The notes beneath the pieces are model-generated. The model was not told the origin of the DNA and searched no databases. It saw only the letters and a list, made by a program, of their open reading frames with translations. Shown here in pieces: positions 1 through 64,000 of a DNA stretch of 64,000 nt (positions within the stretch are counted from its first letter, which is position 1; every line of letters starts with the position of its first letter). Location of the stretch: assembly GCA_964585925.1 (NCBI GenBank), contig CAZPFS010000003.1:17619-81618 (forward strand). The letters run 5' to 3'. This stretch comes from an uncultured Syntrophomonadaceae bacterium. Its GTDB lineage: Bacteria > Bacillota > Dethiobacteria > DTU022. The translations under genes were made by a program, and so were the position numbers.

Positions 1-746
1 CCGCCTCCCGTAATATGCGCCGCCCCGGTTATGGCAAATTTCCGGAACAGGGGTTTTACCGCCTGGACATAGATCCGGGTGGGCTTCAGAAGCTCCTCTC
101 CCAGCGAAATCTTCCACCCCGGAGGTATTTCCCCCAGCCCCAAGCCGGATTCATCGGGCAGCACTCGCCTGGCCAGGGAATAACCGTTGCTGTGCAGCCC
201 GGTGGAAGAGAGGCCGATCACCTTATCCCCCGCCGAGATGCCGGAACCGTCGATCAAAAAATCCTTTTCTACTATTCCCACCGCAAATCCGGCCAGGTCG
301 TACTCCCCTTCCGGATAAAACCCGGGCATCTCGGCAGTCTCCCCGCCCAGCAGTGCGCAGCCGGCCAGCCGGCAGCCCTCGGCTACTCCCGAAACTACTC
401 TTTCCACCTGATCGGCTATCAGCTTCCCCACCGCCAGATAATCGAGGAAGAAGAGAGGTTCCGCCCCCTGAGCCAGTATATCATTGACGCACATGGCCAC
501 GCAGTCCTGTCCCACCGTGTCATGCCTGTTCAGAACAAAGGCCAATTTCAGCTTAGTTCCCACCCCGTCGCACCCGGCCACCAGTACCGGGGAACGGAGG
601 CCGGCCAGATCCGGTGCAAACAGACCCCCGAACCCCCCCAGCCCTCCCAGAACCTCCCGGCGGAAAGTGGAGGCGGCCAGGCCCCTGATCCGGTCCACTG
701 CTTTATTCCCGGCCTCAATATCCACCCCGGCCTGCCGGTAACTCAT
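1..746 (-). CDS. purM: Phosphoribosylformylglycinamidine cyclo-ligase (AIR synthetase) PurM. The ATG is at 746-744 and the gene runs off the left edge, so the C-terminus is missing.
   Basis: Minus-strand translation begins [58 protein letters not shown], the classic PurM N-terminus and motifs. GAGGAA RBS upstream. The listed plus-strand ORF 15..854 is its low-complexity antisense artefact. Confidence 0.85.
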
Positions 747-846
747 TTCCTCGTGGTTCAAAAGGCACCTCCCGAAACTGGCTATTCAAGATCCCCCCGG
801 GGACTGTCTTCTCATTCAACACTGCTTTACCCCGGACGCTTCAACC

Positions 847-1056
847 GGGGATAGACCTATCTTGCAGGTCTGTCCCCATACCCTATACTTCCAACCGGGA
901 ACAATCCCATCTGGCAAGTCCGTTCCCATACACCCAATCGGGGATAGACCCATCCGGCAGGTATGTCCCCATACATCCAACCGAGGACAGACCCATCCGG
1001 CAGGTATGTCCCCATACATCCAATCGGGGACAGACCTATCTTGCAGGCCTGTCCCC
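847..1056. repeat. REP-like array of five palindromic hairpin units (ggggaYagacc-N9-ggtMtgtcccc) spaced about 42-51 bp, between purM and the hppA 3' end
   Basis: Units at 847-877, 898-927 (degenerate), 940-970, 985-1013 and 1026-1056. Each unit has 10-11 bp inverted arms with a 9-nt loop, separated by atacatccaatc-type linkers. Confidence 0.8.
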
Positions 1057-1061
1057 AGACC

Positions 1062-3020
1062 CTAGAAAAACAGCGGCGCAAACACCAACGCCACGATGCT
1101 CATCAGCTTGATCAGAATATTCAGAGAGGGCCCGGAGGTATCCTTGAACGGGTCGCCCACCGTGTCACCTACTACCGCTGCCCTGTGGGGATCGCTGCCC
1201 TTTCCACCGTACTCCCCGCCCTCGATATATTTCTTGGCATTGTCCCAGGCTCCGCCGGCATTGGCCATGTAGATCGCCTGCAGCACCCCGGTCACCAGGG
1301 AACCGGCCAGCACTCCGCCCAGGGCCTCCTTGCCCAGAAACGGGATCAGCCCTACCGCCAGCGGCACGGCCACCGCCAGTACCCCCGGGACGATCATTTC
1401 CTTCAAGGCCGCTTTCGTGCTGATATCGACACAGCGGGCATATTCCGGCCGGGCGGTGCCCTCCATCAGGCCGGGAATTTCTTTAAACTGGCGCCGGATC
1501 TCCTCGATCAGCTCGAAAGCCGCATTTCCCACCGCCTCCATGGTGCGGGCGGTAAAGAAGAAGATCAACACCCCGCCGATGAACATGCCGGCAATAACTT
1601 TGTCACTGAGAATGTTGATTGTGTCCAGACCCGCCACCTGAGAATAGGCGGTAAACAAGGCCAGTGCGGTCAGAGCCGCCGAACCGATGGCAAACCCCTT
1701 GCCAATGGCCGCGGTGGTATTGCCCACTGCGTCCAGTTGATCCGTGATCTCCCGCACCTCCGGCTCCAGATCGGCCATCTCGGAGATTCCGCCGGCGTTA
1801 TCGGCCACCGGGCCGTAGGCATCCACGGCCACGGTCATCCCCACCGTGGAGAGCATCCCCACCGCGGCAATGGCTATCCCGTAAACATCCGCCAGTTGAT
1901 AAGATACTATAATTGCCACCACGATCGCCAGCACCGGGATCAGGGTGCTTTTCATCCCCACCGAGAGGCCGCTGATGATGTTGGTAGCCGGGCCGGTCTG
2001 GGAGGCCCTGGCAATATTTTTGACCGGACGGTAATCACCGGAGGTGTAATATTCGGTAACCTTGCCGATCACTACCCCTGCCAGCAAGCCGGCCACTACC
2101 GCCCAGAAGGGCCCCAGATCGCCCAAAACCTCCCTGGTGATAAAAAATGAAACCACCAGGACGATCAGTGCGCTGACCGTGATTCCCCGCTCCAGCACCG
2201 CGCCCAGGCGGGCGCCTTCTTTGGCCCGCACAAAGAAGAAAGCGATCACCGAGGCAATAATCCCCACCGAGGCCACCAGCAGCGGCAATAAAACCCCGCC
2301 CGCCCCGTGAGCCAGGACCCCCACAGTCATTGCTGCGATCAGGGAACCCACGTAAGACTCAAACAGGTCGGCCCCCATGCCGGCCACATCCCCCACATTG
2401 TCGCCCACGTTATCGGCAATCACTCCCGCGTTGCGGGGATCGTCTTCAGGGATGCCGGCCTCGATCTTTCCCACCAGGTCCGAACCCACATCGGCAGCCT
2501 TGGTAAAGATGCCGCCCCCTACCCGGGCAAATAAAGCGATGGAACTGGCCCCCAGGGCGTAGCCGTTGACGATGGCCGGATTTTGGATAAAGATATATAA
2601 AATGCTCAGACCCAGTAACCCCAACCCGGCCACCATCATCCCCATGATGGTTCCGCTGGAGAAAGCCAGGGTCAGCGCCCGGCCCACTCCTTCACGGGCC
2701 GACTGGGCGGTGCGGACATTGGCCTCCGTGGCCACCCGCATGCCTATGTAACCCGCCGCCGCCGACAGGAAGGCGCCCACCACAAAACTCAGCGCGGTCA
2801 GGGGATTGATGGCTAAAAAGAGTACGGCACCCAGGATAATCACAAAGAAAACCAGGTAGAAGTACTCGCGTTTGATGAAGGCCATCGCCCCCTCCTGGAT
2901 GGCACCGGCAATTTCCAGCATGGCGGGGGTGCCCGATTCCGCAGATTTTACTTTGAACCATAACCATAATGCAAATAACAAAGCCAGGATAGCGCATACA
3001 GGCGCCAGGTAAAGATTCAT
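1062..3020 (-). CDS. hppA: Membrane-bound H+/Na+-translocating pyrophosphatase
   Basis: 652-aa polytopic protein with the hallmark V-PPase motifs [27 protein letters not shown] and [21 protein letters not shown]. Confidence 0.9.
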
Positions 3021-3130
3021 TTTAACAAGCCTACCTCCTCGTAATCAGACACTTACCATCTACCGTTTGATTGTTTATCTGATCGGGTTCCGGTTAACCC
3101 GTAAAGCCAGACCTGATCCTCGTGTCGCCA

Positions 3131-3180
3131 AAATACAGGCGGACAGAGTCGTCCTTTCGGGCGGACAGAGTCGTCCGCCC
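3131..3180 (-). terminator. Probable rho-independent terminator after purF: a GC hairpin (gggcggac-agagtc-gtccgccc, plus a tandem half-repeat) followed on the minus strand by tgtatttt
   Basis: Direct repeat ggcggacagagtcgtcc x2. An 8-bp GC stem sits immediately 3' of the purF stop, and the transcribed strand shows a U-tract. Confidence 0.5.
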
Positions 3181-4578
3181 CTACTTGGGTCTGCCCGCCG
3201 GGTAATCCCCGCCAAAACAGGACCAGCAGAGATGCTCCGCCGGCAGGCCGATGGCCTCCGCCACCCCCTGCGGGCTTAAAAAGCCTACCGAGTCGGCCTC
3301 GATCATTTGGGCCACCTCTTCGGCGGTGCGGTTTGCCAGCATCAGCTCCTCATCGCCGGGCATGTCAATGCCGTAATAGCAGGACGAAACGACCGGGGGA
3401 GAGCTAATCCTCAGGTGCACTTCTTTAGCCCCCGCCCGGCGCATCAGCCGGACCAGTTTTAAGCTGGTGGTGCCCCGAACAATGGAGTCGTCCACCAGAA
3501 CCACCTTCTTGTTCTGAACGATTTTCTGCACCGCATTGAGCTTGATGTCAGTTCCCCGTTCCCGGAGTTCCCGGGTGGGTTTGATAAAAACCCTTCCTAT
3601 GTATCGGTTTTTCACCAGGGCCATCTCGTTGGGCAGACCCAGTTGCTCGGCATATCCGGAGGCGGCGGAAATGCTGGAATCGGGAACCCCGGAGACCAGG
3701 TCCGCCTCCACCGGCTGTTCCCGGGCCAGCCGACGGCCCAGTTCCCGGCGCACCAGATGAACATTTTTCCCCTGCAGGTTGCTGTCCGGGCGGGCAAAAT
3801 AAATATATTCAAACACACAGAAAGCGGAACGGAAGCTGCTCACCAGCTGCCGGGAATGCATCCCTTCGCGGTCAAGCACCACCATCTCCCCCGGGTTGAC
3901 ATCCCGGATAAATGCAGCCCCCATGGTATCAAAAGCACAGGTTTCGGAGGCCAGATAGTAGCCTTTCTCACCCAAGGCGGCCAGTGATAAGGGGCGGAAA
4001 CCGTAGCCGTCCCGCAGGCCGATCACCTTTTGTCCGTCGGTAATCACAAAACTAAAGGCGCCTTTGAGCAGGGGCACCACTTGCGCCAGCGCTTCTTCCA
4101 GATCGGGGGCGCCCTGGCGGGCAATCAGATGAGCCAACAGCTCGCTGTCGGTGCGGGTCTGAAAAATGGCCCCTTTCGCCTCCAGCTCGGATCTGAGCCG
4201 GGATCCGTTCAAAAGTCGGCCGTTGTGGCCGACAGCCAGTTCCCCAAAACGGTACCTGAGCACAAGGGGTTGGCTGCTCTCCAGGCGGCGATCTTCTCCC
4301 TGATACGAATAACGGACATGTCCCACCGCGGCGCGGCTGGAAATGGTCTTTAAATCGGTAATCTTTGCAAACACTTCGGAAACCAGGCCCAGCCCCCGGT
4401 GGTGCCACAACCGCCCCCCCCGGCCGTCTCCGGCAGCAATCCCGGCACTCTCCTGCCCGCGATGCTGGAGGGCGTACAGGGCCAGGCAGGTCAGGTAGGC
4501 CAGCGGCAGCCCGGTGGCATAACCGCCACAGATGCCGCAGGCCTCGCGCAGCATTGGATAATCTAACTCATCAGGCAC
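3181..4578 (-). CDS. purF: Amidophosphoribosyltransferase (glutamine PRPP amidotransferase)
   Basis: Propeptide then the catalytic Cys (..MLREACGICGGYAT..), a PRTase motif VVLVDDSIVRGTT, and a C-terminal 4Fe-4S Cys cluster (CWSCFGGDYP). Confidence 0.9.
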   Translation of the reverse strand: MPDELDYPMLREACGICGGYATGLPLAYLTCLALYALQHRGQESAGIAAGDGRGGRLWHHRGLGLVSEVFAKITDLKTISSRAAVGHVRYSYQGEDRRLESSQPLVLRYRFGELAVGHNGRLLNGSRLRSELEAKGAIFQTRTDSELLAHLIARQGAPDLEEALAQVVPLLKGAFSFVITDGQKVIGLRDGYGFRPLSLAALGEKGYYLASETCAFDTMGAAFIRDVNPGEMVVLDREGMHSRQLVSSFRSAFCVFEYIYFARPDSNLQGKNVHLVRRELGRRLAREQPVEADLVSGVPDSSISAASGYAEQLGLPNEMALVKNRYIGRVFIKPTRELRERGTDIKLNAVQKIVQNKKVVLVDDSIVRGTTSLKLVRLMRRAGAKEVHLRISSPPVVSSCYYGIDMPGDEELMLANRTAEEVAQMIEADSVGFLSPQGVAEAIGLPAEHLCWSCFGGDYPAGRPK

Positions 4579-6752
4579 CCGATACCCTCCCTGTAAATAC
4601 GGCCGATCTCCTCAAGCGCCAGATTGACCACCGGCCTGCCGTTATAATTGATCAGCAGCTTCTCTTCGCCCACCGACCCCAGTTCGGTCAGGGGGATATT
4701 ATATTCTTTGGCCAGGGCCGCCAGTTTATCCTGCTTTTCCGGCTTCACCGAGACCAGCACCCGGGAAGGACCTTCTCCAAACAGGGCCGCCGGGGGGTTG
4801 TCCTCGCCGGAAAAAGAGACCGTGGCCCCTTTTTTCCCCCGCAAACAACATTCGGCCAGGGTTACCGCCAGCCCCCCTTCGGAAAGATCGTGGGCTGAAC
4901 TCAAAATTTTTTCAGAGATAACCCGGCAAAGCATTTCCTGGAGCGCTTTTTCCAGCTCCAGATCTATCTCCGCCAGCAGTCCGGCCACCCGGTCATGACA
5001 GACTCTCAGGTAAAGGCTTCCTCCCAGGGAGACCCCGGAAGGCCCCAACAAATAGATTATATCGGAACTGCAGTTAAAAGCAATTTGGCAGCTTTTCTCC
5101 GGATCTTCCAACAACCCCACCGCCCCCACCACCGGCGTAGGATAGACAGCTTTTCCGTTTACCTCGTTGTAAAGGCTGACGTTGCCGCCAACCACCGGCA
5201 CCCCCAGAGCCCGGCAGGCCTCGGCCACTCCCTCAATAGTTCGCCTGAGCTGCCAGTATATATCCGGTCTCTCGGGATTTCCAAAATTCAGGCCGTCGGT
5301 AATTCCCAGGGGTCTGGCCCCCACACAGGCCAGGTTGCGGGTGGCCTCGGCTACCACCAGCATCCCCCCCAGATATGGATCCAGATAAACCAGGCGACTG
5401 TTGCCATCTACAGTAACCGCGATTGCCTGGCCCGTTTCGGGAAGCAGAATGATCCCCGCTTCCTCTCCCGGCCCCTGGGCAACCTGATGGTTTTCGGGAT
5501 CTTTGAACTGTTCCCAGATCCATTCCCGGCTCGCGCCATGGACCGAGCCGAGCAGCTTTTTCAAAACCGGGCCAAGGTCCGTCTCTGTCGGCAGCTGCTC
5601 CGGATCAAACCTTGCCAGTTGCCGATAGTACCGCGGTTCCTGTATTGCCGGAGAGTACTGCGGAGCGCCGCCGGCCACGCCGGCGGCCGGCACCTCCGCC
5701 ACCACCCGGCCCCGGTAAATGATCCGCACCAGATGATCGTCCGTCACCTTGCCGATTACATTAAAATGGAGGCCCCGTCTGGTAAAAATTTCGGCCGCCT
5801 CCCGCTCATGTTCCGGATCGAGCACCACCATCATCCTTTCCTGCGATTCGGAAATGGCGATCTCGTAATCCTCCATATTATCCGCTTTCAGCGGCACTGC
5901 GTCCAAGGTAATCTCCATTCCGGTTTCCGCCCGGGAGGCCATCTCGGTAGCGGCACAGGTGATCCCGGCAGCGCCCAGATCCTGCATACCCAGGGCCAGC
6001 TTCTTTCCGGCCAGCTCCAGGCAGGCTTCCATCAGCAGTTTTCCGGCCGCGGGATCTCCTATATGCATCGCCGTGTCCGTCTCCGGGGCCAGCTCTCCCG
6101 AAGCAAAGGTGGCCCCGTGAACACCGTCCCGGCCGGTGGGGGCGCCGGCCAGGGCCACCAGTTTTCCGGGCTCGGCAGCCTTCCCCCGGATCAACTGCTC
6201 TACCGGCAAAACCCCCACGCACATGGCATTGACCAGAGGGTTACCCTCGTAACAGTCTTCAAATGCGGCCTCCCCGGCCGCCACCGGAAGCCCCAGGCCG
6301 TTGCCGTAACCGGCCACCCCGGCTACAATCCCCTTGAACAGGTAACGACTGCGGGCGCTGCCAAGAGGGCCCAGCCTCAGTGAATTGACCAGGGCCACCG
6401 GCCTGGCCCCCATGGTGAATATATCTCTGACAATACCGCCCACCCCGGTGGCCGCCCCCTGGTAGGGGTCCACCGCCGAGGGGTGGTTATGGCTCTCAAT
6501 TTTAAAAGCCACCGCCCACCCCCGGCCCAGATCGATCACTCCCGCATTCTCTCCGGGCCCCTGCAAAACCCGTTCCCCGGTAACCGGGAAGAGGCGCAGA
6601 GATGATCTGGAGTGTTTATAGCTGCAATGTTCCGACCACATCACACTGAACATACTCAGTTCACAGTAATTTGGTTCCCGCCCCATCTCCCGGCAGATCA
6701 CCATGTATTCCTCGGCGCTCAGGCCCAGCCTCAACCATGGTTTATCTTCCAA
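4563..6752 (-). CDS. purL: Phosphoribosylformylglycinamidine synthase II (FGAM synthase large subunit)
   Basis: 729 aa. N-terminus MEDKPWLRLGLSAEEY..EPNYCELSMFSVMWSEHCSYKHS and duplicated AIRS-like domains typical of PurL. Overlaps purF by 16 nt. Confidence 0.9.
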   Translation of the reverse strand: MEDKPWLRLGLSAEEYMVICREMGREPNYCELSMFSVMWSEHCSYKHSRSSLRLFPVTGERVLQGPGENAGVIDLGRGWAVAFKIESHNHPSAVDPYQGAATGVGGIVRDIFTMGARPVALVNSLRLGPLGSARSRYLFKGIVAGVAGYGNGLGLPVAAGEAAFEDCYEGNPLVNAMCVGVLPVEQLIRGKAAEPGKLVALAGAPTGRDGVHGATFASGELAPETDTAMHIGDPAAGKLLMEACLELAGKKLALGMQDLGAAGITCAATEMASRAETGMEITLDAVPLKADNMEDYEIAISESQERMMVVLDPEHEREAAEIFTRRGLHFNVIGKVTDDHLVRIIYRGRVVAEVPAAGVAGGAPQYSPAIQEPRYYRQLARFDPEQLPTETDLGPVLKKLLGSVHGASREWIWEQFKDPENHQVAQGPGEEAGIILLPETGQAIAVTVDGNSRLVYLDPYLGGMLVVAEATRNLACVGARPLGITDGLNFGNPERPDIYWQLRRTIEGVAEACRALGVPVVGGNVSLYNEVNGKAVYPTPVVGAVGLLEDPEKSCQIAFNCSSDIIYLLGPSGVSLGGSLYLRVCHDRVAGLLAEIDLELEKALQEMLCRVISEKILSSAHDLSEGGLAVTLAECCLRGKKGATVSFSGEDNPPAALFGEGPSRVLVSVKPEKQDKLAALAKEYNIPLTELGSVGEEKLLINYNGRPVVNLALEEIGRIYREGIGCLMS

Positions 6753-6857
6753 CTGCCGCCACCTCCTTGCTATAGTCCTGCCGCCCTTGTGGTACTGCTG
6801 GCGCCCGTTCAGGCCGCCCCTTCATAAACCTGGAGCCTTTTTTTAAACCGGGCCCGA

Positions 6858-7340
6858 TCAGGAACCCCTGAGCTGCCGGTCCGCCTCCTCCACCTTCGCC
6901 GCCAGCTTCTGGCGATAGGCGGCCAATTTTTCCTGCAACCGTTCATTTCCCAGGGAAAGTATATGTACCGCCAGCAATCCCGCATTATAAGCGGCATCTA
7001 TCCCCACCGTGGCCACGGGCACTCCCCGCGGCATCTGGATTATTGAGTAAAGTGAATCCAGCCCATTCAGATGCGCAGCGGCCACCGGCACACCGATCAC
7101 CGGCAATATGGTCATAGAGGCGATTACCCCCGGCAGGTGAGCCGCCCCTCCCGCGCCGGCAATTATGATCTTGATTCCGGCATCCGCCGCCGCCTTTGCA
7201 TAACGGGCCACCTTCTCCGGATGGCGATGGGCGCTGGCAATAACCAGTTCATAACTGACCCCAAACTCCGTAAGCGCCGCCGCACTCTGTTTCATCACCT
7301 CCAGATCCGATCCGCTGCCCATTACTATCCCTACATCCAC
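6858..7340 (-). CDS. purE: N5-carboxyaminoimidazole ribonucleotide mutase
   Basis: 160 aa. [49 protein letters not shown] is the canonical PurE fold. No purK is adjacent. Confidence 0.9.
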
Positions 7341-7395
7341 ATCTGTTCCTCCTTAAATCGTGATCGACTGAACCCGTATTATTTTAGCATATTCA

Positions 7396-7624
7396 TCAAG
7401 GCGAGGACAGATCAATGAGAACACAATGGGGACCATACAATGGGGACAGACCTATCATGCAGGTCTGTCCCCATACCTTGGATCATGCAGGTCTGTCCCC
7501 ATACCTTGGATCATGCAGGTCTGTCCCCATACCTTGGATCATGCAGGTCTGTCCCCAGAAAAAGGGGACAGACCTATCTTGCAGATCCGTCCCCATACCT
7601 TAAATCTTACAGGTCTGTCCCCCA
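7396..7624. repeat. Second REP-like array between the groEL 3' end and the purE start. It holds two full hairpin units (7443-7473, 7565-7595) plus three to four tandem 28-bp half-units (ataccttggatcatgcaggtctgtcccc).
   Basis: The same ggggacagacc / ggtctgtcccc arms as the 847..1056 array. The period-28 direct repeats run 7474-7557 with no unique spacers. Confidence 0.8.
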
Positions 7625-7629
7625 GACCT

Positions 7630-9255
<1,626 letters not shown>

Positions 9256-9281
9256 TTATTTCTACCTCCTTTAACTAAAAA

Positions 9282-9569
9282 TTACTGGACCAAAGCCAGA
9301 ATGTCGTCTTGCCTGAGAATCAGATACTCTTCGCCCTTGATTTTGACCTCCGTGCCGGCATAGCGGGAAAATATGATTTTGTTCCCGACTTTTACCTCCA
9401 TCTCCAAACGGGTGCCGTTATCCAACACCTTGCCCGTTCCCACAGCCATAACTTCTCCCTCCTGGGGTTTTTCCTTGGCCTTGTCGGGAAGGACAATACC
9501 GCTGGCTGTTTTTTCTTCTGCCTCCAGAACCTTCACTACTACCCGATCTCCTAAAGGTTTAAGGTTCAT
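9282..9569 (-). CDS. groS: Co-chaperonin GroES (Hsp10)
   Basis: 95 aa. [29 protein letters not shown]... Confidence 0.95.
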
Positions 9570-9604
9570 TAAACGTCAGACCTCCTTATCACTTGGATGT
9601 GTTT

Positions 9605-9634
9605 TTAGCAGCACTCCCTGTAACCGAGTGCTAA
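9605..9634 (-). promoter_or_regulatory. CIRCE operator (HrcA binding site) in the groES leader
   Basis: ttagcaGCACTC-cctgtaacc-GAGTGCTAA matches the TTAGCACTC-N9-GAGTGCTAA consensus, with a 3-nt insertion in the left arm and a perfect 7-bp core inverted repeat at N9 spacing. It lies between the -10 and the SD of groES. Confidence 0.75.
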
Positions 9635-9648
9635 TAATCACCATAAAA

Positions 9649-9677
9649 ATATTAGCCAACTATCCCTGTACAGGCAA
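9649..9677 (-). promoter_or_regulatory. Probable sigma-A promoter of groESL
   Basis: On the minus strand: TTGCCT (-35, 9677-9672), a 17-nt spacer, TAATAT (-10, 9654-9649). It sits immediately upstream of CIRCE. Confidence 0.55.
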
Positions 9678-9832
9678 CCGGCAACACGGGCGCCCACAGG
9701 TAGAATCCAGGGGAATCAAAGCTTTTGGACAGAATACTTCTGCCTGTCTCCCTTTTGCTCCTTATTCCACCGGATCTATTATTTACCTCGAAACACAATC
9801 TATACGCTGCAAATCCAATAATAAGAAATTGC

Positions 9833-11020
9833 CTATAATACCAGTTCCCTATTTTCCGCCGGCAGTCTCCGGTAGCGATAGGGCTCCAGGGTTTTTGAAA
9901 GATCGGCGATCATCTCGTCCAATTTTTTGCTCAGAGGCAATCCGTGTCGTCTCAGGGAACAGGCCAGTATCAAGGCTATAGTTTGTGGAAAATCAATTCC
10001 CAGATACCTGGCGCTATGACAGAGAGAACCATGGTAGTTCAGGGAAGGTGTGCCGTTAACATCTATTATATATTTTTCCCCCCGATGGCATTCCTTTACA
10101 TCCACCCTTATTGCGTCGGCAGCCCCCAGGGCGCCATAGGTCTTTACCGCCAGATCGGCCAGCTCAAGATAAATTGGCTCTTCATGTCCGATGAATCTGT
10201 GGGCCAGCCCGTTCAACCCCCTGCTTTTCAGATCCGTACTCCTGATCTGCCCGGAGCCGAACCAAATCGGCGGTAAAACTATGGGCTGATCACCCCCCAT
10301 AACTGCCACTGTGTACTCGGGGCCCGGCAGGTACTCCTCCACCAAAAGGCCGGTCCCGTTTAGCAACTCCAGCAAATAGCTAGCCCGGGCCTCAAGTTGG
10401 GGTAAATTTTCAACCAGGGAACCTTCGTCTATACCCAGGCTGTTGCCCCCGCCCAAGGGCTTCACAAATACCGGGAATTGCAAACCCCGAAGATCGTGTA
10501 TTTCGGTTTGGTTGTAAATAGAGAATCCTCTGGGAGTGGGAATTCCCGTCCGTCTGAGTACGAAGTTGGTCAGCTTCTTATTCCGGCATTTGACCATCGC
10601 CTGGATACCGGAATGGCTGACCGGCAGATTCAGCTGATTGAAGGCTTTTTTTACGCAGGCCGCCCCGGAACCGTCATATATGGTTCGCGGCATATCCAGA
10701 AAACCTTCGGCAATATTGAACACAAAGTCAATCGCCGGAATCCGCTTCAGATATATTTCCAGATCCAACCGGGAAGTGAGGTTTAATTTGAATACATTAC
10801 TCCCCGTATCTTTAAGGGCAAAATATATACGCTCCACAGTGTCGGCAGTGGGGCATTCTACTAAATATGTAGCATTTTTTTCCGATTGGATAAGGTTGTA
10901 GGTAAACAAAAGATTTCCGGTCATGCGATCCCCCCAAAAATATATTTCTATTCCCCAATCCATATAGGGGCACAATATCCCCGCCGGCGGATCAAAAGAA
11001 AAATAAAGGTTAAGCTTCAA
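9833..11020 (-). CDS. ATP-grasp enzyme of the D-alanine--D-alanine ligase (Ddl) family with a divergent N-terminal domain
   Basis: 395 aa. The central and C-terminal region has Ddl-like motifs (VFVKPLGGGNSLGI, EEYLPGPEYTVAVMG, IRVDV.....YIIDVNGTPSL). The first ~100 aa are not recognisably Ddl. Confidence 0.6.
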   Translation of the reverse strand: MKLNLYFSFDPPAGILCPYMDWGIEIYFWGDRMTGNLLFTYNLIQSEKNATYLVECPTADTVERIYFALKDTGSNVFKLNLTSRLDLEIYLKRIPAIDFVFNIAEGFLDMPRTIYDGSGAACVKKAFNQLNLPVSHSGIQAMVKCRNKKLTNFVLRRTGIPTPRGFSIYNQTEIHDLRGLQFPVFVKPLGGGNSLGIDEGSLVENLPQLEARASYLLELLNGTGLLVEEYLPGPEYTVAVMGGDQPIVLPPIWFGSGQIRSTDLKSRGLNGLAHRFIGHEEPIYLELADLAVKTYGALGAADAIRVDVKECHRGEKYIIDVNGTPSLNYHGSLCHSARYLGIDFPQTIALILACSLRRHGLPLSKKLDEMIADLSKTLEPYRYRRLPAENRELVL

Positions 11021-11048
11021 GTTGTGGGTAAAGGCAAAGGAAGAACTG

Positions 11049-11222
11049 CTAGAATAGGCCCAGCTGGCAGGTAATTATCTTGATTTTCAGCCGGTTGCAT
11101 GCTTCTCCAATTTCGGATAAGGAGCAACCGGTCTCCGTAGCTATTTTGTGTGCGCTTTGACAGGACAATTTGTTTTCACTGGCCTGGCGGCAGATTATTT
11201 CATCCAGTTTTTCCGGATCCAT
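11049..11222 (-). CDS. Unannotated small ORF of 57 aa (MDPEKLDEIICRQASENKLSCQSAHKIATETGCSLSEIGEACNRLKIKIITCQLGLF), below the ORF-track size cutoff
   Basis: Strong RBS (GGAGGAGAAcgg-ATG). It sits between the metallophosphoesterase and the ATP-grasp gene on the same strand. It has five Cys residues and an HTH-like core (AHKIATETGCSLSEIGEA). Confidence 0.5.
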   Translation of the reverse strand: MDPEKLDEIICRQASENKLSCQSAHKIATETGCSLSEIGEACNRLKIKIITCQLGLF

Positions 11223-11339
11223 CCGTTCTCCTCCCCGGGTGGGTTTTAGGCTCTGTTTAAAAAGCTTTTCGGGTCTAGAAATATTCTTCCGAACCGATTA
11301 TATCACATTGGCAGGCAATTATTTCTGATGATAATGGCC

Positions 11340-11882
11340 TTAGGCCAGCGAAATTATTTTCCCGGTGACCAGCGAATTTTTCAAGGTTAGCAGACCGCAG
11401 GAAGGCTTTGAACCCCACCGGGGATCTACCGGTGATCCGGGGTTGAACATCAACACTCCCCCCTGATCCTGATTGCAGGGGCGATGGGTATGCCCAAATA
11501 TGATTACTCTGGGTTCGTATGCGGAAAAGGCGGCCCGGGCTTTCTGCATAATGGCCGCTCGGTTGCCGTCGCCATGGAGCAGGCCGATCAATATCCCGCC
11601 CGCCCGGATCAGCTTGCGGCGCCCCAATTTCCACAGGTGACCGTGATCCATGTTGCCGGCCACCGCTTCCACCGGGGCCAGGGAAGCCAGCTCCACCAGG
11701 ACGCTTTCTTCCACCAGATCCCCGGCATGTAAAATAAGATCCACCCCGTCAAAAATATTGTACAGCTCCGGGGGGAGAAAGCGCGCCCGTGAGGGGATAT
11801 GGGTATCGGAAACCACCCCGATCCGGAAAACCTGAGCGGCAGGTACAGTATCGATATTGATCAATGCCGGCTCCGTGTTCAT
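11340..11882 (-). CDS. YfcE-type metallophosphoesterase (calcineurin-like phosphodiesterase)
   Basis: 180 aa. GVVSDTHIP...LILHAGDL...GHTHRP is the MPP superfamily metal-ligand signature. Confidence 0.75.
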   Translation of the reverse strand: MNTEPALINIDTVPAAQVFRIGVVSDTHIPSRARFLPPELYNIFDGVDLILHAGDLVEESVLVELASLAPVEAVAGNMDHGHLWKLGRRKLIRAGGILIGLLHGDGNRAAIMQKARAAFSAYEPRVIIFGHTHRPCNQDQGGVLMFNPGSPVDPRWGSKPSCGLLTLKNSLVTGKIISLA

Positions 11883-12063
11883 GATTGCCCGGTCTCCCTT
11901 CGGCCGTTTCGCACAATGTGTCCCTCAAAGATCCTCCCTAACCCGGCGCCTGCATCCTGCAGGGGCGCCCGTATCAGAAGGTCGGCATATAAAACCTCCC
12001 CAAATCGGCTCAATTGTACTATACTATAAACAATATCAAAACTACAAAAAAAGAAGGCATGAC

Positions 12064-12675
12064 TTGAAAAAGAATTGCGTAACCCCTGTTGAAAACGGAT
12101 CTGCCAACAACACAGGCAGATCACTGTCAAAAATTCTGTTTATTTTTCTAAAGATCGGCTTTTTTACTTTTGGGGGAGGTTACGCCATTTTACCCATGAT
12201 CCAGCTGGAAATAGTCGACCGCCAGGGGTGGGTAGATTCGGAAACTTTCCTGGACATTCTGGTAATAAGCCAAAGCTTGCCTGGTCCCCTGGCCTTGAGC
12301 AGTTCCTTCCTGGTTGGCCGGCGGCTGCGAGGAACGGCGGGAGGTTTGATCTCTGCCTTGGGCATTGTTCTGCCCTCTTTTGCAACCATTCTTCTTCTGG
12401 CCGCTTTTTTACTGCCGGTGATCTGGGATAATGTGTTTGTGCGGGCGATCTTTTACGGCCTGCGACCGGCAGTGGTCGCTCTGGTTACCGCGGCAGCCTG
12501 GGAACTGGGGAAAAAATCCATCAAAGACCGCCCGAGTCTGCTTATATTTGCCCTGCTGCTGGCCATCTCCTTGATATTTCGACTGCACCCGGTACTGGTG
12601 CTGGCTCTTGGCGCCGCTTTGGGGCTGATTTGTTTCGGCAAACCAAAATTGCAGGCAAAGGAGCCAAAACCATGA
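12064..12675 (+). CDS. chrA: Short-chain chromate transporter family protein, first half (ChrA N-domain type). The probable start is TTG at 12064; the tracked ORF 11857.. carries a spurious N-extension.
   Basis: CHR signature LKIGFFTFGGGYAILPMIQ. RBS AGAAGG at 12048-12053. The stop overlaps the next gene's start by 4 nt. Confidence 0.7.
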   Translation: MKKNCVTPVENGSANNTGRSLSKILFIFLKIGFFTFGGGYAILPMIQLEIVDRQGWVDSETFLDILVISQSLPGPLALSSSFLVGRRLRGTAGGLISALGIVLPSFATILLLAAFLLPVIWDNVFVRAIFYGLRPAVVALVTAAAWELGKKSIKDRPSLLIFALLLAISLIFRLHPVLVLALGAALGLICFGKPKLQAKEPKP

Positions 12676-13211
12676 GTATGGCCTTACTGGCAAATCTGTT
12701 CTGGTCTTACTTCAAGATAGGTCTGTTCAGCTTTGGGGGGGGTTATGCCATGATCCCCCTGATGGAATCAGAGATCATAGCCCGTCACGGCTGGCTGACG
12801 GCATCGGAATTCATTGACATCATCGCCATTGCAGAAACCACCCCGGGTCCCATCGCCGTAAACTCGGCCACCTATGTGGGCTTTCGGCTGGCTGGAATTA
12901 CCGGTTCCGCCGTGGCCACCATCGGGGTTGTGTCCCCTTCACTGATCATTCTCCTGGCGCTGGGTTCCTTCCTGATGAATACCACAAGGCTGAAAACGCC
13001 CCCCGTGGACAGTGCTATGCGGGGGCTGCGCCCGGCGGTGATCGTTCTTATTTTGCTGGCGGTGATCTCCCTAGGCGAGGCCGGCCTGGTGGACCGGGCT
13101 ACCATTGCTATCGCCTCCGCCCTGTTCCTCAGCAGCATCATCTTCAAAATCAATCCATTCATTCTGATCGCGGCGGGAGCGGTGCTGGGACTTATTTTTT
13201 ATCCGTACTGA
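12672..13211 (+). CDS. chrA: Short-chain chromate transporter family protein, second half
   Basis: MSMALLANLFWSYFKIGLFSFGGGYAMIPL. RBS AAAGGAG 6 nt upstream of the ATG at 12672. The tracked ORF start at 12630 is probably too early. Confidence 0.7.
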   Translation: MSMALLANLFWSYFKIGLFSFGGGYAMIPLMESEIIARHGWLTASEFIDIIAIAETTPGPIAVNSATYVGFRLAGITGSAVATIGVVSPSLIILLALGSFLMNTTRLKTPPVDSAMRGLRPAVIVLILLAVISLGEAGLVDRATIAIASALFLSSIIFKINPFILIAAGAVLGLIFYPY

Positions 13212-13818
13212 GCTCCCCCTCGGGAGGAGAAAAACCGGAAGTTTCACGGATAATGGCTTTGATCAACCCTTCAATCATTTTCCACCAGGGCGGCGACAAC
13301 CACACCGGCAGCAGTGATCCGGGACCGGATGATTCATGATCCCGCCGGTAATAATCCAGGGCAATTCCGCCCAGCCTGATTTTTTTCCGGACCGTCGGAC
13401 AGGTATACAGGCAGGAAAGGGTGTGCTCCCCCACAAGTGAAATCAAACACCGTTTCGGGCAATCGGCGTCAGGGCAAACGGTTTTTACTGCCGGCACATT
13501 GATATAACCGTAACAACCGTCATTTTTCCCCACCGGCAGCCTAATTTTCAGCGAAACCAACACCAGGTTGGGGGAAAAAGGCAGGGGCACACCCTGGCGA
13601 CAGCCGAGGTAACGGCCGTAATTTTGGCGGATAGCCTGCAGATCGGCGCTGTACAGCCGGGCCAGGCGACGCAAATTCCATTTAACCGTCCGCCGGTCGG
13701 AAATAATCTCTCCGCCGGTAGTATAGATGAGCGTGCTGTTTCCTCCCTGGCGATCGTAACAGGGGATCAGCGCCGCCAACCGATCTTTGACTTTTTCCAT
13801 GGCCAACTCCTGTTTCAT
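13192..13818 (-). CDS. Cysteine-rich hypothetical protein (208 aa)
   Basis: No confident family match. Cys-rich segments include CPDADCPKRC and SCLYTCP. A weak ComK-like resemblance is unverifiable from sequence alone. Confidence 0.35.
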   Translation of the reverse strand: MKQELAMEKVKDRLAALIPCYDRQGGNSTLIYTTGGEIISDRRTVKWNLRRLARLYSADLQAIRQNYGRYLGCRQGVPLPFSPNLVLVSLKIRLPVGKNDGCYGYINVPAVKTVCPDADCPKRCLISLVGEHTLSCLYTCPTVRKKIRLGGIALDYYRRDHESSGPGSLLPVWLSPPWWKMIEGLIKAIIRETSGFSPPEGELSTDKK

Positions 13819-13954
13819 ATCCCGCGACGCAGGATTTGGATTAAGGTAAAAGAAAAGCAGCGAGCCTTTTCATCTGCTGATAAAAAAAGACGCTACCGAT
13901 GATCGCGCCCTATCAAGGTATTACAGTATATTATATTTATCGGCTGCTGTAAGG

Positions 13955-14905
13955 TTACTGCCCTTCCGCGTAAAGAGCGATCAAATCGCGGATCTGTTCC
14001 CCAATCCCTTCCTGCAAAGTAACCCGGGGGATGAAACCCAAATCTTCCCTGGCCCGGGAGGTGTCGGCATAGGTATGGGGCGGATCCCCGGCCTGCGTCG
14101 GGAGATGGTTCACTTTGATCGGCTTGCCGGCCAGCCGGCCTATTTCAGCTATAACCTCATTGACGGAAATTCTGGTGCCGCCTCCGATATTATAAACATT
14201 TCCCACCGCCCCCTCCTTGCAGGAGGCGGCCAGGTTGGCCTCCACTATATCGTCTACATAGGTGAAATCGCGGGTCTGCTCCCCGGTGCCGAATATCTGC
14301 AGCTCCTGCCGTCTGCAGGCGGCACGAATAAAGCGATGAAAAGCCATATCCGGCCTTTGTCCGGGACCATAAACCGTGAAATAGCGCAGGGAAACCGCGG
14401 GAACCCTGAAATTGCGGTAATAAAGAGTACACAGGTGTTCCGCCGCCAGTTTGGAAACCCCGTACGGGGAGACCGGTCGGGGCAGGCTTGTTTCTTTCAT
14501 GGGCAAGGAATCTGCTTCGCCGTACACCGAAGATGAAGAGGCAAATACAAACCGCTTCAGGTCGTGTTTCCGGGCCGCCTCCAGCAGACCCTGGGTAACC
14601 AGAATATTGTTGCGGGTATATATGGAAAATTCATGCCCCCAGCTGGCCCGAACTCCGGGTTGAGCAGCCTGGTGAAATACCAGATCAACATCCTCCAAAA
14701 GCCGATCGGGAGAATCCAGCAGATCCTGTTCCAACAGGGTAAAACCGGGATGTTCCCTCAGAGAACGAATATTTCTTTCTTTTATCCAGCGGGGATAATA
14801 GCCGGTAAAACAGTCCACCCCCCGCACCCGGTGCCCCTCCGCGAGCAGGCGACGGGCCAGGTGAGAGCCGATAAAACCGGCGGCCCCTGTAACCAGAGAT
14901 AACAA
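13955..14905 (-). CDS. NAD-dependent epimerase/dehydratase, GalE / UDP-glucuronate decarboxylase-like (extended SDR)
   Basis: N-terminal TGAAGFIGSHL Rossmann motif and a YxxxK active site (YGVSKLAAE). 316 aa. Confidence 0.8.
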   Translation of the reverse strand: MLSLVTGAAGFIGSHLARRLLAEGHRVRGVDCFTGYYPRWIKERNIRSLREHPGFTLLEQDLLDSPDRLLEDVDLVFHQAAQPGVRASWGHEFSIYTRNNILVTQGLLEAARKHDLKRFVFASSSSVYGEADSLPMKETSLPRPVSPYGVSKLAAEHLCTLYYRNFRVPAVSLRYFTVYGPGQRPDMAFHRFIRAACRRQELQIFGTGEQTRDFTYVDDIVEANLAASCKEGAVGNVYNIGGGTRISVNEVIAEIGRLAGKPIKVNHLPTQAGDPPHTYADTSRAREDLGFIPRVTLQEGIGEQIRDLIALYAEGQ

Positions 14906-14945
14906 ATTGCACCACCCTTTCTGCAGGCCGGTCTGGCCCGGCAGT

Positions 14946-15638
14946 TCATTGGCCTTCCATTTCCCCTATTATGTCTTGTACTGCAGCCTTGGGATCCTGC
15001 GCCCTGATTATGGGCTGGCCGATAACCAGATAATCTGCCCCTCCCTGCAGCGCCTCTCTGGGGGTGGAGGCCCGTTTATGCCCGCCGATCTGCCATCCCG
15101 CAGGGCGTATTCCGGGGGTTACCACCAGCAATTGATCCCCAAATCTGTTTTTTAACCCTTGAGCCTCCAGGGGAGAGGCAATGACCCCCCCGCAACCCAG
15201 CCGCTGGGCCTGGCAGGCTCGGTAAATAACCAGCTCGTCCAGAGGACATGGATAACCCATCTCCTGAATGTCCTCCTGATCGAGGCTGGTCAACACGGTT
15301 ACCGCCAGTATTTTCAGCCCCGAGCCCCGCGCCGCCTCCGAGGCCTGTTTCAAAATTTCCCTGTTCCCATGCACGGTCAAAAAAGAGACCCCCATCAGGG
15401 CCACCTGCCGGGTTGCCTGAAAAACGGTGTTCGGCACATCATAAAACTTCAAATCCAGGAATACCCGGTTCCCCCGGGCGAGTATCCATTTGACCATTCT
15501 TTTTCCACCGGTCAGGTAGAGGAGCATCCCCACCTTGAAAAATTTTACCAAGCCATCTAATTTTTTTACCATTTGGCATGCTTCCGCGGGATCATCCAGA
15601 TCAAGGGCGCAGATTATTCTCTCTCTCAGTTCTTTCAC
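14946..15638 (-). CDS. pyrF: Orotidine 5'-phosphate decarboxylase
   Basis: 230 aa. ICALDLDD...FFKVG...LDLKFYDVPNTV are conserved OMPdecase motifs. Confidence 0.85.
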   Translation of the reverse strand: MKELRERIICALDLDDPAEACQMVKKLDGLVKFFKVGMLLYLTGGKRMVKWILARGNRVFLDLKFYDVPNTVFQATRQVALMGVSFLTVHGNREILKQASEAARGSGLKILAVTVLTSLDQEDIQEMGYPCPLDELVIYRACQAQRLGCGGVIASPLEAQGLKNRFGDQLLVVTPGIRPAGWQIGGHKRASTPREALQGGADYLVIGQPIIRAQDPKAAVQDIIGEMEGQ

Positions 15639-15751
15639 TTCTTCCTGAAATATTTTGATGGCCAGACTCTGAATACCAGCCCGGTATAGAATAATATACG
15701 GTTCATTCCAGATACTATTACCGGACCCAAATTTGTCAAGGAGGTTTTACC

Positions 15752-16174
15752 ATGTCATTGATTCCCCATGAGCCATTTAGGTACCTGGAGAGTTTCCGGC
15801 GGGATATAGATCGCTTCATCGGTGATTTCCCCCGGCTATTTCCCGATTTAAGAATTGATGTTTACGAAACAGACAAAGAAATCATCGCCTCCTGTGAAAT
15901 TCCGGGGCTAAAAAGCAAAGACAATATTGATATCGAAATACAGGACCATACCCTAAATTTAAAAGGCAACCTGGATCACCGCCAGGAATTTAGGGAGGAG
16001 CAGATTTATCGGCGGGAACGGTATACCGGAAATTTTCAGCGCACCATTACCCTGCCCGCGGAGGTGGTGGCCGAAGAATCCAAGGCAGTCTACAGAAACG
16101 GCGTGCTTGAAATATCCATGCCTAAAGCCGGTTCCCAGGTCCAGCGTCAGAAAATCGATATAGATTTCCATTAA
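15752..16174 (+). CDS. Small heat-shock protein, Hsp20 / alpha-crystallin family
   Basis: 140 aa with an alpha-crystallin domain (..YRRERYTGNFQRTITLP..GVLEISMPK). Confidence 0.8.
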   Translation: MSLIPHEPFRYLESFRRDIDRFIGDFPRLFPDLRIDVYETDKEIIASCEIPGLKSKDNIDIEIQDHTLNLKGNLDHRQEFREEQIYRRERYTGNFQRTITLPAEVVAEESKAVYRNGVLEISMPKAGSQVQRQKIDIDFH

Positions 16175-17343
16175 TATGTTCGGGGCCGAACCGGGTCCTG
16201 CTCTGAAGGCAGATCCCGGGGGGGAGAAGAACGCCCGGGCTCAGTATCATTTTCCATGTTCTCAGAAGGATAGGCGGGCGCGGAAGGGGTAGTTTTTCCG
16301 GGCAATATTGTCCGGGGGCTTTCGCCAACCTGTACCCCGAACACCAGCTTGATAATCTCTACCCGGACTTTTTCATTAATTACCAGATAGAACAGATCCT
16401 GCCCGTCCCGGGTAATGTACTGGGGATTTCCGGGAAATGTCAGGCTCTGTATATCCCCCTCGCCTATCTCCCGTCCAAACAGAGCCAGTGCCGCCATCTG
16501 GGTACGGGTAAGATTGGTTTCCACCTGTTCAGTCAACGATCTCACAATAGCCGGCAGATCGGCCAATTTACCGGCTTGCTTGAGCTGGTTGAAAGCCGAA
16601 ATTAATATATTCTGCTGCCTTTCAATTCTTCCCAGGTCTCCATCCACTCCCCGGAAGCGAATATAATCCATAAATTGGCTGCCGTTTAAATGCTGCCCGC
16701 CTTTATCCAGCAAAAGCTGCCCGCTGCCGGGTTCCCGGATCTGCACGCCCACCTCGTAATCAATCCCCCCCAGCCGATCAATAATTGCAGCCAGGGAATC
16801 CATGTCCACCTTGAAAAAATAGTGTACCGGCACTCCGCCCAGAAAATCCTGAACCGTACCCAGCACCGTGTTTAATCCGCTCTGATGACGGTTTCCCTCT
16901 GATCCCAGATATTCATACCCGTACATATAGGCACTGTTAATTTTGTCATATTCATCCATCCCGGTTATCCGGACATAGCTGTCCCGGGGAATACTCAACA
17001 TGGTTGTTTTTTTGGTTTTAAAATTCAGGGAGGCGATCATAATCGTGTCCGGACGATAGAGGCGATACCGCTTGTCCCGGGAGGCTGTCCGGTCAAAACC
17101 CAACAAAAGTATGTTGATGATATCCCGGTCAAAATTGCGGGCCACCTCATGCCCCCAGTCTATCCCTTCCAGAGTGTTATCCGGTTTCAACACCCGCAGG
17201 GGATGATTTATATGATGATACAGGGTGAATCCAGCCGCAACCAGCCCAATCAAGCATATGCCCAAAATAACAAATCTGGTGGCTTTTTTATTTAACGGGC
17301 GACAAATATCAGCCATTAGGGTTGACCACTCCTTTTCCCCCAA
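16171..17343 (-). CDS. LytR-CpsA-Psr (LCP) family cell-envelope phosphotransferase
   Basis: An N-terminal TM helix, then the LCP core (INILLLGFD.R......R.DTIMIASLN....T.MLSIPRDSYV). 390 aa. Confidence 0.8.
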   Translation of the reverse strand: MGEKEWSTLMADICRPLNKKATRFVILGICLIGLVAAGFTLYHHINHPLRVLKPDNTLEGIDWGHEVARNFDRDIINILLLGFDRTASRDKRYRLYRPDTIMIASLNFKTKKTTMLSIPRDSYVRITGMDEYDKINSAYMYGYEYLGSEGNRHQSGLNTVLGTVQDFLGGVPVHYFFKVDMDSLAAIIDRLGGIDYEVGVQIREPGSGQLLLDKGGQHLNGSQFMDYIRFRGVDGDLGRIERQQNILISAFNQLKQAGKLADLPAIVRSLTEQVETNLTRTQMAALALFGREIGEGDIQSLTFPGNPQYITRDGQDLFYLVINEKVRVEIIKLVFGVQVGESPRTILPGKTTPSAPAYPSENMENDTEPGRSSPPRDLPSEQDPVRPRTY

Positions 17344-18706
17344 GTCGTTTGTAAAGATTCCCCGCCAGCTGGTTTATATCACCGGCGCCCATAACCAGAA
17401 TATTGTCGCCGGGACGTGCCAGTCGCACCGCCAGTTCCTCCAGTTCATCAAAATTGTCACGGGCATACACCGGGCTTGTCCGGGACCGGCTGAGCAGCCG
17501 GGCCAGCTTTTCTGAACTGACCCCCGCGATCGGTTTTTCTCCGGCCGCATAAATCCGGTGAAGCAATACCAGATCCGCCTCCTGGAAAGCACGGGCGAAC
17601 TCCTCCATAAAGTAAGCGGTACGGGTATAGCGATGGGGCTGGAATATGCAAAAAACCCGTTCCGCGTTGGTCCGGGCAGCCTGAATAGTGGCCCGGACCT
17701 CTGTGGGATGGTGGGCATAATCGCTGATAATCGTAATTCCGTTCACCTGGCCCACTATTTCAAACCGGCGGCCGGCGCCGCTGAATTGAACCAACGAGCG
17801 GGCACAGCCGTTTAAATCCAATCCCAAACAGTCGGCTACTGCAAACGCTCCCAGGGCATTGCTGATATTGTGCCGACCGGGAATGTTCATTTTTACGACT
17901 GCCACCGGCTTTTGTTTTTTGTATAAAGTAAAACAGGAACCGCGGCCGCCTGGGGAAATTTCCCCGGCATACAGATCGGCCTCCCGGTTGTCAAGGGCAA
18001 AGGTAACGGGTTCGGGTTTGATCCCCCCGGCAATCAATTTACGCAGTCTGGGATCATCTGCGCACAGCACCGCCCATCTTTCGGCATTGTTGATAAAAGT
18101 CCGGTATGCCTCCAGAAGGCGGTTGAAATCACCGCCGTAATTTTCAAGATGATCGGGTTCAATGCTCGTGACCAGTGAAATTTGGGGGCGGTATAGCAAA
18201 AAAGAGTGATCGCTTTCACAGGCTTCCGCCACCAGGTAAGGTCCCTTGCCCAAGCGGGCATTTCCCTGGAAGGTGGAGATGATACCGCCCACAATGGCCG
18301 TCGGATCAAGTCCGGCCTTTTCCAGCATCAAAGACAGCAGAGCGGCGGTAGTTGTTTTGCCGTGGGTTCCGGCTACGGCAATACTTGAGCGATCCTCCAT
18401 CAGCGCTGCCAGCAGACGCGATCGGTGCCAGAGGGGGATTCCCCGCTGGCGGGCTTCCAACATTTCCGGGTTATCTTCCGGGATGGCCGTGGAATATACC
18501 ACCAACTGGCAGTTGTCAATATTCCCGGGGTGGTGGCCGTAACAAATTTCAATCCCCTGGCGGGAAAGATGCCTGGTGATCTCGGATTCTTTTAGATCGG
18601 CACCGGAAACCTGCAGGCCCATATTCCGTAAAACCTGGGCCAGGGCGCTCATGCCATAACCGCCGATACCGATAAAATACACATGCCCTATCGATCGCGG
18701 TAACAT
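17309..18706 (-). CDS. murC: UDP-N-acetylmuramate--L-alanine ligase
   Basis: 465 aa. VYFIGIGGYGMSALAQVL...VAGTHGKTTT is the Mur ligase signature. Confidence 0.9.
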   Translation of the reverse strand: MLPRSIGHVYFIGIGGYGMSALAQVLRNMGLQVSGADLKESEITRHLSRQGIEICYGHHPGNIDNCQLVVYSTAIPEDNPEMLEARQRGIPLWHRSRLLAALMEDRSSIAVAGTHGKTTTAALLSLMLEKAGLDPTAIVGGIISTFQGNARLGKGPYLVAEACESDHSFLLYRPQISLVTSIEPDHLENYGGDFNRLLEAYRTFINNAERWAVLCADDPRLRKLIAGGIKPEPVTFALDNREADLYAGEISPGGRGSCFTLYKKQKPVAVVKMNIPGRHNISNALGAFAVADCLGLDLNGCARSLVQFSGAGRRFEIVGQVNGITIISDYAHHPTEVRATIQAARTNAERVFCIFQPHRYTRTAYFMEEFARAFQEADLVLLHRIYAAGEKPIAGVSSEKLARLLSRSRTSPVYARDNFDELEELAVRLARPGDNILVMGAGDINQLAGNLYKRLGGKGVVNPNG

Positions 18707-18908
18707 TCAAACCTCCCGGAGGATAAAACCAGCATACCCTATTTTATGCTTTCATCTTACAGCCTGCTGCCAATTAATTATAACAGAAGGCGCCCGGTTG
18801 CTCAATTGGGCCGCTTTGGCAAAAATATTTTTATGTCTACTGTTATCCGGTTATAAAGCAGCGGGTACAGGCATATATTGGTTAGATGATCTAAATTCCG
18901 GTAAAAGT

Positions 18909-18987
18909 AATCCACATTATCCACAGAGTTATCCCCATTAAAACCATTATGCGATCGTTCTGTACCAGCTTCCTCACAATATCCACA
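18909..18987 (-). promoter_or_regulatory. Cluster of four same-orientation DnaA-box-like 9-mers upstream of murC: taatccaca, ttatccaca (perfect), ttatcccca, atatccaca
   Basis: On the murC-sense strand these read TGTGGATTA, TGTGGATAA, TGGGGATAA, TGTGGATAT. Three of them fall within 31 bp (18909-18938) and the fourth is at 18979-18987. Confidence 0.45.
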
Positions 18988-19017
18988 TCAGGTTGACATA
19001 AGTTTGTGAAATTTTAT

Positions 19018-20250
19018 CTACAGCTCCAGGAAAGGAACCGCATTGAGGGTAAGGGGCGCAAATTTTTGAACCAGGAATTCAGGATAAGCCGCCGAGGCCA
19101 CCATGGCCGCATTATCGGTACACAGCTCGGGGGGGGGACAATGGAGGGCAATCCCGTCTAATTCCATCTCCAATCGCCTCCGCAACTCCCGGCGAAGACA
19201 GGAATTTGCCGCCACCCCGCCTCCCAGCAGCACCGTAACCGCCCCTTTTTCCCGGGCCGCCAGAACTGTTTTTTCAACCAGAACCTCTACCACCGCCGCC
19301 TGAAAAGATGCCGCCAGATCCGGCTTGTTTACCGGTTCCTGCCTTTGCTTCTGATGGTGAATATAATTTATTACCGCCGATTTGAGACCGCTGAAACTGA
19401 AATCAAACCGTCTTTCCTCCCCCAGATAGGCCCGGGGAAACCCGACGGCGTTAGGATTTCCCTTGACAGCCAGGGCATCGATCGCCGGCCCTCCCGGATA
19501 GCCCAGCCCCAACACCCGGGCCACCTTATCAAAGGCCTCTCCGGCCGCATCGTCCTTGGTCTGCCCGAGCAGGGCAATATTTCCCGCCTGCGGGATCGAT
19601 ACCAAAGAGGTATGTCCTCCCGATACCAGCAACCCCACCGCGGGTAATTCAATATCGGCTCCGGTGAGCATATTGGAGTACAGATGGGCTTCGAGATGAT
19701 TAATGGCAATAAGCGGCCGCCGCAACATATAAGACAAAGCCTTGGCCGTGGATACGCCTACCAGCAGCGCTCCCACGAGCCCGGGTCCGTAAGAGACCGC
19801 AATGGCATCGAGTTGTGACCCGAAAATTCCCGCTTCCTGCAGGGATTGCTCGATCAGGGGATTGATCAGCTCCAAGTGACAGCGGGAGGCAATTTCCGGC
19901 ACGACCCCTCCAAACCTGGCATGGATTTCCACCTGGGAAGAAACCACATTGCTCAATATCCGGCGCCCGTTTTCCACCACGGCCACCGCCGTTTCATCGC
20001 AGGAGGTCTCCAGGCCCAAAATCAACACCCGTCTTCCCTCTTCATGGTCCCGCCGGGGGAGTATTTCATTTTCTTTTTCCAAATCCCGCCGGGATGTGGT
20101 TCCGGCCCCCCCGAAATTATCAAGTGGCGGAATACCGCCCTCGCCAAGGCCCGCACCCGCCCGCCGGCAGAAACCATATTCATCCTGACCCATGCCTGTT
20201 TTACCCTCCCCATCGGGCGCCCACAACCGTTGCCATAAGCAGTTCCACAA
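19018..20250 (-). CDS. tsaD: tRNA N6-adenosine threonylcarbamoyltransferase TsaD (Kae1/Gcp). The true start is probably GTG at 20028, giving ~337 aa; the tracked ORF has a 74-aa spurious N-extension.
   Basis: ..VLILGLETSCDETAVAVV.. and His-motif regions. RBS GAGGGAAG just upstream of the GTG. Confidence 0.85.
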   Translation of the reverse strand: MWNCLWQRLWAPDGEGKTGMGQDEYGFCRRAGAGLGEGGIPPLDNFGGAGTTSRRDLEKENEILPRRDHEEGRRVLILGLETSCDETAVAVVENGRRILSNVVSSQVEIHARFGGVVPEIASRCHLELINPLIEQSLQEAGIFGSQLDAIAVSYGPGLVGALLVGVSTAKALSYMLRRPLIAINHLEAHLYSNMLTGADIELPAVGLLVSGGHTSLVSIPQAGNIALLGQTKDDAAGEAFDKVARVLGLGYPGGPAIDALAVKGNPNAVGFPRAYLGEERRFDFSFSGLKSAVINYIHHQKQRQEPVNKPDLAASFQAAVVEVLVEKTVLAAREKGAVTVLLGGGVAANSCLRRELRRRLEMELDGIALHCPPPELCTDNAAMVASAAYPEFLVQKFAPLTLNAVPFLEL

Positions 20251-20255
20251 TCCTT

Positions 20256-20741
20256 CTACAGCTCATCTTTGGTCATAAGCAGCGCATCTTCGTCGAAATA
20301 ATATTTTTTACGCACCCCTTTTACCACAAAGCCATATTTCTCGTAGAGGTGGCGAGCCACCGAGTTGCTGGGACGCACCTCCAGGGTCATCCGACCGGCT
20401 CCCGCCCGGCGGGCTTTGTCCATGAGCTCCAACAGTAAAGCAGTGGCGATCCCCTGGCCGCGAAAGTTCCTGTCCACCGCCAGTGTGGTCAGATGTGACT
20501 CGTCCATAATTACCCATATACCGCCATATCCCACTACCTGTCCCTCCAGGCGGGCTACCCGGTACACTGCCAGGCGGTTTTTGTGGAGTTCGGATTCAAA
20601 CGACTGGCGCGACCAGGAATGGGTGAAAGAAAATTTTTCAATCAGCATTACCCGATCCAGATCCTGTTCTTCCATCGGGTCAATGGTTAATATATCACCG
20701 CGTTTAAGCTCCAAATTGATACCCCCTGAAAAAGTTCCCAC
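20256..20741 (-). CDS. rimI: Ribosomal-protein-alanine N-acetyltransferase (GNAT)
   Basis: GNAT acetyl-CoA motif (Q/RGQGIATALL). Its position between tsaB and tsaD is the classic operon placement. Confidence 0.75.
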   Translation of the reverse strand: MGTFSGGINLELKRGDILTIDPMEEQDLDRVMLIEKFSFTHSWSRQSFESELHKNRLAVYRVARLEGQVVGYGGIWVIMDESHLTTLAVDRNFRGQGIATALLLELMDKARRAGAGRMTLEVRPSNSVARHLYEKYGFVVKGVRKKYYFDEDALLMTKDEL

Positions 20742-20777
20742 TGCATCATTTTCGACCCTTGCTGCACAATTACCGGA

Positions 20778-21509
20778 TCATGAACACCCGGGCGGGTGAT
20801 GCTTTGATCGCTGTTTTAACTTGCGTTCCGCTTCCGGAAGACGAATATAGATCGGCAACGCCTGCTCATAAGTCGTGGATCGGGTTTCTTCCAGTATCTG
20901 CTTCCCCCGCCAGGCTACCGGCCCCGCTCGGTTCAGGCTCAGCGGAACAAGCAACGCCTGTTTCGCCAAAACCCGGCGAATCTCTTGACCATAGGATTTC
21001 AGACCTTCTCCCAGGAATGTAACCGGCTGTTCAAACTCGGCGGCCCGGGTCAACAGCGCCTCCAGTTTCATCGCCCCCGGGGGCATTATTTCCTCCAGCC
21101 GGTAGGGATGTGCTGCCTGCCGCCGGTAAAATGCCCCGTATACCTCTTCCCGGCGGGCATCGAGAAACGGGCAGATCAGCATCCCCGGACCGGTTACCGT
21201 TTCCGCCAGCGCTTCCAGGGTTGACACTCCCACCGCCGGAATGGAGAGGCCCTGGGCAAGTCCCCTGGCCGTGGCCACCCCGATCCGGATCCCGGTAAAC
21301 GATCCCGGTCCGGCGGCAACCGCTATTCCCGTAAGTTTATCCCGTTCCACCTGGCAAAATTCCAGCAGACTGTTGATCAGGGGCATCAACTGCTCCGAGT
21401 GGGTTTTTTTAACATTTACCGTCATTTCGCCCAACAGGCTTTCCGGCCCGAGAAGGGCCGCACTACAGGCCAGGGTGGCGGTATCTATTCCCAAGATAAG
21501 CATTTTCAT
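20778..21509 (-). CDS. tsaB: tRNA threonylcarbamoyladenosine biosynthesis protein TsaB (inactive Kae1 paralogue)
   Basis: MKMLILGIDTATLACSAALL.. at the N-terminus. 243 aa. Confidence 0.8.
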   Translation of the reverse strand: MKMLILGIDTATLACSAALLGPESLLGEMTVNVKKTHSEQLMPLINSLLEFCQVERDKLTGIAVAAGPGSFTGIRIGVATARGLAQGLSIPAVGVSTLEALAETVTGPGMLICPFLDARREEVYGAFYRRQAAHPYRLEEIMPPGAMKLEALLTRAAEFEQPVTFLGEGLKSYGQEIRRVLAKQALLVPLSLNRAGPVAWRGKQILEETRSTTYEQALPIYIRLPEAERKLKQRSKHHPPGCS

Positions 21510-22051
21510 ACCTCCCGGCCGTCAGGCCCGTGGGTCGGCAGATACAGCCTGCCGTTTATTTTCCAACTGATGCCGTTCAGGACAGCCTCCACCAGCAGAG
21601 AGCCTGTTTGATCATATGGCGTAAACCGTAGCCGCCGCCCCTCGCCTTCAGCGTCAAAAAACCGCTCCAGGCTTATCTCCAGGTGAGGATTAACAACCCC
21701 CGGAAAGCGATCCGCCCATTCAATTAGGGCCACCCCCTCGCCGGGCAGGTATTCTTCAAAACCCAGACAGTGGATTTCTTTCTCCGAAAGGCGGTAAAAG
21801 TCAAAATGATAGACCGGAAACCGGCCCGAATACATATTCATGAGTATAAAAGTAGGGCTGGTAACCTCTCGGGTTGCTCCCAGCCCCCTGATAATTCCCC
21901 TGGCTAGAGCGGTCTTGCCGGTACCCAGCTCACCATTAAGAGTAATTACCAGGGGAGAATTTACCACTCCGCCCAAGATCTGCCCTATGTACACTGTTTC
22001 CGCCTCCTGGCGGGTAGTTAAAACCGACTGTCCATACATTTGAAAAACCAA
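21506..22051 (-). CDS. tsaE: tRNA threonylcarbamoyladenosine biosynthesis ATPase TsaE (YjeE)
   Basis: P-loop variant GELGTGKT and a size typical of TsaE. Its stop overlaps the tsaB start by 4 nt. Confidence 0.8.
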   Translation of the reverse strand: MVFQMYGQSVLTTRQEAETVYIGQILGGVVNSPLVITLNGELGTGKTALARGIIRGLGATREVTSPTFILMNMYSGRFPVYHFDFYRLSEKEIHCLGFEEYLPGEGVALIEWADRFPGVVNPHLEISLERFFDAEGEGRRLRFTPYDQTGSLLVEAVLNGISWKINGRLYLPTHGPDGREV

Positions 22052-22176
22052 CCTTGTTTTGAAATTTTCTACGTGGTATTATAGCCCTCGCCGGTTTAAA
22101 ATGCAAATTTGAGCCCAGTTGAACCAAGCGGGGCTGCTATGGTCTTATAACTGCAAGCAAGGAAGGCCGCACCAAA

Positions 22177-22899
22177 ATGGAAACTGCCCAAAAAACCGTT
22201 TCATCCGTAACCGGGCTTGATCTGCGCTTAGGAATAATGGATGCTGTGCCCATCGTTCTCGGCTATCTGCCCCTGGGATTTGCATTTGGTGTTCTGGCCA
22301 AAGATGTTGGAATCACCGTTTTTCAGGCCACCATGATGTCTGTGCTCTGCTTCAGCGGGGCCGGCCAATATGTCGCCATCGGTATTCTCAAGGCCGGCGG
22401 AGCGGCGGTGACCGTGATCATGGCCAACATTCTGGTCAATTCCAGGTACCTGCTATTTTCCGCCTCCACGGTGCCCTACCTCAAAAACCGGGTCCCCCCA
22501 TTTGCCGCCGCCCTGATATCCTACGGGCTGACCGATGAAACCTATGCCGTATCCATGGGGCGCTACCGGAACCACCACCCCACCTTGCCCTACCTGGCCG
22601 GGTTGAACCTGACCGCCCACCTGGGATGGATCGGCAGCACCCTGATCGGCTCCCTGGCCGGAAATTACCTGGCGGATATCGGCGCGTGGGGATTGGGGTT
22701 TGCCCTGCCGGCAATGTATACCTGTTTGCTGGTGTTGGTGATTATCCGCAGATCCCATCTGCTGGCCGCAATTTCGGCGGCGCTGATCTGCCTGGCTACC
22801 GGTTACTTTTTTCCGGGAACCATGGACAGCCTTTCAAACATCATTATCGCCACCATTGCCGGCGCGACCTTGGGAGTGATCTGTGATGGACCAAACTAG
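22177..22899 (+). CDS. azlC: AzlC family branched-chain amino acid permease/exporter subunit
   Basis: 240-aa polytopic membrane protein with AzlC-like topology. It overlaps the small AzlD partner. Confidence 0.7.
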   Translation: METAQKTVSSVTGLDLRLGIMDAVPIVLGYLPLGFAFGVLAKDVGITVFQATMMSVLCFSGAGQYVAIGILKAGGAAVTVIMANILVNSRYLLFSASTVPYLKNRVPPFAAALISYGLTDETYAVSMGRYRNHHPTLPYLAGLNLTAHLGWIGSTLIGSLAGNYLADIGAWGLGFALPAMYTCLLVLVIIRRSHLLAAISAALICLATGYFFPGTMDSLSNIIIATIAGATLGVICDGPN

Positions 22900-23221
22900 T
22901 TTCTGGTTGATGATGATCGGTATCTCCGCGGCCAGTTTATTGCCGCGAATCCTGCCGGTGGCCTTGCTCTCCCGCCGGGAATTTCCGGCGCCAATCAGGA
23001 AATGGCTGTCATTTGTGGCCCCCTCTGTTCTGGGGGCCCTCACCGCGCTGAGCGTCTTCGCACCCGACGGCCAAATCGATCTGCACCCAGGCAACCTGTA
23101 CATCTGGGCTTTCGTGCCCTCTTTGATTATTGCCCTAAGAACACGGAATTTATTTTACACCCTCCTGGCAGGGATAGCCGCCCTGGCCATCCTCAGCCGA
23201 CTGATCTATGGTGTGAGGTAG
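22883..23221 (+). CDS. azlD: AzlD family branched-chain amino acid transport protein
   Basis: 112-aa membrane protein with 3-4 TM helices immediately after azlC, overlapping it by 17 nt. Confidence 0.65.
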   Translation: MMDQTSFWLMMIGISAASLLPRILPVALLSRREFPAPIRKWLSFVAPSVLGALTALSVFAPDGQIDLHPGNLYIWAFVPSLIIALRTRNLFYTLLAGIAALAILSRLIYGVR

Positions 23222-23269
23222 GTAAGGGGGCGGACCGGGGCGTCCGCTCCTACCTGTTTCCGCCTTCTT

Positions 23270-25255
23270 TTATTGATGCCCATCCGCCGGCGCCGATAGG
23301 GCCTCCAGTTCCATGCTGATCCGTTCCCACTGCTTGAGCAGTTCGCCGGCCCCGGCCTGTTCGGCGCGAAGTTTTTCATGGAGTTGTTTCACCTTGGCAT
23401 AATCACTGTAAATGTGGGGATCGGCGAGTTCGAGCTCCAGGGAGGCAATTTCCTGCTCAACCGCCTGGATAGCTTCCTCCACCTCCTGTTGCCGCTGTTC
23501 AAGTAGGCGCGCCTGTCTCCTATGAGCTGAAGGTTCGGCAGGAATTTTTTTGTTTGCCCGGGGTGCGGGCAGCCGCGCGGTTTTTCGCCCGGTTGTATCC
23601 TGCTCCCGGCCTGGCCCGCCGCGCTCCATATATTCTCGAAAACTGCCGTTATATATGGTCAGCCTCCCCTCAGCCAATTCAAACACCCGGTTGACCAGAG
23701 TGTTTAAAAAATAACGGTCATGGGAGACCAGCACCAGCGTTCCGGGATAATCCCGCAGCATTTGTTCCAGCTCCTCCAGGGAAATCAAATCCAGATGGCT
23801 GGTCGGTTCGTCAAGCAGCAGGCAATTGTTTTCAATCAATTCCAGCCGGGCCAGAGCAAGTCTGCATTTTTCTCCGCCGCTTAATTGACTGATCCGTTTA
23901 TACACCTGTTCACCTGTAAATAAATAGCGGGCCAGGTAACTGCGGGCTTCTGAAATGCCCAGATCGGTTGCAGAAATGATTTCATCGAGAAGCGTATTTT
24001 GGGGGTTCAGCTTTTCCTGCTCCTGGGAAAAATAGGCCACTTTTACCGAAGGGCCTGCTTTGATGCTTCCGGTTCCAGGTTTCTCCTCTCCGGTGATCAA
24101 CTTCAGTATGGTGGTCTTGCCCGCACCGTTGGGTCCTACCAGCGCCACCCGGTCACCCCAGTGGATCTGAAAATCAATATTCTCAAAGAGGGGCCGGCCT
24201 CCAAATCCCTTGCCGACACCCCGGAATTCAATGACCTGCCGGCCGCTCCTTCCCTGGAAATTAAAACCCGGGTGGAAGGCCGTCCTTTGTTCGGGCTGCT
24301 CGATCAGCTCCATCTTTTGCAGGCGTTTTTGCCGGCTGGCCGCCTGCCTCTTGGTACGCTCATCGATCTTGGCCTCCCGGATAAATTTTTCTTCCTTCTG
24401 TATAACTGCCTGCTGGTTGATATAGGCCCGGGCCTGGGTCAATTTCTCTTGTTCCCGCCGGTCCTGAAAATAACTGTAGTTGCCGGGGTAGCTTTTTACT
24501 GAGCCCCGGTCCAGGAACAATATTTTTCCCGCCACCCGATCCAGAAAGAAACGATCATGGGTAACAACAATCAGCGACTTCGGCCAGTCGGACAAGTATT
24601 TTTCCAGCCATTCCAGCCCCTGCCGGTCGAGGTAGTTGGTGGGTTCATCCAGCAGCAGCAGATCCGGATCCCTGAGGAGCAGCGCCGCCAGCCAAGCCCT
24701 GGTTTTTTCCCCGCCGCTAAACCGGCCAAGCTCCCGATTCAAATCAAGCCGGCTGAAGCCAAGCCCCCCGGCCACAGACTGAAGCCTGCTCTCCAGCTCG
24801 TACCCGCCCTGCTGCTGGAACTGCCCCGCTATTTCGCCATAACGCTGCAATAATTTTTCCAGCCGGGAAGCCTCACCGGAAGGACAGCCGGATATTTCTC
24901 TTTCCAAACAGTTGATCTCCTGCGCCAACCCCCGCAGCGGTTGTTGGGCCTGTTCCAGATGATGACGCAGGGTCTGTCCCTCCAATACCGGAGGTTTTTG
25001 GGGCAGGTAACCGACAACGGTTTGTTTGGATAAATATATTTCTCCCCGGTCAAGCTGAAGTTCACCGGCGATCGCTTTCAACAGAGTGGTTTTGCCTGAT
25101 CCGTTGGAGCCGATCAGGCCTGCTTTCTCTCCGGGCTGTATCTGGAAAGAAACGCCGGTCAGCACCGGCCGGTCCGCAAATGATTTGTATAACTCGGAAA
25201 CAGATAATACCGTCACTTCTTGCCCCTTTCCGGGTCGGCTGCACTGCAACAGCAA
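23270..25255 (-). CDS. ABC-F family ATPase (two ABC domains, no TMD, C-terminal coiled-coil extension); translation-factor or ribosome-protection type
   Basis: Two Walker A motifs (GSNGSGKTTLLK, GPNGAGKTTILK), two LSGGEK signatures, and a long charged linker and C-terminal arm. Confidence 0.85.
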   Translation of the reverse strand: MLLQCSRPGKGQEVTVLSVSELYKSFADRPVLTGVSFQIQPGEKAGLIGSNGSGKTTLLKAIAGELQLDRGEIYLSKQTVVGYLPQKPPVLEGQTLRHHLEQAQQPLRGLAQEINCLEREISGCPSGEASRLEKLLQRYGEIAGQFQQQGGYELESRLQSVAGGLGFSRLDLNRELGRFSGGEKTRAWLAALLLRDPDLLLLDEPTNYLDRQGLEWLEKYLSDWPKSLIVVTHDRFFLDRVAGKILFLDRGSVKSYPGNYSYFQDRREQEKLTQARAYINQQAVIQKEEKFIREAKIDERTKRQAASRQKRLQKMELIEQPEQRTAFHPGFNFQGRSGRQVIEFRGVGKGFGGRPLFENIDFQIHWGDRVALVGPNGAGKTTILKLITGEEKPGTGSIKAGPSVKVAYFSQEQEKLNPQNTLLDEIISATDLGISEARSYLARYLFTGEQVYKRISQLSGGEKCRLALARLELIENNCLLLDEPTSHLDLISLEELEQMLRDYPGTLVLVSHDRYFLNTLVNRVFELAEGRLTIYNGSFREYMERGGPGREQDTTGRKTARLPAPRANKKIPAEPSAHRRQARLLEQRQQEVEEAIQAVEQEIASLELELADPHIYSDYAKVKQLHEKLRAEQAGAGELLKQWERISMELEALSAPADGHQ

Positions 25256-25308
25256 AGCCGGTATATGTCATTTCTTCAATATTATACACTATCCAATAAA
25301 AGTACTGC

Positions 25309-25365
25309 TTGACATCTGAAAGCCGGCCCGGTAATATGAAACAGGATAGCATACCAACCGGTCGG
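25309..25365 (+). promoter_or_regulatory. Near-consensus sigma-A promoter plus palindromic operator for the TetR operon
   Basis: TTGACA (25309-25314), a 17-nt spacer, TAATAT (25332-25337). An inverted repeat ACCAACC-GG-TCGGT lies at ~25350-25365, between the -10 and the RBS. Confidence 0.65.
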
Positions 25366-25383
25366 TACAGGAAGGGGAAATCA

Positions 25384-25983
25384 ATGATGAGCAACGGGGG
25401 ATCGGGCGAAGAAACCCGCACCCGGATATTGAAATCGGCAGGCCTTTGTTTTGCCCGGGTGGGCTATGACCGGACGGGCGTGGCTGAGATTTGCCGGCAG
25501 GCCAAGGTGAGCAAGGGCTCGTTTTATTATCATTTTGAAAGCAAAAGATCAGTATTGATGAGTCTGCTGGAGGTCTGGCTGACCCAGCTGGAGAGGGGAT
25601 TGGCCCGGGCCGCAGAAGATTCCCGAGGCGCCCCGGAATCATTGCTGAAGATGAGCGGGGTGATCAAATGGCTGATCCAGCCCGAGTACAAACAGGCGCC
25701 TATATTTTTGGAGCTCTGGTCACAGGCCAGCCGGGATGAAGAGGTAAGAAAGCAAACCATCGCCACCTACTCAAAATACCGGCAACTCTTTGCCGCCCTG
25801 ATCAGCCGGGGAAACGATGAGGGCTCCCTGGCCGGTATTGATCCGGTTTCCGGTGCCCAGGTGATTCTATCCCTGGCCAGCGGGATCTTTTTACAGAGCC
25901 TGCTGGACCCGGAAGGGGCCGATTGGGAGAAGGTGGCGGAGGACAGTATTCTAATCATACTAGAGGGATTGAAAAGGAGGTAA
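25384..25983 (+). CDS. TetR/AcrR family transcriptional regulator. The start is likely ATG at 25384; the tracked ORF from 25309 would include the promoter.
   Basis: N-terminal HTH TRTRILKSAGLCFARVGYDRTGVAEICRQAKVSKGSFYYHF. RBS GGAAGGGG upstream of 25384. Confidence 0.8.
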   Translation: MMSNGGSGEETRTRILKSAGLCFARVGYDRTGVAEICRQAKVSKGSFYYHFESKRSVLMSLLEVWLTQLERGLARAAEDSRGAPESLLKMSGVIKWLIQPEYKQAPIFLELWSQASRDEEVRKQTIATYSKYRQLFAALISRGNDEGSLAGIDPVSGAQVILSLASGIFLQSLLDPEGADWEKVAEDSILIILEGLKRR

Positions 25984-25987
25984 TCTC

Positions 25988-27028
25988 ATGGTGTTGGTTA
26001 CCGGCTCTGCCGGACATATCGGCAATGTATTGATTCGCAAATTGTTACAGCAAGGGGAGCAGGTCAGGGCGCTGGTTCTTCCCGGAGAAAACACCGATTC
26101 ACTGCAGGGCCTCCATGTTAAGATGACCGTGGGAAATGTGCTGGATCCGGCCTCATTGCGCCGGGCCATGCAGGGTATTGATACGGTATACCATCTGGCA
26201 GGAATCATTTCCATTGTCCCCGGAGATGAACAGATCATGAGGAAAGTAAATGTGGAAGGGGCAAAAAACGTGGCCGAAGCCGCGCTGGCCTGCGGGGTCA
26301 AAAAGATGATCCATGTCAGCTCAATTCACGCCCTGAGAAGAGAACCTTCTGGGACAGTGGTGGATGAAAGCACTCCCTTTGACCCGCACAGCCCGGCCGG
26401 GGGCTATGACCAGACCAAAGCCGAAGGGACGCTGGCCGTATTGTCGGTGGCGAAAAGGGGCTTGAAAGTGGTGGTCCTTTGCCCCACCGGAGTGATCGGA
26501 CCCTATGATTTTAGGTCCTCCGAACTGGGACAGCTGGTGTTGAATTTTTCCCGGCGCCGGTTGCATTTCTTAATCAACGGCGCCTTTGATTTTGTCGATG
26601 TGCGGGACGTAGCCCGGGGACTGATCCAGGCGGCCTCACGGGGGAAGCCCGGGGAAACCTACATTCTTTCCGGGACACGCCTGAGCCTGGTTGAACTGCG
26701 AAAAGTGGTGCAGGCCTCCGCCGGAATTTGCTCTCCCCTGACAATGGTGCCCTTTAAAACAGCTTTGTTTTTTTCCCGGTTTACCCAACACCTGTACCGG
26801 CTGTTCGATTCAACTCCCCAGTACACCACCTATTCCCTGCAAACGGTGATCGATAACAGCTGTTTCAGCCATGAAAAAGCCTCCCGGGAGCTGGGTTACC
26901 GAACCCGGCCGATCGACGATACGGTTAAGGATTTTTTAAAGTGGCACCAGTCCTTTTTTTTGGAACGCCCTCTGACCGGGCAGCACAAAACCAGGCGCCG
27001 TTGGCAAAATTTAAAGGAACCCAATTAG
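25988..27028 (+). CDS. NAD(P)-dependent oxidoreductase of the extended SDR family (3-beta-HSD / dihydroflavonol-reductase-like)
   Basis: MVLVTGSAGHIGNVLIRKLL Rossmann motif. 346 aa. It sits 5 nt after the TetR stop, probably co-transcribed. Confidence 0.7.
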   Translation: MVLVTGSAGHIGNVLIRKLLQQGEQVRALVLPGENTDSLQGLHVKMTVGNVLDPASLRRAMQGIDTVYHLAGIISIVPGDEQIMRKVNVEGAKNVAEAALACGVKKMIHVSSIHALRREPSGTVVDESTPFDPHSPAGGYDQTKAEGTLAVLSVAKRGLKVVVLCPTGVIGPYDFRSSELGQLVLNFSRRRLHFLINGAFDFVDVRDVARGLIQAASRGKPGETYILSGTRLSLVELRKVVQASAGICSPLTMVPFKTALFFSRFTQHLYRLFDSTPQYTTYSLQTVIDNSCFSHEKASRELGYRTRPIDDTVKDFLKWHQSFFLERPLTGQHKTRRRWQNLKEPN

Positions 27029-27049
27029 GATCAAAAGCATACTTTTAGA

Positions 27050-28462
27050 TTAACGATATTTGCTCATAATATCCCTATTCAGAGTCACCGGCGGCAGGTA
27101 ATTTTCGGGTAACAGGCACTTGTATGTAGCCCCGTTAAGCCTTTCTTTGAATTCTTTTATTGCTTTATCTACCAGGTCCTGCTTGATAAACAACTCTGCT
27201 GCAGTGGATGAAAGAAGTTTGGAGGCCACATCCATGGATTTTTTCCCAATAGAAGATTCACTGCAACTTGCGACCCCCCAATTATGCCACCCTGAATTTT
27301 GAGGAGCCATGGCAATCCAGGCAGTGGCATAGGGGGCATTCCAGCTATATTCGGAAGTGTCACAAACTCCGGTATAACCCCCTCCAAAAGGGGCAATTTT
27401 AGTTGCCAGTCCTGTTTCGGGTACTCCCATTTGACGTTGAATTTTTCCGGCTATTTCTTGTTCTTCATTTGTAAATTGCGGTGGCCCGATTTCCTGGAAA
27501 TTTTTGTGAAGCACCTCCGCCAAAGTGCGGCTGGGAATTTTATGATGGGTAGCGGTAATTATTTCTACCTTGAGTCGGGTTTCGGTAGCCAACGCAGCCC
27601 CCTTGGCGCAATTGGTTACCCGTTTCATGGCGTTTTCCGCTTCTTCGGTAGTTACAAATCGTCCAATATACCATGCGGTAGCCCTGTCCGGGACAACACT
27701 TGGAAATTCAGGACCCGTATCACTGAAGGTATAATTGATCGAATTGGCAGCATCGGGGGGGCAACCGGGATAAATATGCTCCCGAAGCATTTCCACGGCA
27801 TGGCCCTGCAGTATGGCTGCATCCAAAGCGCTTCTCCCATGCCAAGGCGAATTGCCATGGGAGGTTTTGCCCTTAAAATGATATTTTATACTAAAATAGG
27901 CACAGCAGCTGTCAAAGTCAGCCCTGTTATAACAAAAAGGATGCCAATCCAGAAAAGCATCAACATCATTGAAATAACCCGCTCTCCCCAGGAAAGGTTT
28001 TCCAATACAAAGCTCCTCCGCCGGACATCCAAAGAGCTTAATCGTGCCGGACAACGCAAATTTATCCAACGCCTTTTTTATGGCGATACCAGCCTTAACT
28101 GCCGCTGCCCCCAGTAAATTATGTCCGCATCCATGCCCGGGTGCGCCTGCAGTGATCGGCTTTTTCTTCGTCGACCCGGCCCTCTGGGAAAGGCCGGGTA
28201 ATGCGTCATATTCAACATTTAATCCAATAACCGGTCTTCCATTGCCATAAGCGGCCACAAAAGCCGTGGGCATGCCCGCCGCTGCTTCTTCTACCTTGAA
28301 CCCCTTAAGTTTAAGTAAATTTATATAAATTTTGGAGGAAGCAAATTCCTGCATTGCCAATTCGGCGCTTTCCCAAACCCGTGACGACGCATTGTAGTAT
28401 TCATTTTTATTTTTCTCATTCCATTCGAGAATAAAGCTTTTAATTTGCTTTAATTTATCCAT
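27050..28462 (-). CDS. M20D-family amidohydrolase (AbgB / YgeY-type peptidase-dimerisation protein)
   Basis: 470 aa. M20 metal-binding regions are present (GHGCGHN..). It resembles aminobenzoyl-glutamate utilisation protein B-type enzymes. Confidence 0.7.
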   Translation of the reverse strand: MDKLKQIKSFILEWNEKNKNEYYNASSRVWESAELAMQEFASSKIYINLLKLKGFKVEEAAAGMPTAFVAAYGNGRPVIGLNVEYDALPGLSQRAGSTKKKPITAGAPGHGCGHNLLGAAAVKAGIAIKKALDKFALSGTIKLFGCPAEELCIGKPFLGRAGYFNDVDAFLDWHPFCYNRADFDSCCAYFSIKYHFKGKTSHGNSPWHGRSALDAAILQGHAVEMLREHIYPGCPPDAANSINYTFSDTGPEFPSVVPDRATAWYIGRFVTTEEAENAMKRVTNCAKGAALATETRLKVEIITATHHKIPSRTLAEVLHKNFQEIGPPQFTNEEQEIAGKIQRQMGVPETGLATKIAPFGGGYTGVCDTSEYSWNAPYATAWIAMAPQNSGWHNWGVASCSESSIGKKSMDVASKLLSSTAAELFIKQDLVDKAIKEFKERLNGATYKCLLPENYLPPVTLNRDIMSKYR

Positions 28463-28527
28463 TTATATCCTTCCAATCTAACGCTTGGGAACATTAATAT
28501 CCTGGTAAAACTGCTCCGTGTCCCAGA

Positions 28528-30165
28528 TTAATCTCCCGAGTTATACATATAAACCGGAATGCTGGGATCCGCGGCCTGAGTTCTGTGCCTGACAAAGTAA
28601 GGCGCCAGGTTAAAAATCAAATTTCTGTATTCTTTTTCATCAGGGGTAAGGCTCCTTGATGCTTTTTCCGCAAGAACCCCTTCCAGTTCCGCCTCATCAA
28701 TATCTGCATGCCGGCCGGCGGAAACTACTACCTTACCATTAACAATAACCGTGTCAACACATTGGGCTGTAGCGCGATAGTTCAGTAGTTCAACAGGGTC
28801 GTCGGCAAAAGCGGCATGGCAACCGCAAACGCGCTTGTGATCCAGCAAAATCATATCGGCACATCGCCCAGGCTCAAGCGCGCCGACAGCCGAACCAAGA
28901 CCAACTACGGAGGCACCGTCGGTGGTGACCATTTTAAAACATTGCGTGCTTGAAAGGGGCTTCAAATTCGGCAATGGAGGCCGGTGCAGGTTTCTGGCCA
29001 AGCGCATTTCCATGAATATGTCCTCATTATCGTTGATTGTTGTGCCATCCATGCCCAGGGCCACTACAATACCCCGTTCCAACATAGACAAGACGGGAGC
29101 AATACCGCTTCTTAAACGCAAATTGGCGCTCGGACAATGAACAATAGACGCACCTGTTTCGGCAATGACATCCAAATCGGTTTCATTCAACCACACGCCG
29201 TGAGCAAAGGAGCTTTTTGAATTGAGAATACCCACTTTTTGCAATCTCCTGAGCAGCCCTTCAGGATAAGCCGTTTTTGCATATCGACGATGCTCAAGAC
29301 TTTCCTGCAGATGCATATGCAGGCAGATGCCCAGCTCTTTTTGGAGCAGCGCCATCTTCTCCATAAGTTCATCACTGCAGTTAAAGGGAATAAGACTTCC
29401 CAGAGCTAATGTAACCAGGTCATTTTCTTTGTTCAGCTGATCATATGTGTCGCGGGCAACGGCAAAATAATCTTCTTGCGGAATAAGTGAGTAGCGCCCC
29501 AGGGCCGAATAGGCTTTTTCTTTTAAATCGGAAGGCAAACTTTCAAAAAAATTAGCGTCATCCGACGGATCCATGGTTAACCCTATTCTGCCCCTGTCCT
29601 GCATTTCCATAGCGAATACTACCCGAATCCCCGCATCTTTATAAGCTCGAATTGTGGTATTGATATCCTCAATATATTCCTTAAGCCCGGCATTGCGGCG
29701 GGTGTGTCGCCGGTGCGAGTGCAATACTGTAGTGACCCCCGTGCGTAAAAGCCGGAGAGCTGAATACAGAGTATCATAGTAAATATCGGTAGTTCTTTCG
29801 GCACGCAGGGCAAATATAAAATTTTCTAAAACGTCGTCGGTTGTGCCCAATTGAAACGTACTTAACCCCCGTCCATGATGATGAGAGTTAACCAACCCCG
29901 GGGACACAATAAACTCAGAACCGCCGATGGTTTTTTCTTCCGGATACTCTTTCTTCAGATCATCATATAATCCTATTTTATCGATTTTTCCACCCTTTAC
30001 TAATATGCCGGCGTCTCGCCAAACTTTTTCCGGAGTGATTACATATCCTCCTGTTACGATCACCACAATCCCTCCCAATGGTTGGTTGTTATCATAAACT
30101 GTTATCTTGTAGGGGTATTTTTTTACCGGATGCGCAGCGGTCCCGGTGCAGTATCCATCAACCAT
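28528..30165 (-). CDS. Metal-dependent amidohydrolase (TIM-barrel; chlorohydrolase / SsnA / guanine-deaminase-like). The real start is probably a GTG near 30063.
   Basis: HxH motif (VNSHHHG). The amidohydrolase-typical N-terminus IVTGGYVITPE...DAGILVKGGKIDKIG is preceded by RBS GGGAGGG. The tracked ORF adds ~34 spurious residues. Confidence 0.7.
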   Translation of the reverse strand: MVDGYCTGTAAHPVKKYPYKITVYDNNQPLGGIVVIVTGGYVITPEKVWRDAGILVKGGKIDKIGLYDDLKKEYPEEKTIGGSEFIVSPGLVNSHHHGRGLSTFQLGTTDDVLENFIFALRAERTTDIYYDTLYSALRLLRTGVTTVLHSHRRHTRRNAGLKEYIEDINTTIRAYKDAGIRVVFAMEMQDRGRIGLTMDPSDDANFFESLPSDLKEKAYSALGRYSLIPQEDYFAVARDTYDQLNKENDLVTLALGSLIPFNCSDELMEKMALLQKELGICLHMHLQESLEHRRYAKTAYPEGLLRRLQKVGILNSKSSFAHGVWLNETDLDVIAETGASIVHCPSANLRLRSGIAPVLSMLERGIVVALGMDGTTINDNEDIFMEMRLARNLHRPPLPNLKPLSSTQCFKMVTTDGASVVGLGSAVGALEPGRCADMILLDHKRVCGCHAAFADDPVELLNYRATAQCVDTVIVNGKVVVSAGRHADIDEAELEGVLAEKASRSLTPDEKEYRNLIFNLAPYFVRHRTQAADPSIPVYMYNSGD

Positions 30166-30180
30166 CTATCTGGAATTTAC

Positions 30181-30888
30181 TTATTGGATTCCCAAATACG
30201 ATTTTTTAATATCCTCATTTTTAATCAGTTCTTCCGCAGAACCTGAACTGACAATATTTCCGGTTTCCAAAACATAGGCCCGATCAGCCAATTTTAAAGC
30301 CGCCCTCACATTTTGCTCAACCAATAGAATTGATAAACCTCTTGATCGGAGAAGATTTAGTGTGTCGAATATTATCTTGACATTGGTCGGTGCAAGCCCC
30401 AATGATGGCTCATCAAGAAGGATTAAGGTGGGATGGCTCATCAACGATCTGGCAACAGCCAACATCTGTTGTTCTCCGCCGCTGAGAGTGCCCCCCAATT
30501 GATCACTTCGTTCTTTGAGTCTGGGAAAAAGCTCGTATACCAAAGCCAGGTCATCATCCAGCTTATTCCTGTCGGAACGGCACAGAGCACCAATTTTAAG
30601 ATTTTCATAGACGGTAAAATAAGGGAATATTCGCCTCCCTTCAGGTGTTTGACATATTCCCAGTCTCAACCTTTCCTCGGGGGGAAGGCTGTCAATTCTT
30701 ATGCCCTTGAACCATATTTGCCCGGACATCAATTTAAGTATACCGGATATGGTCATCAAGGTCGTAGTTTTTCCGGCGCCGTTTGCACCGATGATGGAAA
30801 CTATCTCCTTCTCCTTTACCGATAAAGAAACCCCGTGCAAAACTTTTATATTGTCATAACCCGTTACAATATCTTTTAGCTCAAGCAA
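30181..30888 (-). CDS. livF: Branched-chain amino acid ABC transporter ATP-binding protein LivF type. Probable TTG start at 30888; the tracked ORF start at 30984 overlaps livG by 104 nt.
   Basis: Walker A GANGAGKTT, signature LSGGEQQML. RBS GGAGGGG 7 nt upstream of the TTG. Confidence 0.8.
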   Translation of the reverse strand: MLELKDIVTGYDNIKVLHGVSLSVKEKEIVSIIGANGAGKTTTLMTISGILKLMSGQIWFKGIRIDSLPPEERLRLGICQTPEGRRIFPYFTVYENLKIGALCRSDRNKLDDDLALVYELFPRLKERSDQLGGTLSGGEQQMLAVARSLMSHPTLILLDEPSLGLAPTNVKIIFDTLNLLRSRGLSILLVEQNVRAALKLADRAYVLETGNIVSSGSAEELIKNEDIKKSYLGIQ

Positions 30889-31780
30889 TATTTTCCCCTC
30901 CAAGATAAATCTCAATGACTTTGGGGTCGTTTTGAATTGCCTCCGGACTTCCCTCCGCAATTTTTGTTCCATGATTGAGAACAATAACCCGGTTTGAAAC
31001 TCCCATCAGCACCTTCATGTGGTGCTCTACAATTATGATGGTTATGCCCATATCATTGATTTTTTTAAACAGCTTAATCGATTCCAGCGCCTCTTGAGTG
31101 TTCATGCCGGCGGTTGGTTCATCGAGCAGGAGCAATGACGGCTTTGTTCCGATCGCCCTTGCTATTTCCAGCCGGCGCTGGTTCCCATATGAAAGATTCC
31201 CCGCAATAATATTTTTCGAATCGTCCAATCCAAAAACCACTAAAATATTCCTGGCTTGGTGGTATAGTTCCTCTAATTCCTGTTTCGCTCTCCCGGTTCT
31301 AGCGATCATGCTTAATTTACTGCTCCTGGCATGCAGGTAACAGCTTATCAGCACATTATCTATAACTTTTAATTCTTTGAACAACCGGATGTTTTGGAAA
31401 GTACGAGATATTCCTGTCTTGGTTACCGCATCCATTTTAAAATTCGTGATGTCCCGGTTCTGGAACAATATTTTGCCGTTAGTGGGTAAAAACATACCGG
31501 TAATCAGGTTGAAGGTAGTGGTTTTTCCCGAACCGTTTGGTCCAATGAGGCCCAAAATTTCTCCCTTGTTTACAATTAAACTGACATCATTTACAGCGCG
31601 GACTCCTCCGAATTCCTTGGTTATATTCTTAAGTTCAAGCAAAATATTCACCTCCCCGGTACTAGTTTTTTTGTTTTGCGGCATATTTTGGCTGTCAGGT
31701 TTTTGTAAATCCCGGTAATTCCATTTGGAGCGTATATAATAAGATAAATCAATATTACGCCATAGACAACCAACCTCCAT
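30881..31780 (-). CDS. livG: Branched-chain amino acid ABC transporter ATP-binding protein LivG type. Probable TTG start near 31642 (MLELKNITKEFGG..).
   Basis: Walker A GPNGSGKTT, signature LSYGNQRRLEIA. RBS GGGGAGGTG upstream of the TTG. The tracked N-terminus overlaps livM by 133 nt. Confidence 0.8.
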   Translation of the reverse strand: MEVGCLWRNIDLSYYIRSKWNYRDLQKPDSQNMPQNKKTSTGEVNILLELKNITKEFGGVRAVNDVSLIVNKGEILGLIGPNGSGKTTTFNLITGMFLPTNGKILFQNRDITNFKMDAVTKTGISRTFQNIRLFKELKVIDNVLISCYLHARSSKLSMIARTGRAKQELEELYHQARNILVVFGLDDSKNIIAGNLSYGNQRRLEIARAIGTKPSLLLLDEPTAGMNTQEALESIKLFKKINDMGITIIIVEHHMKVLMGVSNRVIVLNHGTKIAEGSPEAIQNDPKVIEIYLGGENIA

Positions 31781-32634
31781 TCCCCCAGCATACGGAGGTA
31801 TTCCATCAGAAAGGTTATGATTGCAGCCCCTATCAAAGGACCCGTAATTGTACCGAGCCCGCCCAGAATAGCCATCGTAACCACCATAATTGAAGCTGGG
31901 CCGGAGAAGCTGTCGGGACTTATAAAACCAATGTAATGTGCATAAAAAGCTCCTGCCAAACCGGCAATAAAAGCGCTTATGGCGAATGCCAGCACTTTGC
32001 TGTAATAAGTGTTAACACCTACGGAGGCCGCGGCTATGTCATCGGATTTAAGGACCCTCCATTCCAGGCCTACTCTGGAGCTGCAAATCAAATTTATCAG
32101 GATGGTCACAATCAACAAAATGATCATTATCAAATACAATATATGGTTTCGGGAACAGAATTTAAATCCAAACAACACGATTTGGGGGACTCGGGGAAGG
32201 CCTGAAGGGCCCCCTGTAACCCCGACCAAATTTTTGAATAAAAGAAATGCAATTTGCTGAAAGCCCAACGTTGTAACCGCAAAATAAATTCCACGGGTCC
32301 GCAAGCTGGGCAATCCAATCAAAACCACACCCAGTAAACAAGCAGTTGATGCGCCAATAAAGATGGTGGCTATGATCGGCAAATCATAACGCATGCTGAG
32401 AATTGCGGAAGTGTAGGCGCCCATTCCAAAAAGAGCGCCGTGGCAAAGAGACATCTGCCCCGCAAACCCGGTTATGATATTCAGGCTGCCGGCCAACAAA
32501 CCATAAATCAAGATTATGATCATCAAATGCAGAACATAATTGCTTCGTATGATTTGCGGCAAAACCAGTATCAGTAACAGGAGAATCCCTTTGATAACCC
32601 ATTTATATCGATCCAGCTTCATCATTGATTCCAT
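31648..32634 (-). CDS. livM: Branched-chain amino acid ABC transporter permease LivM type
   Basis: 328-aa polytopic membrane protein. Its operon position is between livH and livG. Confidence 0.75.
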   Translation of the reverse strand: MESMMKLDRYKWVIKGILLLLILVLPQIIRSNYVLHLMIIILIYGLLAGSLNIITGFAGQMSLCHGALFGMGAYTSAILSMRYDLPIIATIFIGASTACLLGVVLIGLPSLRTRGIYFAVTTLGFQQIAFLLFKNLVGVTGGPSGLPRVPQIVLFGFKFCSRNHILYLIMIILLIVTILINLICSSRVGLEWRVLKSDDIAAASVGVNTYYSKVLAFAISAFIAGLAGAFYAHYIGFISPDSFSGPASIMVVTMAILGGLGTITGPLIGAAIITFLMEYLRMLGEWRLVVYGVILIYLIIYAPNGITGIYKNLTAKICRKTKKLVPGR

Positions 32635-32709
32635 CCTTTTAAAATCGCATGTTAAATTAACATAGTTTAGCTTTGCTTTCCAACCAAATTTATAGCGTGT
32701 TTTGTTCCA

Positions 32710-33582
32710 TCACATTTTTTTACCAAATATGCCGGTTGGTCTGAAAACAAGCATTACAATCAACAGAAAAAAAGCAACTATATCCCGATACCCGGAGAAC
32801 AAAAAGGATTCAGCCAGCCCCTCGATAAGACCAAGGGCAAAGCCGCTGACAATCGCTCCGGCGATATTGCCCATCCCTCCGATAACCACCAATACAAAAG
32901 CCTTGAGCCCCAATGTTTCGCCCATTGTTGGTTGCAAAACAAAAATCGGGGCAATTAATACTCCGGCAACTCCGGCCATCCCTGCCGCGAGGGCAAAAGA
33001 ATAAGAAACGACCTTGTTAACCCTCACGCCAACCAATCTGGCCATATCATTGTCTTGTGAATACGACCTGATCTCCAAGCCTAACCAGGTGCGTCTGATC
33101 AGGTAATTCAGGGCAATTAGAAGTATCACCGCAGCGATGATAATTATTATCCTTTGCACGCTCATCGATACACTTCCAAACTGAACCACCTGATCTGCAT
33201 AAGGGGTATGAAAGCTTCTAGGCACTGAGCCAAATACGATCTGGGCCAAATTCTGAAGAAGTACAGCCAAGCCGAGGGATGCCATTAATTGGTTTAAAAT
33301 ATGTTTTCCCCGGAGCGGGCGAAATATCAACCGCTCAGTGGAAACCCCTATTATAGCCGCCAGAAAAAAAGCGCCGATCAAAGAACCGAAATAACCAATA
33401 CCCAAGTAGGAATACAACACCATGCCCAGGTACGCGCCGATCATGTACTTCTGCCCGTGCGCAAAATCAATAACCTGCAATACCCCGGTAATCAGGGTAA
33501 GCCCTGTGGCGACTAAGGTATAAATCCCTCCCCTTACAAGGCCGTGTATAATTTGTTGTGTCAGTTCTTCCATTACATTCAT
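32710..33582 (-). CDS. livH: Branched-chain amino acid ABC transporter permease LivH type
   Basis: 290-aa membrane permease immediately after the substrate-binding protein gene. Confidence 0.75.
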   Translation of the reverse strand: MNVMEELTQQIIHGLVRGGIYTLVATGLTLITGVLQVIDFAHGQKYMIGAYLGMVLYSYLGIGYFGSLIGAFFLAAIIGVSTERLIFRPLRGKHILNQLMASLGLAVLLQNLAQIVFGSVPRSFHTPYADQVVQFGSVSMSVQRIIIIIAAVILLIALNYLIRRTWLGLEIRSYSQDNDMARLVGVRVNKVVSYSFALAAGMAGVAGVLIAPIFVLQPTMGETLGLKAFVLVVIGGMGNIAGAIVSGFALGLIEGLAESFLFSGYRDIVAFFLLIVMLVFRPTGIFGKKM

Positions 33583-33661
33583 TCCATTCTAGTAAGATAA
33601 TAAAAATGTTAATAGGAAGAATTAACGGGGGCGATCTCAAAATCACCCCCGTTTAACCGAT

Positions 33662-34837
33662 TTATTCTGCCATTAGTTCTTCCATGGTATACAATTGCTT
33701 GTCGGCAAGAACCCTTTTCCCGTCTCGGATCACAGAAAACAATTGTTGGAATTCAAGCTGACCTTTTTCATCAAAATGAACCGGTCCCATGGGGCTTCCC
33801 AGACCATCTGTCGCCGCAATAGCATCCCTTACCTTGATCGGGTCTGCGCTTCCGGCACGCTCGATCGCATCCAGAACAATGAGCAACCCGCCATATCCTT
33901 CGGCTGCATAATTGGTAGGAAGGTATCCATATTTATTTTCAAATGTTTCAACCAATTTTTTGGTCGCGCTGTTTCTGAGGAAGGTTGGCTCAAAAACCGA
34001 TTTAATGATCATCCCCTCAGCGCTGTCACCGGCAATCCTGATCAGCTCATCGTCAGCCAGTCCGCCAAAACCGCCAAGTTGCGTTTCAATTTTAAGCTCC
34101 TTAGCCTGACGAACAATTTGGGCGCCGTCTCCAACCCAAGAGGCAATCAAGATCATATCGGGGTTGGTTCCCTGAACCTTGGTCAGGAGGTTATAGTAAT
34201 CGGTTTCCCCGGGGTTATGTGTTTCAGCCGCCACGATTTCCAAGCCCAATCTTTGGGCCGGTTGGGCAAATGATTCATAGGTTGTTCTGCCGAAGTCATC
34301 GTTGGGGTAAATAATGGCTACTTTTTCATATTCTAAAATGTTTTTTACATATTCCGCAATTGCTTCCGCCTGAAATCTTGCCTGGGTGGTTACCCGGAAT
34401 ACAAAATGATAACCCAGCTCAGTGATATCCGGGGCAAGAGCAGCTGTAAGCACCGGTATTTGCGCAGATTCGAAATCAGGCAAAACCGCCAATACACATG
34501 GGCTGTTGAAAGGCCCCAACACGGCTGTTACGTTATGCTGGGTTATTATTCTGTTTGCAGCATTAATGCTCTCATCAGGTTTTGCCGCATCATCAAAAAC
34601 TACCAAATCAATTTTGCGCCCCAGCACGCCGCCGGCATTGTTTACTTCCTCGATGTGCATTTGAATCGCTCTTAAAGGTTCTTCCCCCAGATATGCCGCC
34701 GATCCGGTAAGGGGTCCAATAAACGCAAGCTGTATAGGCTCCTCTGCTGCTTCTTCCTCGGCAGTACAACCAGCCAGGACAAAAAGTAACAAACATGTTA
34801 ATATCACAGACAATACTATGCTGTTACGAAGACGCAT
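33662..34837 (-). CDS. livK: ABC transporter substrate-binding lipoprotein, LivK / periplasmic binding protein type I
   Basis: Signal peptide plus lipobox (VLAGCTAEEEAAEE) and a type-I PBP fold. 391 aa. Confidence 0.75.
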   Translation of the reverse strand: MRLRNSIVLSVILTCLLLFVLAGCTAEEEAAEEPIQLAFIGPLTGSAAYLGEEPLRAIQMHIEEVNNAGGVLGRKIDLVVFDDAAKPDESINAANRIITQHNVTAVLGPFNSPCVLAVLPDFESAQIPVLTAALAPDITELGYHFVFRVTTQARFQAEAIAEYVKNILEYEKVAIIYPNDDFGRTTYESFAQPAQRLGLEIVAAETHNPGETDYYNLLTKVQGTNPDMILIASWVGDGAQIVRQAKELKIETQLGGFGGLADDELIRIAGDSAEGMIIKSVFEPTFLRNSATKKLVETFENKYGYLPTNYAAEGYGGLLIVLDAIERAGSADPIKVRDAIAATDGLGSPMGPVHFDEKGQLEFQQLFSVIRDGKRVLADKQLYTMEELMAE

Positions 34838-34941
34838 TTTGCAATACCCCCTGATTTTTATTTACATATGTTGTTAGTTGGCATCGGCACCGCGTTGATT
34901 TATTTGTTGGATCACCCCATTTTGGTTGATTGCCGAAGGGA

Positions 34942-36675
34942 TCAGATTTCCTTCAGCAGTTCCAAAGAACAATTCAAGGCATCATAGCATTGATTTCTTC
35001 TTCTCATTGCCCTGGTATAATGGGTTTTGTAATTTTCGCTCTCTACCGGAAATCTTTCAAGACGTTCGAGATCCGTAAGGCCGGGCAATGGATTTTTTAA
35101 ATCCGACAGGCCATATGTGTCCTGCCCGTATCTGCCGATCACGGTATGCCTGACAGGCAGCGTGTACCGACACAATTTCATGAGGATCTTATTGATATTT
35201 TTTATTTGTTCACTGGCTATGGTCATTTTTTTCAGATCACCCTTGAGCTGTTCCAATTTTTTTGCCTTCTCCGTAAATCCATTGTTCAACTCGATCAGGC
35301 TGCTGATATCAATATCATGCTTTTCACCCATTTTTTCCAGCCTGGATAACCGCTGGGTAAATTCATCAGCCACACTGCAAAATTCAAAAGGCAAAATATC
35401 CCGATTCAGCATTTCCCATACAAAACCGGCATTGCACCTCAGATCCCTCATCAGAACATTTTCATCAACCTTGTCAATGGTGTCCAGATCGCTGTGATAC
35501 CACCAGCCAAGAATAGCTCCTTTCCATTTGGCTATTTCTTGGTGAGAATGCATGGAAAGACCAAACAGGGATGGAATACCTATTCCAAAAAATGATTGGT
35601 CGCCAATCTTGTCCTGCCGTATTTCATCATAAGGAGTATCCTTTAAAAATTTTGCGGCAACCTGACGGGCAAACAGTTTTAATTCAGCTGTGCTCCAAGC
35701 GACAAACCGTGAGGCTCCCAACATGCCCGGGGAATCAATGTTTAAATAGGCGATCCCATTGTTTTGCAACTGGCTCCAGTTATGATCCACATACCATGTG
35801 GAGCCTTCCATAATGCCTGTTTCATGGCCGGGCCAAAATCCAATGACCACACTCCTTTTTAAACGAGGTTGATTTTGGGCCAAAACACGGGCAATTTCCA
35901 TGGTAACAGCGTTTCCCGTCGCATTGCAGGTAACCCCTGCATTCCAGGCATCATAGTGCCCCCCCACCACAATAAATTTTTCAGGTTCATCATTACCCTG
36001 AATAAAGCCAAGCGGTTCAATAATTTTACGCCACTCCCGCGTACATTCGCTTTTGATCCAAAGCGTTACCTTCCCGCGCCGGCAGAGCTCTATTAAACGA
36101 TCGCCGTCTTTCCTCATGATGCTGACAACCGGTATTTTAGGCATCTGCTTGATATCTTCAGGTGTTGGATTGCCCCAGGGAGCTTTAACCGTCCCATACG
36201 TTAAATTTTCAAACTCAGGAGATCCCCAATTTGCCATTACAACCGCAAGAGCGCCGTTTACGGTGGCAATTCGTACCTTTTCGGGACGCGGGGGATCATA
36301 TGACAAGTCAAGCAAAACTATCTTGTTTTTAACATCTAAGCCGTTATACCTTTCCTCTTTGCCCTCCCCAAGATATACAACTTCTCCTTCCAATCCCTCT
36401 TTGGGAGTGGACACACCTTGCGCAAAAACAGAACAAGGTAATTCTGCAGCTTCAGGCGCTAAAATTTTTAACCGGCCGCTTATGGGGAAGGAAACCAAAC
36501 CATCCAGGTAATGTAAATGTGTATCTACCCCTGCCCCTTGCAGTTCGGTTTGGATATAGCGGGAAACCTCTTTTTCCACCTCAGTACCGGATAATCGCTC
36601 CTGAGCTATGTCGGTAATGTTATTGATATCTTTAAATGTCCTGGAAATTGAAAGTTGATCGATATAATCCAGCAT
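34942..36675 (-). CDS. M28-family metallopeptidase with a PA (protease-associated) domain (glutamate-carboxypeptidase-II / transferrin-receptor-like)
   Basis: 577 aa with Zn-ligand regions (GGHYDAW, GHETG). The domain order is PA, then peptidase, then a dimerisation-like C-terminus. Confidence 0.6.
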   Translation of the reverse strand: MLDYIDQLSISRTFKDINNITDIAQERLSGTEVEKEVSRYIQTELQGAGVDTHLHYLDGLVSFPISGRLKILAPEAAELPCSVFAQGVSTPKEGLEGEVVYLGEGKEERYNGLDVKNKIVLLDLSYDPPRPEKVRIATVNGALAVVMANWGSPEFENLTYGTVKAPWGNPTPEDIKQMPKIPVVSIMRKDGDRLIELCRRGKVTLWIKSECTREWRKIIEPLGFIQGNDEPEKFIVVGGHYDAWNAGVTCNATGNAVTMEIARVLAQNQPRLKRSVVIGFWPGHETGIMEGSTWYVDHNWSQLQNNGIAYLNIDSPGMLGASRFVAWSTAELKLFARQVAAKFLKDTPYDEIRQDKIGDQSFFGIGIPSLFGLSMHSHQEIAKWKGAILGWWYHSDLDTIDKVDENVLMRDLRCNAGFVWEMLNRDILPFEFCSVADEFTQRLSRLEKMGEKHDIDISSLIELNNGFTEKAKKLEQLKGDLKKMTIASEQIKNINKILMKLCRYTLPVRHTVIGRYGQDTYGLSDLKNPLPGLTDLERLERFPVESENYKTHYTRAMRRRNQCYDALNCSLELLKEI

Positions 36676-36757
36676 TTACATCACCCCTTATAAATTTATA
36701 GATTTCAAAACGGACAAAATTTTTAAAAGGCACCTTGTCCCGCAAAAAATAGGTGAA

Positions 36758-37660
36758 TCAACGATTCCTTAAAAATACCGGCAATTGTTCCTCTTTTTGA
36801 CCCTTGTATTGGCAGTGTACAACAACATGATCGACCTTGGTGTTTTTCGCCTGTTGGGCGGATCTGATATCACAGGTCTCACAAATGGCTTTTCTCGGCA
36901 TCAGCGGAGGCTCGCCTTTGATCGACTCTATCAGGCTGATTGCTTTTTCAAGAGCCGCGCTGTCTCCCTCCGCAATCAAGCTTACCGAACCTTCCGAACC
37001 GCCGTGGCCTCCGGAGGCGACATGAAAGCCGTCAACTCCGGTCAGAATCTTCAATGCTTCGATTTCCGTGATTACCCTGGCCCCTGTAAGCGGAATCATT
37101 CCAAGTTTCATGCCGCTGCAATAATCGAGTTTTTGTATCCCGCACAGCTCAACAGACTGTTTTACCGAAGGCACCATTTTTTCCAAACCGACGGGAGAAA
37201 TAATTTGTATCCCCTGGGCTAAAAGCATTCCTATAGCCCATCCTACAGCTCCTCCTTCCGGATGGCCGACAAAAGCTGCAACGTTGCCTTCCCTATCCAG
37301 GGCATTGGCGCCTTTAACAAAAACTGAGTTTTTATCAAACTGGACCAACATCTCGGCCATGGTGGGGGTGGGGGGTTGAATTTCTCCCCTGTCAATAAAC
37401 AAACTGATCGGTTTCTCTTCAACCAGCGTTTGGCAAGTAACCCCTTTGGTCAGAACCCCGGATAGATACTTATTCCGGTCAAACAGCTCATTAAATTTTT
37501 CTTTTCCCAGGATTTCTTCCGCCACATATACATTTGTTGATCCCAATTGGATATGCAACTTGCCGTTTCTTAAAGCGTTTTTTATCTCCTTCATTTCGGC
37601 AACGCCTTTTCCAATAAGCCTTTTTGATTCAGCAGGTGTTAGTACAAATAATGCACGCAT
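36758..37660 (-). CDS. Conserved hypothetical protein (300 aa), operonic with the CyuA-like gene upstream
   Basis: No family recognised. It has a Gly-rich segment (ASGGHGGSEGS) and a C-terminal Cys/His cluster (ICETCD...VVVHCQ). Confidence 0.4.
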   Translation of the reverse strand: MRALFVLTPAESKRLIGKGVAEMKEIKNALRNGKLHIQLGSTNVYVAEEILGKEKFNELFDRNKYLSGVLTKGVTCQTLVEEKPISLFIDRGEIQPPTPTMAEMLVQFDKNSVFVKGANALDREGNVAAFVGHPEGGAVGWAIGMLLAQGIQIISPVGLEKMVPSVKQSVELCGIQKLDYCSGMKLGMIPLTGARVITEIEALKILTGVDGFHVASGGHGGSEGSVSLIAEGDSAALEKAISLIESIKGEPPLMPRKAICETCDIRSAQQAKNTKVDHVVVHCQYKGQKEEQLPVFLRNR

Positions 37661-37828
37661 TTGATTCCCTCCTTAAATATAGTAACCAACCGCTGATTTT
37701 GAGGCAGCCGATAAACACCCATATTTGCTAAAATATTTCGGTACATTTCGGCTCTACCTCACTTATTCCTGCATTTCCCCTCACTACGAAAAAGATTGGA
37801 ATACCCCAACTGTTTGGTTTTATTCCAA

Positions 37829-39253
37829 TTATCCCATGGATTCGATAATCTGAACCAAGGCTTTATCCGCGCACTGCATTCCTTTGTTGACCAGGAAGGA
37901 AGCGTTGCCAATAGTGTGTTCGGCGCCGGGACCAACAATTCCGTCCTTGGGCTGAATAACAACACCCCGTATCGCCAGCATAGCGGCATCATAAGCGGTG
38001 CTTGCAGCCACAGAGAGTTTTAAGGCACAGCCTCCTTTGGCACCGTCGCAGATCATTCCGGCAAGAGCGCCGATAACATTGATCACCGCCGCCTGTAAAT
38101 CCAGATCGCTGCCGCCCTGTAAATACGCCAGCGCGGCTGAAGCCCCTGCACCGGCGGCAATTGCACACCCGCAAACGGGGGTCAGAATTCCAATTTTTGA
38201 TTTTATGTATATAGTTATCAGAGTACTCAGCGCAATGGCTCTTAAAACATTTTCCTCTGAGATCTTATTTATCTCTGCAAAGGTGCCAATCGGAACAATG
38301 GCGGTAATACCCTGGTTTCCGCTCCCCGCGATAGCCGCTACCGGAAAATCCAAACCATTCATTCGCACATCACAGGCTGCCGAAGTGAGAATCTTTATTC
38401 GATTGAATAGATGCAAATTGGATGTTTTTGCTTTTGTATCCCCATATATTTCCTGCAAAGCCGCGCCAAAAAAATTAACCCCTACCTCTTTTAAACCTGC
38501 CCGGGCTATTTGCATATTCATTTCCCAGCTGTCACTTAGAAATTCAATTTCTTTGGGATCAATTTCATGTATAAATTTGATTATTGCAGCCAAATCCAAT
38601 CCATCAAGGGCGCTTCCTTTGTAATTACCTGCTCCGCAGGGATTGCAAAGAATTGCATTTCCGTTATGCTCCAAACAAACGACATTCGTATGGTTTCCTG
38701 TAATCAGACAGCGACCGTGATCGCTGTCAGTCTTTATACAAACATCAATGTATAGGCCAAATTGCTCGCGTATTTTTATTTCAATTAATGACGCGTTTAC
38801 CATTTTTATGGCTTTACCAATGTCATCTTCATTGATGTCCTTTAAAACCTCCAATTGGTATTGCGGTTTCCCGGCAATCACGCCCAATGCCACCGCATAG
38901 TCAAGCCCTTTTAGGGTTGTCCTAGGAATCGTAACTCGCAGACAATTTTTATAAAAATTATTATCCACCAAAACCGTTATTGACTTAATTTCACCGGATG
39001 TTTTTTCCCTTGCCAGCGCTCCCGCATAGGCCAAAGCCACAGGTTCAGTGCAGCCCAAAGCCGGCTGTATATTGCTTTTTAAAATGTTTAGTACAGCTTC
39101 CTCGTTCAAAATATAATCACCTGCTTCTTCATATTCATCAACTGCTGTATCCTTGTTAAATACAAACAGCAATATGCATGCCATGTCTGGATTGCGGCGC
39201 TGCAATTGCTTTTTCAGGAAAATCACTGTTACGCAAACCGGAAACTTTATCAT
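37829..39253 (-). CDS. UPF0597 / serine-dehydratase-like protein of the YhaM (CyuA) L-cysteine desulfidase family
   Basis: Motifs shared with E. coli YhaM: ALGCTEPVALA, GNHTNVV, GSGNQGITA, MICDGAKGGCALK. The tracked start may be ~30 aa too early. Confidence 0.65.
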   Translation of the reverse strand: MIKFPVCVTVIFLKKQLQRRNPDMACILLFVFNKDTAVDEYEEAGDYILNEEAVLNILKSNIQPALGCTEPVALAYAGALAREKTSGEIKSITVLVDNNFYKNCLRVTIPRTTLKGLDYAVALGVIAGKPQYQLEVLKDINEDDIGKAIKMVNASLIEIKIREQFGLYIDVCIKTDSDHGRCLITGNHTNVVCLEHNGNAILCNPCGAGNYKGSALDGLDLAAIIKFIHEIDPKEIEFLSDSWEMNMQIARAGLKEVGVNFFGAALQEIYGDTKAKTSNLHLFNRIKILTSAACDVRMNGLDFPVAAIAGSGNQGITAIVPIGTFAEINKISEENVLRAIALSTLITIYIKSKIGILTPVCGCAIAAGAGASAALAYLQGGSDLDLQAAVINVIGALAGMICDGAKGGCALKLSVAASTAYDAAMLAIRGVVIQPKDGIVGPGAEHTIGNASFLVNKGMQCADKALVQIIESMG

Positions 39254-39403
39254 ATTGATAAATATAGCCGTCCGGAATTAGCCCTATGCTCCCTTTTCTT
39301 CCCGCAATCCCGGTATTATCATATTGATAATAAGCATTTATTATAGTTACCAAATGTCTAAATCGTTCAATAGCAGGAGAAGTTTAAGGATAAGCGAAGT
39401 ATA

Positions 39404-41212
39404 TTGAATAGGTTGCCAAATGCCAAACAACAGGGCTTGCTCGCCAGGTTTATGGGGAATACTGCCTGTGATCCTGAGGAAGGGGTTTTCATGCAAAACA
39501 TTGCCGAAGTTATTGCAAGTGTATTGAAATTAGATGTAACTATTGTAGACAAAAATTTGAGCCGGGTCGCCGGCACGGGCTATTATTTTGATAAAGTGAA
39601 CACATTAATACCCTGTGGCTCTTCTTTTGATTTTGTACTAAGCACCGGCAAGAAGATGGTAATATCCAATGTGGGAGATGGCCTATGTCAGGGATGTTCA
39701 ATGCGGGAGAGTTGCGTTGAATTGGCCCATGTATGTTGCCCCATATGTATCGAAGAAAAACCAATCGGCGTCCTGGGCCTGGTAGCCTTTGATTCGGAAC
39801 AACGCAGCCGTTTGTTAAATGCATTGAATGACTATGAGGATTTTTTAGATCAAATATGTAATTTAATTGCCGCAAAAATTCGCGGAGATGAAACTATCGA
39901 CGAATTGCTGGCGGCGCATAGCCAGATCAGCATTATTATGCAGACTGTCAATGAAGGCATGATGCTTGTTAATGATCAGGGTCGGGTAACTTATTGCAAC
40001 AAGGCTTCGGAAATCCTTCTTGAAACCCCCGCCGGGCTTATTGTTGGTCGGCACATTAAAGAAATATTCAACGATACCGAAATGGACTGGTCAAAACCAC
40101 TGCAAGAGGATTTTGAATTCAGAGAAGTAACCAGGGTGGAACAAAATCATAGAATCAGTTGCTTTGTTACCAACAAGCCCGTGCAGGTAGACCATAAGTA
40201 CCTTGGAGCGGTCCTAACCTTTTACACGGCAAGCACCGTACACAGGTTGGTGGGGGAATTTTCCAGTGATCAGATAGATCATAGCTTCAATACTATCCTC
40301 GGCAACAGCAAGGCCATTGTAGAATGTAAGCACCAGGCCGCTTTGGCGGCAAAAAGCAACTCCACCGTCTTGATTACCGGCGAAACGGGCACCGGCAAGG
40401 ATCTGTTGGCGCGTGCGATACATAGTTCCAGCAGTAGAAAGGAAAAAGCTTTTATTGCCATAAACTGCGCGGCTATTCCGGAAACACTGCTGGAGAGTGA
40501 ACTTTTTGGTTATGAGGAAGGGGCATTTACCGGGGCAAAAAAGGGGGGGAAACCGGGTAAATTTCAATTGGCCGACGAGGGCACCCTGTTTCTTGATGAA
40601 ATTGGAGACATGCCCCTATTTTTGCAAGTTAAATTATTGCGTGTACTTCAGGAAGGCTCTGTAGAGAGGGTAGGAGGGGTAAATAAAATCCCGCTCAATG
40701 TGCGTATTATTGCCGCTACCAACCGCAATTTGGGGGAGCTTACAAAGCACGGTGAGTTCAGGGAAGATCTTTTTTATAGAATTAATGTTATTCCCATCGA
40801 GATCCCCCCTTTGCGCGAAAGATCCTCCGATGTTAGGATTCTTATTGATCATTTTTTGGAACATTACGGCAAACTGCTGGAGAAGCCATACCTGCGTTTC
40901 TCACCGGAAGCGCTGCAACTTTTGTGCAATCACAATTGGCCCGGTAATGTGCGGGAGTTGGAAAACATTGTGGAATATGCTGTGAATATGGCCACTGCAG
41001 GTAGAATTACCGTTGAAAATTTACCTAAAAAATTACAAATAGACAAAGATACGGAAGCGGTTACACCTCTGGCGGAATTGGAAAAAAAGGAACTGCAGAA
41101 GGCCCTTAACTATTTTGGAAATACTACAGAATCCAAGAAAAAAATATCATCTGCCCTCGGAATCAGCATCGCTTCGGTATATCGTAAATTAAAACTGCAC
41201 GGCTTGGCTTAA
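39404..41212 (+). CDS. Sigma-54-dependent transcriptional activator (GAF-like Cys-rich sensor, PAS, AAA+ sigma-54 interaction domain, Fis-type HTH). The likely start is ATG ~39491 (MQNIAEVIAS..).
   Basis: Walker A GETGTGKDLLARAIH, the GAFTGA motif (EEGAFTGA), ESELFGYE, and a C-terminal HTH. RBS GAGGAAGGGG before 39491. Confidence 0.85.
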   Translation: MNRLPNAKQQGLLARFMGNTACDPEEGVFMQNIAEVIASVLKLDVTIVDKNLSRVAGTGYYFDKVNTLIPCGSSFDFVLSTGKKMVISNVGDGLCQGCSMRESCVELAHVCCPICIEEKPIGVLGLVAFDSEQRSRLLNALNDYEDFLDQICNLIAAKIRGDETIDELLAAHSQISIIMQTVNEGMMLVNDQGRVTYCNKASEILLETPAGLIVGRHIKEIFNDTEMDWSKPLQEDFEFREVTRVEQNHRISCFVTNKPVQVDHKYLGAVLTFYTASTVHRLVGEFSSDQIDHSFNTILGNSKAIVECKHQAALAAKSNSTVLITGETGTGKDLLARAIHSSSSRKEKAFIAINCAAIPETLLESELFGYEEGAFTGAKKGGKPGKFQLADEGTLFLDEIGDMPLFLQVKLLRVLQEGSVERVGGVNKIPLNVRIIAATNRNLGELTKHGEFREDLFYRINVIPIEIPPLRERSSDVRILIDHFLEHYGKLLEKPYLRFSPEALQLLCNHNWPGNVRELENIVEYAVNMATAGRITVENLPKKLQIDKDTEAVTPLAELEKKELQKALNYFGNTTESKKKISSALGISIASVYRKLKLHGLA

Positions 41213-42597
41213 CCGCCTGCTTCAGTTCTAAACTGGTTTAAAATAGACAAATAATCATCCGGCGTATCCAGATCCATCAATATTTCCGGTGCATCCACTT
41301 CCACCGGACAAAGATCACGATCGCTCAAGCAATGGAGCAACTGGCTTCCTCCCCGGTCTCCCTTTAGCTCCATCAACATGGGCCAGGTCCGGCGATCAAA
41401 CAGCACGGGGTTTCCCCGGCGGCCCCGGTAAGTGGGATATACGGCCAGGGGAAGACGGCTGCGGTAGCGTTCAAGCAAACTGCTATAGACCCGGGCCGGA
41501 ATAAACGGCTGATCCCCCAGTATAAACATGGCTCCCTGGGAGGTGGCAGACACCTGAGAAAGCCCTGCCTGTAAAGAGGTGGAAATCCCCAGCTGCGCAC
41601 GTTCGTTGATCACAACCTTCAGCTTGAACCTGGACAGGCGTGCGCCCAGCCAGGCTGTTTCCGGGTTGATCACCACAATGATCTCACCGTCACTAGACCG
41701 GATCAGGTTTTGCAGGGTCTGTTCCAGCACGGTGGAGTCGCCAAGTTCCAGGGTCATCTTGTCTTTGCCCATGCGCCTGGACAAACCGGCTGCCAGCACC
41801 ACCCGGGACACCTCCGGCGCCGCCCTTTCCCCGCTTATGCCGAAAATAAATTGCAGGGGCACCGGCCGGCAGGCAGAGGTAAAAACAATATGGCGAATAT
41901 CATCAATGCCCGCCGTCAAATCGGCTATTTTTGTTATTATCCCGGGATCAGAAATCAGATCTGCCTGATTGAATACCGGCACCGTGCGGGCTCCCGGGGC
42001 CTGGCGGCAGCCCAGTTCAACCATCCATTTCATGCCGCGTACCAGGTGCTCGGCGGTGATGGTTTCACCCATCTGCATCCGGGCAATTATCGAAAATAGT
42101 TCCGGCCGGTGGACTGTCCCCGGGCTCAGGGCGGTTCCCAAACCGATCAAACCCATTACCGGCAGGGCTAGGCCGGAATCTGGGGGCAGTACCGGCTCAT
42201 GGGAGGCATACCCTTTAAGCGGTTTTCTCGCCGCCCCGTCGCATTCCGCTAAAGCAAAGGATACTTCCGGCTCCGAGACGATCCGCCCCGGCCAGGAAGG
42301 ATCTATCCCCTTGAGCTTGCCTTCCGGCAGCAGACCTGCGGCCAGGACTACCGGATCCCTCCCGGCGGGCAGTAGTCTCAATTTGCGGACAACTTCAGTC
42401 AGCGTTCCGGCCAAGATCAGGGGGAAAGAAGGATGTTGGAAGATCTTGGTGGTGGTGGTTACTACTACCTTTTTCTCCCCTCCGGCCAGTTCGCCCGCCA
42501 GCAGATACAGCAGGGATGTTTTTCCCCCGGCCCCGTATATGGATATTATTTCTTTCTGCTTGATCCCCAAACAGGATGAAAGCAGCAAATTATTCAT
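41209..42597 (-). CDS. Fusion of a YqeC-type selenium-dependent-hydroxylase accessory protein (N-terminus) with a MocA/MobA-like molybdenum-cofactor cytidylyltransferase (C-terminus)
   Basis: The N-terminus has a P-loop-like GAGGKTSLLYLLAGEL. The C-terminus has the MobA-like VLAAGLSRRMG.DK.......TVLE...N signature. 462 aa versus two separate genes (yqeC, mocA) in E. coli. Confidence 0.65.
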   Translation of the reverse strand: MNNLLLSSCLGIKQKEIISIYGAGGKTSLLYLLAGELAGGEKKVVVTTTTKIFQHPSFPLILAGTLTEVVRKLRLLPAGRDPVVLAAGLLPEGKLKGIDPSWPGRIVSEPEVSFALAECDGAARKPLKGYASHEPVLPPDSGLALPVMGLIGLGTALSPGTVHRPELFSIIARMQMGETITAEHLVRGMKWMVELGCRQAPGARTVPVFNQADLISDPGIITKIADLTAGIDDIRHIVFTSACRPVPLQFIFGISGERAAPEVSRVVLAAGLSRRMGKDKMTLELGDSTVLEQTLQNLIRSSDGEIIVVINPETAWLGARLSRFKLKVVINERAQLGISTSLQAGLSQVSATSQGAMFILGDQPFIPARVYSSLLERYRSRLPLAVYPTYRGRRGNPVLFDRRTWPMLMELKGDRGGSQLLHCLSDRDLCPVEVDAPEILMDLDTPDDYLSILNQFRTEAGG

Positions 42598-42617
42598 CTT
42601 TCGCCTTCCCGATTGTT

Positions 42618-43046
42618 TTACCCCATGGCCTCAAAATATTTGTCAAACAGCTCCAGAAACAGATGCCGGGCTTCTTCCTGAAACAAGGCGAACTTCATTA
42701 CCAGACCCCTCCCCTCCGGGGTCAGTTCAGAGCCTCCCCCTGAGTTGCCGCCGATGGTTCTGGTAAGCAGCGGAAACCCCAACCGCCTTTCCAGCAAATC
42801 TACCAGCCGCCAGGCCTGGCTGTAAGACATGCCGATCTCTTTGGCCGCGGCCCTGAGAGACCCGGTCCGTTCAACCCGGTTCAAGATATCGCAGGGGCCG
42901 TCCCCAAATACCTTTTTTCCCCGGTCCTCCAGCCAGATCTTGCAACCGGGCTCAAGGTTCATTTTGTTCACCCTTGGCTTCCGGGGTGCGGCCATCAAAT
43001 ACCCGCCTCCGGACCGCAATGATCTCCGAAAGAATACTGACCGCAA
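42618..43046 (-). CDS. ModE N-terminal-like winged-helix regulator (molybdate-responsive type). The probable start is ATG at 42962 (MNLEPGCKIWLED..).
   Basis: GSLRAAAKEIGMSYSQAWRLV matches the ModE N-domain HTH. The tracked ORF overlaps xdhC by 95 nt; the shorter form overlaps by 11. Confidence 0.55.
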   Translation of the reverse strand: MRSVFFRRSLRSGGGYLMAAPRKPRVNKMNLEPGCKIWLEDRGKKVFGDGPCDILNRVERTGSLRAAAKEIGMSYSQAWRLVDLLERRLGFPLLTRTIGGNSGGGSELTPEGRGLVMKFALFQEEARHLFLELFDKYFEAMG

Positions 43047-43776
43047 TTTCGGCAGGGGTCTCGGCCCCTATCTTGAGCCCGATAGGAGCATGAACCCGGT
43101 CCAGATCTTTGGGATCGACCCCCAGATCACGCAAGTTGCTGAATGTGGCCTCCACCTTTTGGGCACTGCCGATCATTCCCAGATAGGGGACAGGTGAGCC
43201 GATGGTTTTTTCAAGGGCCAGCTGATCGTATTTATGGCCGCGGGTAATTATGGTGATATAAGTCTGCGGTCCAATATGGGCCTGTTCCAGCAACTCTCCG
43301 ATTTCCCCTACCAGCAGTTGGTCGGCGGAGGGAAAAAGATCGCGGTTGCAGAACTCCTCCCGATCATCCAGCACGGTTACCGCAAGGCCGATCATTTTGG
43401 CCATTGCCGCCAGGTGCTGGGAAATATGCCCCGCCCCCACTATAAGCAAAGTTTCGGGAGTCAGAAAGGGTTCAATAAACAACGCCGCTTCCCCGCCGCA
43501 GATCATGCCGGCACTTTCCCCCTCCCGGGCAGTCAACTGCCTCTGATAGAGGCGGCAGCAGTTTTTTTCCATCACTTCGAGGGCAACCTGTATCGCCTCT
43601 TCCTCCAACTCTCCTCCCCCCACGGTACCTGTTTTTCTCCCCCGGGAATCCACCAGCATTTTAAAACCAACCCTGGCCGGGGCGGAGCCTTTTGTCTCCA
43701 CCACCGTTACCAATGCCGCCGGTTCCCCTTTTTCAACTGTTTTCAACAGCTCCCGATACACTTCCAGCACCTTCAA
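42952..43776 (-). CDS. xdhC: XdhC/CoxI-family molybdenum hydroxylase maturation factor
   Basis: XdhC N-domain (PAALVTVVETKGSAPARVGFKMLV) plus a Rossmann C-domain (LLIVGAGHISQHLA). 274 aa. Confidence 0.8.
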   Translation of the reverse strand: MKVLEVYRELLKTVEKGEPAALVTVVETKGSAPARVGFKMLVDSRGRKTGTVGGGELEEEAIQVALEVMEKNCCRLYQRQLTAREGESAGMICGGEAALFIEPFLTPETLLIVGAGHISQHLAAMAKMIGLAVTVLDDREEFCNRDLFPSADQLLVGEIGELLEQAHIGPQTYITIITRGHKYDQLALEKTIGSPVPYLGMIGSAQKVEATFSNLRDLGVDPKDLDRVHAPIGLKIGAETPAEIAVSILSEIIAVRRRVFDGRTPEAKGEQNEP

Positions 43777-44807
43777 TTACCTCCTTTGCCGAAAGAACAG
43801 TTGGGAAAACGACAGGGCGAGCAACCCCGGCAAAGCCCTCCGTGCCCCAATTTGGAAATATGCCGGGCAGTAATTTTTTCACCGGTTAAAATGCGGGGCA
43901 GCAGAACATCGAGTATGGTGGTTCGAAAATACATGGCGCAGGCCGGCAGTCCTATAACCGGAATCTCGCCCAAGTAGGAGAGCATGAACATGGCCCCCGG
44001 AAGCACCGGCGCGCCGTACTTTACCAGCTCCGCCCCGGACAGTTTGATCCCGGTGGGGGTGACATCATCCGGGTCTACCGACATTCCCCCGGTCACAATT
44101 ACCATCCGGCATCCTTTTTCCAGAAGCTTATTGATGGCCGCAGCAATCCGGGGAGCATCATCATCCACGTAAAGCAGGTGAGGATCATCCAGGCCAAAAT
44201 AAGCCGCTTTCCCTTTAATCACGGGAGCAAATCCATCCTTTATCCTGCCGTTTTTTATTTCATGACCGGTAATAATTACTCCCAGGCTTATTTTGTAATA
44301 CTGAAGAACACTGAGCGGATAACAACCCGGTGAGCAGATCTGCTCCACCTGCCGGATAGTATGATCGGAGACCACCAACGGTATTACCTTTACCCCGGCA
44401 ACCTTTTCCCCCTTGTCGACCGGTGAATTGGTATGAATGGTGGATACAACCACCTCCGGAAGACTGTTTAAGGCATTTATCTGTTCAACATCGATCTTTA
44501 AAAGCCCTCTTTGAAGAGAAACCAGGTTTATACGGCCCTCGGAGGGTCCCTCCAGCTGCAGCCCGGAACCGGCCAGCATCCGGGCAATTTTCTCCCCCGC
44601 TTCATCCTCATGGAGATCGCCGGGTTCCAGTTCAATGGAATAGATATGCCGCTTTCCCAGATCCAATAAAACCGGTACATCCTCCGCCGTGATCCGGTGG
44701 CCCTTTTTGAACCGGGGCCCCTTGAAGGTCCCTTTTTCTATTTTGGTAATATCATGACAGATTATTTTGCCAATGGATTCTTCGGTTTTATAATTACTGA
44801 TTTTCAT
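43773..44807 (-). CDS. Molybdopterin-binding (MoCF-biosynthesis, MogA/MoeA-like) domain protein with a unique N-domain and a Cys-rich tail
   Basis: MoCF signature RMVIVTGGMSVDPDDVT. The C-terminus is CRGCSPCRFPNCSFG. It is operonic with xdhC. Confidence 0.55.
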   Translation of the reverse strand: MKISNYKTEESIGKIICHDITKIEKGTFKGPRFKKGHRITAEDVPVLLDLGKRHIYSIELEPGDLHEDEAGEKIARMLAGSGLQLEGPSEGRINLVSLQRGLLKIDVEQINALNSLPEVVVSTIHTNSPVDKGEKVAGVKVIPLVVSDHTIRQVEQICSPGCYPLSVLQYYKISLGVIITGHEIKNGRIKDGFAPVIKGKAAYFGLDDPHLLYVDDDAPRIAAAINKLLEKGCRMVIVTGGMSVDPDDVTPTGIKLSGAELVKYGAPVLPGAMFMLSYLGEIPVIGLPACAMYFRTTILDVLLPRILTGEKITARHISKLGHGGLCRGCSPCRFPNCSFGKGGN

Positions 44808-44920
44808 CTTTTCACCTCGTTTGCCTTGAACAGCTTTTGCTCACAAAATCTTGCCCAAATCCTGAAAGCGCGACCATGATCGTTATTTGTTTGTAAGCAT
44901 AACGGTCTTAAAAAAAATAT

Positions 44921-45715
44921 TCAGGGCAGGAAATGCAACACCGCCTCCAGCACACCTCCTCCCACGGCTCGGGCCTTGTCGGAGATGGACCGGAAGTCAA
45001 CCTCCGCCCCTCGGGGATCTACATCTCCCACCTTCATTCCCTTGCTTGCCGGGAGGCCATTATAGAGCAGACCCCGCACCAGACCGTCGGTTCCCGCCGC
45101 CACGGGAATGCGGCCTACCTCCGCCACCGGCTGGCCCGTTTCAACCAAATCGCCAATTTTGACCAGAGCTTTGAATATCCCATCCGCCGGCGCCCGGAGA
45201 AGCCTTCCCGCCGCCACCCCGGAAACCCCCCCCGGAATACCGGTATTTTCGGCAGCGCTTCCCTGGTAATATACTTTTCCCAGATCGTGCCCGCGCTTGG
45301 TCTCTATTACGGCGTGAACCTCCTGCCCGGCTTCAAATCCCGGCCCCAGTCCGATTACCACCCGGGCATCGCCGATCCTGGTGGTGGTGGCTGTTTTGGC
45401 CATTACCGCATCCACCAGCACCTCCGGCTGAAGTTTCTGCACCAGGCAAGACTCCGGATCGATCAGCACTGCTATCTCCCGGCCATCGATCACCCGGTAA
45501 GCCTCCTCCGCCGTGGCACAAAGCCTGGCCCGAACCCCTTCCACCTCAAAAAGCCCTTCATACACTGCCGAGGAAAAGGCTACTGTGCGCCTCACTGTGA
45601 GGGGCCGGGGAAGTTCCAGCATGATCTGCCGGAAACCGGCCCTGTGCAGGCGGTGTGCCACCCCCGAAGCCAGGTCCCCCGCTCCCCTGATAATTACCGT
45701 CTGTGAAAATTTCAT
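44921..45715 (-). CDS. Rossmann-like SDMH accessory protein (YqeB / EF2563-family-like, TIGR03309-type)
   Basis: 264 aa. N-terminus VIIRGAGDLASGVAHRLHRAGF. It is the first gene of the minus-strand accessory operon, and its family assignment is from memory. The plus-strand ORF 44933..45706 is judged to be the antisense artefact. Confidence 0.5.
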   Translation of the reverse strand: MKFSQTVIIRGAGDLASGVAHRLHRAGFRQIMLELPRPLTVRRTVAFSSAVYEGLFEVEGVRARLCATAEEAYRVIDGREIAVLIDPESCLVQKLQPEVLVDAVMAKTATTTRIGDARVVIGLGPGFEAGQEVHAVIETKRGHDLGKVYYQGSAAENTGIPGGVSGVAAGRLLRAPADGIFKALVKIGDLVETGQPVAEVGRIPVAAGTDGLVRGLLYNGLPASKGMKVGDVDPRGAEVDFRSISDKARAVGGGVLEAVLHFLP

Positions 45716-45743
45716 CGATATTTAACAACCTTTCCGGATTAAT

Positions 45744-45774
45744 TTGTCGCCATGGGGATAGGCCTGGGCTTAAG
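45744..45774. repeat. Solitary degenerate REP-like unit (ggggataggcctgggcttaagatatgtcccc)
   Basis: It shares the ggggatag... / ...atgtcccc arms with the units at 940-970 and 985-1013. Confidence 0.5.
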
Positions 45775-45809
45775 ATATGTCCCCGCGATTTGGTAACCCC
45801 TATTTGTTT

Positions 45810-46100
45810 TCCTTTGAGTAAATCCCTTTAAATCCCCCTAAATCCCCCTTTAAAAAAGGGGGACTTTTTCGGCTGCCCCTTTAAAAAAGGATGCCTCTTG
45901 GATTATCATCTGGAATAAATTGCCTCACTGCCCTTTTAAAAAGGGATACCTTTTTTGGCTTATCACTTATCATTTAAAATGAATTGCCTCACCTTGCTCT
46001 TTTATTAATAAGAAGGATTTGTTTTGCTTACTCCTTAAAAAGACTTAATTGCCTCACCTTGCCCTTTTATGGGGGGACTTTTTCGGCTGCCCCTTTAAAA
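45810..46100. repeat. Repeat-dense AT-rich intergenic block with about six copies of the inverted repeat CCCCTTT-AAA-AAAGGGG, two copies of gggggactttttcggctg, three copies of aattgcctcacYtg, and a triple aaatcccYtt direct repeat
   Basis: Copies at 45834-45852, 45866-45880, 45921-45935, ~45990-46006 (degenerate), 46051-46066 (variant) and 46083-46097. It lies upstream of the SDMH accessory operon and downstream of the xdh operon. Confidence 0.7.
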
Positions 46101-46151
46101 AAGGGGGCCGGCTTCTTTCATTTTTATCCCTTTCGCCGTAAATCTAAAAAT

Positions 46152-46177
46152 CCCTGCCCCTTGGCCAAGGGGCAGGG
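46152..46177 (-). terminator. Rho-independent terminator of the xdh operon (and possibly bidirectional)
   Basis: Perfect 11-bp stem ccctgcccctt-ggcc-aaggggcaggg, followed on the minus strand by aTTTTT and on the plus strand by a T-rich run. It lies 15 nt past the Mo-subunit stop. Confidence 0.75.
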
Positions 46178-46192
46178 ACCACAAAATATTGT

Positions 46193-48574
46193 TTATTTTT
46201 GATCCTTGATCGCCTGCAGCACCCTTTCCGGAGTCAGGGGGAAGGTAGTCAACTCGATCCCTATCGCGTCGGCTACTGCGTTGGCAATGGCGGGACCAAC
46301 GGCAATCATAGGTTGCTCACCGATCCCGCGCACCCCAAAGGGACCGTCTTTTTCCGGTGTTTCCAAGGCAAATCCCTTTAGATAAGGGGTGTTCTCAATA
46401 GTTGGTATCTTGTAGTCGGTAAAGTTCGGATTTAAAATTCGGCCTTGGTCCAACTTGATCTCCTCATAAAGGGCGGTCCCCAGACCCATAATAGTCCCCC
46501 CGTGGATCTGAACCAGGCATTGCTGCGGGTTTACCGCCTGCCCCACATCCAGAGCCGTGGCCAACTGCAGGACAGTGATTTCACCAGTTTCCGGGTCTAC
46601 CTCCACCTCGGCTGCAGTAGCTCCAAAGGTCCAGAACATGCCTGGATTCCCCTGCCCGGTTTCGGGATCAAGATTGGTCATCTTGGAAGGAATATATGAT
46701 CCCCGGCCGATGATCGGCCCATGGATCCCCTCGCCGGTAGGCTTTTTATAGCTGTCGGCCAGGATTCTCAAAGGAACCTGTTTCGATCGGTCCTTTTTCC
46801 AGTATACCGTGTCATCTTCCAGTTCCATTTCCCCGGCCGGCACCCCCAGCTCCAGTGAACCCAGTTCCAGTATCTGCCGGCGGGCATCTTCCGCGGCCTT
46901 TATCACCGCATGCCCCAAAGCATAGGTGGTCCGGCTGCCTACGGTCTGCCACTCGTAGGGACTGTAATCGGTATCGGGAATACGGATGGCAAATTTCTCC
47001 ACCGGGATTTTCAATGTTTCAGCGGCAATCTGGCACATGGCGGTCAGCATGCCCTGCCCCATCTCGGTTGCGCTTACCGAAAGATGAACGGTACCGTCCT
47101 CATTAATCCGGATAATCGCCGAGGAGGAAGCATTGCTGGGCTGGGCCGGCGCTTTCACCAGACCGGCCAGACCTTTTCCGCGGAATTTCCCGCTATCCCG
47201 CTTACGCCACTCCACCGCTTCGGCTGCCGTCCGCAGGCAGTTCATAAAAGATGAATCCTCTATTTTCTGTCCGGTAGCGGTAGTGGATCCCTCTTTCATT
47301 CCATTGAGGAGACGCACATCCAGCGGGTCCAGTCCCAGTTTTTTAGCAATTTCATCCATTTGCCGTTCAATGCCCCACTGCATCTCGCACATGCCAAAGC
47401 CCCGCACCGGGCCGCCTACCGGGTTGTTGGTATAAACACAATAAGAATCCGTCTTGATATTTGGAATATCATACGCCCCGGCAGAGCTGTAAGCCGCCGC
47501 TCGGGTAATATTTACACCATATTCGGTGTAAGCCCCCCCGTCCCAGATCATTTTGTACTCCATGGCCGTGATCCGGCCATCTTTGCGCACCCCGGTTTTC
47601 AGGTGGCCATACATCGCCTGGCGGGTAAAAGTGCACTGCATATCTTCTTCCCGGGTGTACACTACGCGCACGATGTATCCGGGGCATTTTCTGGCCAGGG
47701 GTATAACCAGCCCCTCCATGGTGGCCCCGGCTTTGCCGCCGAACCCGCCGCCGATATAACTGGAAACGACTCTAATTTTGTGCAGGGGCATCCCCAGACA
47801 TTTGGCCAACAGTTGCCGCACGGTAAACGGAGACTGGGCGGTGCTCCAGACCGTCAACTTACCGTCAAAGCCCCATAGAGCGGCCGCTTTATGGGTTTCT
47901 ATGGTCACATGCTGCATCTGAGGAACATAGTAATCCCCTTCGATGATCAGATCTGCCTCGGCAAATCCCTCTTCCACATTCCCTTTGCGGATTTTGCTGT
48001 GATTGCTGATGTTTGTTCCCGCTTCAGGGTAAAAAATAGGAACAACCTCGTAGCTCCCCAGATCCTCATGAATCAATGGCGCGCCGGGTTTCATCGCCTC
48101 CAGGGGATTGAATACCGCCGGAAGTTCTTCGTATTCCACCTGGATCAGATCTACAGCCTGTTGGGCTATATCTTCCGTGGTGGCAGCAACCGCGGCCAGC
48201 GGTTCTCCGAAAAAGCGGACCTTATCCACGGCAAAGAAAGTCCGGTCAACCAGATAAAGCCCCACCCGGTTACGGGAACATTCTTTCCCGGTCGCTACTG
48301 CCCTTACGCCCGGCAAAGCCTCCGCCCGGCTGGTATCTATCCGTTTTATCCGGCCGTGGGGGATAGTCGATTTTTTAATTTTGGCATAAAGCATGGGGGC
48401 CATGCTCAGATCCTCAATATATCTGGCACTGCCGGTCACCTTTTCCTCCGCTTCTATCCGGGAATATGTTTTCCCCACATAGGTTAAGGATGGCATATTT
48501 TCTCCTCCTTTCCTCCTTACTTGGAGCAGGCTTTGATCGCCTGCCGGATTTCCTGATAGGCCCCGCAACGGCAC
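46193..48574 (-). CDS. Xanthine dehydrogenase-family molybdopterin-binding large subunit (purine hydroxylase, SDMH context). The probable start is ATG at 48496 ([11 protein letters not shown]..).
   Basis: Aldehyde-oxidase/xanthine-dehydrogenase a/b hammerhead and MoCo-binding domains across ~770 aa. Strong RBS AGGAGGAGAAAAT before 48496. Confidence 0.85.
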
Positions 48575-48987
48575 AGGTTGCCGCTCAGCGCCTCGCTGAT
48601 CTCCTCATCATCCGGATTGGGGTTCCGGTTTAACAGGGCCCGGGCTGAAATAATCACCCCCGGCGTGCAGTAGCCGCATTGAAAGGCGGCGTGATCGATA
48701 AATGCCCGCTGAACCCGATCCAGCTCTCCATTTTTAGCCAGCCCTTCAATGGTTACCAACTCTTTCCCTTCCAGCTCCGCCGCCAGCACCAGGCATGAGT
48801 TTATCGGCACCTCATTCAACAGCACCATACAGGCGCCGCACTCCCCTACCTCGCATCCTTCCTTGGTTCCGGTAAGTTTCAGCTCTTCCCGGATGAAGTT
48901 GAGAAGGGTCTGCTGGGGACAGACCTCCCGGATCTCCTTCATACCGTTAACAGTAAATGAAATGGTCAGCTTTCCGGACATGAGCAC
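48517..48987 (-). CDS. Xanthine dehydrogenase-family [2Fe-2S] small subunit
   Basis: Plant-type ferredoxin Cys motif ([12 protein letters not shown]) and a second 2Fe-2S motif (CGYCTPG...CRCGAY). 156 aa. Confidence 0.9.
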
Positions 48988-49808
48988 ACCTCCCTGGTCT
49001 CTTCCAGTCCGCGGCGCACCAGAACTTCAGCCAGATGGTAGCGGTATTCCCTGGAGCCCCGCAAATCCGTGATGGGAGAAATGTCATTCTTGACCAGTCC
49101 GGCCGCTTGGGACAGATCTGTTATGTTATCCGCATTGATTGCTTTTTCTACCGAAACAGCTCTAACCGGGGTGGGAGCTACCGCTCCCAGGGCGATTCGG
49201 ACCTCCCCGCGCCATCTCTGGACGGCCACCCCTACCGTAGCCAGATCCACCGAACGGGTCCGGGAGATTTTCTTGTAAACCCCTTTTCCCTGGGGGTAGG
49301 GCCGGGGAATAACCACTGCCGTTACCAGTTCTCCTGCCTTGAGGGCACTTTTCCCGGGACCGGTAAAAAATTCTTCGATGGGAACGCTGCGCCTTCCGTC
49401 CGGTCCGGCTATCTTGACCCGCGCCCCCAGGCAGTACAGGGGAGCGGCGGTATCCGCTGCCGGGGAGGCATTGCAGATATTTCCCACCAGGGTAGCCCGG
49501 TTGCGGACAGAATAAGAGCCGATGCTGTGGCAGCCTTCCGCCAGAACCGGCACATTTTTTCTCACCGGATCGAACCGCAGGATCTGATTCAGGGTTACCC
49601 CGGCGCCGATAGTAATTCCGTCCTGATCTTCTTTCAGTATTTTCAGCTCTTCAATGTCCTTGATATCCACCAATTGCCGGGCTTTGAATTTGCCACCCCG
49701 GATTCCCACCAGCAGATCCGTGCCACCGGCCAACAAATAAGTGCCCTCCGTTTCCAGCCACTTCATGGCCTGGGAAAGGTCGGAACACTTTTGATAAGTA
49801 AACGGCAT
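48966..49808 (-). CDS. Xanthine dehydrogenase-family FAD-binding medium subunit (CoxM-like)
   Basis: FAD-binding PCMH-type domain (AGGTDLLV) and a CO-dehydrogenase flavoprotein C-domain. 280 aa. Confidence 0.85.
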   Translation of the reverse strand: MPFTYQKCSDLSQAMKWLETEGTYLLAGGTDLLVGIRGGKFKARQLVDIKDIEELKILKEDQDGITIGAGVTLNQILRFDPVRKNVPVLAEGCHSIGSYSVRNRATLVGNICNASPAADTAAPLYCLGARVKIAGPDGRRSVPIEEFFTGPGKSALKAGELVTAVVIPRPYPQGKGVYKKISRTRSVDLATVGVAVQRWRGEVRIALGAVAPTPVRAVSVEKAINADNITDLSQAAGLVKNDISPITDLRGSREYRYHLAEVLVRRGLEETREVCSCPES

Positions 49809-49890
49809 CTCCTTTTTTCACCTCCACCAGTATTTAATAGCGGGGCAAGAATAAGGTTTGCCCAGACAAGCGAATGATCCGCAGATCATC

Positions 49891-51189
49891 CTATTTGGCC
49901 AGCTCCTTCAGCGCCTCCACAAAGATCTCCATCGGCGGCAGAACAACGCCCGCCCCGATCTGCCCCACACCGGGTTCCTTGTGGGCAATACCGGTATTAA
50001 TTCGGGGCAGAATCCCTTTCTCCACCACTTTTAGGACGTCGATACCGGTGGGGGTGCCTTTAAAATCAAGAGCCGGGATATTGAAATTCTTGTTCTCCGC
50101 AAACGTAATCTCATACATCTCATTGGTAGCTTCATAAGCCATGCTGGGTTTCCCGCCAATGAAATTGACAATCGCCGGCGCTGCGGCCATGGCAAACCCG
50201 CCGATACCCACGGTTTCCGTGATCACGGAATCCCCGATATCGGGATTGGCATCATTTGCGGTAAACCCGGAGAAATAAAGCCCCTTCGGGGTCTGGCAGG
50301 GCGCGGTAAACCACTTGTCACCGGTGCCGCTGACCCGGATTCCAAACTCGGTACCGTTGCGGGACATGGTGCTCACGATGGAACTGCCCTCAATACCATG
50401 GGCGGCTACGGCCATGGTCTTGCAGGAGGCCATGATCGCGTTGAGGGACGTCAGATCGTTGCTATGCATAAAGGCCAGCACTTCCGCCGCGGCGGTAGGT
50501 TTGATCTCTTTGAAAAAGGGGCAGGTATTGGTCAGGTCAAGACGCGGGGTATCATATTCGCGCCGCCGGCCAAACTCAGTCTCGGCGATATAGGGGGCCA
50601 CGGTGCGGATAAACAAAGAAGTGGTGGCCCGGTTGCGGTTGTGTCCATCATCCCCCATATGCAGGGCCTGGGCAATGATCGATTTTATATCAACCCCCCC
50701 GGAGAGCTTGACCGCTTCTTTCAGCACAGTGGCATAAACCTCATCCAGCCAGCGCAGACGCCTGAGTACCCCCTCATCGTAAGCGCCATAACGAAGAACT
50801 TTCCCGTATCCTTCATTCATGTTGGAAAAAGTGTACCCGCCATGCTCTTTATCTTCAATAATAAACACCATCTGAGAAGGGGTGGTTACTCCGGCCATGG
50901 GCCCCACCGCATTGTAATGGTGGCAGGGAGCATACTCGATATCCCCGGAAGCAGCCAGTTCCCGGGCTTCTTCCACATTACGGGCCTTTTTTTCATGGAT
51001 TAAACCCCCAATAATCGCACCTTTCAGTGGCCCGCTCATGTTTTCCCAGGATATGGGGGGGCCGGCGTGAAGAATCAGGTTGTCCTTCATGCCCGGAATG
51101 ACATCTCTGGCCCGTCCAATATCCACCCATACGGGGCGGGAACTCATCATCCTTTCTACAGCTTTGAGATTTGCCTGATCTACACTCAT
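49891..51189 (-). CDS. DUF1116-family protein (YlbE-like; putative oxamate carbamoyltransferase component)
   Basis: 432 aa. Its size and placement next to fdrA and carbamate kinase match the E. coli fdrA-ylbE-ylbF-ybcF neighbourhood. The family assignment is from memory. Confidence 0.5.
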   Translation of the reverse strand: MSVDQANLKAVERMMSSRPVWVDIGRARDVIPGMKDNLILHAGPPISWENMSGPLKGAIIGGLIHEKKARNVEEARELAASGDIEYAPCHHYNAVGPMAGVTTPSQMVFIIEDKEHGGYTFSNMNEGYGKVLRYGAYDEGVLRRLRWLDEVYATVLKEAVKLSGGVDIKSIIAQALHMGDDGHNRNRATTSLFIRTVAPYIAETEFGRRREYDTPRLDLTNTCPFFKEIKPTAAAEVLAFMHSNDLTSLNAIMASCKTMAVAAHGIEGSSIVSTMSRNGTEFGIRVSGTGDKWFTAPCQTPKGLYFSGFTANDANPDIGDSVITETVGIGGFAMAAAPAIVNFIGGKPSMAYEATNEMYEITFAENKNFNIPALDFKGTPTGIDVLKVVEKGILPRINTGIAHKEPGVGQIGAGVVLPPMEIFVEALKELAK

Positions 51190-51219
51190 TTGATGGAACC
51201 TCCAGTTTCAAATTTGAGT

Positions 51220-51247
51220 GGTGCTGCCGCCTTCAGGCGGCAGCACC
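51220..51247 (-). other. Perfect 12-bp GC-rich stem-loop (ggtgctgccgcc-ttca-ggcggcagcacc) in the 92-nt gap between the cyclase gene and the DUF1116 gene
   Basis: An intra-operon hairpin with no clean U-tract (actcaaattt follows), so it may be an attenuator, a processing site or a weak terminator. Confidence 0.5.
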
Positions 51248-51281
51248 GGGAGCCCGATAACTTACCGGATAACCATGCTGA

Positions 51282-52067
51282 CTACTCCAGAAAGGCCACC
51301 ACCCGGGCAAAAGCCGATTCGCCGCCCTTGAACTTGAAGGGGAAACAACCGATATTGAGCCTTTTGTTTTGCAATTCCGGGGCGCCGATATCGCCGCCCA
51401 GATTTTCCATATGCAGACAGTTGTGTCTAAACAGGGCATTGTGGGTCAACTGGTAATGATCTTCGGGGAAAAGCTTATCCACCGCTTCTTTGCCCCCAAA
51501 CCTTTTTTCCGCTGCTGCCCGTACCCGGTCACACTGTCCGAAAGTTCCCTTGCCCAAAAACCTGCCGATGGGCAGATTCATGGGGTGATCAGTGGATACG
51601 GCGTCTACTCCCCAGATCTTTATCTTTTTGTCCAGCAGCCATTGCACCATATCAGGATGAGCGCCGGGATGATAATGTATATATCTTTCTTCATCGGCTT
51701 CGGGCCCCAAGGCCGCGTATCTGTACCAACCGGTATGCAGCACCAGAAGATCGCCTTCTTTAACTTTCACTCTTTTTTCAATCATTTCGGGAGTATAGGC
51801 AGCCAGGTCATCCATCTCGTCCCTCAAGTCCACGATAACCCCCGTTCCGTACAGCCATTCCAGGGGGATCTCGTCAATGGTCATCCCGTCGGTAATGAAA
51901 TGGCGGGCTGAATCCAGGTGGGTTCCGATATGCAGCGAAGTCTTGATATATTGGGCATTGACTCCGTGTTCCACTTTTCTTTTGAAATACTTGACTTCAA
52001 AGGGAGGATAATAGGGCCAAAAGGTGGTATCCTGATTCAGGGGCTGTGAAAGATCATACAATTTCAT
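51282..52067 (-). CDS. Putative cyclase / kynurenine-formamidase-like metal hydrolase (PF04199 type)
   Basis: HIGTHLDSARH motif (HxGTHxDxPxH). 261 aa. Confidence 0.65.
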   Translation of the reverse strand: MKLYDLSQPLNQDTTFWPYYPPFEVKYFKRKVEHGVNAQYIKTSLHIGTHLDSARHFITDGMTIDEIPLEWLYGTGVIVDLRDEMDDLAAYTPEMIEKRVKVKEGDLLVLHTGWYRYAALGPEADEERYIHYHPGAHPDMVQWLLDKKIKIWGVDAVSTDHPMNLPIGRFLGKGTFGQCDRVRAAAEKRFGGKEAVDKLFPEDHYQLTHNALFRHNCLHMENLGGDIGAPELQNKRLNIGCFPFKFKGGESAFARVVAFLE

Positions 52068-52215
52068 AATTGATTACCTCCTGATTGTAATTGTGAAACC
52101 TTTATTTTCCACACCACAACTGTTTCCGGCAAAATATTTTTCAGGGACAAACCACCTCCCGGGTACATATTTGCAATGCCTTAAAATCGAATCCCAATCG
52201 CAAATATTAAAACTG

Positions 52216-52401
52216 TTATTTCAATTTATCCAGAAGCCTGAGCAGGTTTTCATCCCCCATTGCCGGCGGCTTCCATAGAACATGCACCACCGGCGCCCCT
52301 TTCAGCTTCAGGCTTTCGGCAAACCCCTCCAGGCCGAGGTTGATGACCTTGGGCCCGGCGGTAAAAAGCTGTTGAATATTGGTTGGCGATTGGCCAGTCA
52401 T
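52216..52401 (-). CDS. Small hypothetical protein (61 aa) between fdrA and the cyclase gene
   Basis: RBS GGGGGG 6 nt upstream of the ATG. Its start abuts the fdrA stop. Confidence 0.4.
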   Translation of the reverse strand: MTGQSPTNIQQLFTAGPKVINLGLEGFAESLKLKGAPVVHVLWKPPAMGDENLLRLLDKLK

Positions 52402-52415
52402 GGTTATCCCCCCTG

Positions 52416-54038
52416 TTAGAATTCAAGTACCGCCCCTGCAAACAGCGCTGCCTCGGCATTGCTGGGCAATACGTGCACCTTGTTTTGAATGAGTTTTTTC
52501 ACCTGTTCCCGGCGGTTCTGGGGATCGTCGTCCGTGCCGCATACGGAGGCCACAAACACCGGAGCGCTTCCCCCGGTTTCCCGGCGGGCCCGGTCGATGG
52601 CCTCCAGGGCTGACCCGGCCGGATCGGGGTGGGCATTATATCCCAACACCAGATCCAACATTATTACTGCCGTCCGGGGATCCTTTGCCTCGGCCACAAT
52701 CCGTTGGTTGCGGACGGTGGGATCTATCATCGGATGAAGCCGCCCCTGAGTAAACTCGTCATCCCCAAAATCAATAATGGTATGTCCCCGGCTGTGGTAG
52801 GCGTCTTCCAGGGCCAGCTCGGGATCCAGGGACACATTGGAATAGATAGCCCCCAATTTTTTTTGCAGTAAAACCATTGTTTCGTAGGCCAGCGTGCCCC
52901 CCGAAAACAATCCCCGGAAAAATTTCCGATCCCCGGTGAGCAGGCTTCTTTCTTTCTCCGCAGCCTGCTTTACCCGGCAGTTCATCTCTTCCGGGCGGTA
53001 GTTCTGCTTTCTCAAGGCTGCCACGGCCCTGGCAGCCGCTTCTTTCAGAGTCTGCGCGGGTTCGCAGCCAGATGAAAGCACCTGCTCCGGGCTGGCGCCG
53101 ATAAAATTCACGATCACCGGTTTCGGGCTGCCGGCAGCCGCCTGAAGCACCTTGGAGGCAACCTGCGGCTCCGGAGGCTTGGAAACAATCACAATTATCC
53201 TGGTGGAGGGGTCCGAAATTAAGGCCTCGAGGCCCATGATCATGGTAATCCCGCCCACCTCGCCTTTCAGATCCCGTCCCCCGGTACCGATCCCATGGGT
53301 AATGCCTTCCCCCAGGTTATGGATCAAGGTGGAAACCTCCTGCAAGCCGGTGCCGGCTGCCGCCACAATTCCTATCCCTCCGGCCCGGACCTCATTGGCA
53401 AAAGCCAGCGGAGTGCCGTTAATAATGGCGGTACCGCAATCGGGTCCCATTACCAGCAATCCTTTCTGCCGTGCTTTCTGTTTGAGGGCTTTTTCATCGG
53501 TCAGCGGAACGTTGTCGCTGAAAATCATCACGTGCAGCCCGGCCTCCAGGATACGCTCCGCCTCCCGACGGACATGTCGGCCGGGAATGGAGAGAAGAGC
53601 CAAATTGGCCTCGGGGAAATGCTTCAGGGCGGTGTCAAAAGTCCTGGGAACAAATTCACCGGCCGCCTGATCATGTTCCACCGGCCTGTTCAGTTCCTCC
53701 AGAGCCTGGTTGACAGCTGCCTCTGCCTGACACGGGGTGGCCGCGTTGACCGCGATGATCAGGTCATTGGCTTCCGCTTCCCGTTCAATTTGTTCGGTGA
53801 GAAGGCCGCTGGTCTGTAGAAATTTCTTGTTATGATCGGTTCCTACAATTATCTCGGCTCCCAGTACTCCCTCCTGCTCCCGGATCAAACTCGAAAGGCG
53901 CATCAGGTAAACCGAATCTCGGAAACAGTTTTTATAAATGTGTGTTTTTATAGACATTGAATCCTTCCCCCTTGATTTGAGGTGGTCTTCACCCTTTAGG
54001 CTACCGGGGCCTAGGCGTTTTTGAGGCTGGTTTTCCAT
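52416..54038 (-). CDS. fdrA: FdrA-family protein (succinyl-CoA-synthetase-like CoA-binding plus ligase-CoA domains)
   Basis: 540 aa with an FdrA-like domain order. It is adjacent to carbamate kinase and DUF1116, as in E. coli. Confidence 0.65.
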   Translation of the reverse strand: MENQPQKRLGPGSLKGEDHLKSRGKDSMSIKTHIYKNCFRDSVYLMRLSSLIREQEGVLGAEIIVGTDHNKKFLQTSGLLTEQIEREAEANDLIIAVNAATPCQAEAAVNQALEELNRPVEHDQAAGEFVPRTFDTALKHFPEANLALLSIPGRHVRREAERILEAGLHVMIFSDNVPLTDEKALKQKARQKGLLVMGPDCGTAIINGTPLAFANEVRAGGIGIVAAAGTGLQEVSTLIHNLGEGITHGIGTGGRDLKGEVGGITMIMGLEALISDPSTRIIVIVSKPPEPQVASKVLQAAAGSPKPVIVNFIGASPEQVLSSGCEPAQTLKEAAARAVAALRKQNYRPEEMNCRVKQAAEKERSLLTGDRKFFRGLFSGGTLAYETMVLLQKKLGAIYSNVSLDPELALEDAYHSRGHTIIDFGDDEFTQGRLHPMIDPTVRNQRIVAEAKDPRTAVIMLDLVLGYNAHPDPAGSALEAIDRARRETGGSAPVFVASVCGTDDDPQNRREQVKKLIQNKVHVLPSNAEAALFAGAVLEF

Positions 54039-54135
54039 GTAGTACAGTGCTCATTACCCGGGTTTTTGCGGGAAACAGACTGCGGTTCAATGGTATGCCC
54101 TCAATACTTCAAATATTCTCAGCCAGATCACTTGC

Positions 54136-55074
54136 TCAAGGCTCGATCTGGGTTCCGGCCTTACCTTCTACGGCAGAAACTGCCTGTTCCAGTGAGGTAA
54201 TAACTGCCCTTTTCCCGGATTTACATGCAAACCGGACCGCCGCTTCCGCCTTGGGGCCCATGCTGCCATCGGCAAAGTGTCCCTGCCGAATATATTCTCT
54301 CATCTGGGCCGCGCTCACCGTCCCCAGCTCCTGCTGATCCGGCTTCCGGTAATTGAGAAAAACCTTTGGCACATCAGTCAACATTAAAAACAGCTCTGCG
54401 CCCACGATTTCCGCCAGCTGCTCACCGGCCAGATCTTTGTCGATTACCGCTTCCACACCCTGCACAGTACCTCCCGGCTCCCTGATGACCGGTATGCCCC
54501 CTCCTCCGGAGGCTATCACCAGGCAGGAACTCTCCACCAGCGTTTTGATGGTATTCCCTTCAAATATCTCCAGGGGGAAAGGGGAGGGAACAACCTTTCT
54601 CCAGCCCCGCCCCGAATCTTCCACCCATACCTCGTTTTTCTCCACAGAATTTTTGAGAGCCTCCTCCCTGGAGTAGAACGAACCTATGGGTTTCGTAGGG
54701 TTGGCAAAAGAAGGATCATTTTTGTCCACTACCACCTGGGTGATAAGGGTAACCACCGCTTTGTTTATCCGGTGGCGAATCAGCTCATTTGTTAACTGCT
54801 GCTGCAACATATACCCGATCTGCCCCTGACTCATTGCCCCACAGATGTCAAGGGGCATGGGAGGGGTTTTTTGTCGCGACAGCTCGTTTTGAAAGTGAAT
54901 CTTGCCTACCTGCGGTCCATTGCCGTGAGTAATTACCAGATCATGTTCTCCAATCAGCTTGACCAGTTGCCGGCAGGCGACGGCAATATTTTCGTACTGT
55001 TCTTCGGCAGTCCCCAATTGTCCCGAAGTCAGCAGCGCGTTTCCTCCAAGGGCTACTACGATTCTCATTATCAC
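54136..55074 (-). CDS. Carbamate kinase (ArcC / YqeA-like)
   Basis: MRIVVALGGNALL N-terminus and the amino-acid kinase fold. 312 aa. Confidence 0.85.
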   Translation of the reverse strand: MIMRIVVALGGNALLTSGQLGTAEEQYENIAVACRQLVKLIGEHDLVITHGNGPQVGKIHFQNELSRQKTPPMPLDICGAMSQGQIGYMLQQQLTNELIRHRINKAVVTLITQVVVDKNDPSFANPTKPIGSFYSREEALKNSVEKNEVWVEDSGRGWRKVVPSPFPLEIFEGNTIKTLVESSCLVIASGGGGIPVIREPGGTVQGVEAVIDKDLAGEQLAEIVGAELFLMLTDVPKVFLNYRKPDQQELGTVSAAQMREYIRQGHFADGSMGPKAEAAVRFACKSGKRAVITSLEQAVSAVEGKAGTQIEP

Positions 55075-55320
55075 TTAAACCTCCCAGATCAATTGTGCAG
55101 CTGCAAACCCGCTCCCGCTGCCAATTCCAATCATAACACCCGGGGCTGGAGGTCTGGAATTAATTTTCTATTGTTAATATTATATGCAAGCAGAGGCTCT
55201 TCCTTTAGTTTATATAACCAAATCGCAGGTAATTGTTTGTGTAAACAATACAAATAATATATTGACAAATGGTTTTTTCCCTGCTACTGTTTAGTTGCCC
55301 AATCATATCCGGAGGTGCCT

Positions 55321-57028
55321 GATGAAAAAACAGTACGGTATTACCGTGGAGGAAGCGCTCACTCTGGAAGTTGTAAACCGCCTCAATGTGGTCGGAGGAG
55401 GCCAGGGGCTGGAGCGTGTAATCAAACTGGTAAATGTTATCGAAGCACCCGATATTATGGACTGGGTTTTGGAAGGAGAATTTTTACTTACTACCGGTTA
55501 CTCATTCCGAGAATTCCCGGAGTTGATGACCATGCTGGTGGCCAAAATGGCCCAAGCCAACAGTGCCGGGCTGGCCATCAAGCCCAAGCGGTTTATCAAA
55601 GAAATTCCACCCGATTTGATTGCCAGCGCCGACCGGAACGGTATTCCCCTGCTGGAAGTACCCTACGATCTTTCTTTTTCAGAGATTATCGCCCCCATTT
55701 TGGGGGTCATTGCCAGCAAACAAAACCAGGTCCTGCAAAAGTTGGAACAGGGTAACCGTAAACTGACGGAGATGATGCTTCACGGCAGCACCCTTGGGGA
55801 TCTGTGTTACGAAACTTCCCTGCTCATCCATAACCCGGTAGCCATCATGGATATGGACGGGAAACTATACACCAGCCCGCTGTGTCCGAACAAAGAACAG
55901 TTTGAACTGTTTTTTTCCAAGGACAGCATTGAAGTAAAGAATGACAAGCTGCGTTTCGGCAATATCAAAGAGATCAAGTATTCCATGGAGTCCACTCCCG
56001 GGAAAGACATACCGGGTACCCTGCAGGCGGTTCGGATCCCCATTGTCGCCGACAAATCAGATTATGGGGATATTTACTGCATAATCAACAACCCGATCAG
56101 CGAACCGGATATATTGTTATTGGAAAGGGCCGCCACTATAGCCGCCCTTGAATTTACCAAACGCAAGGCTGTTTTTGAAATAGAAAAAAACTATCATAAT
56201 GAATTTTTGGAAATTTTGCTGTCATACGACTCTGAAAATGAGGATGAAATTATCAGGCGTGCCGGCAGGTTCAATCTCAATCTTCAAAAACCGACCGCGG
56301 TTATAATCATCAATGATCAGTGGGAAAGCAAGGAGCGGGATTTGATCCCGGTTTCCTTGAAAGGCATGAACGAACAGACCGCCAAGGAGCAGCTGTTGAC
56401 CATGATCCACAGCTTCAAGGGACTGCCCGACTGCAACCATTTGTTTGTGGGGATAAAAGGTGCGTATATTATTGTGGTGGTCCAACTGTGCGAGGAAACC
56501 CCTTCCGACAATTTGAAACATGTTGTTTCCAGCCTGTTGAATTTTCTGACCGTGAAAGCCGGTTTAAAAAACAACCATTATATCAAATTCGGAGTTGGCC
56601 GGCCGGGAGAGGGAATCGCCAATATCAAGCGGAGTTACCGGGAAGCCTGGGAGGCCCTCAGAATCGGACTCTTTTCCAACAAATCTTCGGTGATGTATTT
56701 TGACGATCTGGGTTTTTTTAAAATTTTGAGCGAAAAGAGCAGGCATGAGCTGGCAAAATTTGTAGATGAACTGCTTTATCCGGTGCTGGAATATGACCGG
56801 CAAAAAAACGGTGAACTGCTAAAAACACTGCAAACTTATTTTGAAACGAACCGTAATTTCAAGCTTACCTCCCAAAAGATATTTACTCATTACAATACCA
56901 TTTTGTACCGGATAAGAAAGGTTGAAGAGTTGACCGGGATCAGCCTGAATAATCCCGAAGATTCCCTGAATGCAGAAATTGCGGTAAATATTCATAAACT
57001 GCTGCGCTCCGGCAAAAGCGGGCCCTAA
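55321..57028 (+). CDS. PucR/CdaR-family purine catabolism transcriptional regulator. The start is likely ATG at 55321 (MKKQYGITVEE..).
   Basis: N-terminal PucR domain and the C-terminal PucR-type HTH (..TSQKIFTHYNTILYRIRKVEELTGISL). RBS GGAGGTG before 55321. Confidence 0.8.
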
Positions 57029-57056
57029 GCAATTGGCAAAGCCTTTCACCATTTGT

Positions 57057-57095
57057 CCCCAATTTTAAGGGGTTGCCTCATTTCGAGACAACCCC
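57057..57095. terminator. Bidirectional terminator between the convergent pucR-like and permease genes
   Basis: Two overlapping hairpins, ccccaattttaagggg and ggggttgcctcatttcgagacaacccc, in a 105-nt convergent gap. Confidence 0.55.
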
Positions 57096-57133
57096 TGATT
57101 CCTGCTGATTACCCAAACACCTTGACCCAGGTA

Positions 57134-58552
57134 TTAACCGCTCACCGCTTCGGATTTTGCGGCTTCTTCATCGTGAATATAAGCGGTGATCCCGCGTTCG
57201 GCATCGGTGCCCGGAATAATATTATCCAGGATCAAGCCCAGAACTGCCGCTACCGCCATGCTGGTAGAGCAGATAGTGGTGATGATATCCGCCAACCAGG
57301 GCGCCCCTTCAATGACGATATTGGCGTCCGCAATATAGACCGGGACGCTCAAACCCATAAACAGGGAGAACCCGACGATCATTAGGTTGCGCATGGAGCT
57401 CATGTCTGCTTTGGCGGTATTGCTGAGGCCTACCGATGAAATAAGGCCAAACAGCGTGCAGTACAGAGCGCCGACAATGGGCTGGGGAATGGTGGCCACC
57501 AGGCCTCCAAATTTTCCTAAAATGCCCAGAACTACAAACACCACGGCGGCCACGTTAACCACATAGCGGCTGGCCACCTTGGTCAGACCTACCAGCCCGA
57601 TATTTTCGGTATAACTGGTGCTGGCAAAACCACCAAAGATACCGGAGAACAAGCAGCCCACACCCTCAAACCCGATTCCCCGGTTGATCTGTTTTGGAGT
57701 GGGCCTGCCTACTCCCGCCGCGGCGGCAATGGCGTGATAATCGCCGTAGGATTCAATAATCGAACCCAGATAACCGGCTAGAATTATCAGGAAGAAACTA
57801 AAACTAAATTTTGGCAATCCCCAAGGGAAGATAATTTTCCAGCGGACCCAGTCCGCCACCTTTACGGCCGTAAAATCTACAAAGCCGGGGTTTGCCGGAT
57901 CGAAGACACCGGTAACGGAGCAGATCACCGCCACCAGATAACCGATTACCACCGCCAGCAACACCGGGAACAGAGCAAAGAAAGGTTTTTTGGGGCCGAT
58001 AATCAGCGAGAACAAGAAGCACAAAATCATTACCAGTATGGAGATGGGCCAGTTCCCACCGGCCCAGGGCGCACCCACACTGTACAGAGCCAACCCGATC
58101 AAGCAAATAACCGGGCCGATAACCACCGGAGTTACTATTCTTTGAAGCTTACCAATGATTCCTGTAAAACCAACTAAAATTTCTACCAGCGCGCCCAGAA
58201 TAATAGCTCCGTTTATGTACGTCATGGTTATCGGTCCGCCTCCGGCAGCAGCGGTAGCAGCTATAATGCCGAAGAAAGGCCCTAAAAATGCAAACGATAC
58301 CCCTTGGACGATGGGGAGCCTGGTGCCGAAGTTAACCTGAAAGAACGTGGCCACCCCGGAAGCAAGCATTGCACAGGCCACCATCACCGAGGTCTGGTAG
58401 GGATCCATCCCTATTGTGGCTGCCAAGAGCAAGGGCACGGCAACCGTGGCCCCAAACATGGTCAGCATGTGCTGAAACGCCAGACCCAGTGATTTGATAA
58501 ATGGTTTAGGAATATCATCCAGTGTGTATATCATTTTTTCTGCATCCAACAC
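57134..58552 (-). CDS. Nucleobase:cation symporter-2 (NCS2) family xanthine/uric-acid-type permease
   Basis: 472 aa with ~13 TM helices and the NCS2 signature LGLAFQHMLTMFGATVAVP. Confidence 0.85.
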   Translation of the reverse strand: MLDAEKMIYTLDDIPKPFIKSLGLAFQHMLTMFGATVAVPLLLAATIGMDPYQTSVMVACAMLASGVATFFQVNFGTRLPIVQGVSFAFLGPFFGIIAATAAAGGGPITMTYINGAIILGALVEILVGFTGIIGKLQRIVTPVVIGPVICLIGLALYSVGAPWAGGNWPISILVMILCFLFSLIIGPKKPFFALFPVLLAVVIGYLVAVICSVTGVFDPANPGFVDFTAVKVADWVRWKIIFPWGLPKFSFSFFLIILAGYLGSIIESYGDYHAIAAAAGVGRPTPKQINRGIGFEGVGCLFSGIFGGFASTSYTENIGLVGLTKVASRYVVNVAAVVFVVLGILGKFGGLVATIPQPIVGALYCTLFGLISSVGLSNTAKADMSSMRNLMIVGFSLFMGLSVPVYIADANIVIEGAPWLADIITTICSTSMAVAAVLGLILDNIIPGTDAERGITAYIHDEEAAKSEAVSG

Positions 58553-58805
58553 GATATTATCACCCTCCTTACCTAATTATTTTTTCATAATTTTTTTTAC
58601 GCTGTCTTGAACAGTATTCAAATAAAGCCTTTGGTCCTCACCCCTTCCCTGCATGATTTTTGCGACGGGTACACCTATTTAAACAAGTTGCGGAAGTTGG
58701 TATAGCCTAAATATTTAGACAGCGGTCTGAGGCATTATTTCCACAAGCCGCCGGATCAATCCTCTAGCAACGTTTAATAAAACAGATGTTATTCTTTTGT
58801 TTACT

Positions 58806-59714
58806 TTAGCTGAATGTTTTGACAGGTGGCAAAAAATTGTTCAATGTGTACCAGATGGCCGAAGCCAGATCATAACCGGTGCCGGAACCGATATCCAATA
58901 CGCTGTTTATGCTCTTCTGAGCAAGGGTGCCGCCAAACATTCCCGACAGCAGGTTTCTCACCGGTTCCATGGACAAGCCGCGCCGGGCCATCTCCAGCAT
59001 ATGGGCCCCCATGCGCGTGGTGCAGGAGCCCGAGCCGGGTGGGTAGGGAGGGGGCGACCAACGAATATGGGTGGAATGAAAATAATAGCGGCAGGCCAGC
59101 AGGCATCCGTGAATCAAATCATCCCCGGAAGGGGAGGCTCCCTTGCCCAGGCCGCACAAATTACGAAAATATAGGGCAAATTTTTCTTTGTTTACGGTAA
59201 ATGCAGCCTGAACCAGGGGAGGAAAGCTTTCCACCAGCTTGGCTCGAAAATAACTATCGCCGCCCCTAAATCCCAGCAGGACACTACTGTCCGGCGCCTC
59301 TTTGACCAGGGATAGCCGGTGGCGGAGAACGCCAAGTGAGCGGGCGATTGTTTCCCGATTGGCAACCGGAAGAGGGGGGGGATCAAACCGGCAGGCCGGG
59401 CTATCAGCCCAATTAATAACCAGCAGCCTGTTCATTCCCTCCAAGATGATCTTGCCGGACTGAAACCGGCCTGTGGATTGGGGATCGATCTGGCGCCGAA
59501 AGATGTTGAAATCCTCTTTTTGGAGACAGATCGCCGCCGGCCCTTTGTACAGGGCCGGATCGGCAATAGTCAGCAGGTGAGGCCAACCGCGGACATCAAT
59601 ATTCACTGCCCGCCGATGAAGAGACAGCACCTGCAACGGACCCTCTGTACGGCAATCCGCCAGATCGGCGGCATGCCATTCGGCGGCCATATACTTTGTT
59701 TCAATTCTATTCAT
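58806..59714 (-). CDS. Hypothetical protein (302 aa); a possible DUF2877/YlbF-like partner of the adjacent carbamoyltransferase
   Basis: GLGKGASPSGDDLIHG motif. Its position is immediately downstream of the carbamoyltransferase. The family assignment is unverified. Confidence 0.35.
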   Translation of the reverse strand: MNRIETKYMAAEWHAADLADCRTEGPLQVLSLHRRAVNIDVRGWPHLLTIADPALYKGPAAICLQKEDFNIFRRQIDPQSTGRFQSGKIILEGMNRLLVINWADSPACRFDPPPLPVANRETIARSLGVLRHRLSLVKEAPDSSVLLGFRGGDSYFRAKLVESFPPLVQAAFTVNKEKFALYFRNLCGLGKGASPSGDDLIHGCLLACRYYFHSTHIRWSPPPYPPGSGSCTTRMGAHMLEMARRGLSMEPVRNLLSGMFGGTLAQKSINSVLDIGSGTGYDLASAIWYTLNNFLPPVKTFS

Positions 59715-59743
59715 ATCTTGTTCACATTTTCGAATTTTTAGGG

Positions 59744-60808
59744 CTACAGGTTATGATTGAGATAATACTCAAAAATATTGCGATCCCGGCTGAATATCGT
59801 GGCAACCAGGGCCGCCCGGATCCACATCCCGTTGCGGACCTGCCTCCAGTAGGCCGCGCGGGGATCCTCGTCCACCTCGCGGGATATCTCCTGCCTTCTG
59901 GGCAGGGGGTGCATAATGATGGCATCCGGTTTCATCAACTTAACCTGCTTGCCGGTAATGGAATAATGAGCCAGATCCAGTTTTTGGCTGGTTCCATCTA
60001 CTTCATCCCACTCATCCTGAAGCCTGGTCATGTAAATAGCGTCGACCTGGGGAATGATGCCCTCGAAATCCCCGGTCACCTCATAACAGACCCCGGCTTG
60101 ATCAAGGCAGGATTTGAGATCATCGCCTATCTGAAAGCCGTCCGGTGCCACAAAGTACTGCTTGATCCCCTCATATTTGATCAATAGCTGGGACAGGGAA
60201 CGAACGGTCCGCCCGCGCAGCAGATCACCTACAAAGGCAATCTGTTTGTTGTTGATCCCCCCCCGGCTCTGGAAACTGCGCTTCAAGGTATATATATCCA
60301 GCAGGGCCTGGGTGGGGTGCTGATCTTTACCTGAGCCGGCGTTGATTACCGGCACCGGCCGTTCGGTACGGTCCAGCAATTCAGAGATTGTTTCGGCAAA
60401 ATTTGCCTTGTGATGGCGCATGATAATTATATCAAAATAAGAAGAAAATATGCGGACCGTATCCTCTTCCGACTCGCCTTTTATTTCAGAGGAGGTCTTG
60501 GGATCCCGGACCTCGGCGCACCTTATACCCAGGATCTGACAGGCACTGTAAAAGGAGAGAAAGGTCCGGGTGGAGGGTTGTACAAAATAAAGCATAGCCC
60601 GTTTATGATGCAGGGTCGACTCCAGAAATTCCATACCGGCTTTGGTGTTGGCAATTTCCCTGATTTTATCCGCCAGATTGCATATTTCTTCGATGAATTC
60701 CCGGCTAAATTGCTGGGCCTTAATACAGTGATAGATTTTACCTTTCTGTTTCAAGCCATACACTCCTTTGCCATAATATAACCGGCTGATTTTGGAGCTG
60801 ATGTACAA
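59744..60808 (-). CDS. Aspartate/ornithine carbamoyltransferase superfamily protein, YgeW-like catabolic transcarbamylase
   Basis: STRT motif variant (PSTRTF) for carbamoyl-phosphate binding. Its N-terminal region and size (354 aa) are atypical versus ArgF/PyrB. Confidence 0.7.
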   Translation of the reverse strand: MYISSKISRLYYGKGVYGLKQKGKIYHCIKAQQFSREFIEEICNLADKIREIANTKAGMEFLESTLHHKRAMLYFVQPSTRTFLSFYSACQILGIRCAEVRDPKTSSEIKGESEEDTVRIFSSYFDIIIMRHHKANFAETISELLDRTERPVPVINAGSGKDQHPTQALLDIYTLKRSFQSRGGINNKQIAFVGDLLRGRTVRSLSQLLIKYEGIKQYFVAPDGFQIGDDLKSCLDQAGVCYEVTGDFEGIIPQVDAIYMTRLQDEWDEVDGTSQKLDLAHYSITGKQVKLMKPDAIIMHPLPRRQEISREVDEDPRAAYWRQVRNGMWIRAALVATIFSRDRNIFEYYLNHNL

Positions 60809-60843
60809 TGCCCCGGGCAGATGACAACCGCAGGGTCAGGCCA

Positions 60844-62031
60844 TCAGATGATTTTTTCCTGTTGGAGCCGGGAGATCTCCGGCGAGCCATAACCCAAACT
60901 GTTCAGAATCTCCTCGGTATGCTGACCCAGGGCGGGGGGGGGCAAAGTGATCGCTCCCGGAGTGCCGGACAATTTTATAGGAATACCGAGCATCTTTATT
61001 TTCCCGGCAGTGAGATGTTCCCGTTCCACCACCATCTCCCTGGCGCTCACGTGGCTATCGGTCAGCACCTGATCCAAGGTGCGGATCCTACCGCAGGGAA
61101 CGCCGGCCTGTTCCATAATTTCCATCCACTCGGCGGTGGTTTTTTCCACGGTAAACTGTTCGATTATTTTTTTTAGTTCCGCCGGATGCCGGTTGCGGCT
61201 GTTCATGTCCGAAAAGCGAGGATCCTGATTCAATTCCGGGAAACCCAGGGCACGGATAAAGTTTTCCCAGAGGCGCTGATTGCCCACTGCGAATATAACA
61301 TACCCGTCTTTTGTTTCAAAGCTTTCATAGGGGGTGATCATGGGATGGCGGTTGCCTACCCGACCCGGGGCCTCTCCGGTGGCCAGGAAATGGCCGGCTT
61401 GGTAAGTGAGAATGGAGATTATGGAATCCATCAGGGAAATATCCACAAACTGTCCCTTCCCCGTTTTTTGCCGAACCAGCAATGCCAGCAGAATTCCTTC
61501 AAAGGCATTGTGACCTGCCAGTATATCGGCAATGGCTACCCCCACCCTTTGGGGGGGGCCGTCGGGAAATCCGGTAATGCTCATCAGCCCCGCTTCTCCC
61601 TGGATCATAACATCAAAACTGGGTTTTTCTTTGTACGGGCTGTTGTGGCCGTACCCGGTAACGGAGCAGTAAATGATATTTTTATTGATCTGTTTTACCT
61701 CTTCATAGGTCATTCCCATCTGGGCAGTTACCCCTACCCGGAAATTTTCTACAAAAATATCTGCCTCCCGGATCAATTGCATTACTATCTGCCTTGCTTT
61801 TTCCTGGCGCAGATTCAGAGTTATGCTTTTTTTGTTGCGGTTAAATGACAGAAAATAGGCAGATTCTCCGTTGATAAAGGGAGGCCCCAGAGCGCGGGAA
61901 TCGTCGCCCTTGCCCGGGGTTTCCACTTTTACAACCTCCGCCCCCATATCGCCCAACCTCATCGTACAGTAAGGCCCGGCAATAAACCTGCTCAAATCTA
62001 CTACCTTTACTCCAGCCAATGGTTTGTCCAC
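60844..62031 (-). CDS. Family III CoA-transferase (CaiB/BaiF/Frc type)
   Basis: MDKPLAGVKVVDLSRFIAGPYCTMRLGDMGAEVVKVE is the canonical family III N-terminus. 395 aa. Confidence 0.8.
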   Translation of the reverse strand: MDKPLAGVKVVDLSRFIAGPYCTMRLGDMGAEVVKVETPGKGDDSRALGPPFINGESAYFLSFNRNKKSITLNLRQEKARQIVMQLIREADIFVENFRVGVTAQMGMTYEEVKQINKNIIYCSVTGYGHNSPYKEKPSFDVMIQGEAGLMSITGFPDGPPQRVGVAIADILAGHNAFEGILLALLVRQKTGKGQFVDISLMDSIISILTYQAGHFLATGEAPGRVGNRHPMITPYESFETKDGYVIFAVGNQRLWENFIRALGFPELNQDPRFSDMNSRNRHPAELKKIIEQFTVEKTTAEWMEIMEQAGVPCGRIRTLDQVLTDSHVSAREMVVEREHLTAGKIKMLGIPIKLSGTPGAITLPPPALGQHTEEILNSLGYGSPEISRLQQEKII

Positions 62032-62325
62032 TATCTCATCCTCCTATCATTTGCAATTTGTTTCTATGCCTGAATATATATTTCCTGCCTTCAAGGGCGC
62101 TTATGCGTTGATTTTCACAAGCAATTCTACTTATCATACTCCTTGATCTCTTTAAATTCCACCGGATTTTCCATGTTCGGCCCGATTTGCATTTAAACTT
62201 TACCTGTCCAGAAAATATCGGCTGGATCCGGTAAAAACCCTGCGTTATGGCTAAATAATTTTTCTAGAAGGGAATGAAGCTTTGTTTTTCGGGGAAAATT
62301 AGACCTAAAAGGAGGGAATTATTTA

Positions 62326-62778
62326 ATGGATCAGGTCAGACCGGTTGTGATCAAGTTTATCTACATTGCAGCGATAACCCTTATCTTCTTTACTTTTTTA
62401 TTGGTCCCCTCACTGTCGATACTGTCATCCCTGGTTATGTCAGCGGTAGTAACCCTGGTTTTATTCTTCGTCGGTGACCGGTTTATATTAACCCGCTTCG
62501 GGGCGCTAACCTCTTCTATCGCCAATTTTGTATTAGCCGCCCTGGTATTCAGCCTGGCCGGATCTTTCATTAGCCGGCCCCTCTCCGCCGGAGCAATTTT
62601 TTCCGCGGCGGCAGTAATTGGGGTGGCCGAATGGTTTTACTACCGTTACGTTCAGGAAGCCCCGATCATGGCGGGAGAATCTGGAGGGGGTGACCAATCC
62701 CAGGAGCAGGGCGAACACCAGGAAGGCCAGCAAGGACCGGAACAGCCCGGAGACAATCCGGATGGGTCACAGAATTAG
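62326..62778 (+). CDS. Small membrane protein with an acidic Gly/Gln-rich C-terminal tail (YndM-like)
   Basis: 150 aa with 3-4 TM helices and a low-complexity tail. RBS AAAGGAGGG upstream. Confidence 0.5.
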   Translation: MDQVRPVVIKFIYIAAITLIFFTFLLVPSLSILSSLVMSAVVTLVLFFVGDRFILTRFGALTSSIANFVLAALVFSLAGSFISRPLSAGAIFSAAAVIGVAEWFYYRYVQEAPIMAGESGGGDQSQEQGEHQEGQQGPEQPGDNPDGSQN

Positions 62779-62906
62779 ATCGAATACGTTCCTTTGATAC
62801 AGGGCAGAATGTGATTATAAGGGGATGGTTCGCCGTTTGTAAACAGTGAACCATCCCCGTTTTTCCTACCCTATTTTTTTCTATCTTTAAATTATCCGGT
62901 TATTTT

Positions 62907-64000
62907 CTATTTGGCCGCCCCCACATCGATGCCTTCACCGGGCACTTTCTTTTTAAAGCCCCACCCGGTCCAGTTGACCAGTTTGAGCGGTTTACCGTCC
63001 ACATCGGCCAGCAGCAAAGGTTTGTCGGATTTCTGGGTAGCCAGAGATACCACTACCAGCAGAACTATGGACACGATAAAAGCCGGAACCGAGCCTATGT
63101 ACACGGCGTCCCAAATAGCCCAATCCATATAGGGCACCCCCGCTTCCACCACGCCTATATTGGCGTCTTTCGTCATGGGCAGGTATAAAAGAATAAAAAC
63201 AATCCAGGAGGCAAATCCCCCCAACAAGGCCGTCACCGCACCGGACTGATTGGCCTTTTTCCAGAAATATCCCGCGGCATAAGGGGCCATCAGCCCAATC
63301 AATATTATGGACCAGGCAATAACCATCAGAAAATAGATGGTCTCCGCAAACAGAGCCAGGAACAGAGACACCAGCGCCACTATCGGAACGCACAGTCGGG
63401 TGATCCTTAATTTGGTTTGATCACTGGCGTCGGGTTTGAAATGACGTACCACATTGAAACCAATTATGGAAGAGGCCGCCAACAGCGCGCTGTCCGCGCT
63501 GGACATGGTGGCCGCAATGACGCCGCACACAAATATCACCATTATGATCGGAGGCAAAAATTTCACGGCCAGCATGGGCAGGATCATCTCCGTCTGCGGG
63601 ATGCTCAGTGCGGGATCTACCTCAAACATCACGATACCCAGCATTATGGGGATCAATCCCACCGTCAGATACAAAATGCCGGCAATATAGGCGCTGTAGA
63701 CCGATGTTTTTTCGTCTTTTGCCGAAAGAGTCCGCTGCATCAGGTCCTGGGCCGGGATACTGCCCAGGCCGATGGAGATCCAGGCACCGATATAATAAAT
63801 CCATCCCGGCAGACCGAGATAGCCAAGATATCCGCCTTCCTTGACCGGCCCCATGGCAAAGCTGGGCAGTTCAGACCAGTTACTGGCATGCGATATAAAG
63901 TATTCCCAACCCCCGATATGCGATATCGCAAACGGAACCATGATCACCAAACCTAATATCAAAAGGATCATCTGGTAAACATCGGTAACCGTAACGGACC
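62907..64000 (-). CDS. Sodium:solute symporter (SSS) family transporter. The N-terminus lies beyond the right window edge; the tracked Met at 63971 is internal.
   Basis: The reading frame stays open from 63971 to 64000. SSS-type TM helices are present, and the 354 aa seen lack TM1-3. Confidence 0.7.
   Translation of the reverse strand, partial: SVTVTDVYQMILLILGLVIMVPFAISHIGGWEYFISHASNWSELPSFAMGPVKEGGYLGYLGLPGWIYYIGAWISIGLGSIPAQDLMQRTLSAKDEKTSVYSAYIAGILYLTVGLIPIMLGIVMFEVDPALSIPQTEMILPMLAVKFLPPIIMVIFVCGVIAATMSSADSALLAASSIIGFNVVRHFKPDASDQTKLRITRLCVPIVALVSLFLALFAETIYFLMVIAWSIILIGLMAPYAAGYFWKKANQSGAVTALLGGFASWIVFILLYLPMTKDANIGVVEAGVPYMDWAIWDAVYIGSVPAFIVSIVLLVVVSLATQKSDKPLLLADVDGKPLKLVNWTGWGFKKKVPGEGIDVGAAK

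Follow-up and report, generated by a model that had tools for sequence, protein, structure and literature searches.

A short block of repeats between the xdh operon and yqeB in a Bacillota MAG is best read as the product of an arrival and its local expansion. We consider, at a probability of roughly 0.7, that a module or a module pair of the BoxC/PIT class entered this spacer in the lineage under study, that local amplification then gave four units in tandem, and that the inner copies decayed. The evidence comes from empty sites at the same position in relatives, from the tandem arrangement of the units, and from the match of the first unit to a family profile. On these grounds, the fallback interpretation of a preliminary description of the locus, which had named a decayed mini-repeat element, proves to be essentially right. 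The window referred to below is the whole stretch of DNA that was analyzed, 64 kb in length, and all of the coordinates are given on it.

Tandem architecture of the block

The preliminary description placed the block between the xdh terminator and the SDMH accessory operon, and this position is correct when the locus is read on the minus strand, which encodes all of the genes around the block (Table 1). The large subunit of the xdh-type hydroxylase begins at an ATG with a good ribosome-binding site, giving a protein of 767 aa. The spacer between this gene and yqeB measures 477 bp and is AT-rich, with a GC content of 0.365–0.42 as compared to about 0.55–0.63 in the flanks, and the repeats are confined to it.

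Table 1. Coordinates of the repeat block, its parts and its neighbors in the window
Feature	Coordinates	Strand	Description and basis
xdh-type molybdenum hydroxylase large subunit	46193–48496	-	Upstream neighbor; Pfam/NCBIfam
Intrinsic terminator of xdh operon	46149–46180	-	14-bp stem, -25.8 kcal/mol, U tail
Lineage-specific insertion, about 370 bp, boundaries imprecise	45757–46128		Judged from alignment with empty sites in L002, L010 and L008
Complete triple-arm module, assigned to BoxC/PIT type	45820–45863	-	Read from sequence; profile match; generic triple-arm rule
Unit U1	45826–45917	+	Triple-arm module, ACTTTTTCGGCTG linker, weak second hairpin CCCCTTTAAAAAAGG (45876–45890), tail; four-unit alignment
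First copy of 33-nt exact repeat GGGGGACTTTTTCGGCTGCCCCTTTAAAAAAGG	45858–45890	+	Sequence
Unit U2	45918–45981	+	AATTGCCTCAC leader, hairpin CCCTTTTAAAAAGGG (45931–45945), T-rich linker; second hairpin decayed
Unit U3	45982–46046	+	AATTGCCTCACCTTG leader intact; both hairpin positions decayed (45996–46016, 46031–46044)
Unit U4	46047–46125	+	AATTGCCTCACCTTG leader, imperfect hairpin CCCTTTTATGGGGGG (46062–46076), linker, strong hairpin GCCCCTTTAAAAAAGGGGGC (46089–46108)
Second copy of 33-nt exact repeat GGGGGACTTTTTCGGCTGCCCCTTTAAAAAAGG	46072–46104	+	Sequence
yqeB (TIGR03309, selenium-dependent Mo cofactor maturation)	44921–45715	-	E=7.3e-102; downstream neighbor

Our alignment resolved the block, by sequence, into four tandem units of 64–92 nt, copies of a repeat of ~65 nt, each with two hairpin positions, and the mean column identity is 65% from end to end. 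The units follow a common plan, in which a leader of about 15 nt is succeeded by the first hairpin, a T-rich linker (ACTTTTTCGGCTG or a variant of it), the second hairpin and a variable tail. All four have the same orientation, with the loop asymmetry T3A6/T4A5 kept throughout. The AAATCCCCCTAAATCCCCC of U1 aligns with the AATTGCCTCACCTTGCCC of U2–U4, and likewise the U1 leader, AAATCCCCCTAAATC, aligns with AATTGCCTCACCTTG. Preservation is best in the outer units, which share the 33-nt identity, whereas decay has affected the inner units everywhere but in the leader. The element AATTGCCTCAC is present in exactly three copies, at 45918, 45982 and 46047, at spacings of 64 and 65 bp, and the leader (AATTGCCTCAC(C)TTG) is identical in three units while the hairpins next to it decay. 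Neutral decay offers no explanation for the perfect conservation of the leader in three units.

The repeats themselves are real and far above chance. Perfect copies of CCCTTTWAAAAAGGG lie at 45846, 45931 and 46091, and a copy with one mismatch lies at 45877; at up to two mismatches, we found 12 matches as compared to 0.92 expected, a number reached by none of 100 shuffles, and the two matches located outside the block are both weak. Where about six palindromes had been reported, four are well formed, with RNA hairpin energies of -13.1 kcal/mol (A), -11.8/-8.6 kcal/mol (F), -5.9/-5.1 kcal/mol (C) and -2.8/-3.1 kcal/mol (B), and the U2 hairpin CCCTTTTAAAAAGGG has the values -5.9/-5.1 kcal/mol. 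A further palindrome (E; CCCTTTTATGGGGGG, at 46062) is imperfect, at -5.9/-3.4 kcal/mol, and two positions (45996–46016 and 46031–44) are decayed, at about 0 kcal/mol. Three palindromes were said to be preceded by aattgcctcac; this leader does occur three times, but a good palindrome follows it only in the copy at 45931. The other preceding sequence, reported for two copies, is recovered as GGGGGACTTTTTCGGCTG at 45858 and 46072, each time inside the 33-nt exact duplicate GGGGGACTTTTTCGGCTGCCCCTTTAAAAAAGG, and the reported triple direct repeat is also found, as TAAATCCCCC, a 10-nt tandem repeat of 3.1 copies at 45819–45849. The spacing, described as that of regular half-sites, is irregular, with palindrome centers 31, 54 and 160 bp apart. 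The hairpin at 57057, held to be similar, exists and sits between convergent genes, beside a terminator-like hairpin, but the family profile described below gives it no significant score (E=3.2). Searches of the 64-kb window by blastn-short, profile HMM and regex found no further copies of the repeat beyond the block. As an observation, the preliminary description is largely correct, the points to amend being the number of palindromes, their spacing and the hairpin at 57057.

The first unit differs from the others in that it has a third arm, which is present at this one of about seven hairpin positions. In plus-strand coordinates, an extra degenerate arm, AAATCCCTTT (45820–29), is followed by the third arm, AATCCCCCT (45831–39), a loop (45840–42), TCCCCCTTT (45843–51), a second loop (45852–54) and AAAGGGGGA (45855–63). 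Read on the minus strand, from 45863 to 45831, the module becomes TCCCCCTTT-TTT-AAAGGGGGA-TTT-AGGGGGATT, with a geometry of 9/3/9/3/9, and by inspection nine purine-motif triads of the G*G.C, A*A.T and T*A.T kinds are possible in it. The generic triple-arm rule places the module at 45832–45862.

Empty sites and relatives of the module

Three relatives, with YqeB homologues 83%, 80% and 79% identical to that of the window, provide the reference for the state of the locus without the block. Their gene order is the same as in the window (xdh FAD/FeS/Mo subunits-yqeB-MoCF-xdhC-HTH_1-yqeC/mocA), and their xdh–yqeB spacers of 83–100 bp consist of the terminator and about 60 nt, the whole block being absent. 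One block-less relative lineage is represented on six contigs. When the spacer of the window was aligned with those of L002, L010 and L008, a single gap of about 380 columns appeared; what the window and the relatives have in common is the terminator, a stretch of GGCGAAA and the ~40 nt that immediately precede the yqeB ATG. No precursor of the motif was found in the relatives' empty sites. The alignment thus identifies about 370 bp of the spacer as a lineage-specific insertion, and the terminator, which is kept in the relatives, lies outside it. Neither terminal inverted repeats nor a target-site duplication can be clearly made out at the ends of the insertion, the boundaries being too diverged for a duplication to be read, and the inverted matches at the block are derived from the palindromes only.

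The same sample (SRR8925753) is also represented in Logan, whose independent assembly is interrupted at each of the two copies of the 33-nt repeat or directly beside them. The Logan contig L001 ends at 45859, on the edge of the first copy, and L138 ends inside the second. We attribute these breaks to the short Logan k-mer (k=31). Given that the breaks fall at both repeat copies, the edges of the block are confirmed twice, and the interior (45891–46071) and the copy number rest on one assembly.

The module has close relatives in distant genomes. A family profile, built from 98 independent partner copies that had not been selected by the search pattern, hits 45829–45864 at E=1.7e-9, which is the only full-length match in the 64 kb. 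The other hairpins of the block match the profile weakly and in its hairpin part only (E=0.0024, 0.38 and 0.49), the first of these matches being the U4 hairpin at 46090–46107. In blastn searches of plasmids, counterparts of 45826–45868 came to light between the genes of many plasmids from cyanobacteria and of several from Acinetobacter. The matching plasmid records number 54 and come mainly from these two groups, the best being 93–95% identical over 37–43 nt; 17 weak matches to Clostridium plasmids have E values of about 0.7. A blastn search with the block found nothing in E. coli (5,426 genomes, 28 Gb), and the matches are therefore not compositional noise.

In metagenome contigs, the core pattern occurs at no fewer than 120 loci, that is, at least 120. 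A 41-mer of the window module is found unchanged in one of these contigs (L035), and a 29-nt core recurs in Desulfobaccales-like contigs; on the Desulfobaccales-like carrier contig L123, a neighboring protein is 83–88% identical to its closest named homologues. Low-GC, cyanobacteria-like carrier contigs have the form GATCCCCCTAAATCCCCCTTAAAAAGGGGGACTTTGA...TTCCCCCCTTTTTAAGGGGGGYTAGGGGGGATC, and carrier contigs of 0.55–0.65 GC have the form TTCCCCCCTTTTCTAAAGGGGGGCAGGGGGGATT-N14-18-AATCCCCCTAAATCCCCCTTTAAAAAAGGGGGACTT. The midpoints of the modules avoid coding sequence, with 19.6% of 189 falling in open frames of ≥120 aa as compared to a background of 79.5%. Family members are arranged as singles, as convergent or divergent inverted doublets, and as tandem clusters (e.g. 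L045, L047, L114, L117 and L026). Inverted pairs of a 5-type and a 6-type module are present in related loci, whereas the units of the window are all direct and form no such pair. The density of modules on carrier contigs is about 0.24 per kb, and the window holds one locus in 64 kb. On cyanobacterial contigs, the module pair is found inside MITE-like elements, at the center of at least three different TIR families, and many of the cyanobacterial module copies are bounded by GATC.

Other parts of the block appear to be specific to this locus. The AATTGCCTCAC leader and the CGGCTG linker had no match outside it in the collections scanned, and the pattern AATTGCCTCACN{0,2}TGCYCTTTTA gave one chance-level match in a genome-contig collection that did not include the source genome. 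The pattern of hairpin plus tail had no match in the metagenome contigs, the block motifs had none in viral sequences, and a phage collection yielded only a weak Lactococcus match. A literature search with the sequence strings returned primer matches only, and no entry of relevance is contained in the stem-loop paper of Petrillo (2006).

Class assignment and competing explanations

From its sequence, we assign unit 1 to the BoxC/PIT/TM intrastrand-triplex class, whose interspersed repeats are known from many bacterial phyla, and not to the TMECO sequence family. The ITxF definition asks for a run of three triplex-compatible blocks on the same strand, with stems of 6–15 nt and loops of 1–6 nt (PMC4666352), and within the block such a triple is found in unit 1 only. 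TMECO corresponds to the E. coli BoxC, re-described as PIT, and has the form CCCTCNCCC-N3-6-GGGNGAGGG-N3-GGGNGAGGG, i.e. 9 / 3-6 / 9 / 3 / 9 (Holder et al. 2015, PMC4666352). The window module resembles it in the order of a C-arm, a complementary G-arm and the G-arm again, in its 9-nt stems and 3-nt loops, and in its intergenic setting. The arms of the window module are, however, C5T3/A3G5 instead of CCCTCNCCC, and the TMECO consensus CCCTCNCCC...GGGNGAGGG...GGGNGAGGG is not matched. TM motifs are always intergenic and are frequently arranged as inverted pairs in which two sub-types take part; they reach very high numbers in some Enterobacteria and Cyanobacteria and are associated with rearranged loci (PMC4666352); the window module, located between the xdh terminator and yqeB, is intergenic as well. 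The locus differs from these cases in presenting one complete module at the head of a four-unit direct array with a locus-specific leader and linker, and in its host, a Bacillota MAG, which belongs to a group not highlighted in PMC4666352.

The block also has features in common with other families of small repeats. Like REP, BIME and REPIN elements, it consists of short imperfect palindromes in intergenic DNA, of a kind often found past operon ends and in inverted doublets and mosaic clusters, and some related loci have inverted copies on both sides of one small nuclease gene, an arrangement that recalls RAYT genes and their REPs. [quoted passage not shown] Furthermore, the protein associated with the related loci is a PD-(D/E)XK DUF559 nuclease rather than a Y1 (IS200-like) transposase (Y1_Tnp), and REP families are species-specific, whereas the module is nearly identical across phyla. 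The block shares with MITEs (Nezha, Correia/NEMIS, RUP, ERIC and others) its small size, its non-coding and structured nature, and the filled and empty sites between relatives, but no TIRs or target-site duplication can be clearly read at the insertion in the window, and the module pair is not defined by a transposase-specific TIR. The SDR elements of Nostocaceae, as later papers cite them (Elhai et al. 2008), are very small hairpin-linked repeats that were reported to insert at HIP1 (GCGATCGC). They recall the window module in being very small, hairpin-linked repeats of cyanobacteria, where many module copies are bounded by GATC, and are distinguished from it by a described length of 21–27 nt and a described restriction to Nostocaceae. 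Rfam recognized no family at its gathering score in the window, the best match in the region (E=0.12) being well below its gathering score, and none at that score in 17 related loci taken as full doublets.

These observations suggest the following course of events. One module, or a module pair, would have arrived in the spacer by recombination or insertion. Slipped-strand or unequal recombination between hairpin-bearing repeats may then have amplified it locally, and the inner copies would have decayed. The resulting block would have no dedicated regulatory role, its hairpins at most damping read-through or antisense transcription, and any such effect on transcription would be incidental, the block hairpins being weak in comparison with the real terminator and the terminator-like sites lying mostly on the antisense strand. 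Several features fit this course less well, among them the presence of the third arm at a single hairpin position, the leader and linker particular to this locus, the intact leader beside decaying hairpins, the one assembly behind the interior copy number and the lack of a DUF559 gene in the window. No second module copy lies in the 64-kb window, dispersal within this genome being at most a possibility, and the common direction of the window units sits uneasily with a family whose members are usually inverted pairs.

It is unlikely that the block had a purely local origin, in which slippage of low-complexity C/G/A/T runs built the repeats and the likeness to the family is a convergence. The low complexity of the sequence, the tandem repetition within TAAATCCCCC and the uniqueness of the leader and linker in our scans would agree with slippage. 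Convergence, however, is difficult to reconcile with a 41-nt identity to an independent contig and with the strength of the match to an independently built profile. The matches are moreover concentrated in particular taxa and absent from the E. coli DNA, and the empty sites of the relatives contain nothing from which the motif could have been expanded.

We regard as improbable that the block is a cis-regulatory RNA or an array of small RNAs, whether an attenuator in the yqeB leader formed by the alternating C- and G-runs or a set of tiny plus-strand genes, each closed by a terminator-like hairpin. On the minus strand, the fold is modestly better than that of shuffled sequences (z = -2.31), and six of the seven terminator-like sites, where 1.8 would be expected in total, are on the plus, antisense strand; a single promoter-like site lies at 45880–45909. 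The plus-strand fold, in contrast, is no better than shuffles (z = -0.71), and the copies differ by decay, without compensatory change or covariation. Relatives possess the operon but not the block, and PIT elements were reported to have neither promoter nor terminator activity in earlier work (cited in PMC4666352). The string of small RNA hairpins offered as an alternative in the preliminary description likewise gains no support from Rfam, where a search at E≤10 gave no match for such an RNA and the 17 related loci gave none.

The main proposal of the preliminary description was that the palindromes form an operator array, to which a dimeric transcription factor of the PucR or ModE type would bind. 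In this case, the yqeB accessory operon would be controlled by a regulator encoded nearby, such as the small HTH_1/ModE-like protein, a sigma-54 activator or a PucR-like protein. Palindromes of 15–17 bp with GC clamps do lie upstream of yqeB, and an HTH_1 ORF and a Sigma54_activat protein are encoded near the block. We nevertheless consider this quite improbable, because every one of the sites is missing from the relatives (L002–L008, L010), whose operon and HTH_1 gene are the same, and the best site and its flank occur in unrelated intergenic contexts in other phyla, up to the 41-nt identity in a metagenome contig. The spacing noted above is irregular, half of the sites are decayed, and no further sites exist in the 64 kb despite the other purine and Mo genes present there.

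A degenerate orphan CRISPR array with a partly palindromic repeat, which the period of 64–65 bp (~65 bp) and a conserved segment of ~24 nt in three units might call to mind, can be practically discounted, since the unit alignment contradicts it by revealing that the "spacers" are homologous to one another, the repeat length is inconstant, no cas genes are found among the neighbors, and the viral scans with the block motifs were empty.

Several conventional signals in the block were considered and rejected in addition. A sigma-54 promoter at GGGCAAGGTGAGGCAATT fails on inspection, as its TGGCA-like -24 register has the GC one base early and the correct GG-N10-GC register matches little else. 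The AAGGTGAGG repeats are not ribosome-binding sites of small ORFs, given that inspection found no start codon at a workable distance. Sigma-70 promoters were represented by two overlapping matches, as compared to 0.9 expected.

A DUF559 nuclease gene as a possible repeat partner

The survey of related loci yielded a by-product, the recurrent occurrence of DUF559 genes next to the modules. Small DUF559 ORFs (PF04480, E about 3e-28) are enclosed by two modules in L020 and L073, and module-flanked DUF559 ORFs are present on L020, L073, L082, L112, L139, L142 and L150. By tblastn, DUF559 genes were found in 5 of the ~120 module loci listed; modules flank or adjoin the gene in four, and in the fifth (L096) a C/G hairpin of mixed sequence takes the place of the module. 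A search that started from the protein led to a similar result: modules of this type lie on both sides of DUF559 genes on Picosynechococcus and Pseudanabaena plasmids. In Deinococcus, Sphingomonas, Neisseria, Photobacterium and Sinorhizobium, modules with other arm sequences flank the DUF559 genes, the Sphingomonas gene being inserted between sufB and sufC, and no flanking module was seen at the DUF559 genes of Azospirillum and Synechocystis B12. With a strict C-run rule, a triple-arm motif lies within 250 nt of 10 of 16 DUF559 genes. In the window itself, including the block, neither tblastn nor a six-frame hmmsearch (best E 0.13) detected DUF559.

The modules also extend into the coding sequence. 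The L073 gene ends in GAG ATC CCC CTA AAT CCC CCT TAA, where ...EIPLNPP is the translation of the two C-arms and the hairpin loop contains the stop codon. A motif of the type [IL]P[LP][NS]PP, which is the translation of two C-arms, is located near the C-terminus in 84 of the 120 best cyanobacterial DUF559 homologues. In E. coli K-12, ycjD ends ...SPSP* inside CACCCTCTCCC, a C-arm; between this point and fabI, the 3' end of ycjD is partly repeated and a full TMECO-type motif comes next, a placement that parallels the position of the C5 modules beside DUF559 genes. BoxC was reportedly first noted downstream of envM, i.e. fabI. An exact DUF559 protein (P0232) was found in many samples at one fixed locus, flanked by modules. 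No sign of mobility of the gene was thus seen, and the situation resembles a single-copy RAYT flanked by REPs more than an actively hopping gene.

Based on these loci, in which inverted modules enclose the gene, a module contains its stop codon and its conserved C-terminus, ...IP(L/P)NPP, corresponds to two C-arms, we tentatively propose that the BoxC/PIT/TM repeats may be the repeat partner of a DUF559 (YcjD-type, Vsr-like PD-(D/E)XK) nuclease gene. The block of the window might then be a non-autonomous, locally amplified relic, and the near-identity of the 41-mer across Bacillota, Desulfobaccales-like contigs, cyanobacteria and Acinetobacter could reflect the horizontal spread of a nuclease–repeat system. 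This proposal is drawn by analogy with REP/REPIN elements and their RAYT partner, and we hold it to be possible rather than probable. The paper of Holder et al. (PMC4666352) mentions neither ycjD nor an endonuclease, and in the literature searched we found no paper linking ycjD or DUF559 to BoxC.

To conclude, the appropriate annotation of the block is a repeat region, in place of an operator or RNA gene. A false regulatory lead is thereby removed, since relatives lack the block and the xdh and selenium-dependent Mo-hydroxylase accessory genes hence do not need it. The assignment of unit 1 extends the BoxC/PIT class to a Bacillota MAG and reveals a nearly invariant version of ~40 nt that is common to several phyla. 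The locus also offers a clean example of a filled and an empty site, and its local tandem amplification fits the instability that has been reported for loci of this kind. Finally, the recurrent DUF559 association provides this class of repeats with a concrete candidate enzyme.

Hairpins and repeats elsewhere in the window and its relatives

The preliminary description had pointed to a similar hairpin at 57057. A hairpin, ccccaattttaagggg, is indeed present at 57053-57100. It lies between the convergent genes 55295-57028 (+) and 57134-58552 (-), is directly followed by a second one, aggggttg...caacccct, and has the look of a common terminator region. The hairpin has ttgcctca in common with the leader, the conserved segment that opens units U2-U4 of the repeat block between xdh and yqeB; this match is probably due to chance.

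At window 881-1057, a 43-nt repeat (CCCCATACATCCAATCGGGGACAGACCCATCCGGCAGGTATGT) is arranged in 4.1 tandem copies with 81% identity, at the margin of two long ORFs that overlap, and every copy contains the inverted repeat GGGGAYAGACC...GGTMTGTCCCC. Two relatives with the same xdh-yqeB gene order have an additional ORF of 90-94 aa in the interval from yqeB to the MoCF-domain gene (L002:5882-6166 and L010:1407-1679); it matches no Pfam family. The ORF is absent from the window (44808-44920) and from a third relative, L008, where these two genes lie 113 nt and 121 nt apart, respectively.

Triple-arm modules around DUF559 genes

Inverted triple-arm modules were found on both sides of small genes encoding DUF559 (Vsr-like PD-(D/E)XK) proteins. 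The stop codon often falls within the module, and its two C-rich arms encode a C-terminus, ...IP(L/P)NPP, in 84 of the best 120 cyanobacterial homologues. The literature searched yielded no link between DUF559 genes and the modules. In E. coli, the DUF559 gene ycjD ends within a C-rich arm, and a full motif of the E. coli type (TMECO) adjoins it.

DUF559 genes and MITE-like elements associated with triple-arm modules
Feature	Location	Strand	Terminal inverted repeat
DUF559 gene, flanking modules	L020:274-660	-	
DUF559 gene, flanking modules	L073:1442-1867	+	
DUF559 gene, flanking modules	L082:8205-8561	-	
DUF559 gene, flanking modules	L112:1259-1640	+	
DUF559 gene, flanking modules	L150:2501-2884	+	
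DUF559 genes, flanking modules	L139, L142		
ycjD (DUF559 gene)	E. coli K-12 NC_000913.3 1351407-1351760		
MITE-like, around C5/C6 pair	L021, L024, L027, L122		GAGGTTGTTTGAAAAGT...
MITE-like, around C5/C6 pair	L030, L063, L129		CTACCGTGTACACA...
MITE-like, around C5/C6 pair	L068, L075, L085		CCAATACGGTTCACTTAA...

In the K-12 ycjD-fabI interval (L149:2760-2900), part of the ycjD 3' end (GGAGACGGTGCTGGAGAATATTC...) is repeated 3' of the gene. This second copy has a degenerate motif of its own and is followed by the complete TMECO-type motif.

On a Sphingomonas parapaucimobilis plasmid (L141), a DUF559 gene (365-775) lies between sufB and sufC, and CCCCTCCCC...GGGGAGGGG hairpins are present both directly upstream of the gene and within its 3' end. 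The arrangement resembles a cassette that was inserted into an operon spacer.

Arrangements and settings of module pairs

Acinetobacter plasmids carry module pairs 3' of the 3-oxoacid CoA-transferase B gene (L011:1501-1580 and L013:940-1040), in L011 immediately upstream of pcaF. Their arrangement varies between convergent and divergent, and some arms are altered on both sides (CCTCCC / GGAGGG).

The same C5/C6 pair, two module sub-types side by side, lies in the middle of at least three different MITE-like elements whose terminal inverted repeats are unrelated; the pair often has GATC at its borders. It either inserts at the centres of palindromes or is a building block common to these elements.

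In two cyanobacterial sequences (L012:1540-1580 and L053, ~3584-3660), the second hairpin of a module pair is interrupted directly after CCCCCCTT(A/G)AAAAA. The interrupting sequence is the same in both (GCTATCCATTA...) and is followed in L012 by an IS4-family transposase gene. These sites suggest that the hairpin centre is a target of insertion sequences.

Follow-up and report, generated by a model that had tools for sequence, protein, structure and literature searches.

The AllF/AllG carbamoyl-transfer module and its carbamate kinase gene appear to be joined in one operon to the genes of a selenium-type (YqeB/YqeC-associated) molybdenum hydroxylase, and the carbamoyltransferase is predicted to comprise four polypeptides, not three, because the last ~45–55 AllF residues sit in a separate 61-codon gene. 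Taken as a whole, the locus is best, and quite probably, explained as the core of a PucR-controlled catabolic cluster in an anaerobic Bacillota bacterium. A nucleobase-type heterocycle would be imported by an NCS2 permease and hydroxylated by the YqeB/YqeC-dependent selenium-type three-subunit hydroxylase, and the ring would then be opened, probably by a cyclase-family metallo-amidohydrolase. An AllF/AllG/AllH-type carbamoyltransferase would convert the resulting ureide (an N-carbamoyl compound) and phosphate to carbamoyl phosphate and an amide, and carbamate kinase would convert carbamoyl phosphate and ADP to ATP, NH3 and CO2. We infer the order of these reactions as well as the substrate: for the carbamoyltransferase, oxalurate is a serious candidate that falls a little short of an even chance, as does another ureide. 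The AllF/AllG/AllH enzyme was identified only recently, and here it would provide ATP from a ureide within the operon of an anaerobe.

The five ORFs that the sequence-only reading of this DNA had listed were recovered with exactly matching coordinates, all on the minus strand, and are co-oriented with the hydroxylase genes, as it had held (Table 1). Its placement of the module downstream of the xdh-like genes has to be reversed, as the direction of transcription puts the module genes upstream, in the order CK-allF-tail-cyclase-allG followed by the hydroxylase genes, with carbamate kinase (CK) as the first gene. The closest relatives are uncultured Syntrophomonadaceae MAGs, and the same cluster order is found in distant relatives, e.g., loci L002, L006, L016 and L055. 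In the set of 80 related loci (82 for AllF/AllG counts that include L002 and the window, i.e., the whole 64-kb stretch analysed), the hydroxylase trio adjoins AllF/AllG in ~40 of the 80, from Bacillota, Chloroflexota and Spirochaetota. The top terminator-like site of our scan, which is also the single canonical one, follows the Mo subunit gene and presumably marks the operon end. Curated family cut-offs were passed by carbamate kinase, AllF, AllG, AllH, YqeB and YqeC, which bears out the earlier assignment of the carbamate kinase, FdrA and DUF1116 genes.

Table 1. Features of the locus, with positions in the 64-kb window.
Feature	Position	Strand	Basis
YqeC-MocA fusion	42597-41209	-	TIGR03172 122.8 bits (cut-off 73)
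XdhC-like protein	43776-42952	-	similarity
MoCF-domain protein	44807-43773	-	domain
YqeB	45715-44921	-	TIGR03309 340 bits (cut-off 220)
Se/Mo cofactor maturation genes (the four above)	41209..45715	-	see the four rows above
Canonical intrinsic terminator, 3' of Mo subunit gene	46149..46180	-	14-bp stem, then UUUUAGAUUU; -26.1 kcal/mol
Three-subunit Mo hydroxylase	46193..49808	-	Pfam domains of all three subunits
Mo subunit	48574-46193	-	Pfam; NCBIfam equivalogs all below cut-off
2Fe-2S subunit	48987-48517	-	Pfam
FAD subunit	49808-48966	-	Pfam
AllG (DUF1116)	49891..51189	-	PF06545 (Pfam name now 'AllG') 302.5 bits
Intercistronic stem-loop	51220..51247	-	12-bp GC-rich stem, UGAA loop; GGUGCUGCCGCC-UGAA-GGCGGCAGCACC
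Cyclase-family metal-dependent amidohydrolase	51282..52067	-	PF04199 128.5 bits, full-length domain
61-aa ORF (tail)	52216..52401	-	NF004760 positions 502-555, E = 9.5e-11
AllF/FdrA body	52416..54038	-	NF004760 481 bits (cut-off 433); Pfam CoA_binding + Ligase_CoA
Carbamate kinase (AllK/ArcC type)	54136..55074	-	TIGR00746 411.6 bits (cut-off 358.25)
PucR-family regulator	55295..57028	+	PucR + GGDEF_2 + HTH_30 domains
NCS2-family nucleobase permease (xanthine/uracil type)	57134..58552	-	PF00860 282 bits
AllH (DUF2877)	58806..59714	-	PF11392 49.3 bits (cut-off 25)
ATCase-family carbamoyltransferase	60808-59744	-	TIGR00670 253.9 bits (cut-off 236.95)
Family III CoA-transferase	62031-60844	-	CoA_transf_3 462 bits

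The pucR-family gene is divergent from the carbamate kinase operon, a position conserved in 26 loci. The NCS2 permease scored 260.6 bits against the pbuX subfamily, below its cut-off of 414. The allH gene lies in a neighbouring transcription unit 4 kb upstream, beyond the coordinates covered by the sequence-only reading, and its presence makes the AllF/AllG/AllH/kinase enzyme set complete. This position is common to 18–27 related loci; AllH is weakly conserved (27.5% identity to the C-terminus of E. coli AllH), and tblastn did not pick it up in many related loci. The ATCase and CoA-transferase genes lie upstream of allH, the CoA-transferase-ATCase-AllH order being common to L006 and L055, and the ATCase-AllH order to L016.

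AllG is the most conserved component, with 44% identity to E. coli AllG and 75 invariant columns across all contexts. The AllF body, a succinyl-CoA-synthetase-alpha-like subunit without the C-terminal module, spans positions 2–492 of the 555 in the NF004760 model, shares 38.6% identity with residues 2–493 of E. coli AllF and matches PDB 3DMY with E = 4e-85. Its true start is probably ATG 53957 (Met28, giving a 513-aa product): this codon is served by a Shine-Dalgarno sequence, AAGGGGGAAGG, residue 30 is the first to align with E. coli AllF, and the protein collection has no exact match to the 540-aa product (start 54038). The carbamate kinase, with 40% identity to E. coli AllK, probably starts at ATG 55068.

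The 61-aa protein is the detached C-terminal module of AllF (its last ~43–55 residues). Rather than standing outside the E. coli set, as had been supposed, it is homologous to E. coli AllF residues 513–555 (49% identity) and aligns to the matching segment of 3DMY as well. Starting 14 nt past the AllF stop in a different frame, with a G6 run in the gap, and aligning to the last part of the complete FdrA model, the ORF might be read as no gene at all but as a frameshifted or pseudogenised fdrA remnant, a sequencing error, or a case of programmed frameshifting to AllF. This reading is effectively refuted. The ORF has its own ATG, preceded at 7 nt by a Shine-Dalgarno sequence (GGGGGGA), the G run falls past the AllF stop codon with a second in-frame stop following it, and the identical arrangement occurs in an independent assembly (L001). 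The sequence-only reading had proposed asking whether the ORF is conserved elsewhere, and it is: we found 25 stand-alone homologs of 53–65 aa, free-standing homologs exist at 51–80% identity, and dN/dS is ~0.1 (0.08–0.14 against the closest relatives; values reach 0.26 overall, synonymous sites being close to saturation). Of the 1,438 cluster representatives in the tail family, the best 150 include 114 that are 100 aa or shorter, pointing to a large family with more than 100 free-standing clusters. Among the Alphaproteobacteria, the tail gene is free and precedes allG in 15 of 15 loci, with the whole of allG between tail and allF (tail-allG-allF-CK), and therefore the tail is not an allF frameshift. 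The 61-aa ORF is thus best regarded as a real conserved gene under purifying selection.

Across the 80 loci, the tail occurs as a free protein, as a fusion at the C-terminus of AllF or at the N-terminus of AllG, or as the bridge between the two in a triple-fused AllF-tail-AllG protein of ~1,015 aa. It is free in 24 of 25 Bacillota loci and fused to AllG in all six from Spirochaetota, and in Chloroflexota there are 13 AllF fusions and four triple fusions. The linker is long and variable in AllF fusions and short in AllG fusions. These fusion patterns suggest an AllF-AllG adaptor, which because of them most likely docks on AllG, coupling AllF to AllG. Structure prediction of the tail alone gave no confident autonomous fold (pLDDT 64.6, pTM 0.35), consistent with folding on a partner.

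The link drawn in the sequence-only reading between E. coli fdrA-ylbE-ylbF-ybcF and oxamate carbamoyltransferase plus carbamate kinase is experimentally established: these genes are allFGHK, encoding the oxamate carbamoyltransferase AllFGH and the catabolic carbamate kinase AllK (Kim & Kim 2024, PMC11326118; 2022, PMC9843812). All four families are present here past their family cut-offs, AllH with a recognisable C-terminal domain, and the presumed chemistry (ureide + Pi to carbamoyl phosphate to ATP) is shared. The present locus differs in the split of AllF into a 513-aa body and a tail gene, in its gene order, where allH belongs to another unit beyond the divergent pucR, in the inserted cyclase-family gene, in the operonic link to the hydroxylase and the selenium/molybdenum cofactor maturation genes, and in having no allB, allC, allD or allE neighbours.

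The cyclase-family gene had been called kynurenine-formamidase-like, and its Pfam domain, its metal-binding motif HIGTHLDSARH (HxGTHxDxxxH) and its PDB relatives (8F9X, kynurenine formamidases and isatin hydrolases, its best solved relatives in the family) agree with that. It scored 61.4 bits against the arylformamidase equivalog, below the cut-off of 223, and it differs from these enzymes by ~100 extra C-terminal residues and by its ureide/nucleobase context instead of tryptophan catabolism. The product is a candidate ring-opening or deacylating hydrolase. The gene occurs within 10 kb of AllF/AllG in 32 of 82 loci (window and L002 counted; 25 by clustering), and most of the nearest Syntrophomonadaceae clusters lack it; it therefore cannot be an obligatory step, and it seems to have been inserted as an accessory cassette, with the tail gene on one side and allG on the other.

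The perfect 12-bp GC hairpin reported between the cyclase gene and allG is real and conserved. Its folding energy is -27.9 kcal/mol (z = -6.5 against shuffles), and it is unique in the window, with 0.00 matches expected by chance. Within the 92-nt intergenic gap, 34 nt separate it from the cyclase stop codon and 30 nt from the ATG of allG. It is kept in L004, L006 and L002, with substitutions on both strands of the stem at three pairs and 97.9% of cells paired, a thin covariation signal from four sequences, all of cyclase-containing loci. No counterpart was found in the cyclase-less related loci, and it is absent from L016, where the cyclase gene also precedes allG. The hairpin thus seems to be retained only where a cyclase gene precedes allG and probably arrived with that cassette. 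It has no match in Rfam. Its most likely role is in 3' protection or processing of the RNA, or as a leaky pause, rather than as a full terminator; it might set differential expression, as had been proposed, and the inverted repeat could serve as a DNA-level site. A terminator or attenuator splitting CK-allF-tail-cyclase from allG-xdh, or a protein-binding palindrome in the DNA, would fit the very stable stem, the partly T-rich stretch after the equivalent stem in L002 and the palindromic symmetry kept in relatives, but we consider either rather doubtful. Neither the window nor L004 nor L006 has a U-tract after the hairpin, which is therefore no canonical terminator, and the terminator scan does not call it. 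No promoter-like site was found between it and allG, which begins 30 nt on with a Shine-Dalgarno sequence, and a working enzyme requires AllG to be made together with AllF. Co-variation of the stem, in place of a conserved sequence, speaks against recognition by a sequence-specific protein.

The earlier view that the module is welded to a selenium-dependent xanthine dehydrogenase holds for the linkage, which recurs in the related loci, but not for the identity of the enzyme, which missed all NCBIfam equivalog cut-offs (e.g., XdhA, 564.7 bits vs 780; Se_dep_XDH, 351.6 vs 830). The best PDB match of the Mo subunit is 4-hydroxybenzoyl-CoA reductase (1RM6), not a xanthine dehydrogenase. It has the catalytic-Glu motif GIGE and an Ala after GGGFGGK, presumably where bovine XDH has Glu802. 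The missed cut-offs and the closest PDB relative weigh against a classical route from purine via urate, allantoin, ureidoglycolate and oxalurate to carbamoyl phosphate and ATP, with the Mo enzyme as xanthine dehydrogenase and AllFGH as a strict oxamate carbamoyltransferase. Several observations do fit it: AllF, AllG and the kinase are 39–44% identical to the oxalurate-acting E. coli enzymes, the extreme conservation of AllG in all contexts speaks for a single shared substrate, the operon is flanked by a PucR regulator and a xanthine/uracil-family permease, and the CoA-transferase has similarity, below cut-off, to the oxalate/formyl-CoA transferase models, as expected for oxamate to oxalate to oxalyl-CoA. 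However, tblastn with AllC, AllD and AllE as queries (E <= 1e-4) found no homolog in the window or any of the 80 related loci, so the complete purine-to-oxalurate route once suggested finds no support there, and no recognisable allantoinase emerged when the large ORFs of the window were scanned for domains. Moreover, uricase requires O2, whereas the selenium-dependent clusters here are of an anaerobe type. Finally, in nitrifiers allFGHK adjoins biuret/triuret genes, with no purine genes upstream (PMC12625717), and the module is therefore portable between pathways. On balance, we regard the classical route as improbable and prefer the hydroxylase-to-ureide scheme outlined above.

A proven parallel in logic is the 2,8-dioxopurine pathway of gut anaerobes (XdhAC/DOPDH, YgfK, SsnA, HyuA, YgeW, YqeA, YgeY and YgeX), where a selenium-dependent hydroxylase, ring-opening amidohydrolases, a carbamoyltransferase and carbamate kinase turn a ureide derived from purine into a source of substrate-level ATP (Liu et al. 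2025 preprint, bioRxiv 10.1101/2025.04.24.650524). The operon shares with it a YqeB/YqeC selenium-dependent Mo hydroxylase, a hydrolase, a carbamoyltransferase and carbamate kinase, but none of the pathway-specific enzymes: the carbamoyltransferase is AllFGH-type and not YgeW (ygeW model, 31.9 bits vs cut-off 500), the hydrolase is cyclase-family and not SsnA or HyuA, and the Mo enzyme has three subunits and falls far short of the Se_dep_XDH model. Among solved structures, PDB 3CLQ (the DUF1116 protein of Enterococcus faecalis V583) and 3DMY (E. coli FdrA) are structural-genomics entries that come without functional analysis; FdrA of 3DMY carries the tail covalently, in contrast to the separate chain of the present locus.

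All genes of the cluster lie on the minus strand and, in the direction of transcription, follow the order carbamate kinase, AllF (FdrA), a 61-aa ORF, a cyclase-family protein, AllG (DUF1116, YlbE-like) and the FAD, 2Fe-2S and Mo subunits of an xdh-like molybdenum (Mo) hydroxylase; the YqeB, MoCF-domain, XdhC-like and YqeC-MocA maturation genes come after the next terminator. By the direction of transcription the module is therefore upstream of the xdh-like genes, and not downstream of them as in the sequence-only reading. Since the curated family cut-offs were passed, the DUF1116 and FdrA assignments proposed there were upheld by the HMM searches. In BLASTP comparisons, the main body of AllF shows 38.6% identity to residues 2–493 of E. 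coli K-12 AllF; AllG is 44% identical to its E. coli counterpart. Translation of AllF probably begins at Met28 (ATG 53957), judging from the strong Shine-Dalgarno sequence before this codon, the alignment with E. coli AllF from residue 30, and the lack of the exact 540-aa product in the protein collection where it was looked up.

Features of the AllF/AllG cluster and the adjoining unit, with the matches that identify them
Feature	Position	Strand	Evidence or remark
AllH (PF11392/DUF2877)	58806-59714	-	49.3 bits vs cut-off 25; beyond the carbamate kinase to AllG stretch
Carbamate kinase	55074-54136	-	TIGR00746, 411.6 bits vs cut-off 358.25; first gene of the operon
FdrA/AllF	54038-52416	-	NF004760, 481 bits vs cut-off 433; CoA_binding and Ligase_CoA
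61-aa ORF (tail)	52401-52216	-	NF004760 positions 502-555
Cyclase-family protein	52067-51282	-	PF04199, 128.5 bits vs cut-off 23
12-bp GC stem-loop	51247-51220		between the cyclase gene and allG
DUF1116/AllG	51189-49891	-	PF06545, 302.5 bits vs cut-off 27
Mo hydroxylase FAD, 2Fe-2S and Mo subunits	49808-46193	-	last genes before the terminator
Canonical terminator	46180-46149	-	terminator scan of the window; 3' of the Mo hydroxylase genes

By homology, the 61-aa ORF is the detached C-terminal module of AllF (hereafter the tail), as matches to the FdrA model, to E. coli AllF and to its structure all fall on one segment. Within the 555 positions of NF004760, the large ORF covers positions 2–492 and the small ORF accounts for most of the remainder (E = 9.5e-11); BLASTP aligns the latter with residues 513–555 of E. 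coli K-12 AllF at 49% identity, and a profile of the 61-aa ORF family likewise matches this segment in the E. coli FdrA structure (PDB 3DMY). The 61-aa protein is thus not foreign to the E. coli set, as had been supposed, and its conservation was borne out. We found 25 stand-alone homologs of 53–65 aa with 51–80% identity and 15 invariant residues, and a search of the tail profile against 1.84 billion representatives returned 1,438 clusters. Among the best 150 of these clusters, 114 are of 100 aa or less, and seven are of 559–625 aa and match at the C-terminus. Some such small ORFs carry the NCBI label 'fdrA domain protein', and our literature search found no description of the free tail gene or of its fusion pattern. 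Structure prediction for the tail alone gave a low-confidence model (pLDDT 64.6, pTM 0.35).

To reveal the distribution of the tail, its alignment was scanned over species-representative genomes, yielding 312 confirmed places, from which 80 loci were kept; in these, cluster proteins were mapped, the continuity of reading frames was tested and the sequences were inspected. The tail occurs in four states: free, fused to AllG, fused to AllF, and fused to both. It is free-standing in 24 of 25 loci from Bacillota/Syntrophomonadaceae, where the order is allF-tail-allG, and in all 15 alphaproteobacterial loci, where the order is tail-allG-allF-carbamate kinase. Among the Spirochaetota, all six loci, as well as some loci from other lineages, have the tail at the N-terminus of AllG, whereas a fusion to the AllF C-terminus is found in E. 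coli and 13 Chloroflexota loci. Finally, four Chloroflexia loci encode AllF, tail and AllG in one protein of ~1,015 aa.

The separate small ORF might alternatively be the product of a frameshift in allF, a pseudogene or a case of programmed frameshifting. These explanations were rejected. The 61-aa ORF starts at an ATG preceded by a Shine-Dalgarno sequence of its own, two stop codons end the AllF frame, and an independent assembly carries the identical arrangement of AllF body and small ORF. The dN/dS ratio of the tail against its closest relatives is 0.08–0.14, with synonymous sites near saturation, and the wide conservation of the free-standing form argues in the same direction. A simple frameshift of allF is ruled out by the alphaproteobacterial order, in which a whole allG gene stands between the tail gene and allF. 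The linker from AllF to the tail is long and variable (~20–40 residues), and that from the tail to AllG has ~6–8 residues. We infer that the tail docks on AllG, coupling AllF to it, and that in the organism of the window it would be a fourth subunit of an AllFGH-type enzyme. AllFGH was not established as an enzyme until 2024, and then in E. coli alone, and the AllG fold has a single further solved relative, an entry with no annotation. The way in which these 45–55 residues are fused or split off provides a concrete, testable hypothesis for AllF-AllG coupling, and a fourth small gene is worth seeking when AllFGH loci are annotated.

The single ~1,015-aa polypeptides occur in Chloroflexia metagenome-assembled genomes, at 8330-11392 in locus L033, at 8306-11392 in L067, and in L069 and L032. 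Close relatives of the triple fusions, e.g., L026 and L075, show junction breaks, and some of the junction cases in this group may be long-read indel errors.

In AllF, His248 of the 540-aa ORF (GITHGIGTGGRD, about window positions 53297-53295) occupies a site similar to the phosphohistidine loop in succinyl-CoA synthetase alpha. The position is His in the window and in E. coli, and Gln in the 77% identical protein of the closest relative, locus L006 (CAYXBB01); of 75 homologs, 34 have His, 30 have Gln and 8 have Tyr. With His in only 34 of 75, a succinyl-CoA-synthetase-like phosphohistidine mechanism was rejected for AllF.

The gene between the tail and allG retains the metal motif HxGTHxDxxxH and has kynurenine formamidase, isatin hydrolase and cyclase-phosphotriesterase among its relatives (PMC12135135). 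The arylformamidase equivalog TIGR03035 failed (61.4 bits vs a cut-off of 223.05), and by these family tests membership holds at the level of the PF04199 superfamily only. Depending on the count, 25–32 loci have a cyclase-family gene within 10 kb of AllF/AllG, with two tandem copies 3' of allG in Chloroflexota. The gene is missing in most Syntrophomonadaceae clusters, where the tail-allG gap is 30–70 nt, and in some relatives a CN-hydrolase occupies its slot, suggesting an accessory hydrolase cassette at the tail-allG junction.

The 12-bp hairpin that the sequence-only reading had placed between the cyclase gene and DUF1116 was confirmed. The stem-loop GGUGCUGCCGCC-UGAA-GGCGGCAGCACC has a folding energy of -27.9 kcal/mol (z = -6.5), and a comparable stem lies 3' of the cyclase gene in the related loci L004, L006 and L002; in the alignment, both partners have changed in three base pairs, and 97.9% of cells are paired. 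No counterpart was found in the cyclase-less loci, and no comparable stem was seen in L016, where a cyclase gene precedes allG. Our reading is that the element arrived with the cyclase cassette and serves, at the RNA level, in 3' protection or processing or as a leaky pause. Its position and strong stem would also suit a terminator or attenuator, which we retain as an alternative; the stem is followed by ACUCAAAUUUGAAAC with no U-tract, the terminator scan lists the site 3' of the Mo hydroxylase genes and omits the hairpin, and no promoter-like site was seen between the hairpin and allG. A terminator proper, a REP-like repeat and a known RNA family were rejected, as the element lacks a U-tract, occurs once in the window and matches no Rfam family.

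The hydroxylase had been called an XDH of the selenium-dependent (SDMH) type, of which the first half was not supported. The Mo subunit falls under every XDH equivalog cut-off (NF043082, 564.7 vs 780 bits; NF007426, 533.8 vs 916; TIGR03196, 473.7 vs 783.65), and its nearest solved relative in the PDB is 4-hydroxybenzoyl-CoA reductase. It keeps the catalytic Glu motif and has Ala after GGGFGGK, at what we take to be the position of Glu802 in bovine XDH. The selenium-type assignment is supported by the YqeB (TIGR03309, 340.2 bits vs 220) and YqeC (TIGR03172, 122.8 vs 73.05) markers, which adjoin the genes of this putatively selenium-dependent hydroxylase. In the neighbour survey of the 80 loci, the hydroxylase trio adjoins AllF/AllG in ~40 loci from three phyla. 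The 462-aa ORF at 41209-42597 is a fusion of YqeC with a MocA-type Mo-cofactor cytidylyltransferase, which recurs in 15 related loci.

AllH (YlbF), which was missing from the earlier gene list, was found in a neighbouring unit together with a CoA-transferase, an ATCase-family carbamoyltransferase and an NCS2 permease. A divergent PucR-family regulator separates this unit from the carbamate kinase operon, and the entire two-unit layout is kept in relatives down to ~60% identity (L002, L006, L016, L055 and others). The ATCase-family gene (59744-60808) passed the aspartate carbamoyltransferase equivalog (253.9 bits vs a cut-off of 236.95); it lies between the family III CoA-transferase gene and allH, as in L006 and L055, and adjoins allH in L016. 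Its product may be a second, catabolic carbamoyltransferase feeding the same carbamate kinase.

Judged by its subunit families, the region belongs with E. coli AllFGH and AllK: AllF, AllG, AllH and the kinase are all present above cut-off, with the AllF C-terminal segment as a separate polypeptide. Subunit partition, gene order and neighbours differ, and upstream chemistry probably does too. In E. coli, a single allF-allG-allH-allK operon stands beside allB, allC, allD and allE, whereas the window has another order, with allH in a different unit. The complete route from purine to oxalurate once proposed for the window finds no support in gene content: besides the sub-threshold Mo subunit, tblastn searches with the AllC, AllD and AllE proteins of E. 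coli gave no hit in either the 64-kb window or the 80 loci, and outside the cluster the window holds housekeeping genes and a separate sigma-54-type operon. The conserved gene set comprises a permease, the selenium-type Mo hydroxylase and AllF, tail, AllG and AllH, often joined by carbamate kinase or a family III CoA-transferase, with a cyclase or CN-hydrolase as optional members. The other recurrent families in the unbiased 80-locus census were assigned, by sequence and context and with no family searches, to lineage-specific housekeeping genes, ABC transporters or CoxG-like proteins; the rest were antisense ORF artefacts.

In nitrifiers, allFGHK stands beside biuret/triuret genes with no upstream purine genes (PMC12625717), and the module is therefore portable between pathways. 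ATP formation through a selenium-dependent hydroxylase, ring-opening amidohydrolases, a carbamoyltransferase and carbamate kinase has been shown experimentally for the 2,8-dioxopurine pathway (10.1101/2025.04.24.650524). The enzymes of that pathway include YgeW, SsnA and HyuA, and the putative route of the window would be parallel to it and enzymatically distinct: the ygeW model failed on the ATCase-like gene (31.9 bits vs a cut-off of 500), and domain and family scans of the operon found no SsnA, HyuA, YgfK, YgeY or YgeX.

In the proposed scheme, a hydroxylated, ring-opened nucleobase derivative (ureide) would be phosphorolysed by the four-part AllFGH-type enzyme, carbamate kinase would make ATP, and the amide product may pass on through a CN-hydrolase and the CoA-transferase. 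Oxalurate is a good candidate substrate, as AllG is extremely conserved and the CoA-transferase shows oxalate-type similarity; identity to E. coli (39–44%) does not by itself fix the substrate. If oxalurate is used, the enzyme would interconvert oxalurate and Pi with carbamoyl phosphate and oxamate, and the oxalurate would have to arise by some path that differs from the classical allantoin route. Other candidates are ureidomalonate and ureido-imidazole intermediates. We consider it possible, if on balance somewhat doubtful, that the cluster represents an undescribed anaerobic, ATP-yielding nucleobase route bypassing allantoin, with the 61-aa protein as an obligatory coupling subunit. The selenium-dependent hydroxylase and a cyclase-type ring-opening amidohydrolase would then supply an acyl-ureide (oxalurate derived from a parabanate-like trione, ureidomalonate formed from uracil through barbiturate, or a ureido-imidazole from xanthine) directly to the four-polypeptide AllF/tail/AllG/AllH phosphorolytic carbamoyltransferase, and a second ureido group may be exploited by the ATCase-family enzyme encoded nearby. 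Our literature search found no description of a link between FdrA/DUF1116 (AllF/AllG) and XDH or the hydroxylase, a cyclase, or barbiturate/ureidomalonate. In Bacillota, Chloroflexota and Spirochaetota, AllF/AllG are repeatedly joined to a selenium-type hydroxylase, to cyclase- and CN-hydrolase-family hydrolases and to a CoA-transferase, which suggests that an anaerobic route drawing ATP from N-heterocycles is widespread. What is most useful in the analysis is its testable model of how AllF and AllG are coupled, along with a candidate cluster for allantoin-independent, ATP-yielding heterocycle degradation.

Several other features of the window were observed. The xdhA-yqeB intergenic region (45716-46192) measures 477 nt, whereas L004 and L006, the closest relatives, have ~120 nt there; beyond the terminator come three direct repeats at a spacing of 64–65 nt, AATTGCCTCACCTTGC[C/T]CTTTTAT, along with four hairpin-forming motifs that resemble CCCCTTTAAAAAAGGGGG. 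A sodium:solute symporter gene (62907-64000, minus strand) is cut by the window end and covers profile positions 152–406 only. The block 27050-41212 has a GC content of 43–47%, versus 50–56% in its flanks, and carries the sigma-54-type operon, which encodes an M20 amidohydrolase, a 545-aa TRZ/ATZ/SsnA-family amidohydrolase, an M28+PA peptidase, a five-gene branched-chain/urea-type ABC transporter, a serine-dehydratase-alpha-like protein and a 300-aa protein with no family match, with a PrdR/NifA-like activator divergent from it. This block may be another catabolic island for nitrogen compounds.

Follow-up and report, generated by a model that had tools for sequence, protein, structure and literature searches.

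The three genes at positions 58806-62031 of the window (the whole 64,000-nucleotide stretch of DNA analyzed here) probably form the leading operon of a ~20-kb cluster for anaerobic nucleobase/ureide catabolism in an anaerobic Bacillota bacterium. According to this explanation, which we hold with moderate confidence and in which the protein substrates are predicted, the cluster encodes an AllF-AllG-AllH (AllFGH) oxamate carbamoyltransferase, a family III CoA-transferase that acts downstream of it, and an enzyme of the aspartate carbamoyltransferase type.

Gene order and operon structure

ORF calling showed that three co-directional minus-strand ORFs exactly fill the interval given in the original prediction, but the gene order stated there is wrong read in either direction. 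Transcription runs from a family III (CaiB/Frc-type) CoA-transferase (395 aa, 60844-62031; PF02515) through an enzyme of the aspartate carbamoyltransferase clade (336 aa, 59744-60754; TIGR00670) to a 302-aa AllH (DUF2877/YlbF-type) subunit (58806-59714; PF11392). The intergenic gaps measure 89 nt and 29 nt, ribosome-binding sites are present, and the three genes are probably co-transcribed. The CoA-transferase has a GTG start at 62031, with a GGAGG site 8 nt ahead of it. For the carbamoyltransferase, the longest ORF (354 aa) extends to 60808, but the likely start is a TTG at 60754, preceded at 8 nt by an AAAGGAG ribosome-binding site; it yields 336 aa, the same length as in all relatives, and the atypical N-terminus described earlier is thus an artefact of the longest-ORF start. 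The presumed promoter region of the operon (62032-62325) separates it from a divergent DUF2512 gene. This region contains no minus-strand ORF of at least 40 aa, and a promoter scan of it returned sites no more numerous than expected by chance. Upstream of the CoA-transferase in relatives there is likewise a divergent gene, either dinB or DUF2512.

AllH and the AllFGH carbamoyltransferase

Judged by its sequence, the 302-aa protein is the AllH/DUF2877 subunit of an AllFGH oxamate carbamoyltransferase. It matches PF11392 above the curated cut-off (E 9e-13, 49.3 bits against 25) and no unrelated family, and shares 28% identity with E. coli YlbF over 109 aa of the C-terminal Pfam domain (E 8e-07). 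The GxGxSPSGDD motif noted originally is present, and residues G188, G190, G192, P195, D198, and D199 of GLGKGASPSGDD are invariant in 34 relatives. In a profile search, 39 representatives of the subfamily scored below 1e-30, while DUF2877 proteins below 1e-3 numbered 1585. The AF2 model has a pLDDT of 95.4.

The other components are encoded on the same strand. A 540-aa ORF at 52416-54038 encodes AllF (FdrA; NF004760, 481 bits, cut-off 433), which shares 39% identity with residues 2-493 of E. coli FdrA and contains CoA-binding and CoA-ligase domains according to Pfam. A separate 61-aa ORF at 52216-52401 corresponds to the FdrA C-terminal tail (49% identity to E. coli FdrA 513-555, E 1e-11); this small gene is also called in two related loci, L008 and L010. 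AllG (DUF1116/YlbE) is encoded at 49891-51189 (PF06545, E 2e-90) and shares 44% identity with E. coli YlbE along the full length. A carbamate kinase at 54136-55074 (TIGR00746, 411.6 bits, cut-off 358) shares 40% identity with E. coli AllK/YbcF. The allFGH set is split here, with allH in the leading operon and allF, the tail ORF, allG, the carbamate kinase gene, and a cyclase gene 5-9 kb downstream. In E. coli, AllH joins AllF and AllG as the third subunit of an enzyme that has no relation to the OTCase fold (PMC11326118). The proposal of a DUF2877-type third subunit therefore stands, but not its assignment to the neighboring carbamoyltransferase, because AllF and AllG are present in the same window.

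Downstream genes of the cluster

After allH lies a gene for an NCS2 nucleobase permease of the xanthine/uracil permease family (57134-58552, minus strand; PF00860, E 7.7e-84; 261 bits to TIGR03173 pbuX, under the cut-off). It is followed by a plus-strand gene for a PucR-family purine-catabolism regulator (55295-57028; PucR, GGDEF_2, and HTH_30 domains), divergent from the carbamate kinase/allF unit. All further genes of the cluster are on the minus strand. Between allF and allG lies the cyclase-family metal-dependent amidohydrolase gene (51282-52067; PF04199, E 2.9e-37), whose product reaches merely 61 bits against the arylformamidase model (cut-off 223). Pfam domains identify a three-subunit molybdenum hydroxylase of the xanthine dehydrogenase family at 46193-49808, with FAD (48966-49808), [2Fe-2S] (48517-48987), and Mo (46193-48574) subunits; its best NCBIfam matches, XdhA (565 bits, cut-off 780) and XdhB (225 bits, cut-off 310), are both below threshold. 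Cofactor maturation genes identified with Pfam and NCBIfam follow at 41209-45715, namely YqeB (44921-45715; TIGR03309, 340 bits, cut-off 220), a MoCF_biosynth-domain protein (43773-44807), XdhC (42952-43776), and a YqeC-MocA fusion (41209-42597; TIGR03172 YqeC, 123 bits, cut-off 73). We identified neither allantoinase nor allantoate amidohydrolase nor ureidoglycolate dehydrogenase, which form the E. coli route to oxalurate, and the 64-kb window contained no TPP enzyme, oxalyl-CoA decarboxylase included. Elsewhere in the window, pyrF occurs alone.

The carbamoyltransferase groups with aspartate carbamoyltransferases

Sequence comparisons and a structural model place the carbamoyltransferase in the aspartate carbamoyltransferase clade and not with YgeW. 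It matches OTCace_N (E 1.7e-34) and OTCace (E 2.5e-29) and narrowly passes TIGR00670 for aspartate carbamoyltransferase (253.9 bits, cut-off 236.95). All 42 of its 42 PDB sequence matches are aspartate carbamoyltransferases, with Arabidopsis PyrB the best, as are the top 50 Foldseek matches of its AF2 model (pLDDT 88.6; TM 0.75-0.91). The PSTRTF motif described earlier is found in the protein and does not vary among 121 relatives, and the carbamoyl-phosphate ligands are retained together with the aspartate ligands (E. coli R167, R229, Q231, and K84). The family also carries invariant Q59, F65, and W249 at the positions of E. coli E50, R56, and R234, residues that are tied to domain closure in the E. 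coli enzyme. Given these substitutions and the narrow TIGR00670 pass, it is uncertain whether the protein behaves as an ordinary aspartate carbamoyltransferase.

The original description of a YgeW-like knotted enzyme was rejected, since the YgeW models score only 31.9 and 29.7 bits (cut-offs 500 and 453) and the 50 best structural matches are those named above. The YgeW-pathway markers YgfK, HyuA, and YgeX were not found beside the gene. An SsnA-like amidohydrolase at 28528-30165 scored below its cut-off. The accompanying remark about an unsettled YgeW substrate has been overtaken by two 2025 papers that assign the enzyme to ureido-group phosphorolysis in the 2,8-dioxopurine pathway (PMC12507026; bioRxiv 10.1101/2025.04.24.650524).

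A YfdE/SUGCT-like CoA-transferase accompanies AllFGH

By sequence comparison, the first gene of the operon encodes a YfdE/SUGCT-like family III enzyme (PF02515 CoA_transf_3, E 1.8e-138), in agreement with the CaiB/Frc-type assignment made originally, and its nearest characterized relatives use dicarboxylates, including oxalate. Its top NCBIfam scores are those for succinate-glutarate CoA-transferase (376 bits, cut-off 750), YfdE (319, cut-off 522), mesaconate CoA-transferase (309), and Frc (~293-296, cut-off 504), and the curated NCBIfam cut-off was reached for no named family. Among solved structures, its best matches are human SUGCT (9br7, 333 bits) and YfdE (4hl6, 285 bits). The catalytic Asp169 and the loop G226-N-R-H229 are invariant across 119 orthologues; such a GNxH loop marks the YfdE-type (acetyl-CoA:oxalate) active site (PMC3720670). 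The orthologue group is tight, with more than 110 clusters at 69-89% identity and the next drop to 62%.

This CoA-transferase is a conserved and so far undescribed companion of the AllFGH system. Among species-level genomes with enough upstream sequence, it adjoins allH, directly upstream, in 19 of 21 related loci, and relatives tie the gene to allH, allF, and allG rather than to genes for carnitine or bile acids. A conserved array of CoA-transferase, allH, NCS2 permease, reversed PucR, allF, allG, and xdh is shared by species-level genomes of Syntrophomonadaceae/Dethiobacteria-like Bacillota; in it, the permease follows allH in at least 15 related loci, the PucR position is kept, and the hydroxylase follows allG. 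Homologues with 40-48% identity adjoin allH, allG, or the cyclase gene independently in Entotheonella and Fervidifonticultor. Cyclase genes also lie alongside allF, allG, and xdh in distant phyla, and a CN_hydrolase occupies the cyclase slot in locus L014. Most related loci have the CoA-transferase and no amidase between allF and allG, so that an oxamate-to-oxalate route is not encoded locally there.

Proposed pathway and alternative explanations

We infer a pathway in which a nucleobase-derived acyl-ureide would yield carbamoyl phosphate (and hence ATP) and oxamate, with the CoA-transferase carrying the carbon product on. A purine-type base would be taken up and hydroxylated, and its ring would be opened to give an N-acylurea, for example oxalurate, which AllFGH would split with phosphate into carbamoyl phosphate and oxamate. 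Carbamate kinase would convert the former to ATP, CO2, and NH3, and the amide product would be deamidated by the cyclase here and by the CN-hydrolase in the relative. The resulting (di)carboxylate, most simply oxalate, could then be transferred onto CoA from acetyl- or succinyl-CoA by the YfdE/SUGCT-like enzyme. The carbamoyltransferase, an orthologue of a family that occurs alone in other genomes, most likely performs the ordinary aspartate carbamoyltransferase reaction on carbamoyl phosphate of the cluster, and not a YgeW-type catabolic one.

An unlikely alternative gives this enzyme a catabolic role, in which phosphorolysis of N-carbamoyl-L-aspartate or a close ureido-dicarboxylate feeds carbamate kinase and the CoA-transferase activates the freed dicarboxylate. 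The retained two-carboxylate binding residues fit a dicarboxylate product and a dicarboxylate-type CoA-transferase, the family has the invariant substitutions at the domain-closure positions, and catabolic transcarbamylases are usually recognized by a nearby carbamate kinase gene (PMC6022934). In the rooted CoA-transferase tree (neighbor-joining, without support values), the window clade (the window, L008, and L010) and L014 have both carbamoyltransferase and carbamate kinase and are basal, along with L092, which has the carbamoyltransferase and no carbamate kinase match; L013, also of the window clade, is cut off ahead of the region concerned, and one derived clade lacks both genes. In one Dethiobacter genome (L092/L093), the CoA-transferase/carbamoyltransferase pair is kept without an adjacent allH. 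The basal loci and this pair hint at a tie between the two enzymes closer than that of a parked housekeeping gene. Against a catabolic role, the same residue signature occurs in stand-alone copies in housekeeping contexts, including next to argF in Verrucomicrobiota without carbamate kinase nearby, and in the carbamoyltransferase tree (also neighbor-joining without support values) the embedded copies are scattered among the stand-alone ones, forming neither a separate nor a faster-evolving clade. Moreover, dihydroorotase and dihydroorotate dehydrogenase were not identified in the cluster, and the searched literature describes no catabolic aspartate carbamoyltransferase.

The stand-alone orthologues, which are 65-75% identical and occur in unrelated contexts of other phyla, bear equally on a second and similarly improbable explanation, namely that the gene is a plain biosynthetic pyrB without functional tie to the operon, leaving only allH and the CoA-transferase as catabolic. 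Most related operons lack the gene, and the solitary pyrF implies that pyr genes are scattered in this genome. However, the gene keeps its slot, between the CoA-transferase and allH or right behind the CoA-transferase, in three branches that are basal in the CoA-transferase tree and whose identity has fallen to ~72%, and its presence correlates with that of the carbamate kinase gene.

Somewhat more doubtful is the possibility that the CoA-transferase takes part in AllFGH-type chemistry itself. The substrate would then be a thioester of CoA, as in a cycle between oxaluryl-CoA and oxamyl-CoA, or it would be another ureide, such as ureidomalonate from uracil/barbiturate or 4-ureido-5-imidazolecarboxylate of the classical clostridial xanthine pathway, whose genes had yet to be identified in 2012 (PMC3519856). 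The coupling to allH is tight, with longest ORFs that overlap by 29 nt in L022 and gaps of ~10-15 nt in several loci, but up to ~250 nt in others. Entotheonella has an allH-allG-CoA-transferase operon and no allF on its 14.8-kb contig; a module of allF/allG, the cyclase gene, and xdh is also seen in Chloroflexota and Burkholderiales, with no allantoin genes; and AllF retains its CoA-related domains. The Km of E. coli AllFGH for free oxamate is very high (36.9 mM), but that enzyme acts on free oxamate with carbamoyl phosphate and requires no CoA (PMC11326118). In addition, the CoA-transferase is missing from most allFGH loci, its nearest relatives act on free dicarboxylates, and our literature search found no mention of oxamyl-CoA or oxaluryl-CoA. 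The model proposed originally, in which a YgeW-like knotted enzyme and the DUF2877 subunit make oxamate that is converted to oxalate for the CoA-transferase, is highly improbable despite the adjacency and probable co-transcription of the genes and the correct DUF2877 call, given the failed YgeW matches, the aspartate carbamoyltransferase relatives in fold and PDB, the AllF and AllG partners, and 16 related loci in which allH follows the CoA-transferase without any carbamoyltransferase.

Comparison with known systems

The favored explanation, an AllFGH cluster with a downstream CoA-transferase and an aspartate carbamoyltransferase-type enzyme, resembles several described systems in part. With YgeW (TIGR03316/NF005538), the carbamoyltransferase has in common the OTCase-fold superfamily and an anaerobic purine-related cluster that includes carbamate kinase and, for maturation of selenium-dependent Mo-hydroxylases, the genes YqeB and YqeC. 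However, only its N-terminal carbamoyl-phosphate domain aligns, it has 336 aa compared with ~396 for YgeW, and no YgeW structure is among its top 50 structural matches. With PyrB (closest solved structures Arabidopsis 6yw9/6ypo, then E. coli), it shares the fold, 32-38% identity, the STRT, HPTQ, and HPLPR motifs, and the equivalent of E. coli R105 besides the ligands listed above. It differs from E. coli PyrB by its FxQPSTRTF and TRxQDEW motifs, which contain the Q, F, and W substitutions, by its position inside a catabolic operon near carbamate kinase, and by pyrI being adjacent in no locus examined.

The CoA-transferase shares the full-length family III fold and the catalytic aspartate with YfdE, human SUGCT, and Frc/YfdW, and has the YfdE-type loop in place of the glycine-rich loop of Frc. 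Frc models align to it in two stretches, the best covering the N-terminal half (residues 1-207), and solved Frc/YfdW chains match residues 1-210. Its genomic partner is allH and not oxc, with no oxalyl-CoA decarboxylase found nearby.

The closest counterpart is E. coli allFGHK (Kim & Kim, 2024; PMC11326118), as homologues of all four genes, from the same Pfam/NCBIfam families, are present in the window. In contrast to the contiguous E. coli genes, allH, which encodes a very divergent protein, belongs to a different operon farther upstream, the cyclase gene splits allF and allG, and the FdrA tail is a separate ORF. Whereas E. coli allFGHK neighbors allE, allC, and allD, the all genes of the window are accompanied by a family III CoA-transferase, an aspartate carbamoyltransferase-type gene, an NCS2 permease, PucR, and a selenium-dependent xanthine dehydrogenase-like enzyme.

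Organization of the operon

The interval 58806–62031 is filled by three open reading frames (ORFs), all on the minus strand. In order of transcription, these encode a family III CoA-transferase of 395 aa (60844–62031), a carbamoyltransferase (59744–60808 as the longest ORF, 354 aa), and a 302-aa protein (58806–59714); the original prediction, which listed the CoA-transferase last, had this order wrong. The CoA-transferase starts at GTG 62031, with a GGAGG site 8 nt before it, and a 294-bp spacer separates it from a divergent DUF2512 gene upstream. For the carbamoyltransferase, the most likely start is TTG 60754, preceded at 8 nt by AAAGGAG, which yields a protein of 336 aa and matches all relatives. 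The atypical N-terminus initially ascribed to this protein is therefore an artefact of the longest-ORF start. Since the intergenic gaps measure only 89 and 29 nt, the three genes likely form a single operon.

The third gene encodes AllH

The 302-aa protein matches PF11392 (AllH, formerly DUF2877) over residues 186–290 with 49.3 bits (E 9e-13; gathering cut-off 25), which bears out the earlier guess that it belongs to this family. In BLASTP comparison, a 109-residue stretch is 28% identical to E. coli YlbF/AllH (E 8e-07). When a profile was searched against 1.8 billion representative proteins, 39 close members of this AllH subfamily (E <1e-30) and 1585 DUF2877 proteins were returned. The AlphaFold model (pLDDT 95.4) consists of an N-terminal beta domain and a C-terminal helical domain, in which the invariant G-x-G-x-G-x-x-P-x-G-D-D motif forms a loop entering the start of a helix. 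The modeled geometry of this motif suggests an anion or phosphate site.

In E. coli, AllH acts together with AllF (FdrA) and AllG (YlbE) as oxamate carbamoyltransferase (Kim & Kim, 2024; PMC11326118), which converts oxalurate and phosphate to oxamate and carbamoyl phosphate. The E. coli enzyme bears no relation to the OTCase fold, and the carbamate kinase AllK acts next; a requirement for AllH in the interconversion of oxalurate and oxamate has been demonstrated only in E. coli (PMC11326118). The original prediction had cast the 302-aa protein as a partner of the carbamoyltransferase; instead, AllF and AllG are encoded in the same window, on the same strand as AllH and 4.8–8.9 kb distant, an arrangement that is kept in relatives. 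Because AllF and AllG lie downstream in the window, AllH completes an AllFGH set as a third subunit encoded apart from the other two, and is not a partner of the carbamoyltransferase. AllH diverges much faster than its neighbors: in the related loci L012–L033, compared with window positions 49891–62031, identity to the window proteins is 28–37% for AllH, 77–82% for AllG, 73–78% for the CoA-transferase, and 66–68% for the Mo subunit.

The downstream gene cluster

Downstream of allH and on the same strand (minus) lies a gene for an NCS2 nucleobase permease (57134–58552), which is followed by a divergent PucR regulator gene (55295–57028). The next minus-strand genes encode a carbamate kinase that passes TIGR00746 and is 40% identical to E. 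coli AllK (54136–55074), and AllF (52416–54038), which scores 481 bits with NF004760 (cut-off 433) and is 39% identical to E. coli FdrA. They are followed, again on the minus strand, by a 61-aa ORF (52216–52401), a cyclase-family amidohydrolase (PF04199; 51282–52067), AllG (PF06545, 2e-90; 44% identical to E. coli YlbE; 49891–51189), a xanthine-dehydrogenase-type Mo hydroxylase of three subunits (46193–49808), and YqeB, YqeC-MocA, and XdhC (41209–45715), which are linked to selenium-dependent Mo-cofactor maturation. The 61-aa ORF aligns at 49% identity with the final 43 residues of E. coli FdrA, and the C-terminal tail of AllF is therefore a separate small protein in this lineage. It is kept between allF and the cyclase gene in two further loci (L008, 11933–12118; L010, 12125–12310). 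Between allF and allG, the window clade (the window and loci L008–L013) has the PF04199 cyclase gene, locus L014 on contig JBFMGD010000013.1 has a CN_hydrolase gene (PF00795; 17302–18189), and a derived clade has no gene, which suggests that one amidase has been replaced by a non-orthologous one.

The spacer between allH and the permease gene (58553–58805, ~250 bp) contains short conserved blocks across 16 loci (the equivalents in L008–L033), roughly CAAA...TTATT...CTAAAGG...TTGAATT, which may represent a promoter or a PucR operator. One candidate operator motif taken from this spacer, AAAWTTATTWA, was rejected, as it occurs once in the window, not above chance. A scan for consensus promoters and terminators found as many sites as expected from shuffled sequence and was set aside, and no Rfam riboswitch or RNA family was found between 26 and 64 kb of the window at gathering thresholds or in the allH–permease spacer at E up to 1.

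An adjoining catabolic unit at 27050–41212 is probably separate from the allFGH cluster. It encodes a sigma-54 activator (39404–41212), a serine-dehydratase-alpha-like protein, an M28 peptidase, a branched-chain-type ABC transporter, an M20 amidohydrolase, and a 300-aa protein without a family match. An SsnA/chlorohydrolase-like amidohydrolase at 28528–30165 stays under all cut-offs, and the GC content falls to 43–47% across 28–40 kb of the window.

The second gene encodes an aspartate carbamoyltransferase-type enzyme

The second gene had been described as encoding a knotted, YgeW-like transcarbamylase. The YgeW models score far below their cut-offs, TIGR03316 with 31.9 bits (cut-off 500) and NF005538 with 29.7 bits (cut-off 453), and align only with residues 35–192. 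Instead, the protein passes TIGR00670, the aspartate carbamoyltransferase equivalog, by a narrow margin (253.9 bits; cut-off 236.95), and falls short of two further aspartate carbamoyltransferase models (NF002032, 242 vs 263; NF006046, 212 vs 512). Sequence comparison with the PDB gives 42 matches, each of them an aspartate carbamoyltransferase, with Arabidopsis PyrB as the best. For the AF2 model (pLDDT 88.6), the top 50 Foldseek matches in the PDB are likewise all unknotted aspartate carbamoyltransferases (TM 0.75–0.91), with no YgeW among them, so the predicted structure speaks against a knot. The carbamoyltransferase is thus of the aspartate carbamoyltransferase type, unlike YgeW, whose substrate, considered unsettled in the original prediction, has been settled by work published in 2025 (PMC12507026; bioRxiv 10.1101/2025.04.24.650524).

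Residues S61, T62, R63, T64, K92, R113, H146, Q149, R182, R244, and Q246 are kept in the window enzyme, which thereby retains the carbamoyl-phosphate ligands (S-T-R-T, R105, H134, and Q137 in E. coli numbering) and the aspartate ligands (K84, R167, R229, and Q231). Across the family of 121 sequences these ligands are invariant, save T62 (T in 117, S in 4). In place of the usual STRTR and RxQxER motifs with their E50/R234 interdomain pair, the protein has FxQPSTRTF and TRLQDEW. Q59, F65, and W249, which correspond to E. coli E50, R56, and R234, are invariant in all 121 family members, with FxQPSTRTF and TRxQDEW as the family motifs. In aspartate carbamoyltransferase, E50 and R234 form an interdomain bridge of the closed state. 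Both motifs quoted in the original prediction, PSTRTF here and GxGxSPSGDD in AllH, are present and strongly conserved.

Scores of this Q/F/W family with the NCBI aspartate carbamoyltransferase model only just exceed the cut-off (243–254 bits vs 237); at 62–89% identity, the family includes members from Bacillota, Verrucomicrobiota, Kiritimatiellae, and Chloroflexota. The signature, with all substrate ligands retained, spans several phyla in the window protein and its 120 relatives (P0002–P0120; loci L001–L014 and L092). Relatives at 65–75% identity are encoded alone among housekeeping genes, in one Verrucomicrobiota contig next to argF, and embedded and stand-alone copies are interleaved in the family tree. 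The stand-alone contexts argue for a role that would be independent of the cluster, most simply that of a biosynthetic PyrB. An exact-sequence look-up of the window protein returned no record.

Two further ORFs were considered and set aside. A 166-aa ORF that follows stand-alone carbamoyltransferase genes, a candidate cryptic AllH or PyrI, is unrelated to AllH, has no NCBIfam or precomputed Pfam family, and appears hydrophobic by eye. A second OTCase-fold gene upstream of the operon in five loci (L017, L018, L020, L022, and L031) was checked in L022, where its product gives a strong generic OTCase-fold match and is 24–27% identical to the window enzyme; it lies outside the operon, because a divergent dinB is located in between.

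The CoA-transferase is related to dicarboxylate enzymes

The assignment of the first gene to the family III CoA-transferases holds: PF02515 aligns over its full length (462 bits; residues 5–372, profile positions 1–366 of 366), and the catalytic Asp169 is invariant in 119 orthologues. Of the loop G226-N227-R228-H229, only R228 varies among these orthologues, being an arginine in 118 of the 119. A GNxH loop stands in for the Frc glycine-rich loop in acetyl-CoA:oxalate CoA-transferases (Mullins et al, 2013; PMC3720670), and the motif may be common to a wider clade. The orthologue group is tight, with more than 110 clusters at 69–89% identity, nearly all of 395 aa, after which identity drops to 62%.

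No curated family cut-off is reached, and the best models all describe dicarboxylate enzymes (succinate-glutarate, YfdE oxalate, mesaconate, and Frc). The YfdE model NF008511 gives 318.9 bits (cut-off 522) and the Frc model TIGR03253 gives 292.8 bits in two stretches (cut-off 504). Among solved structures, human SUGCT and YfdE come closest; the Frc and YfdW chains in the PDB align only to the N-terminal half (residues 1–210), and the glycine-rich oxalate loop of Frc/YfdW is not found in the protein, which has GNRH there. The CaiB model NF002914 reaches 158 bits against 413, and no BaiF-specific model matched. A tie to carnitine or bile-acid genes, raised with the original prediction as a point that would speak against it, was not seen: at least 20 related loci contain no cai or bai genes, and the neighbors are allH, allF, allG, and xdh.

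Conservation and history of the neighborhood

An alignment of the AllH subfamily was scanned against one genome per species, which yielded 80 loci that were annotated by tblastn with the window proteins. The order CoA-transferase, allH, NCS2 permease, reversed PucR, allF, allG, xdh recurs in Syntrophomonadaceae/Dethiobacteria-like Bacillota MAGs. Where sufficient upstream sequence is available, the CoA-transferase gene lies directly upstream of allH, or with only the carbamoyltransferase gene in between, in 19 of 21 loci; in L022 the longest ORFs of the two overlap by 29 nt, and elsewhere gaps of ~10–15 nt and up to ~250 nt separate the genes. The carbamoyltransferase gene was found in the window clade, in L014, and in a Dethiobacter locus (L092/L093), while the carbamate kinase and an amidase between allF and allG (cyclase, or CN-hydrolase in L014) are present in the window clade and L014.

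In a neighbor-joining tree of the CoA-transferase, rooted on outgroups of 59–62% identity, the carbamoyltransferase-bearing loci form successive basal branches and the loci without this gene form one derived clade. Because of this basal position, the carbamoyltransferase is probably ancestral in the operon and was lost once, as judged from a tree without support values. A recent lineage-specific insertion of the gene was rejected as less parsimonious on the same tree than ancestral presence and one loss. In Dethiobacter sp. GCA_018333405.1 (L092, 7674–11019; L093, 267–3612), intact CoA-transferase and carbamoyltransferase genes are directly followed by a MoCF_biosynth gene whose product is 62% identical to that of window 43773–44807, which looks like a deletion spanning allH to yqeB.

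Outside this lineage, Trichococcus and Alphaproteobacteria contain allF, allG, and allH with carbamate kinase and without the CoA-transferase. Six loci from Anaerolineae, Burkholderiales, and unclassified bacteria (L034, L041, L050, L068, L074, and L081) combine allF/allG (with allH), a cyclase gene, and a xanthine-dehydrogenase-like module, and neither a CoA-transferase match nor allantoin genes were identified in them. AllFGH-type enzymes may thus commonly serve Mo-hydroxylase pathways beyond the E. coli allantoin route. More distant CoA-transferases, 40–48% identical, adjoin allH/allG in Entotheonella and lie near allH and a cyclase gene in Fervidifonticultor. In Candidatus Entotheonella (L047, 8277–11774; L090, 237–3382), allH, allG, and the CoA-transferase gene form a three-gene unit in which the latter, 40% identical to that of the window, lies directly downstream of allG; allF is absent from the 14.8-kb contig L047.

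A possible ureide pathway

We propose that a purine-type base would be imported by the NCS2 permease and hydroxylated by the selenium-dependent Mo enzyme, and that ring-opening would give an N-acylurea such as oxalurate. AllFGH would phosphorolyse this compound to carbamoyl phosphate and oxamate, and carbamate kinase would yield ATP. The cyclase, acting as an amidase, would then release an acid, most simply oxalate, which the CoA-transferase could activate with acetyl- or succinyl-CoA, while the carbamoyltransferase would probably use up carbamoyl phosphate with aspartate. These steps are predictions that build on the gene identities, homology to characterized E. coli enzymes, and conserved linkage.

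Several alternatives stand beside this scheme, because its substrates are predicted only, no oxalyl-CoA decarboxylase was found anywhere in the 64-kb window, none of the enzymes that lead to oxalurate in E. coli was identified, and the local amidase is absent from most related loci. The substrate could be another ureide, for instance one that arises in clostridial xanthine breakdown by the classical pathway, the genes for which were not known in 2012 (PMC3519856). The CoA-transferase could be part of the ureide-cleaving step itself, or the carbamoyltransferase could be catabolic and act on N-carbamoyl-aspartate. We regard it as rather improbable that, in Dethiobacteria/Syntrophomonadaceae-like anaerobes, AllFGH, the CoA-transferase, and (ancestrally) the Q59/F65/W249 carbamoyltransferase make up one undescribed ATP-yielding purine or pyrimidine pathway, with the CoA-transferase in ureide cleavage or the step right after and a catabolic carbamoyltransferase as the second source of carbamoyl phosphate. 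Possible substrates would then be CoA-bound oxalurate or oxamate, ureidomalonate, and 4-ureido-5-imidazolecarboxylate, and genes would be assigned to orphan steps of anaerobic nucleobase fermentation.

Comparison with known systems

The first label of the locus was largely wrong; the locus nonetheless gives a good lead, open to experimental test, toward an extension of anaerobic ureide catabolism that has not been described before. The analysis corrects a likely mis-annotation of the carbamoyltransferase as YgeW, and flags a widespread aspartate carbamoyltransferase subfamily with an unusual invariant signature in the active-site region. It was not until 2024 that AllFGH was recognized as the long-sought oxamate carbamoyltransferase (PMC11326118), and this in E. 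coli alone, for which oxamate is a dead-end product. The window and ~20 related species-level genomes place the AllFGH set of strict anaerobes in a different, conserved setting of two transcription units, linked with a nucleobase permease and with a xanthine-dehydrogenase-like hydroxylase that is selenium-dependent, and headed by one particular type of YfdE/SUGCT-like CoA-transferase (19/21 loci). These bacteria may carry the carbon skeleton past oxamate via a CoA thioester, or may use AllFGH-type chemistry on another ureide.

Literature searches (oxamyl-CoA, oxaluryl-CoA, catabolic aspartate carbamoyltransferase, and DUF1116/FdrA with xanthine dehydrogenase) retrieved no description of this arrangement or of a combination of AllFGH with a CoA-transferase. 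Nor does the cluster represent the 2,8-dioxopurine/YgeW pathway published in 2025 (PMC12507026; bioRxiv 10.1101/2025.04.24.650524). Among known systems, the E. coli allFGHK operon comes nearest, and the present cluster differs from it in its split arrangement, the separate FdrA tail, a very divergent AllH, and its partners, namely the CoA-transferase, the aspartate-carbamoyltransferase-type gene, the NCS2 permease, PucR, and the selenium-dependent hydroxylase.
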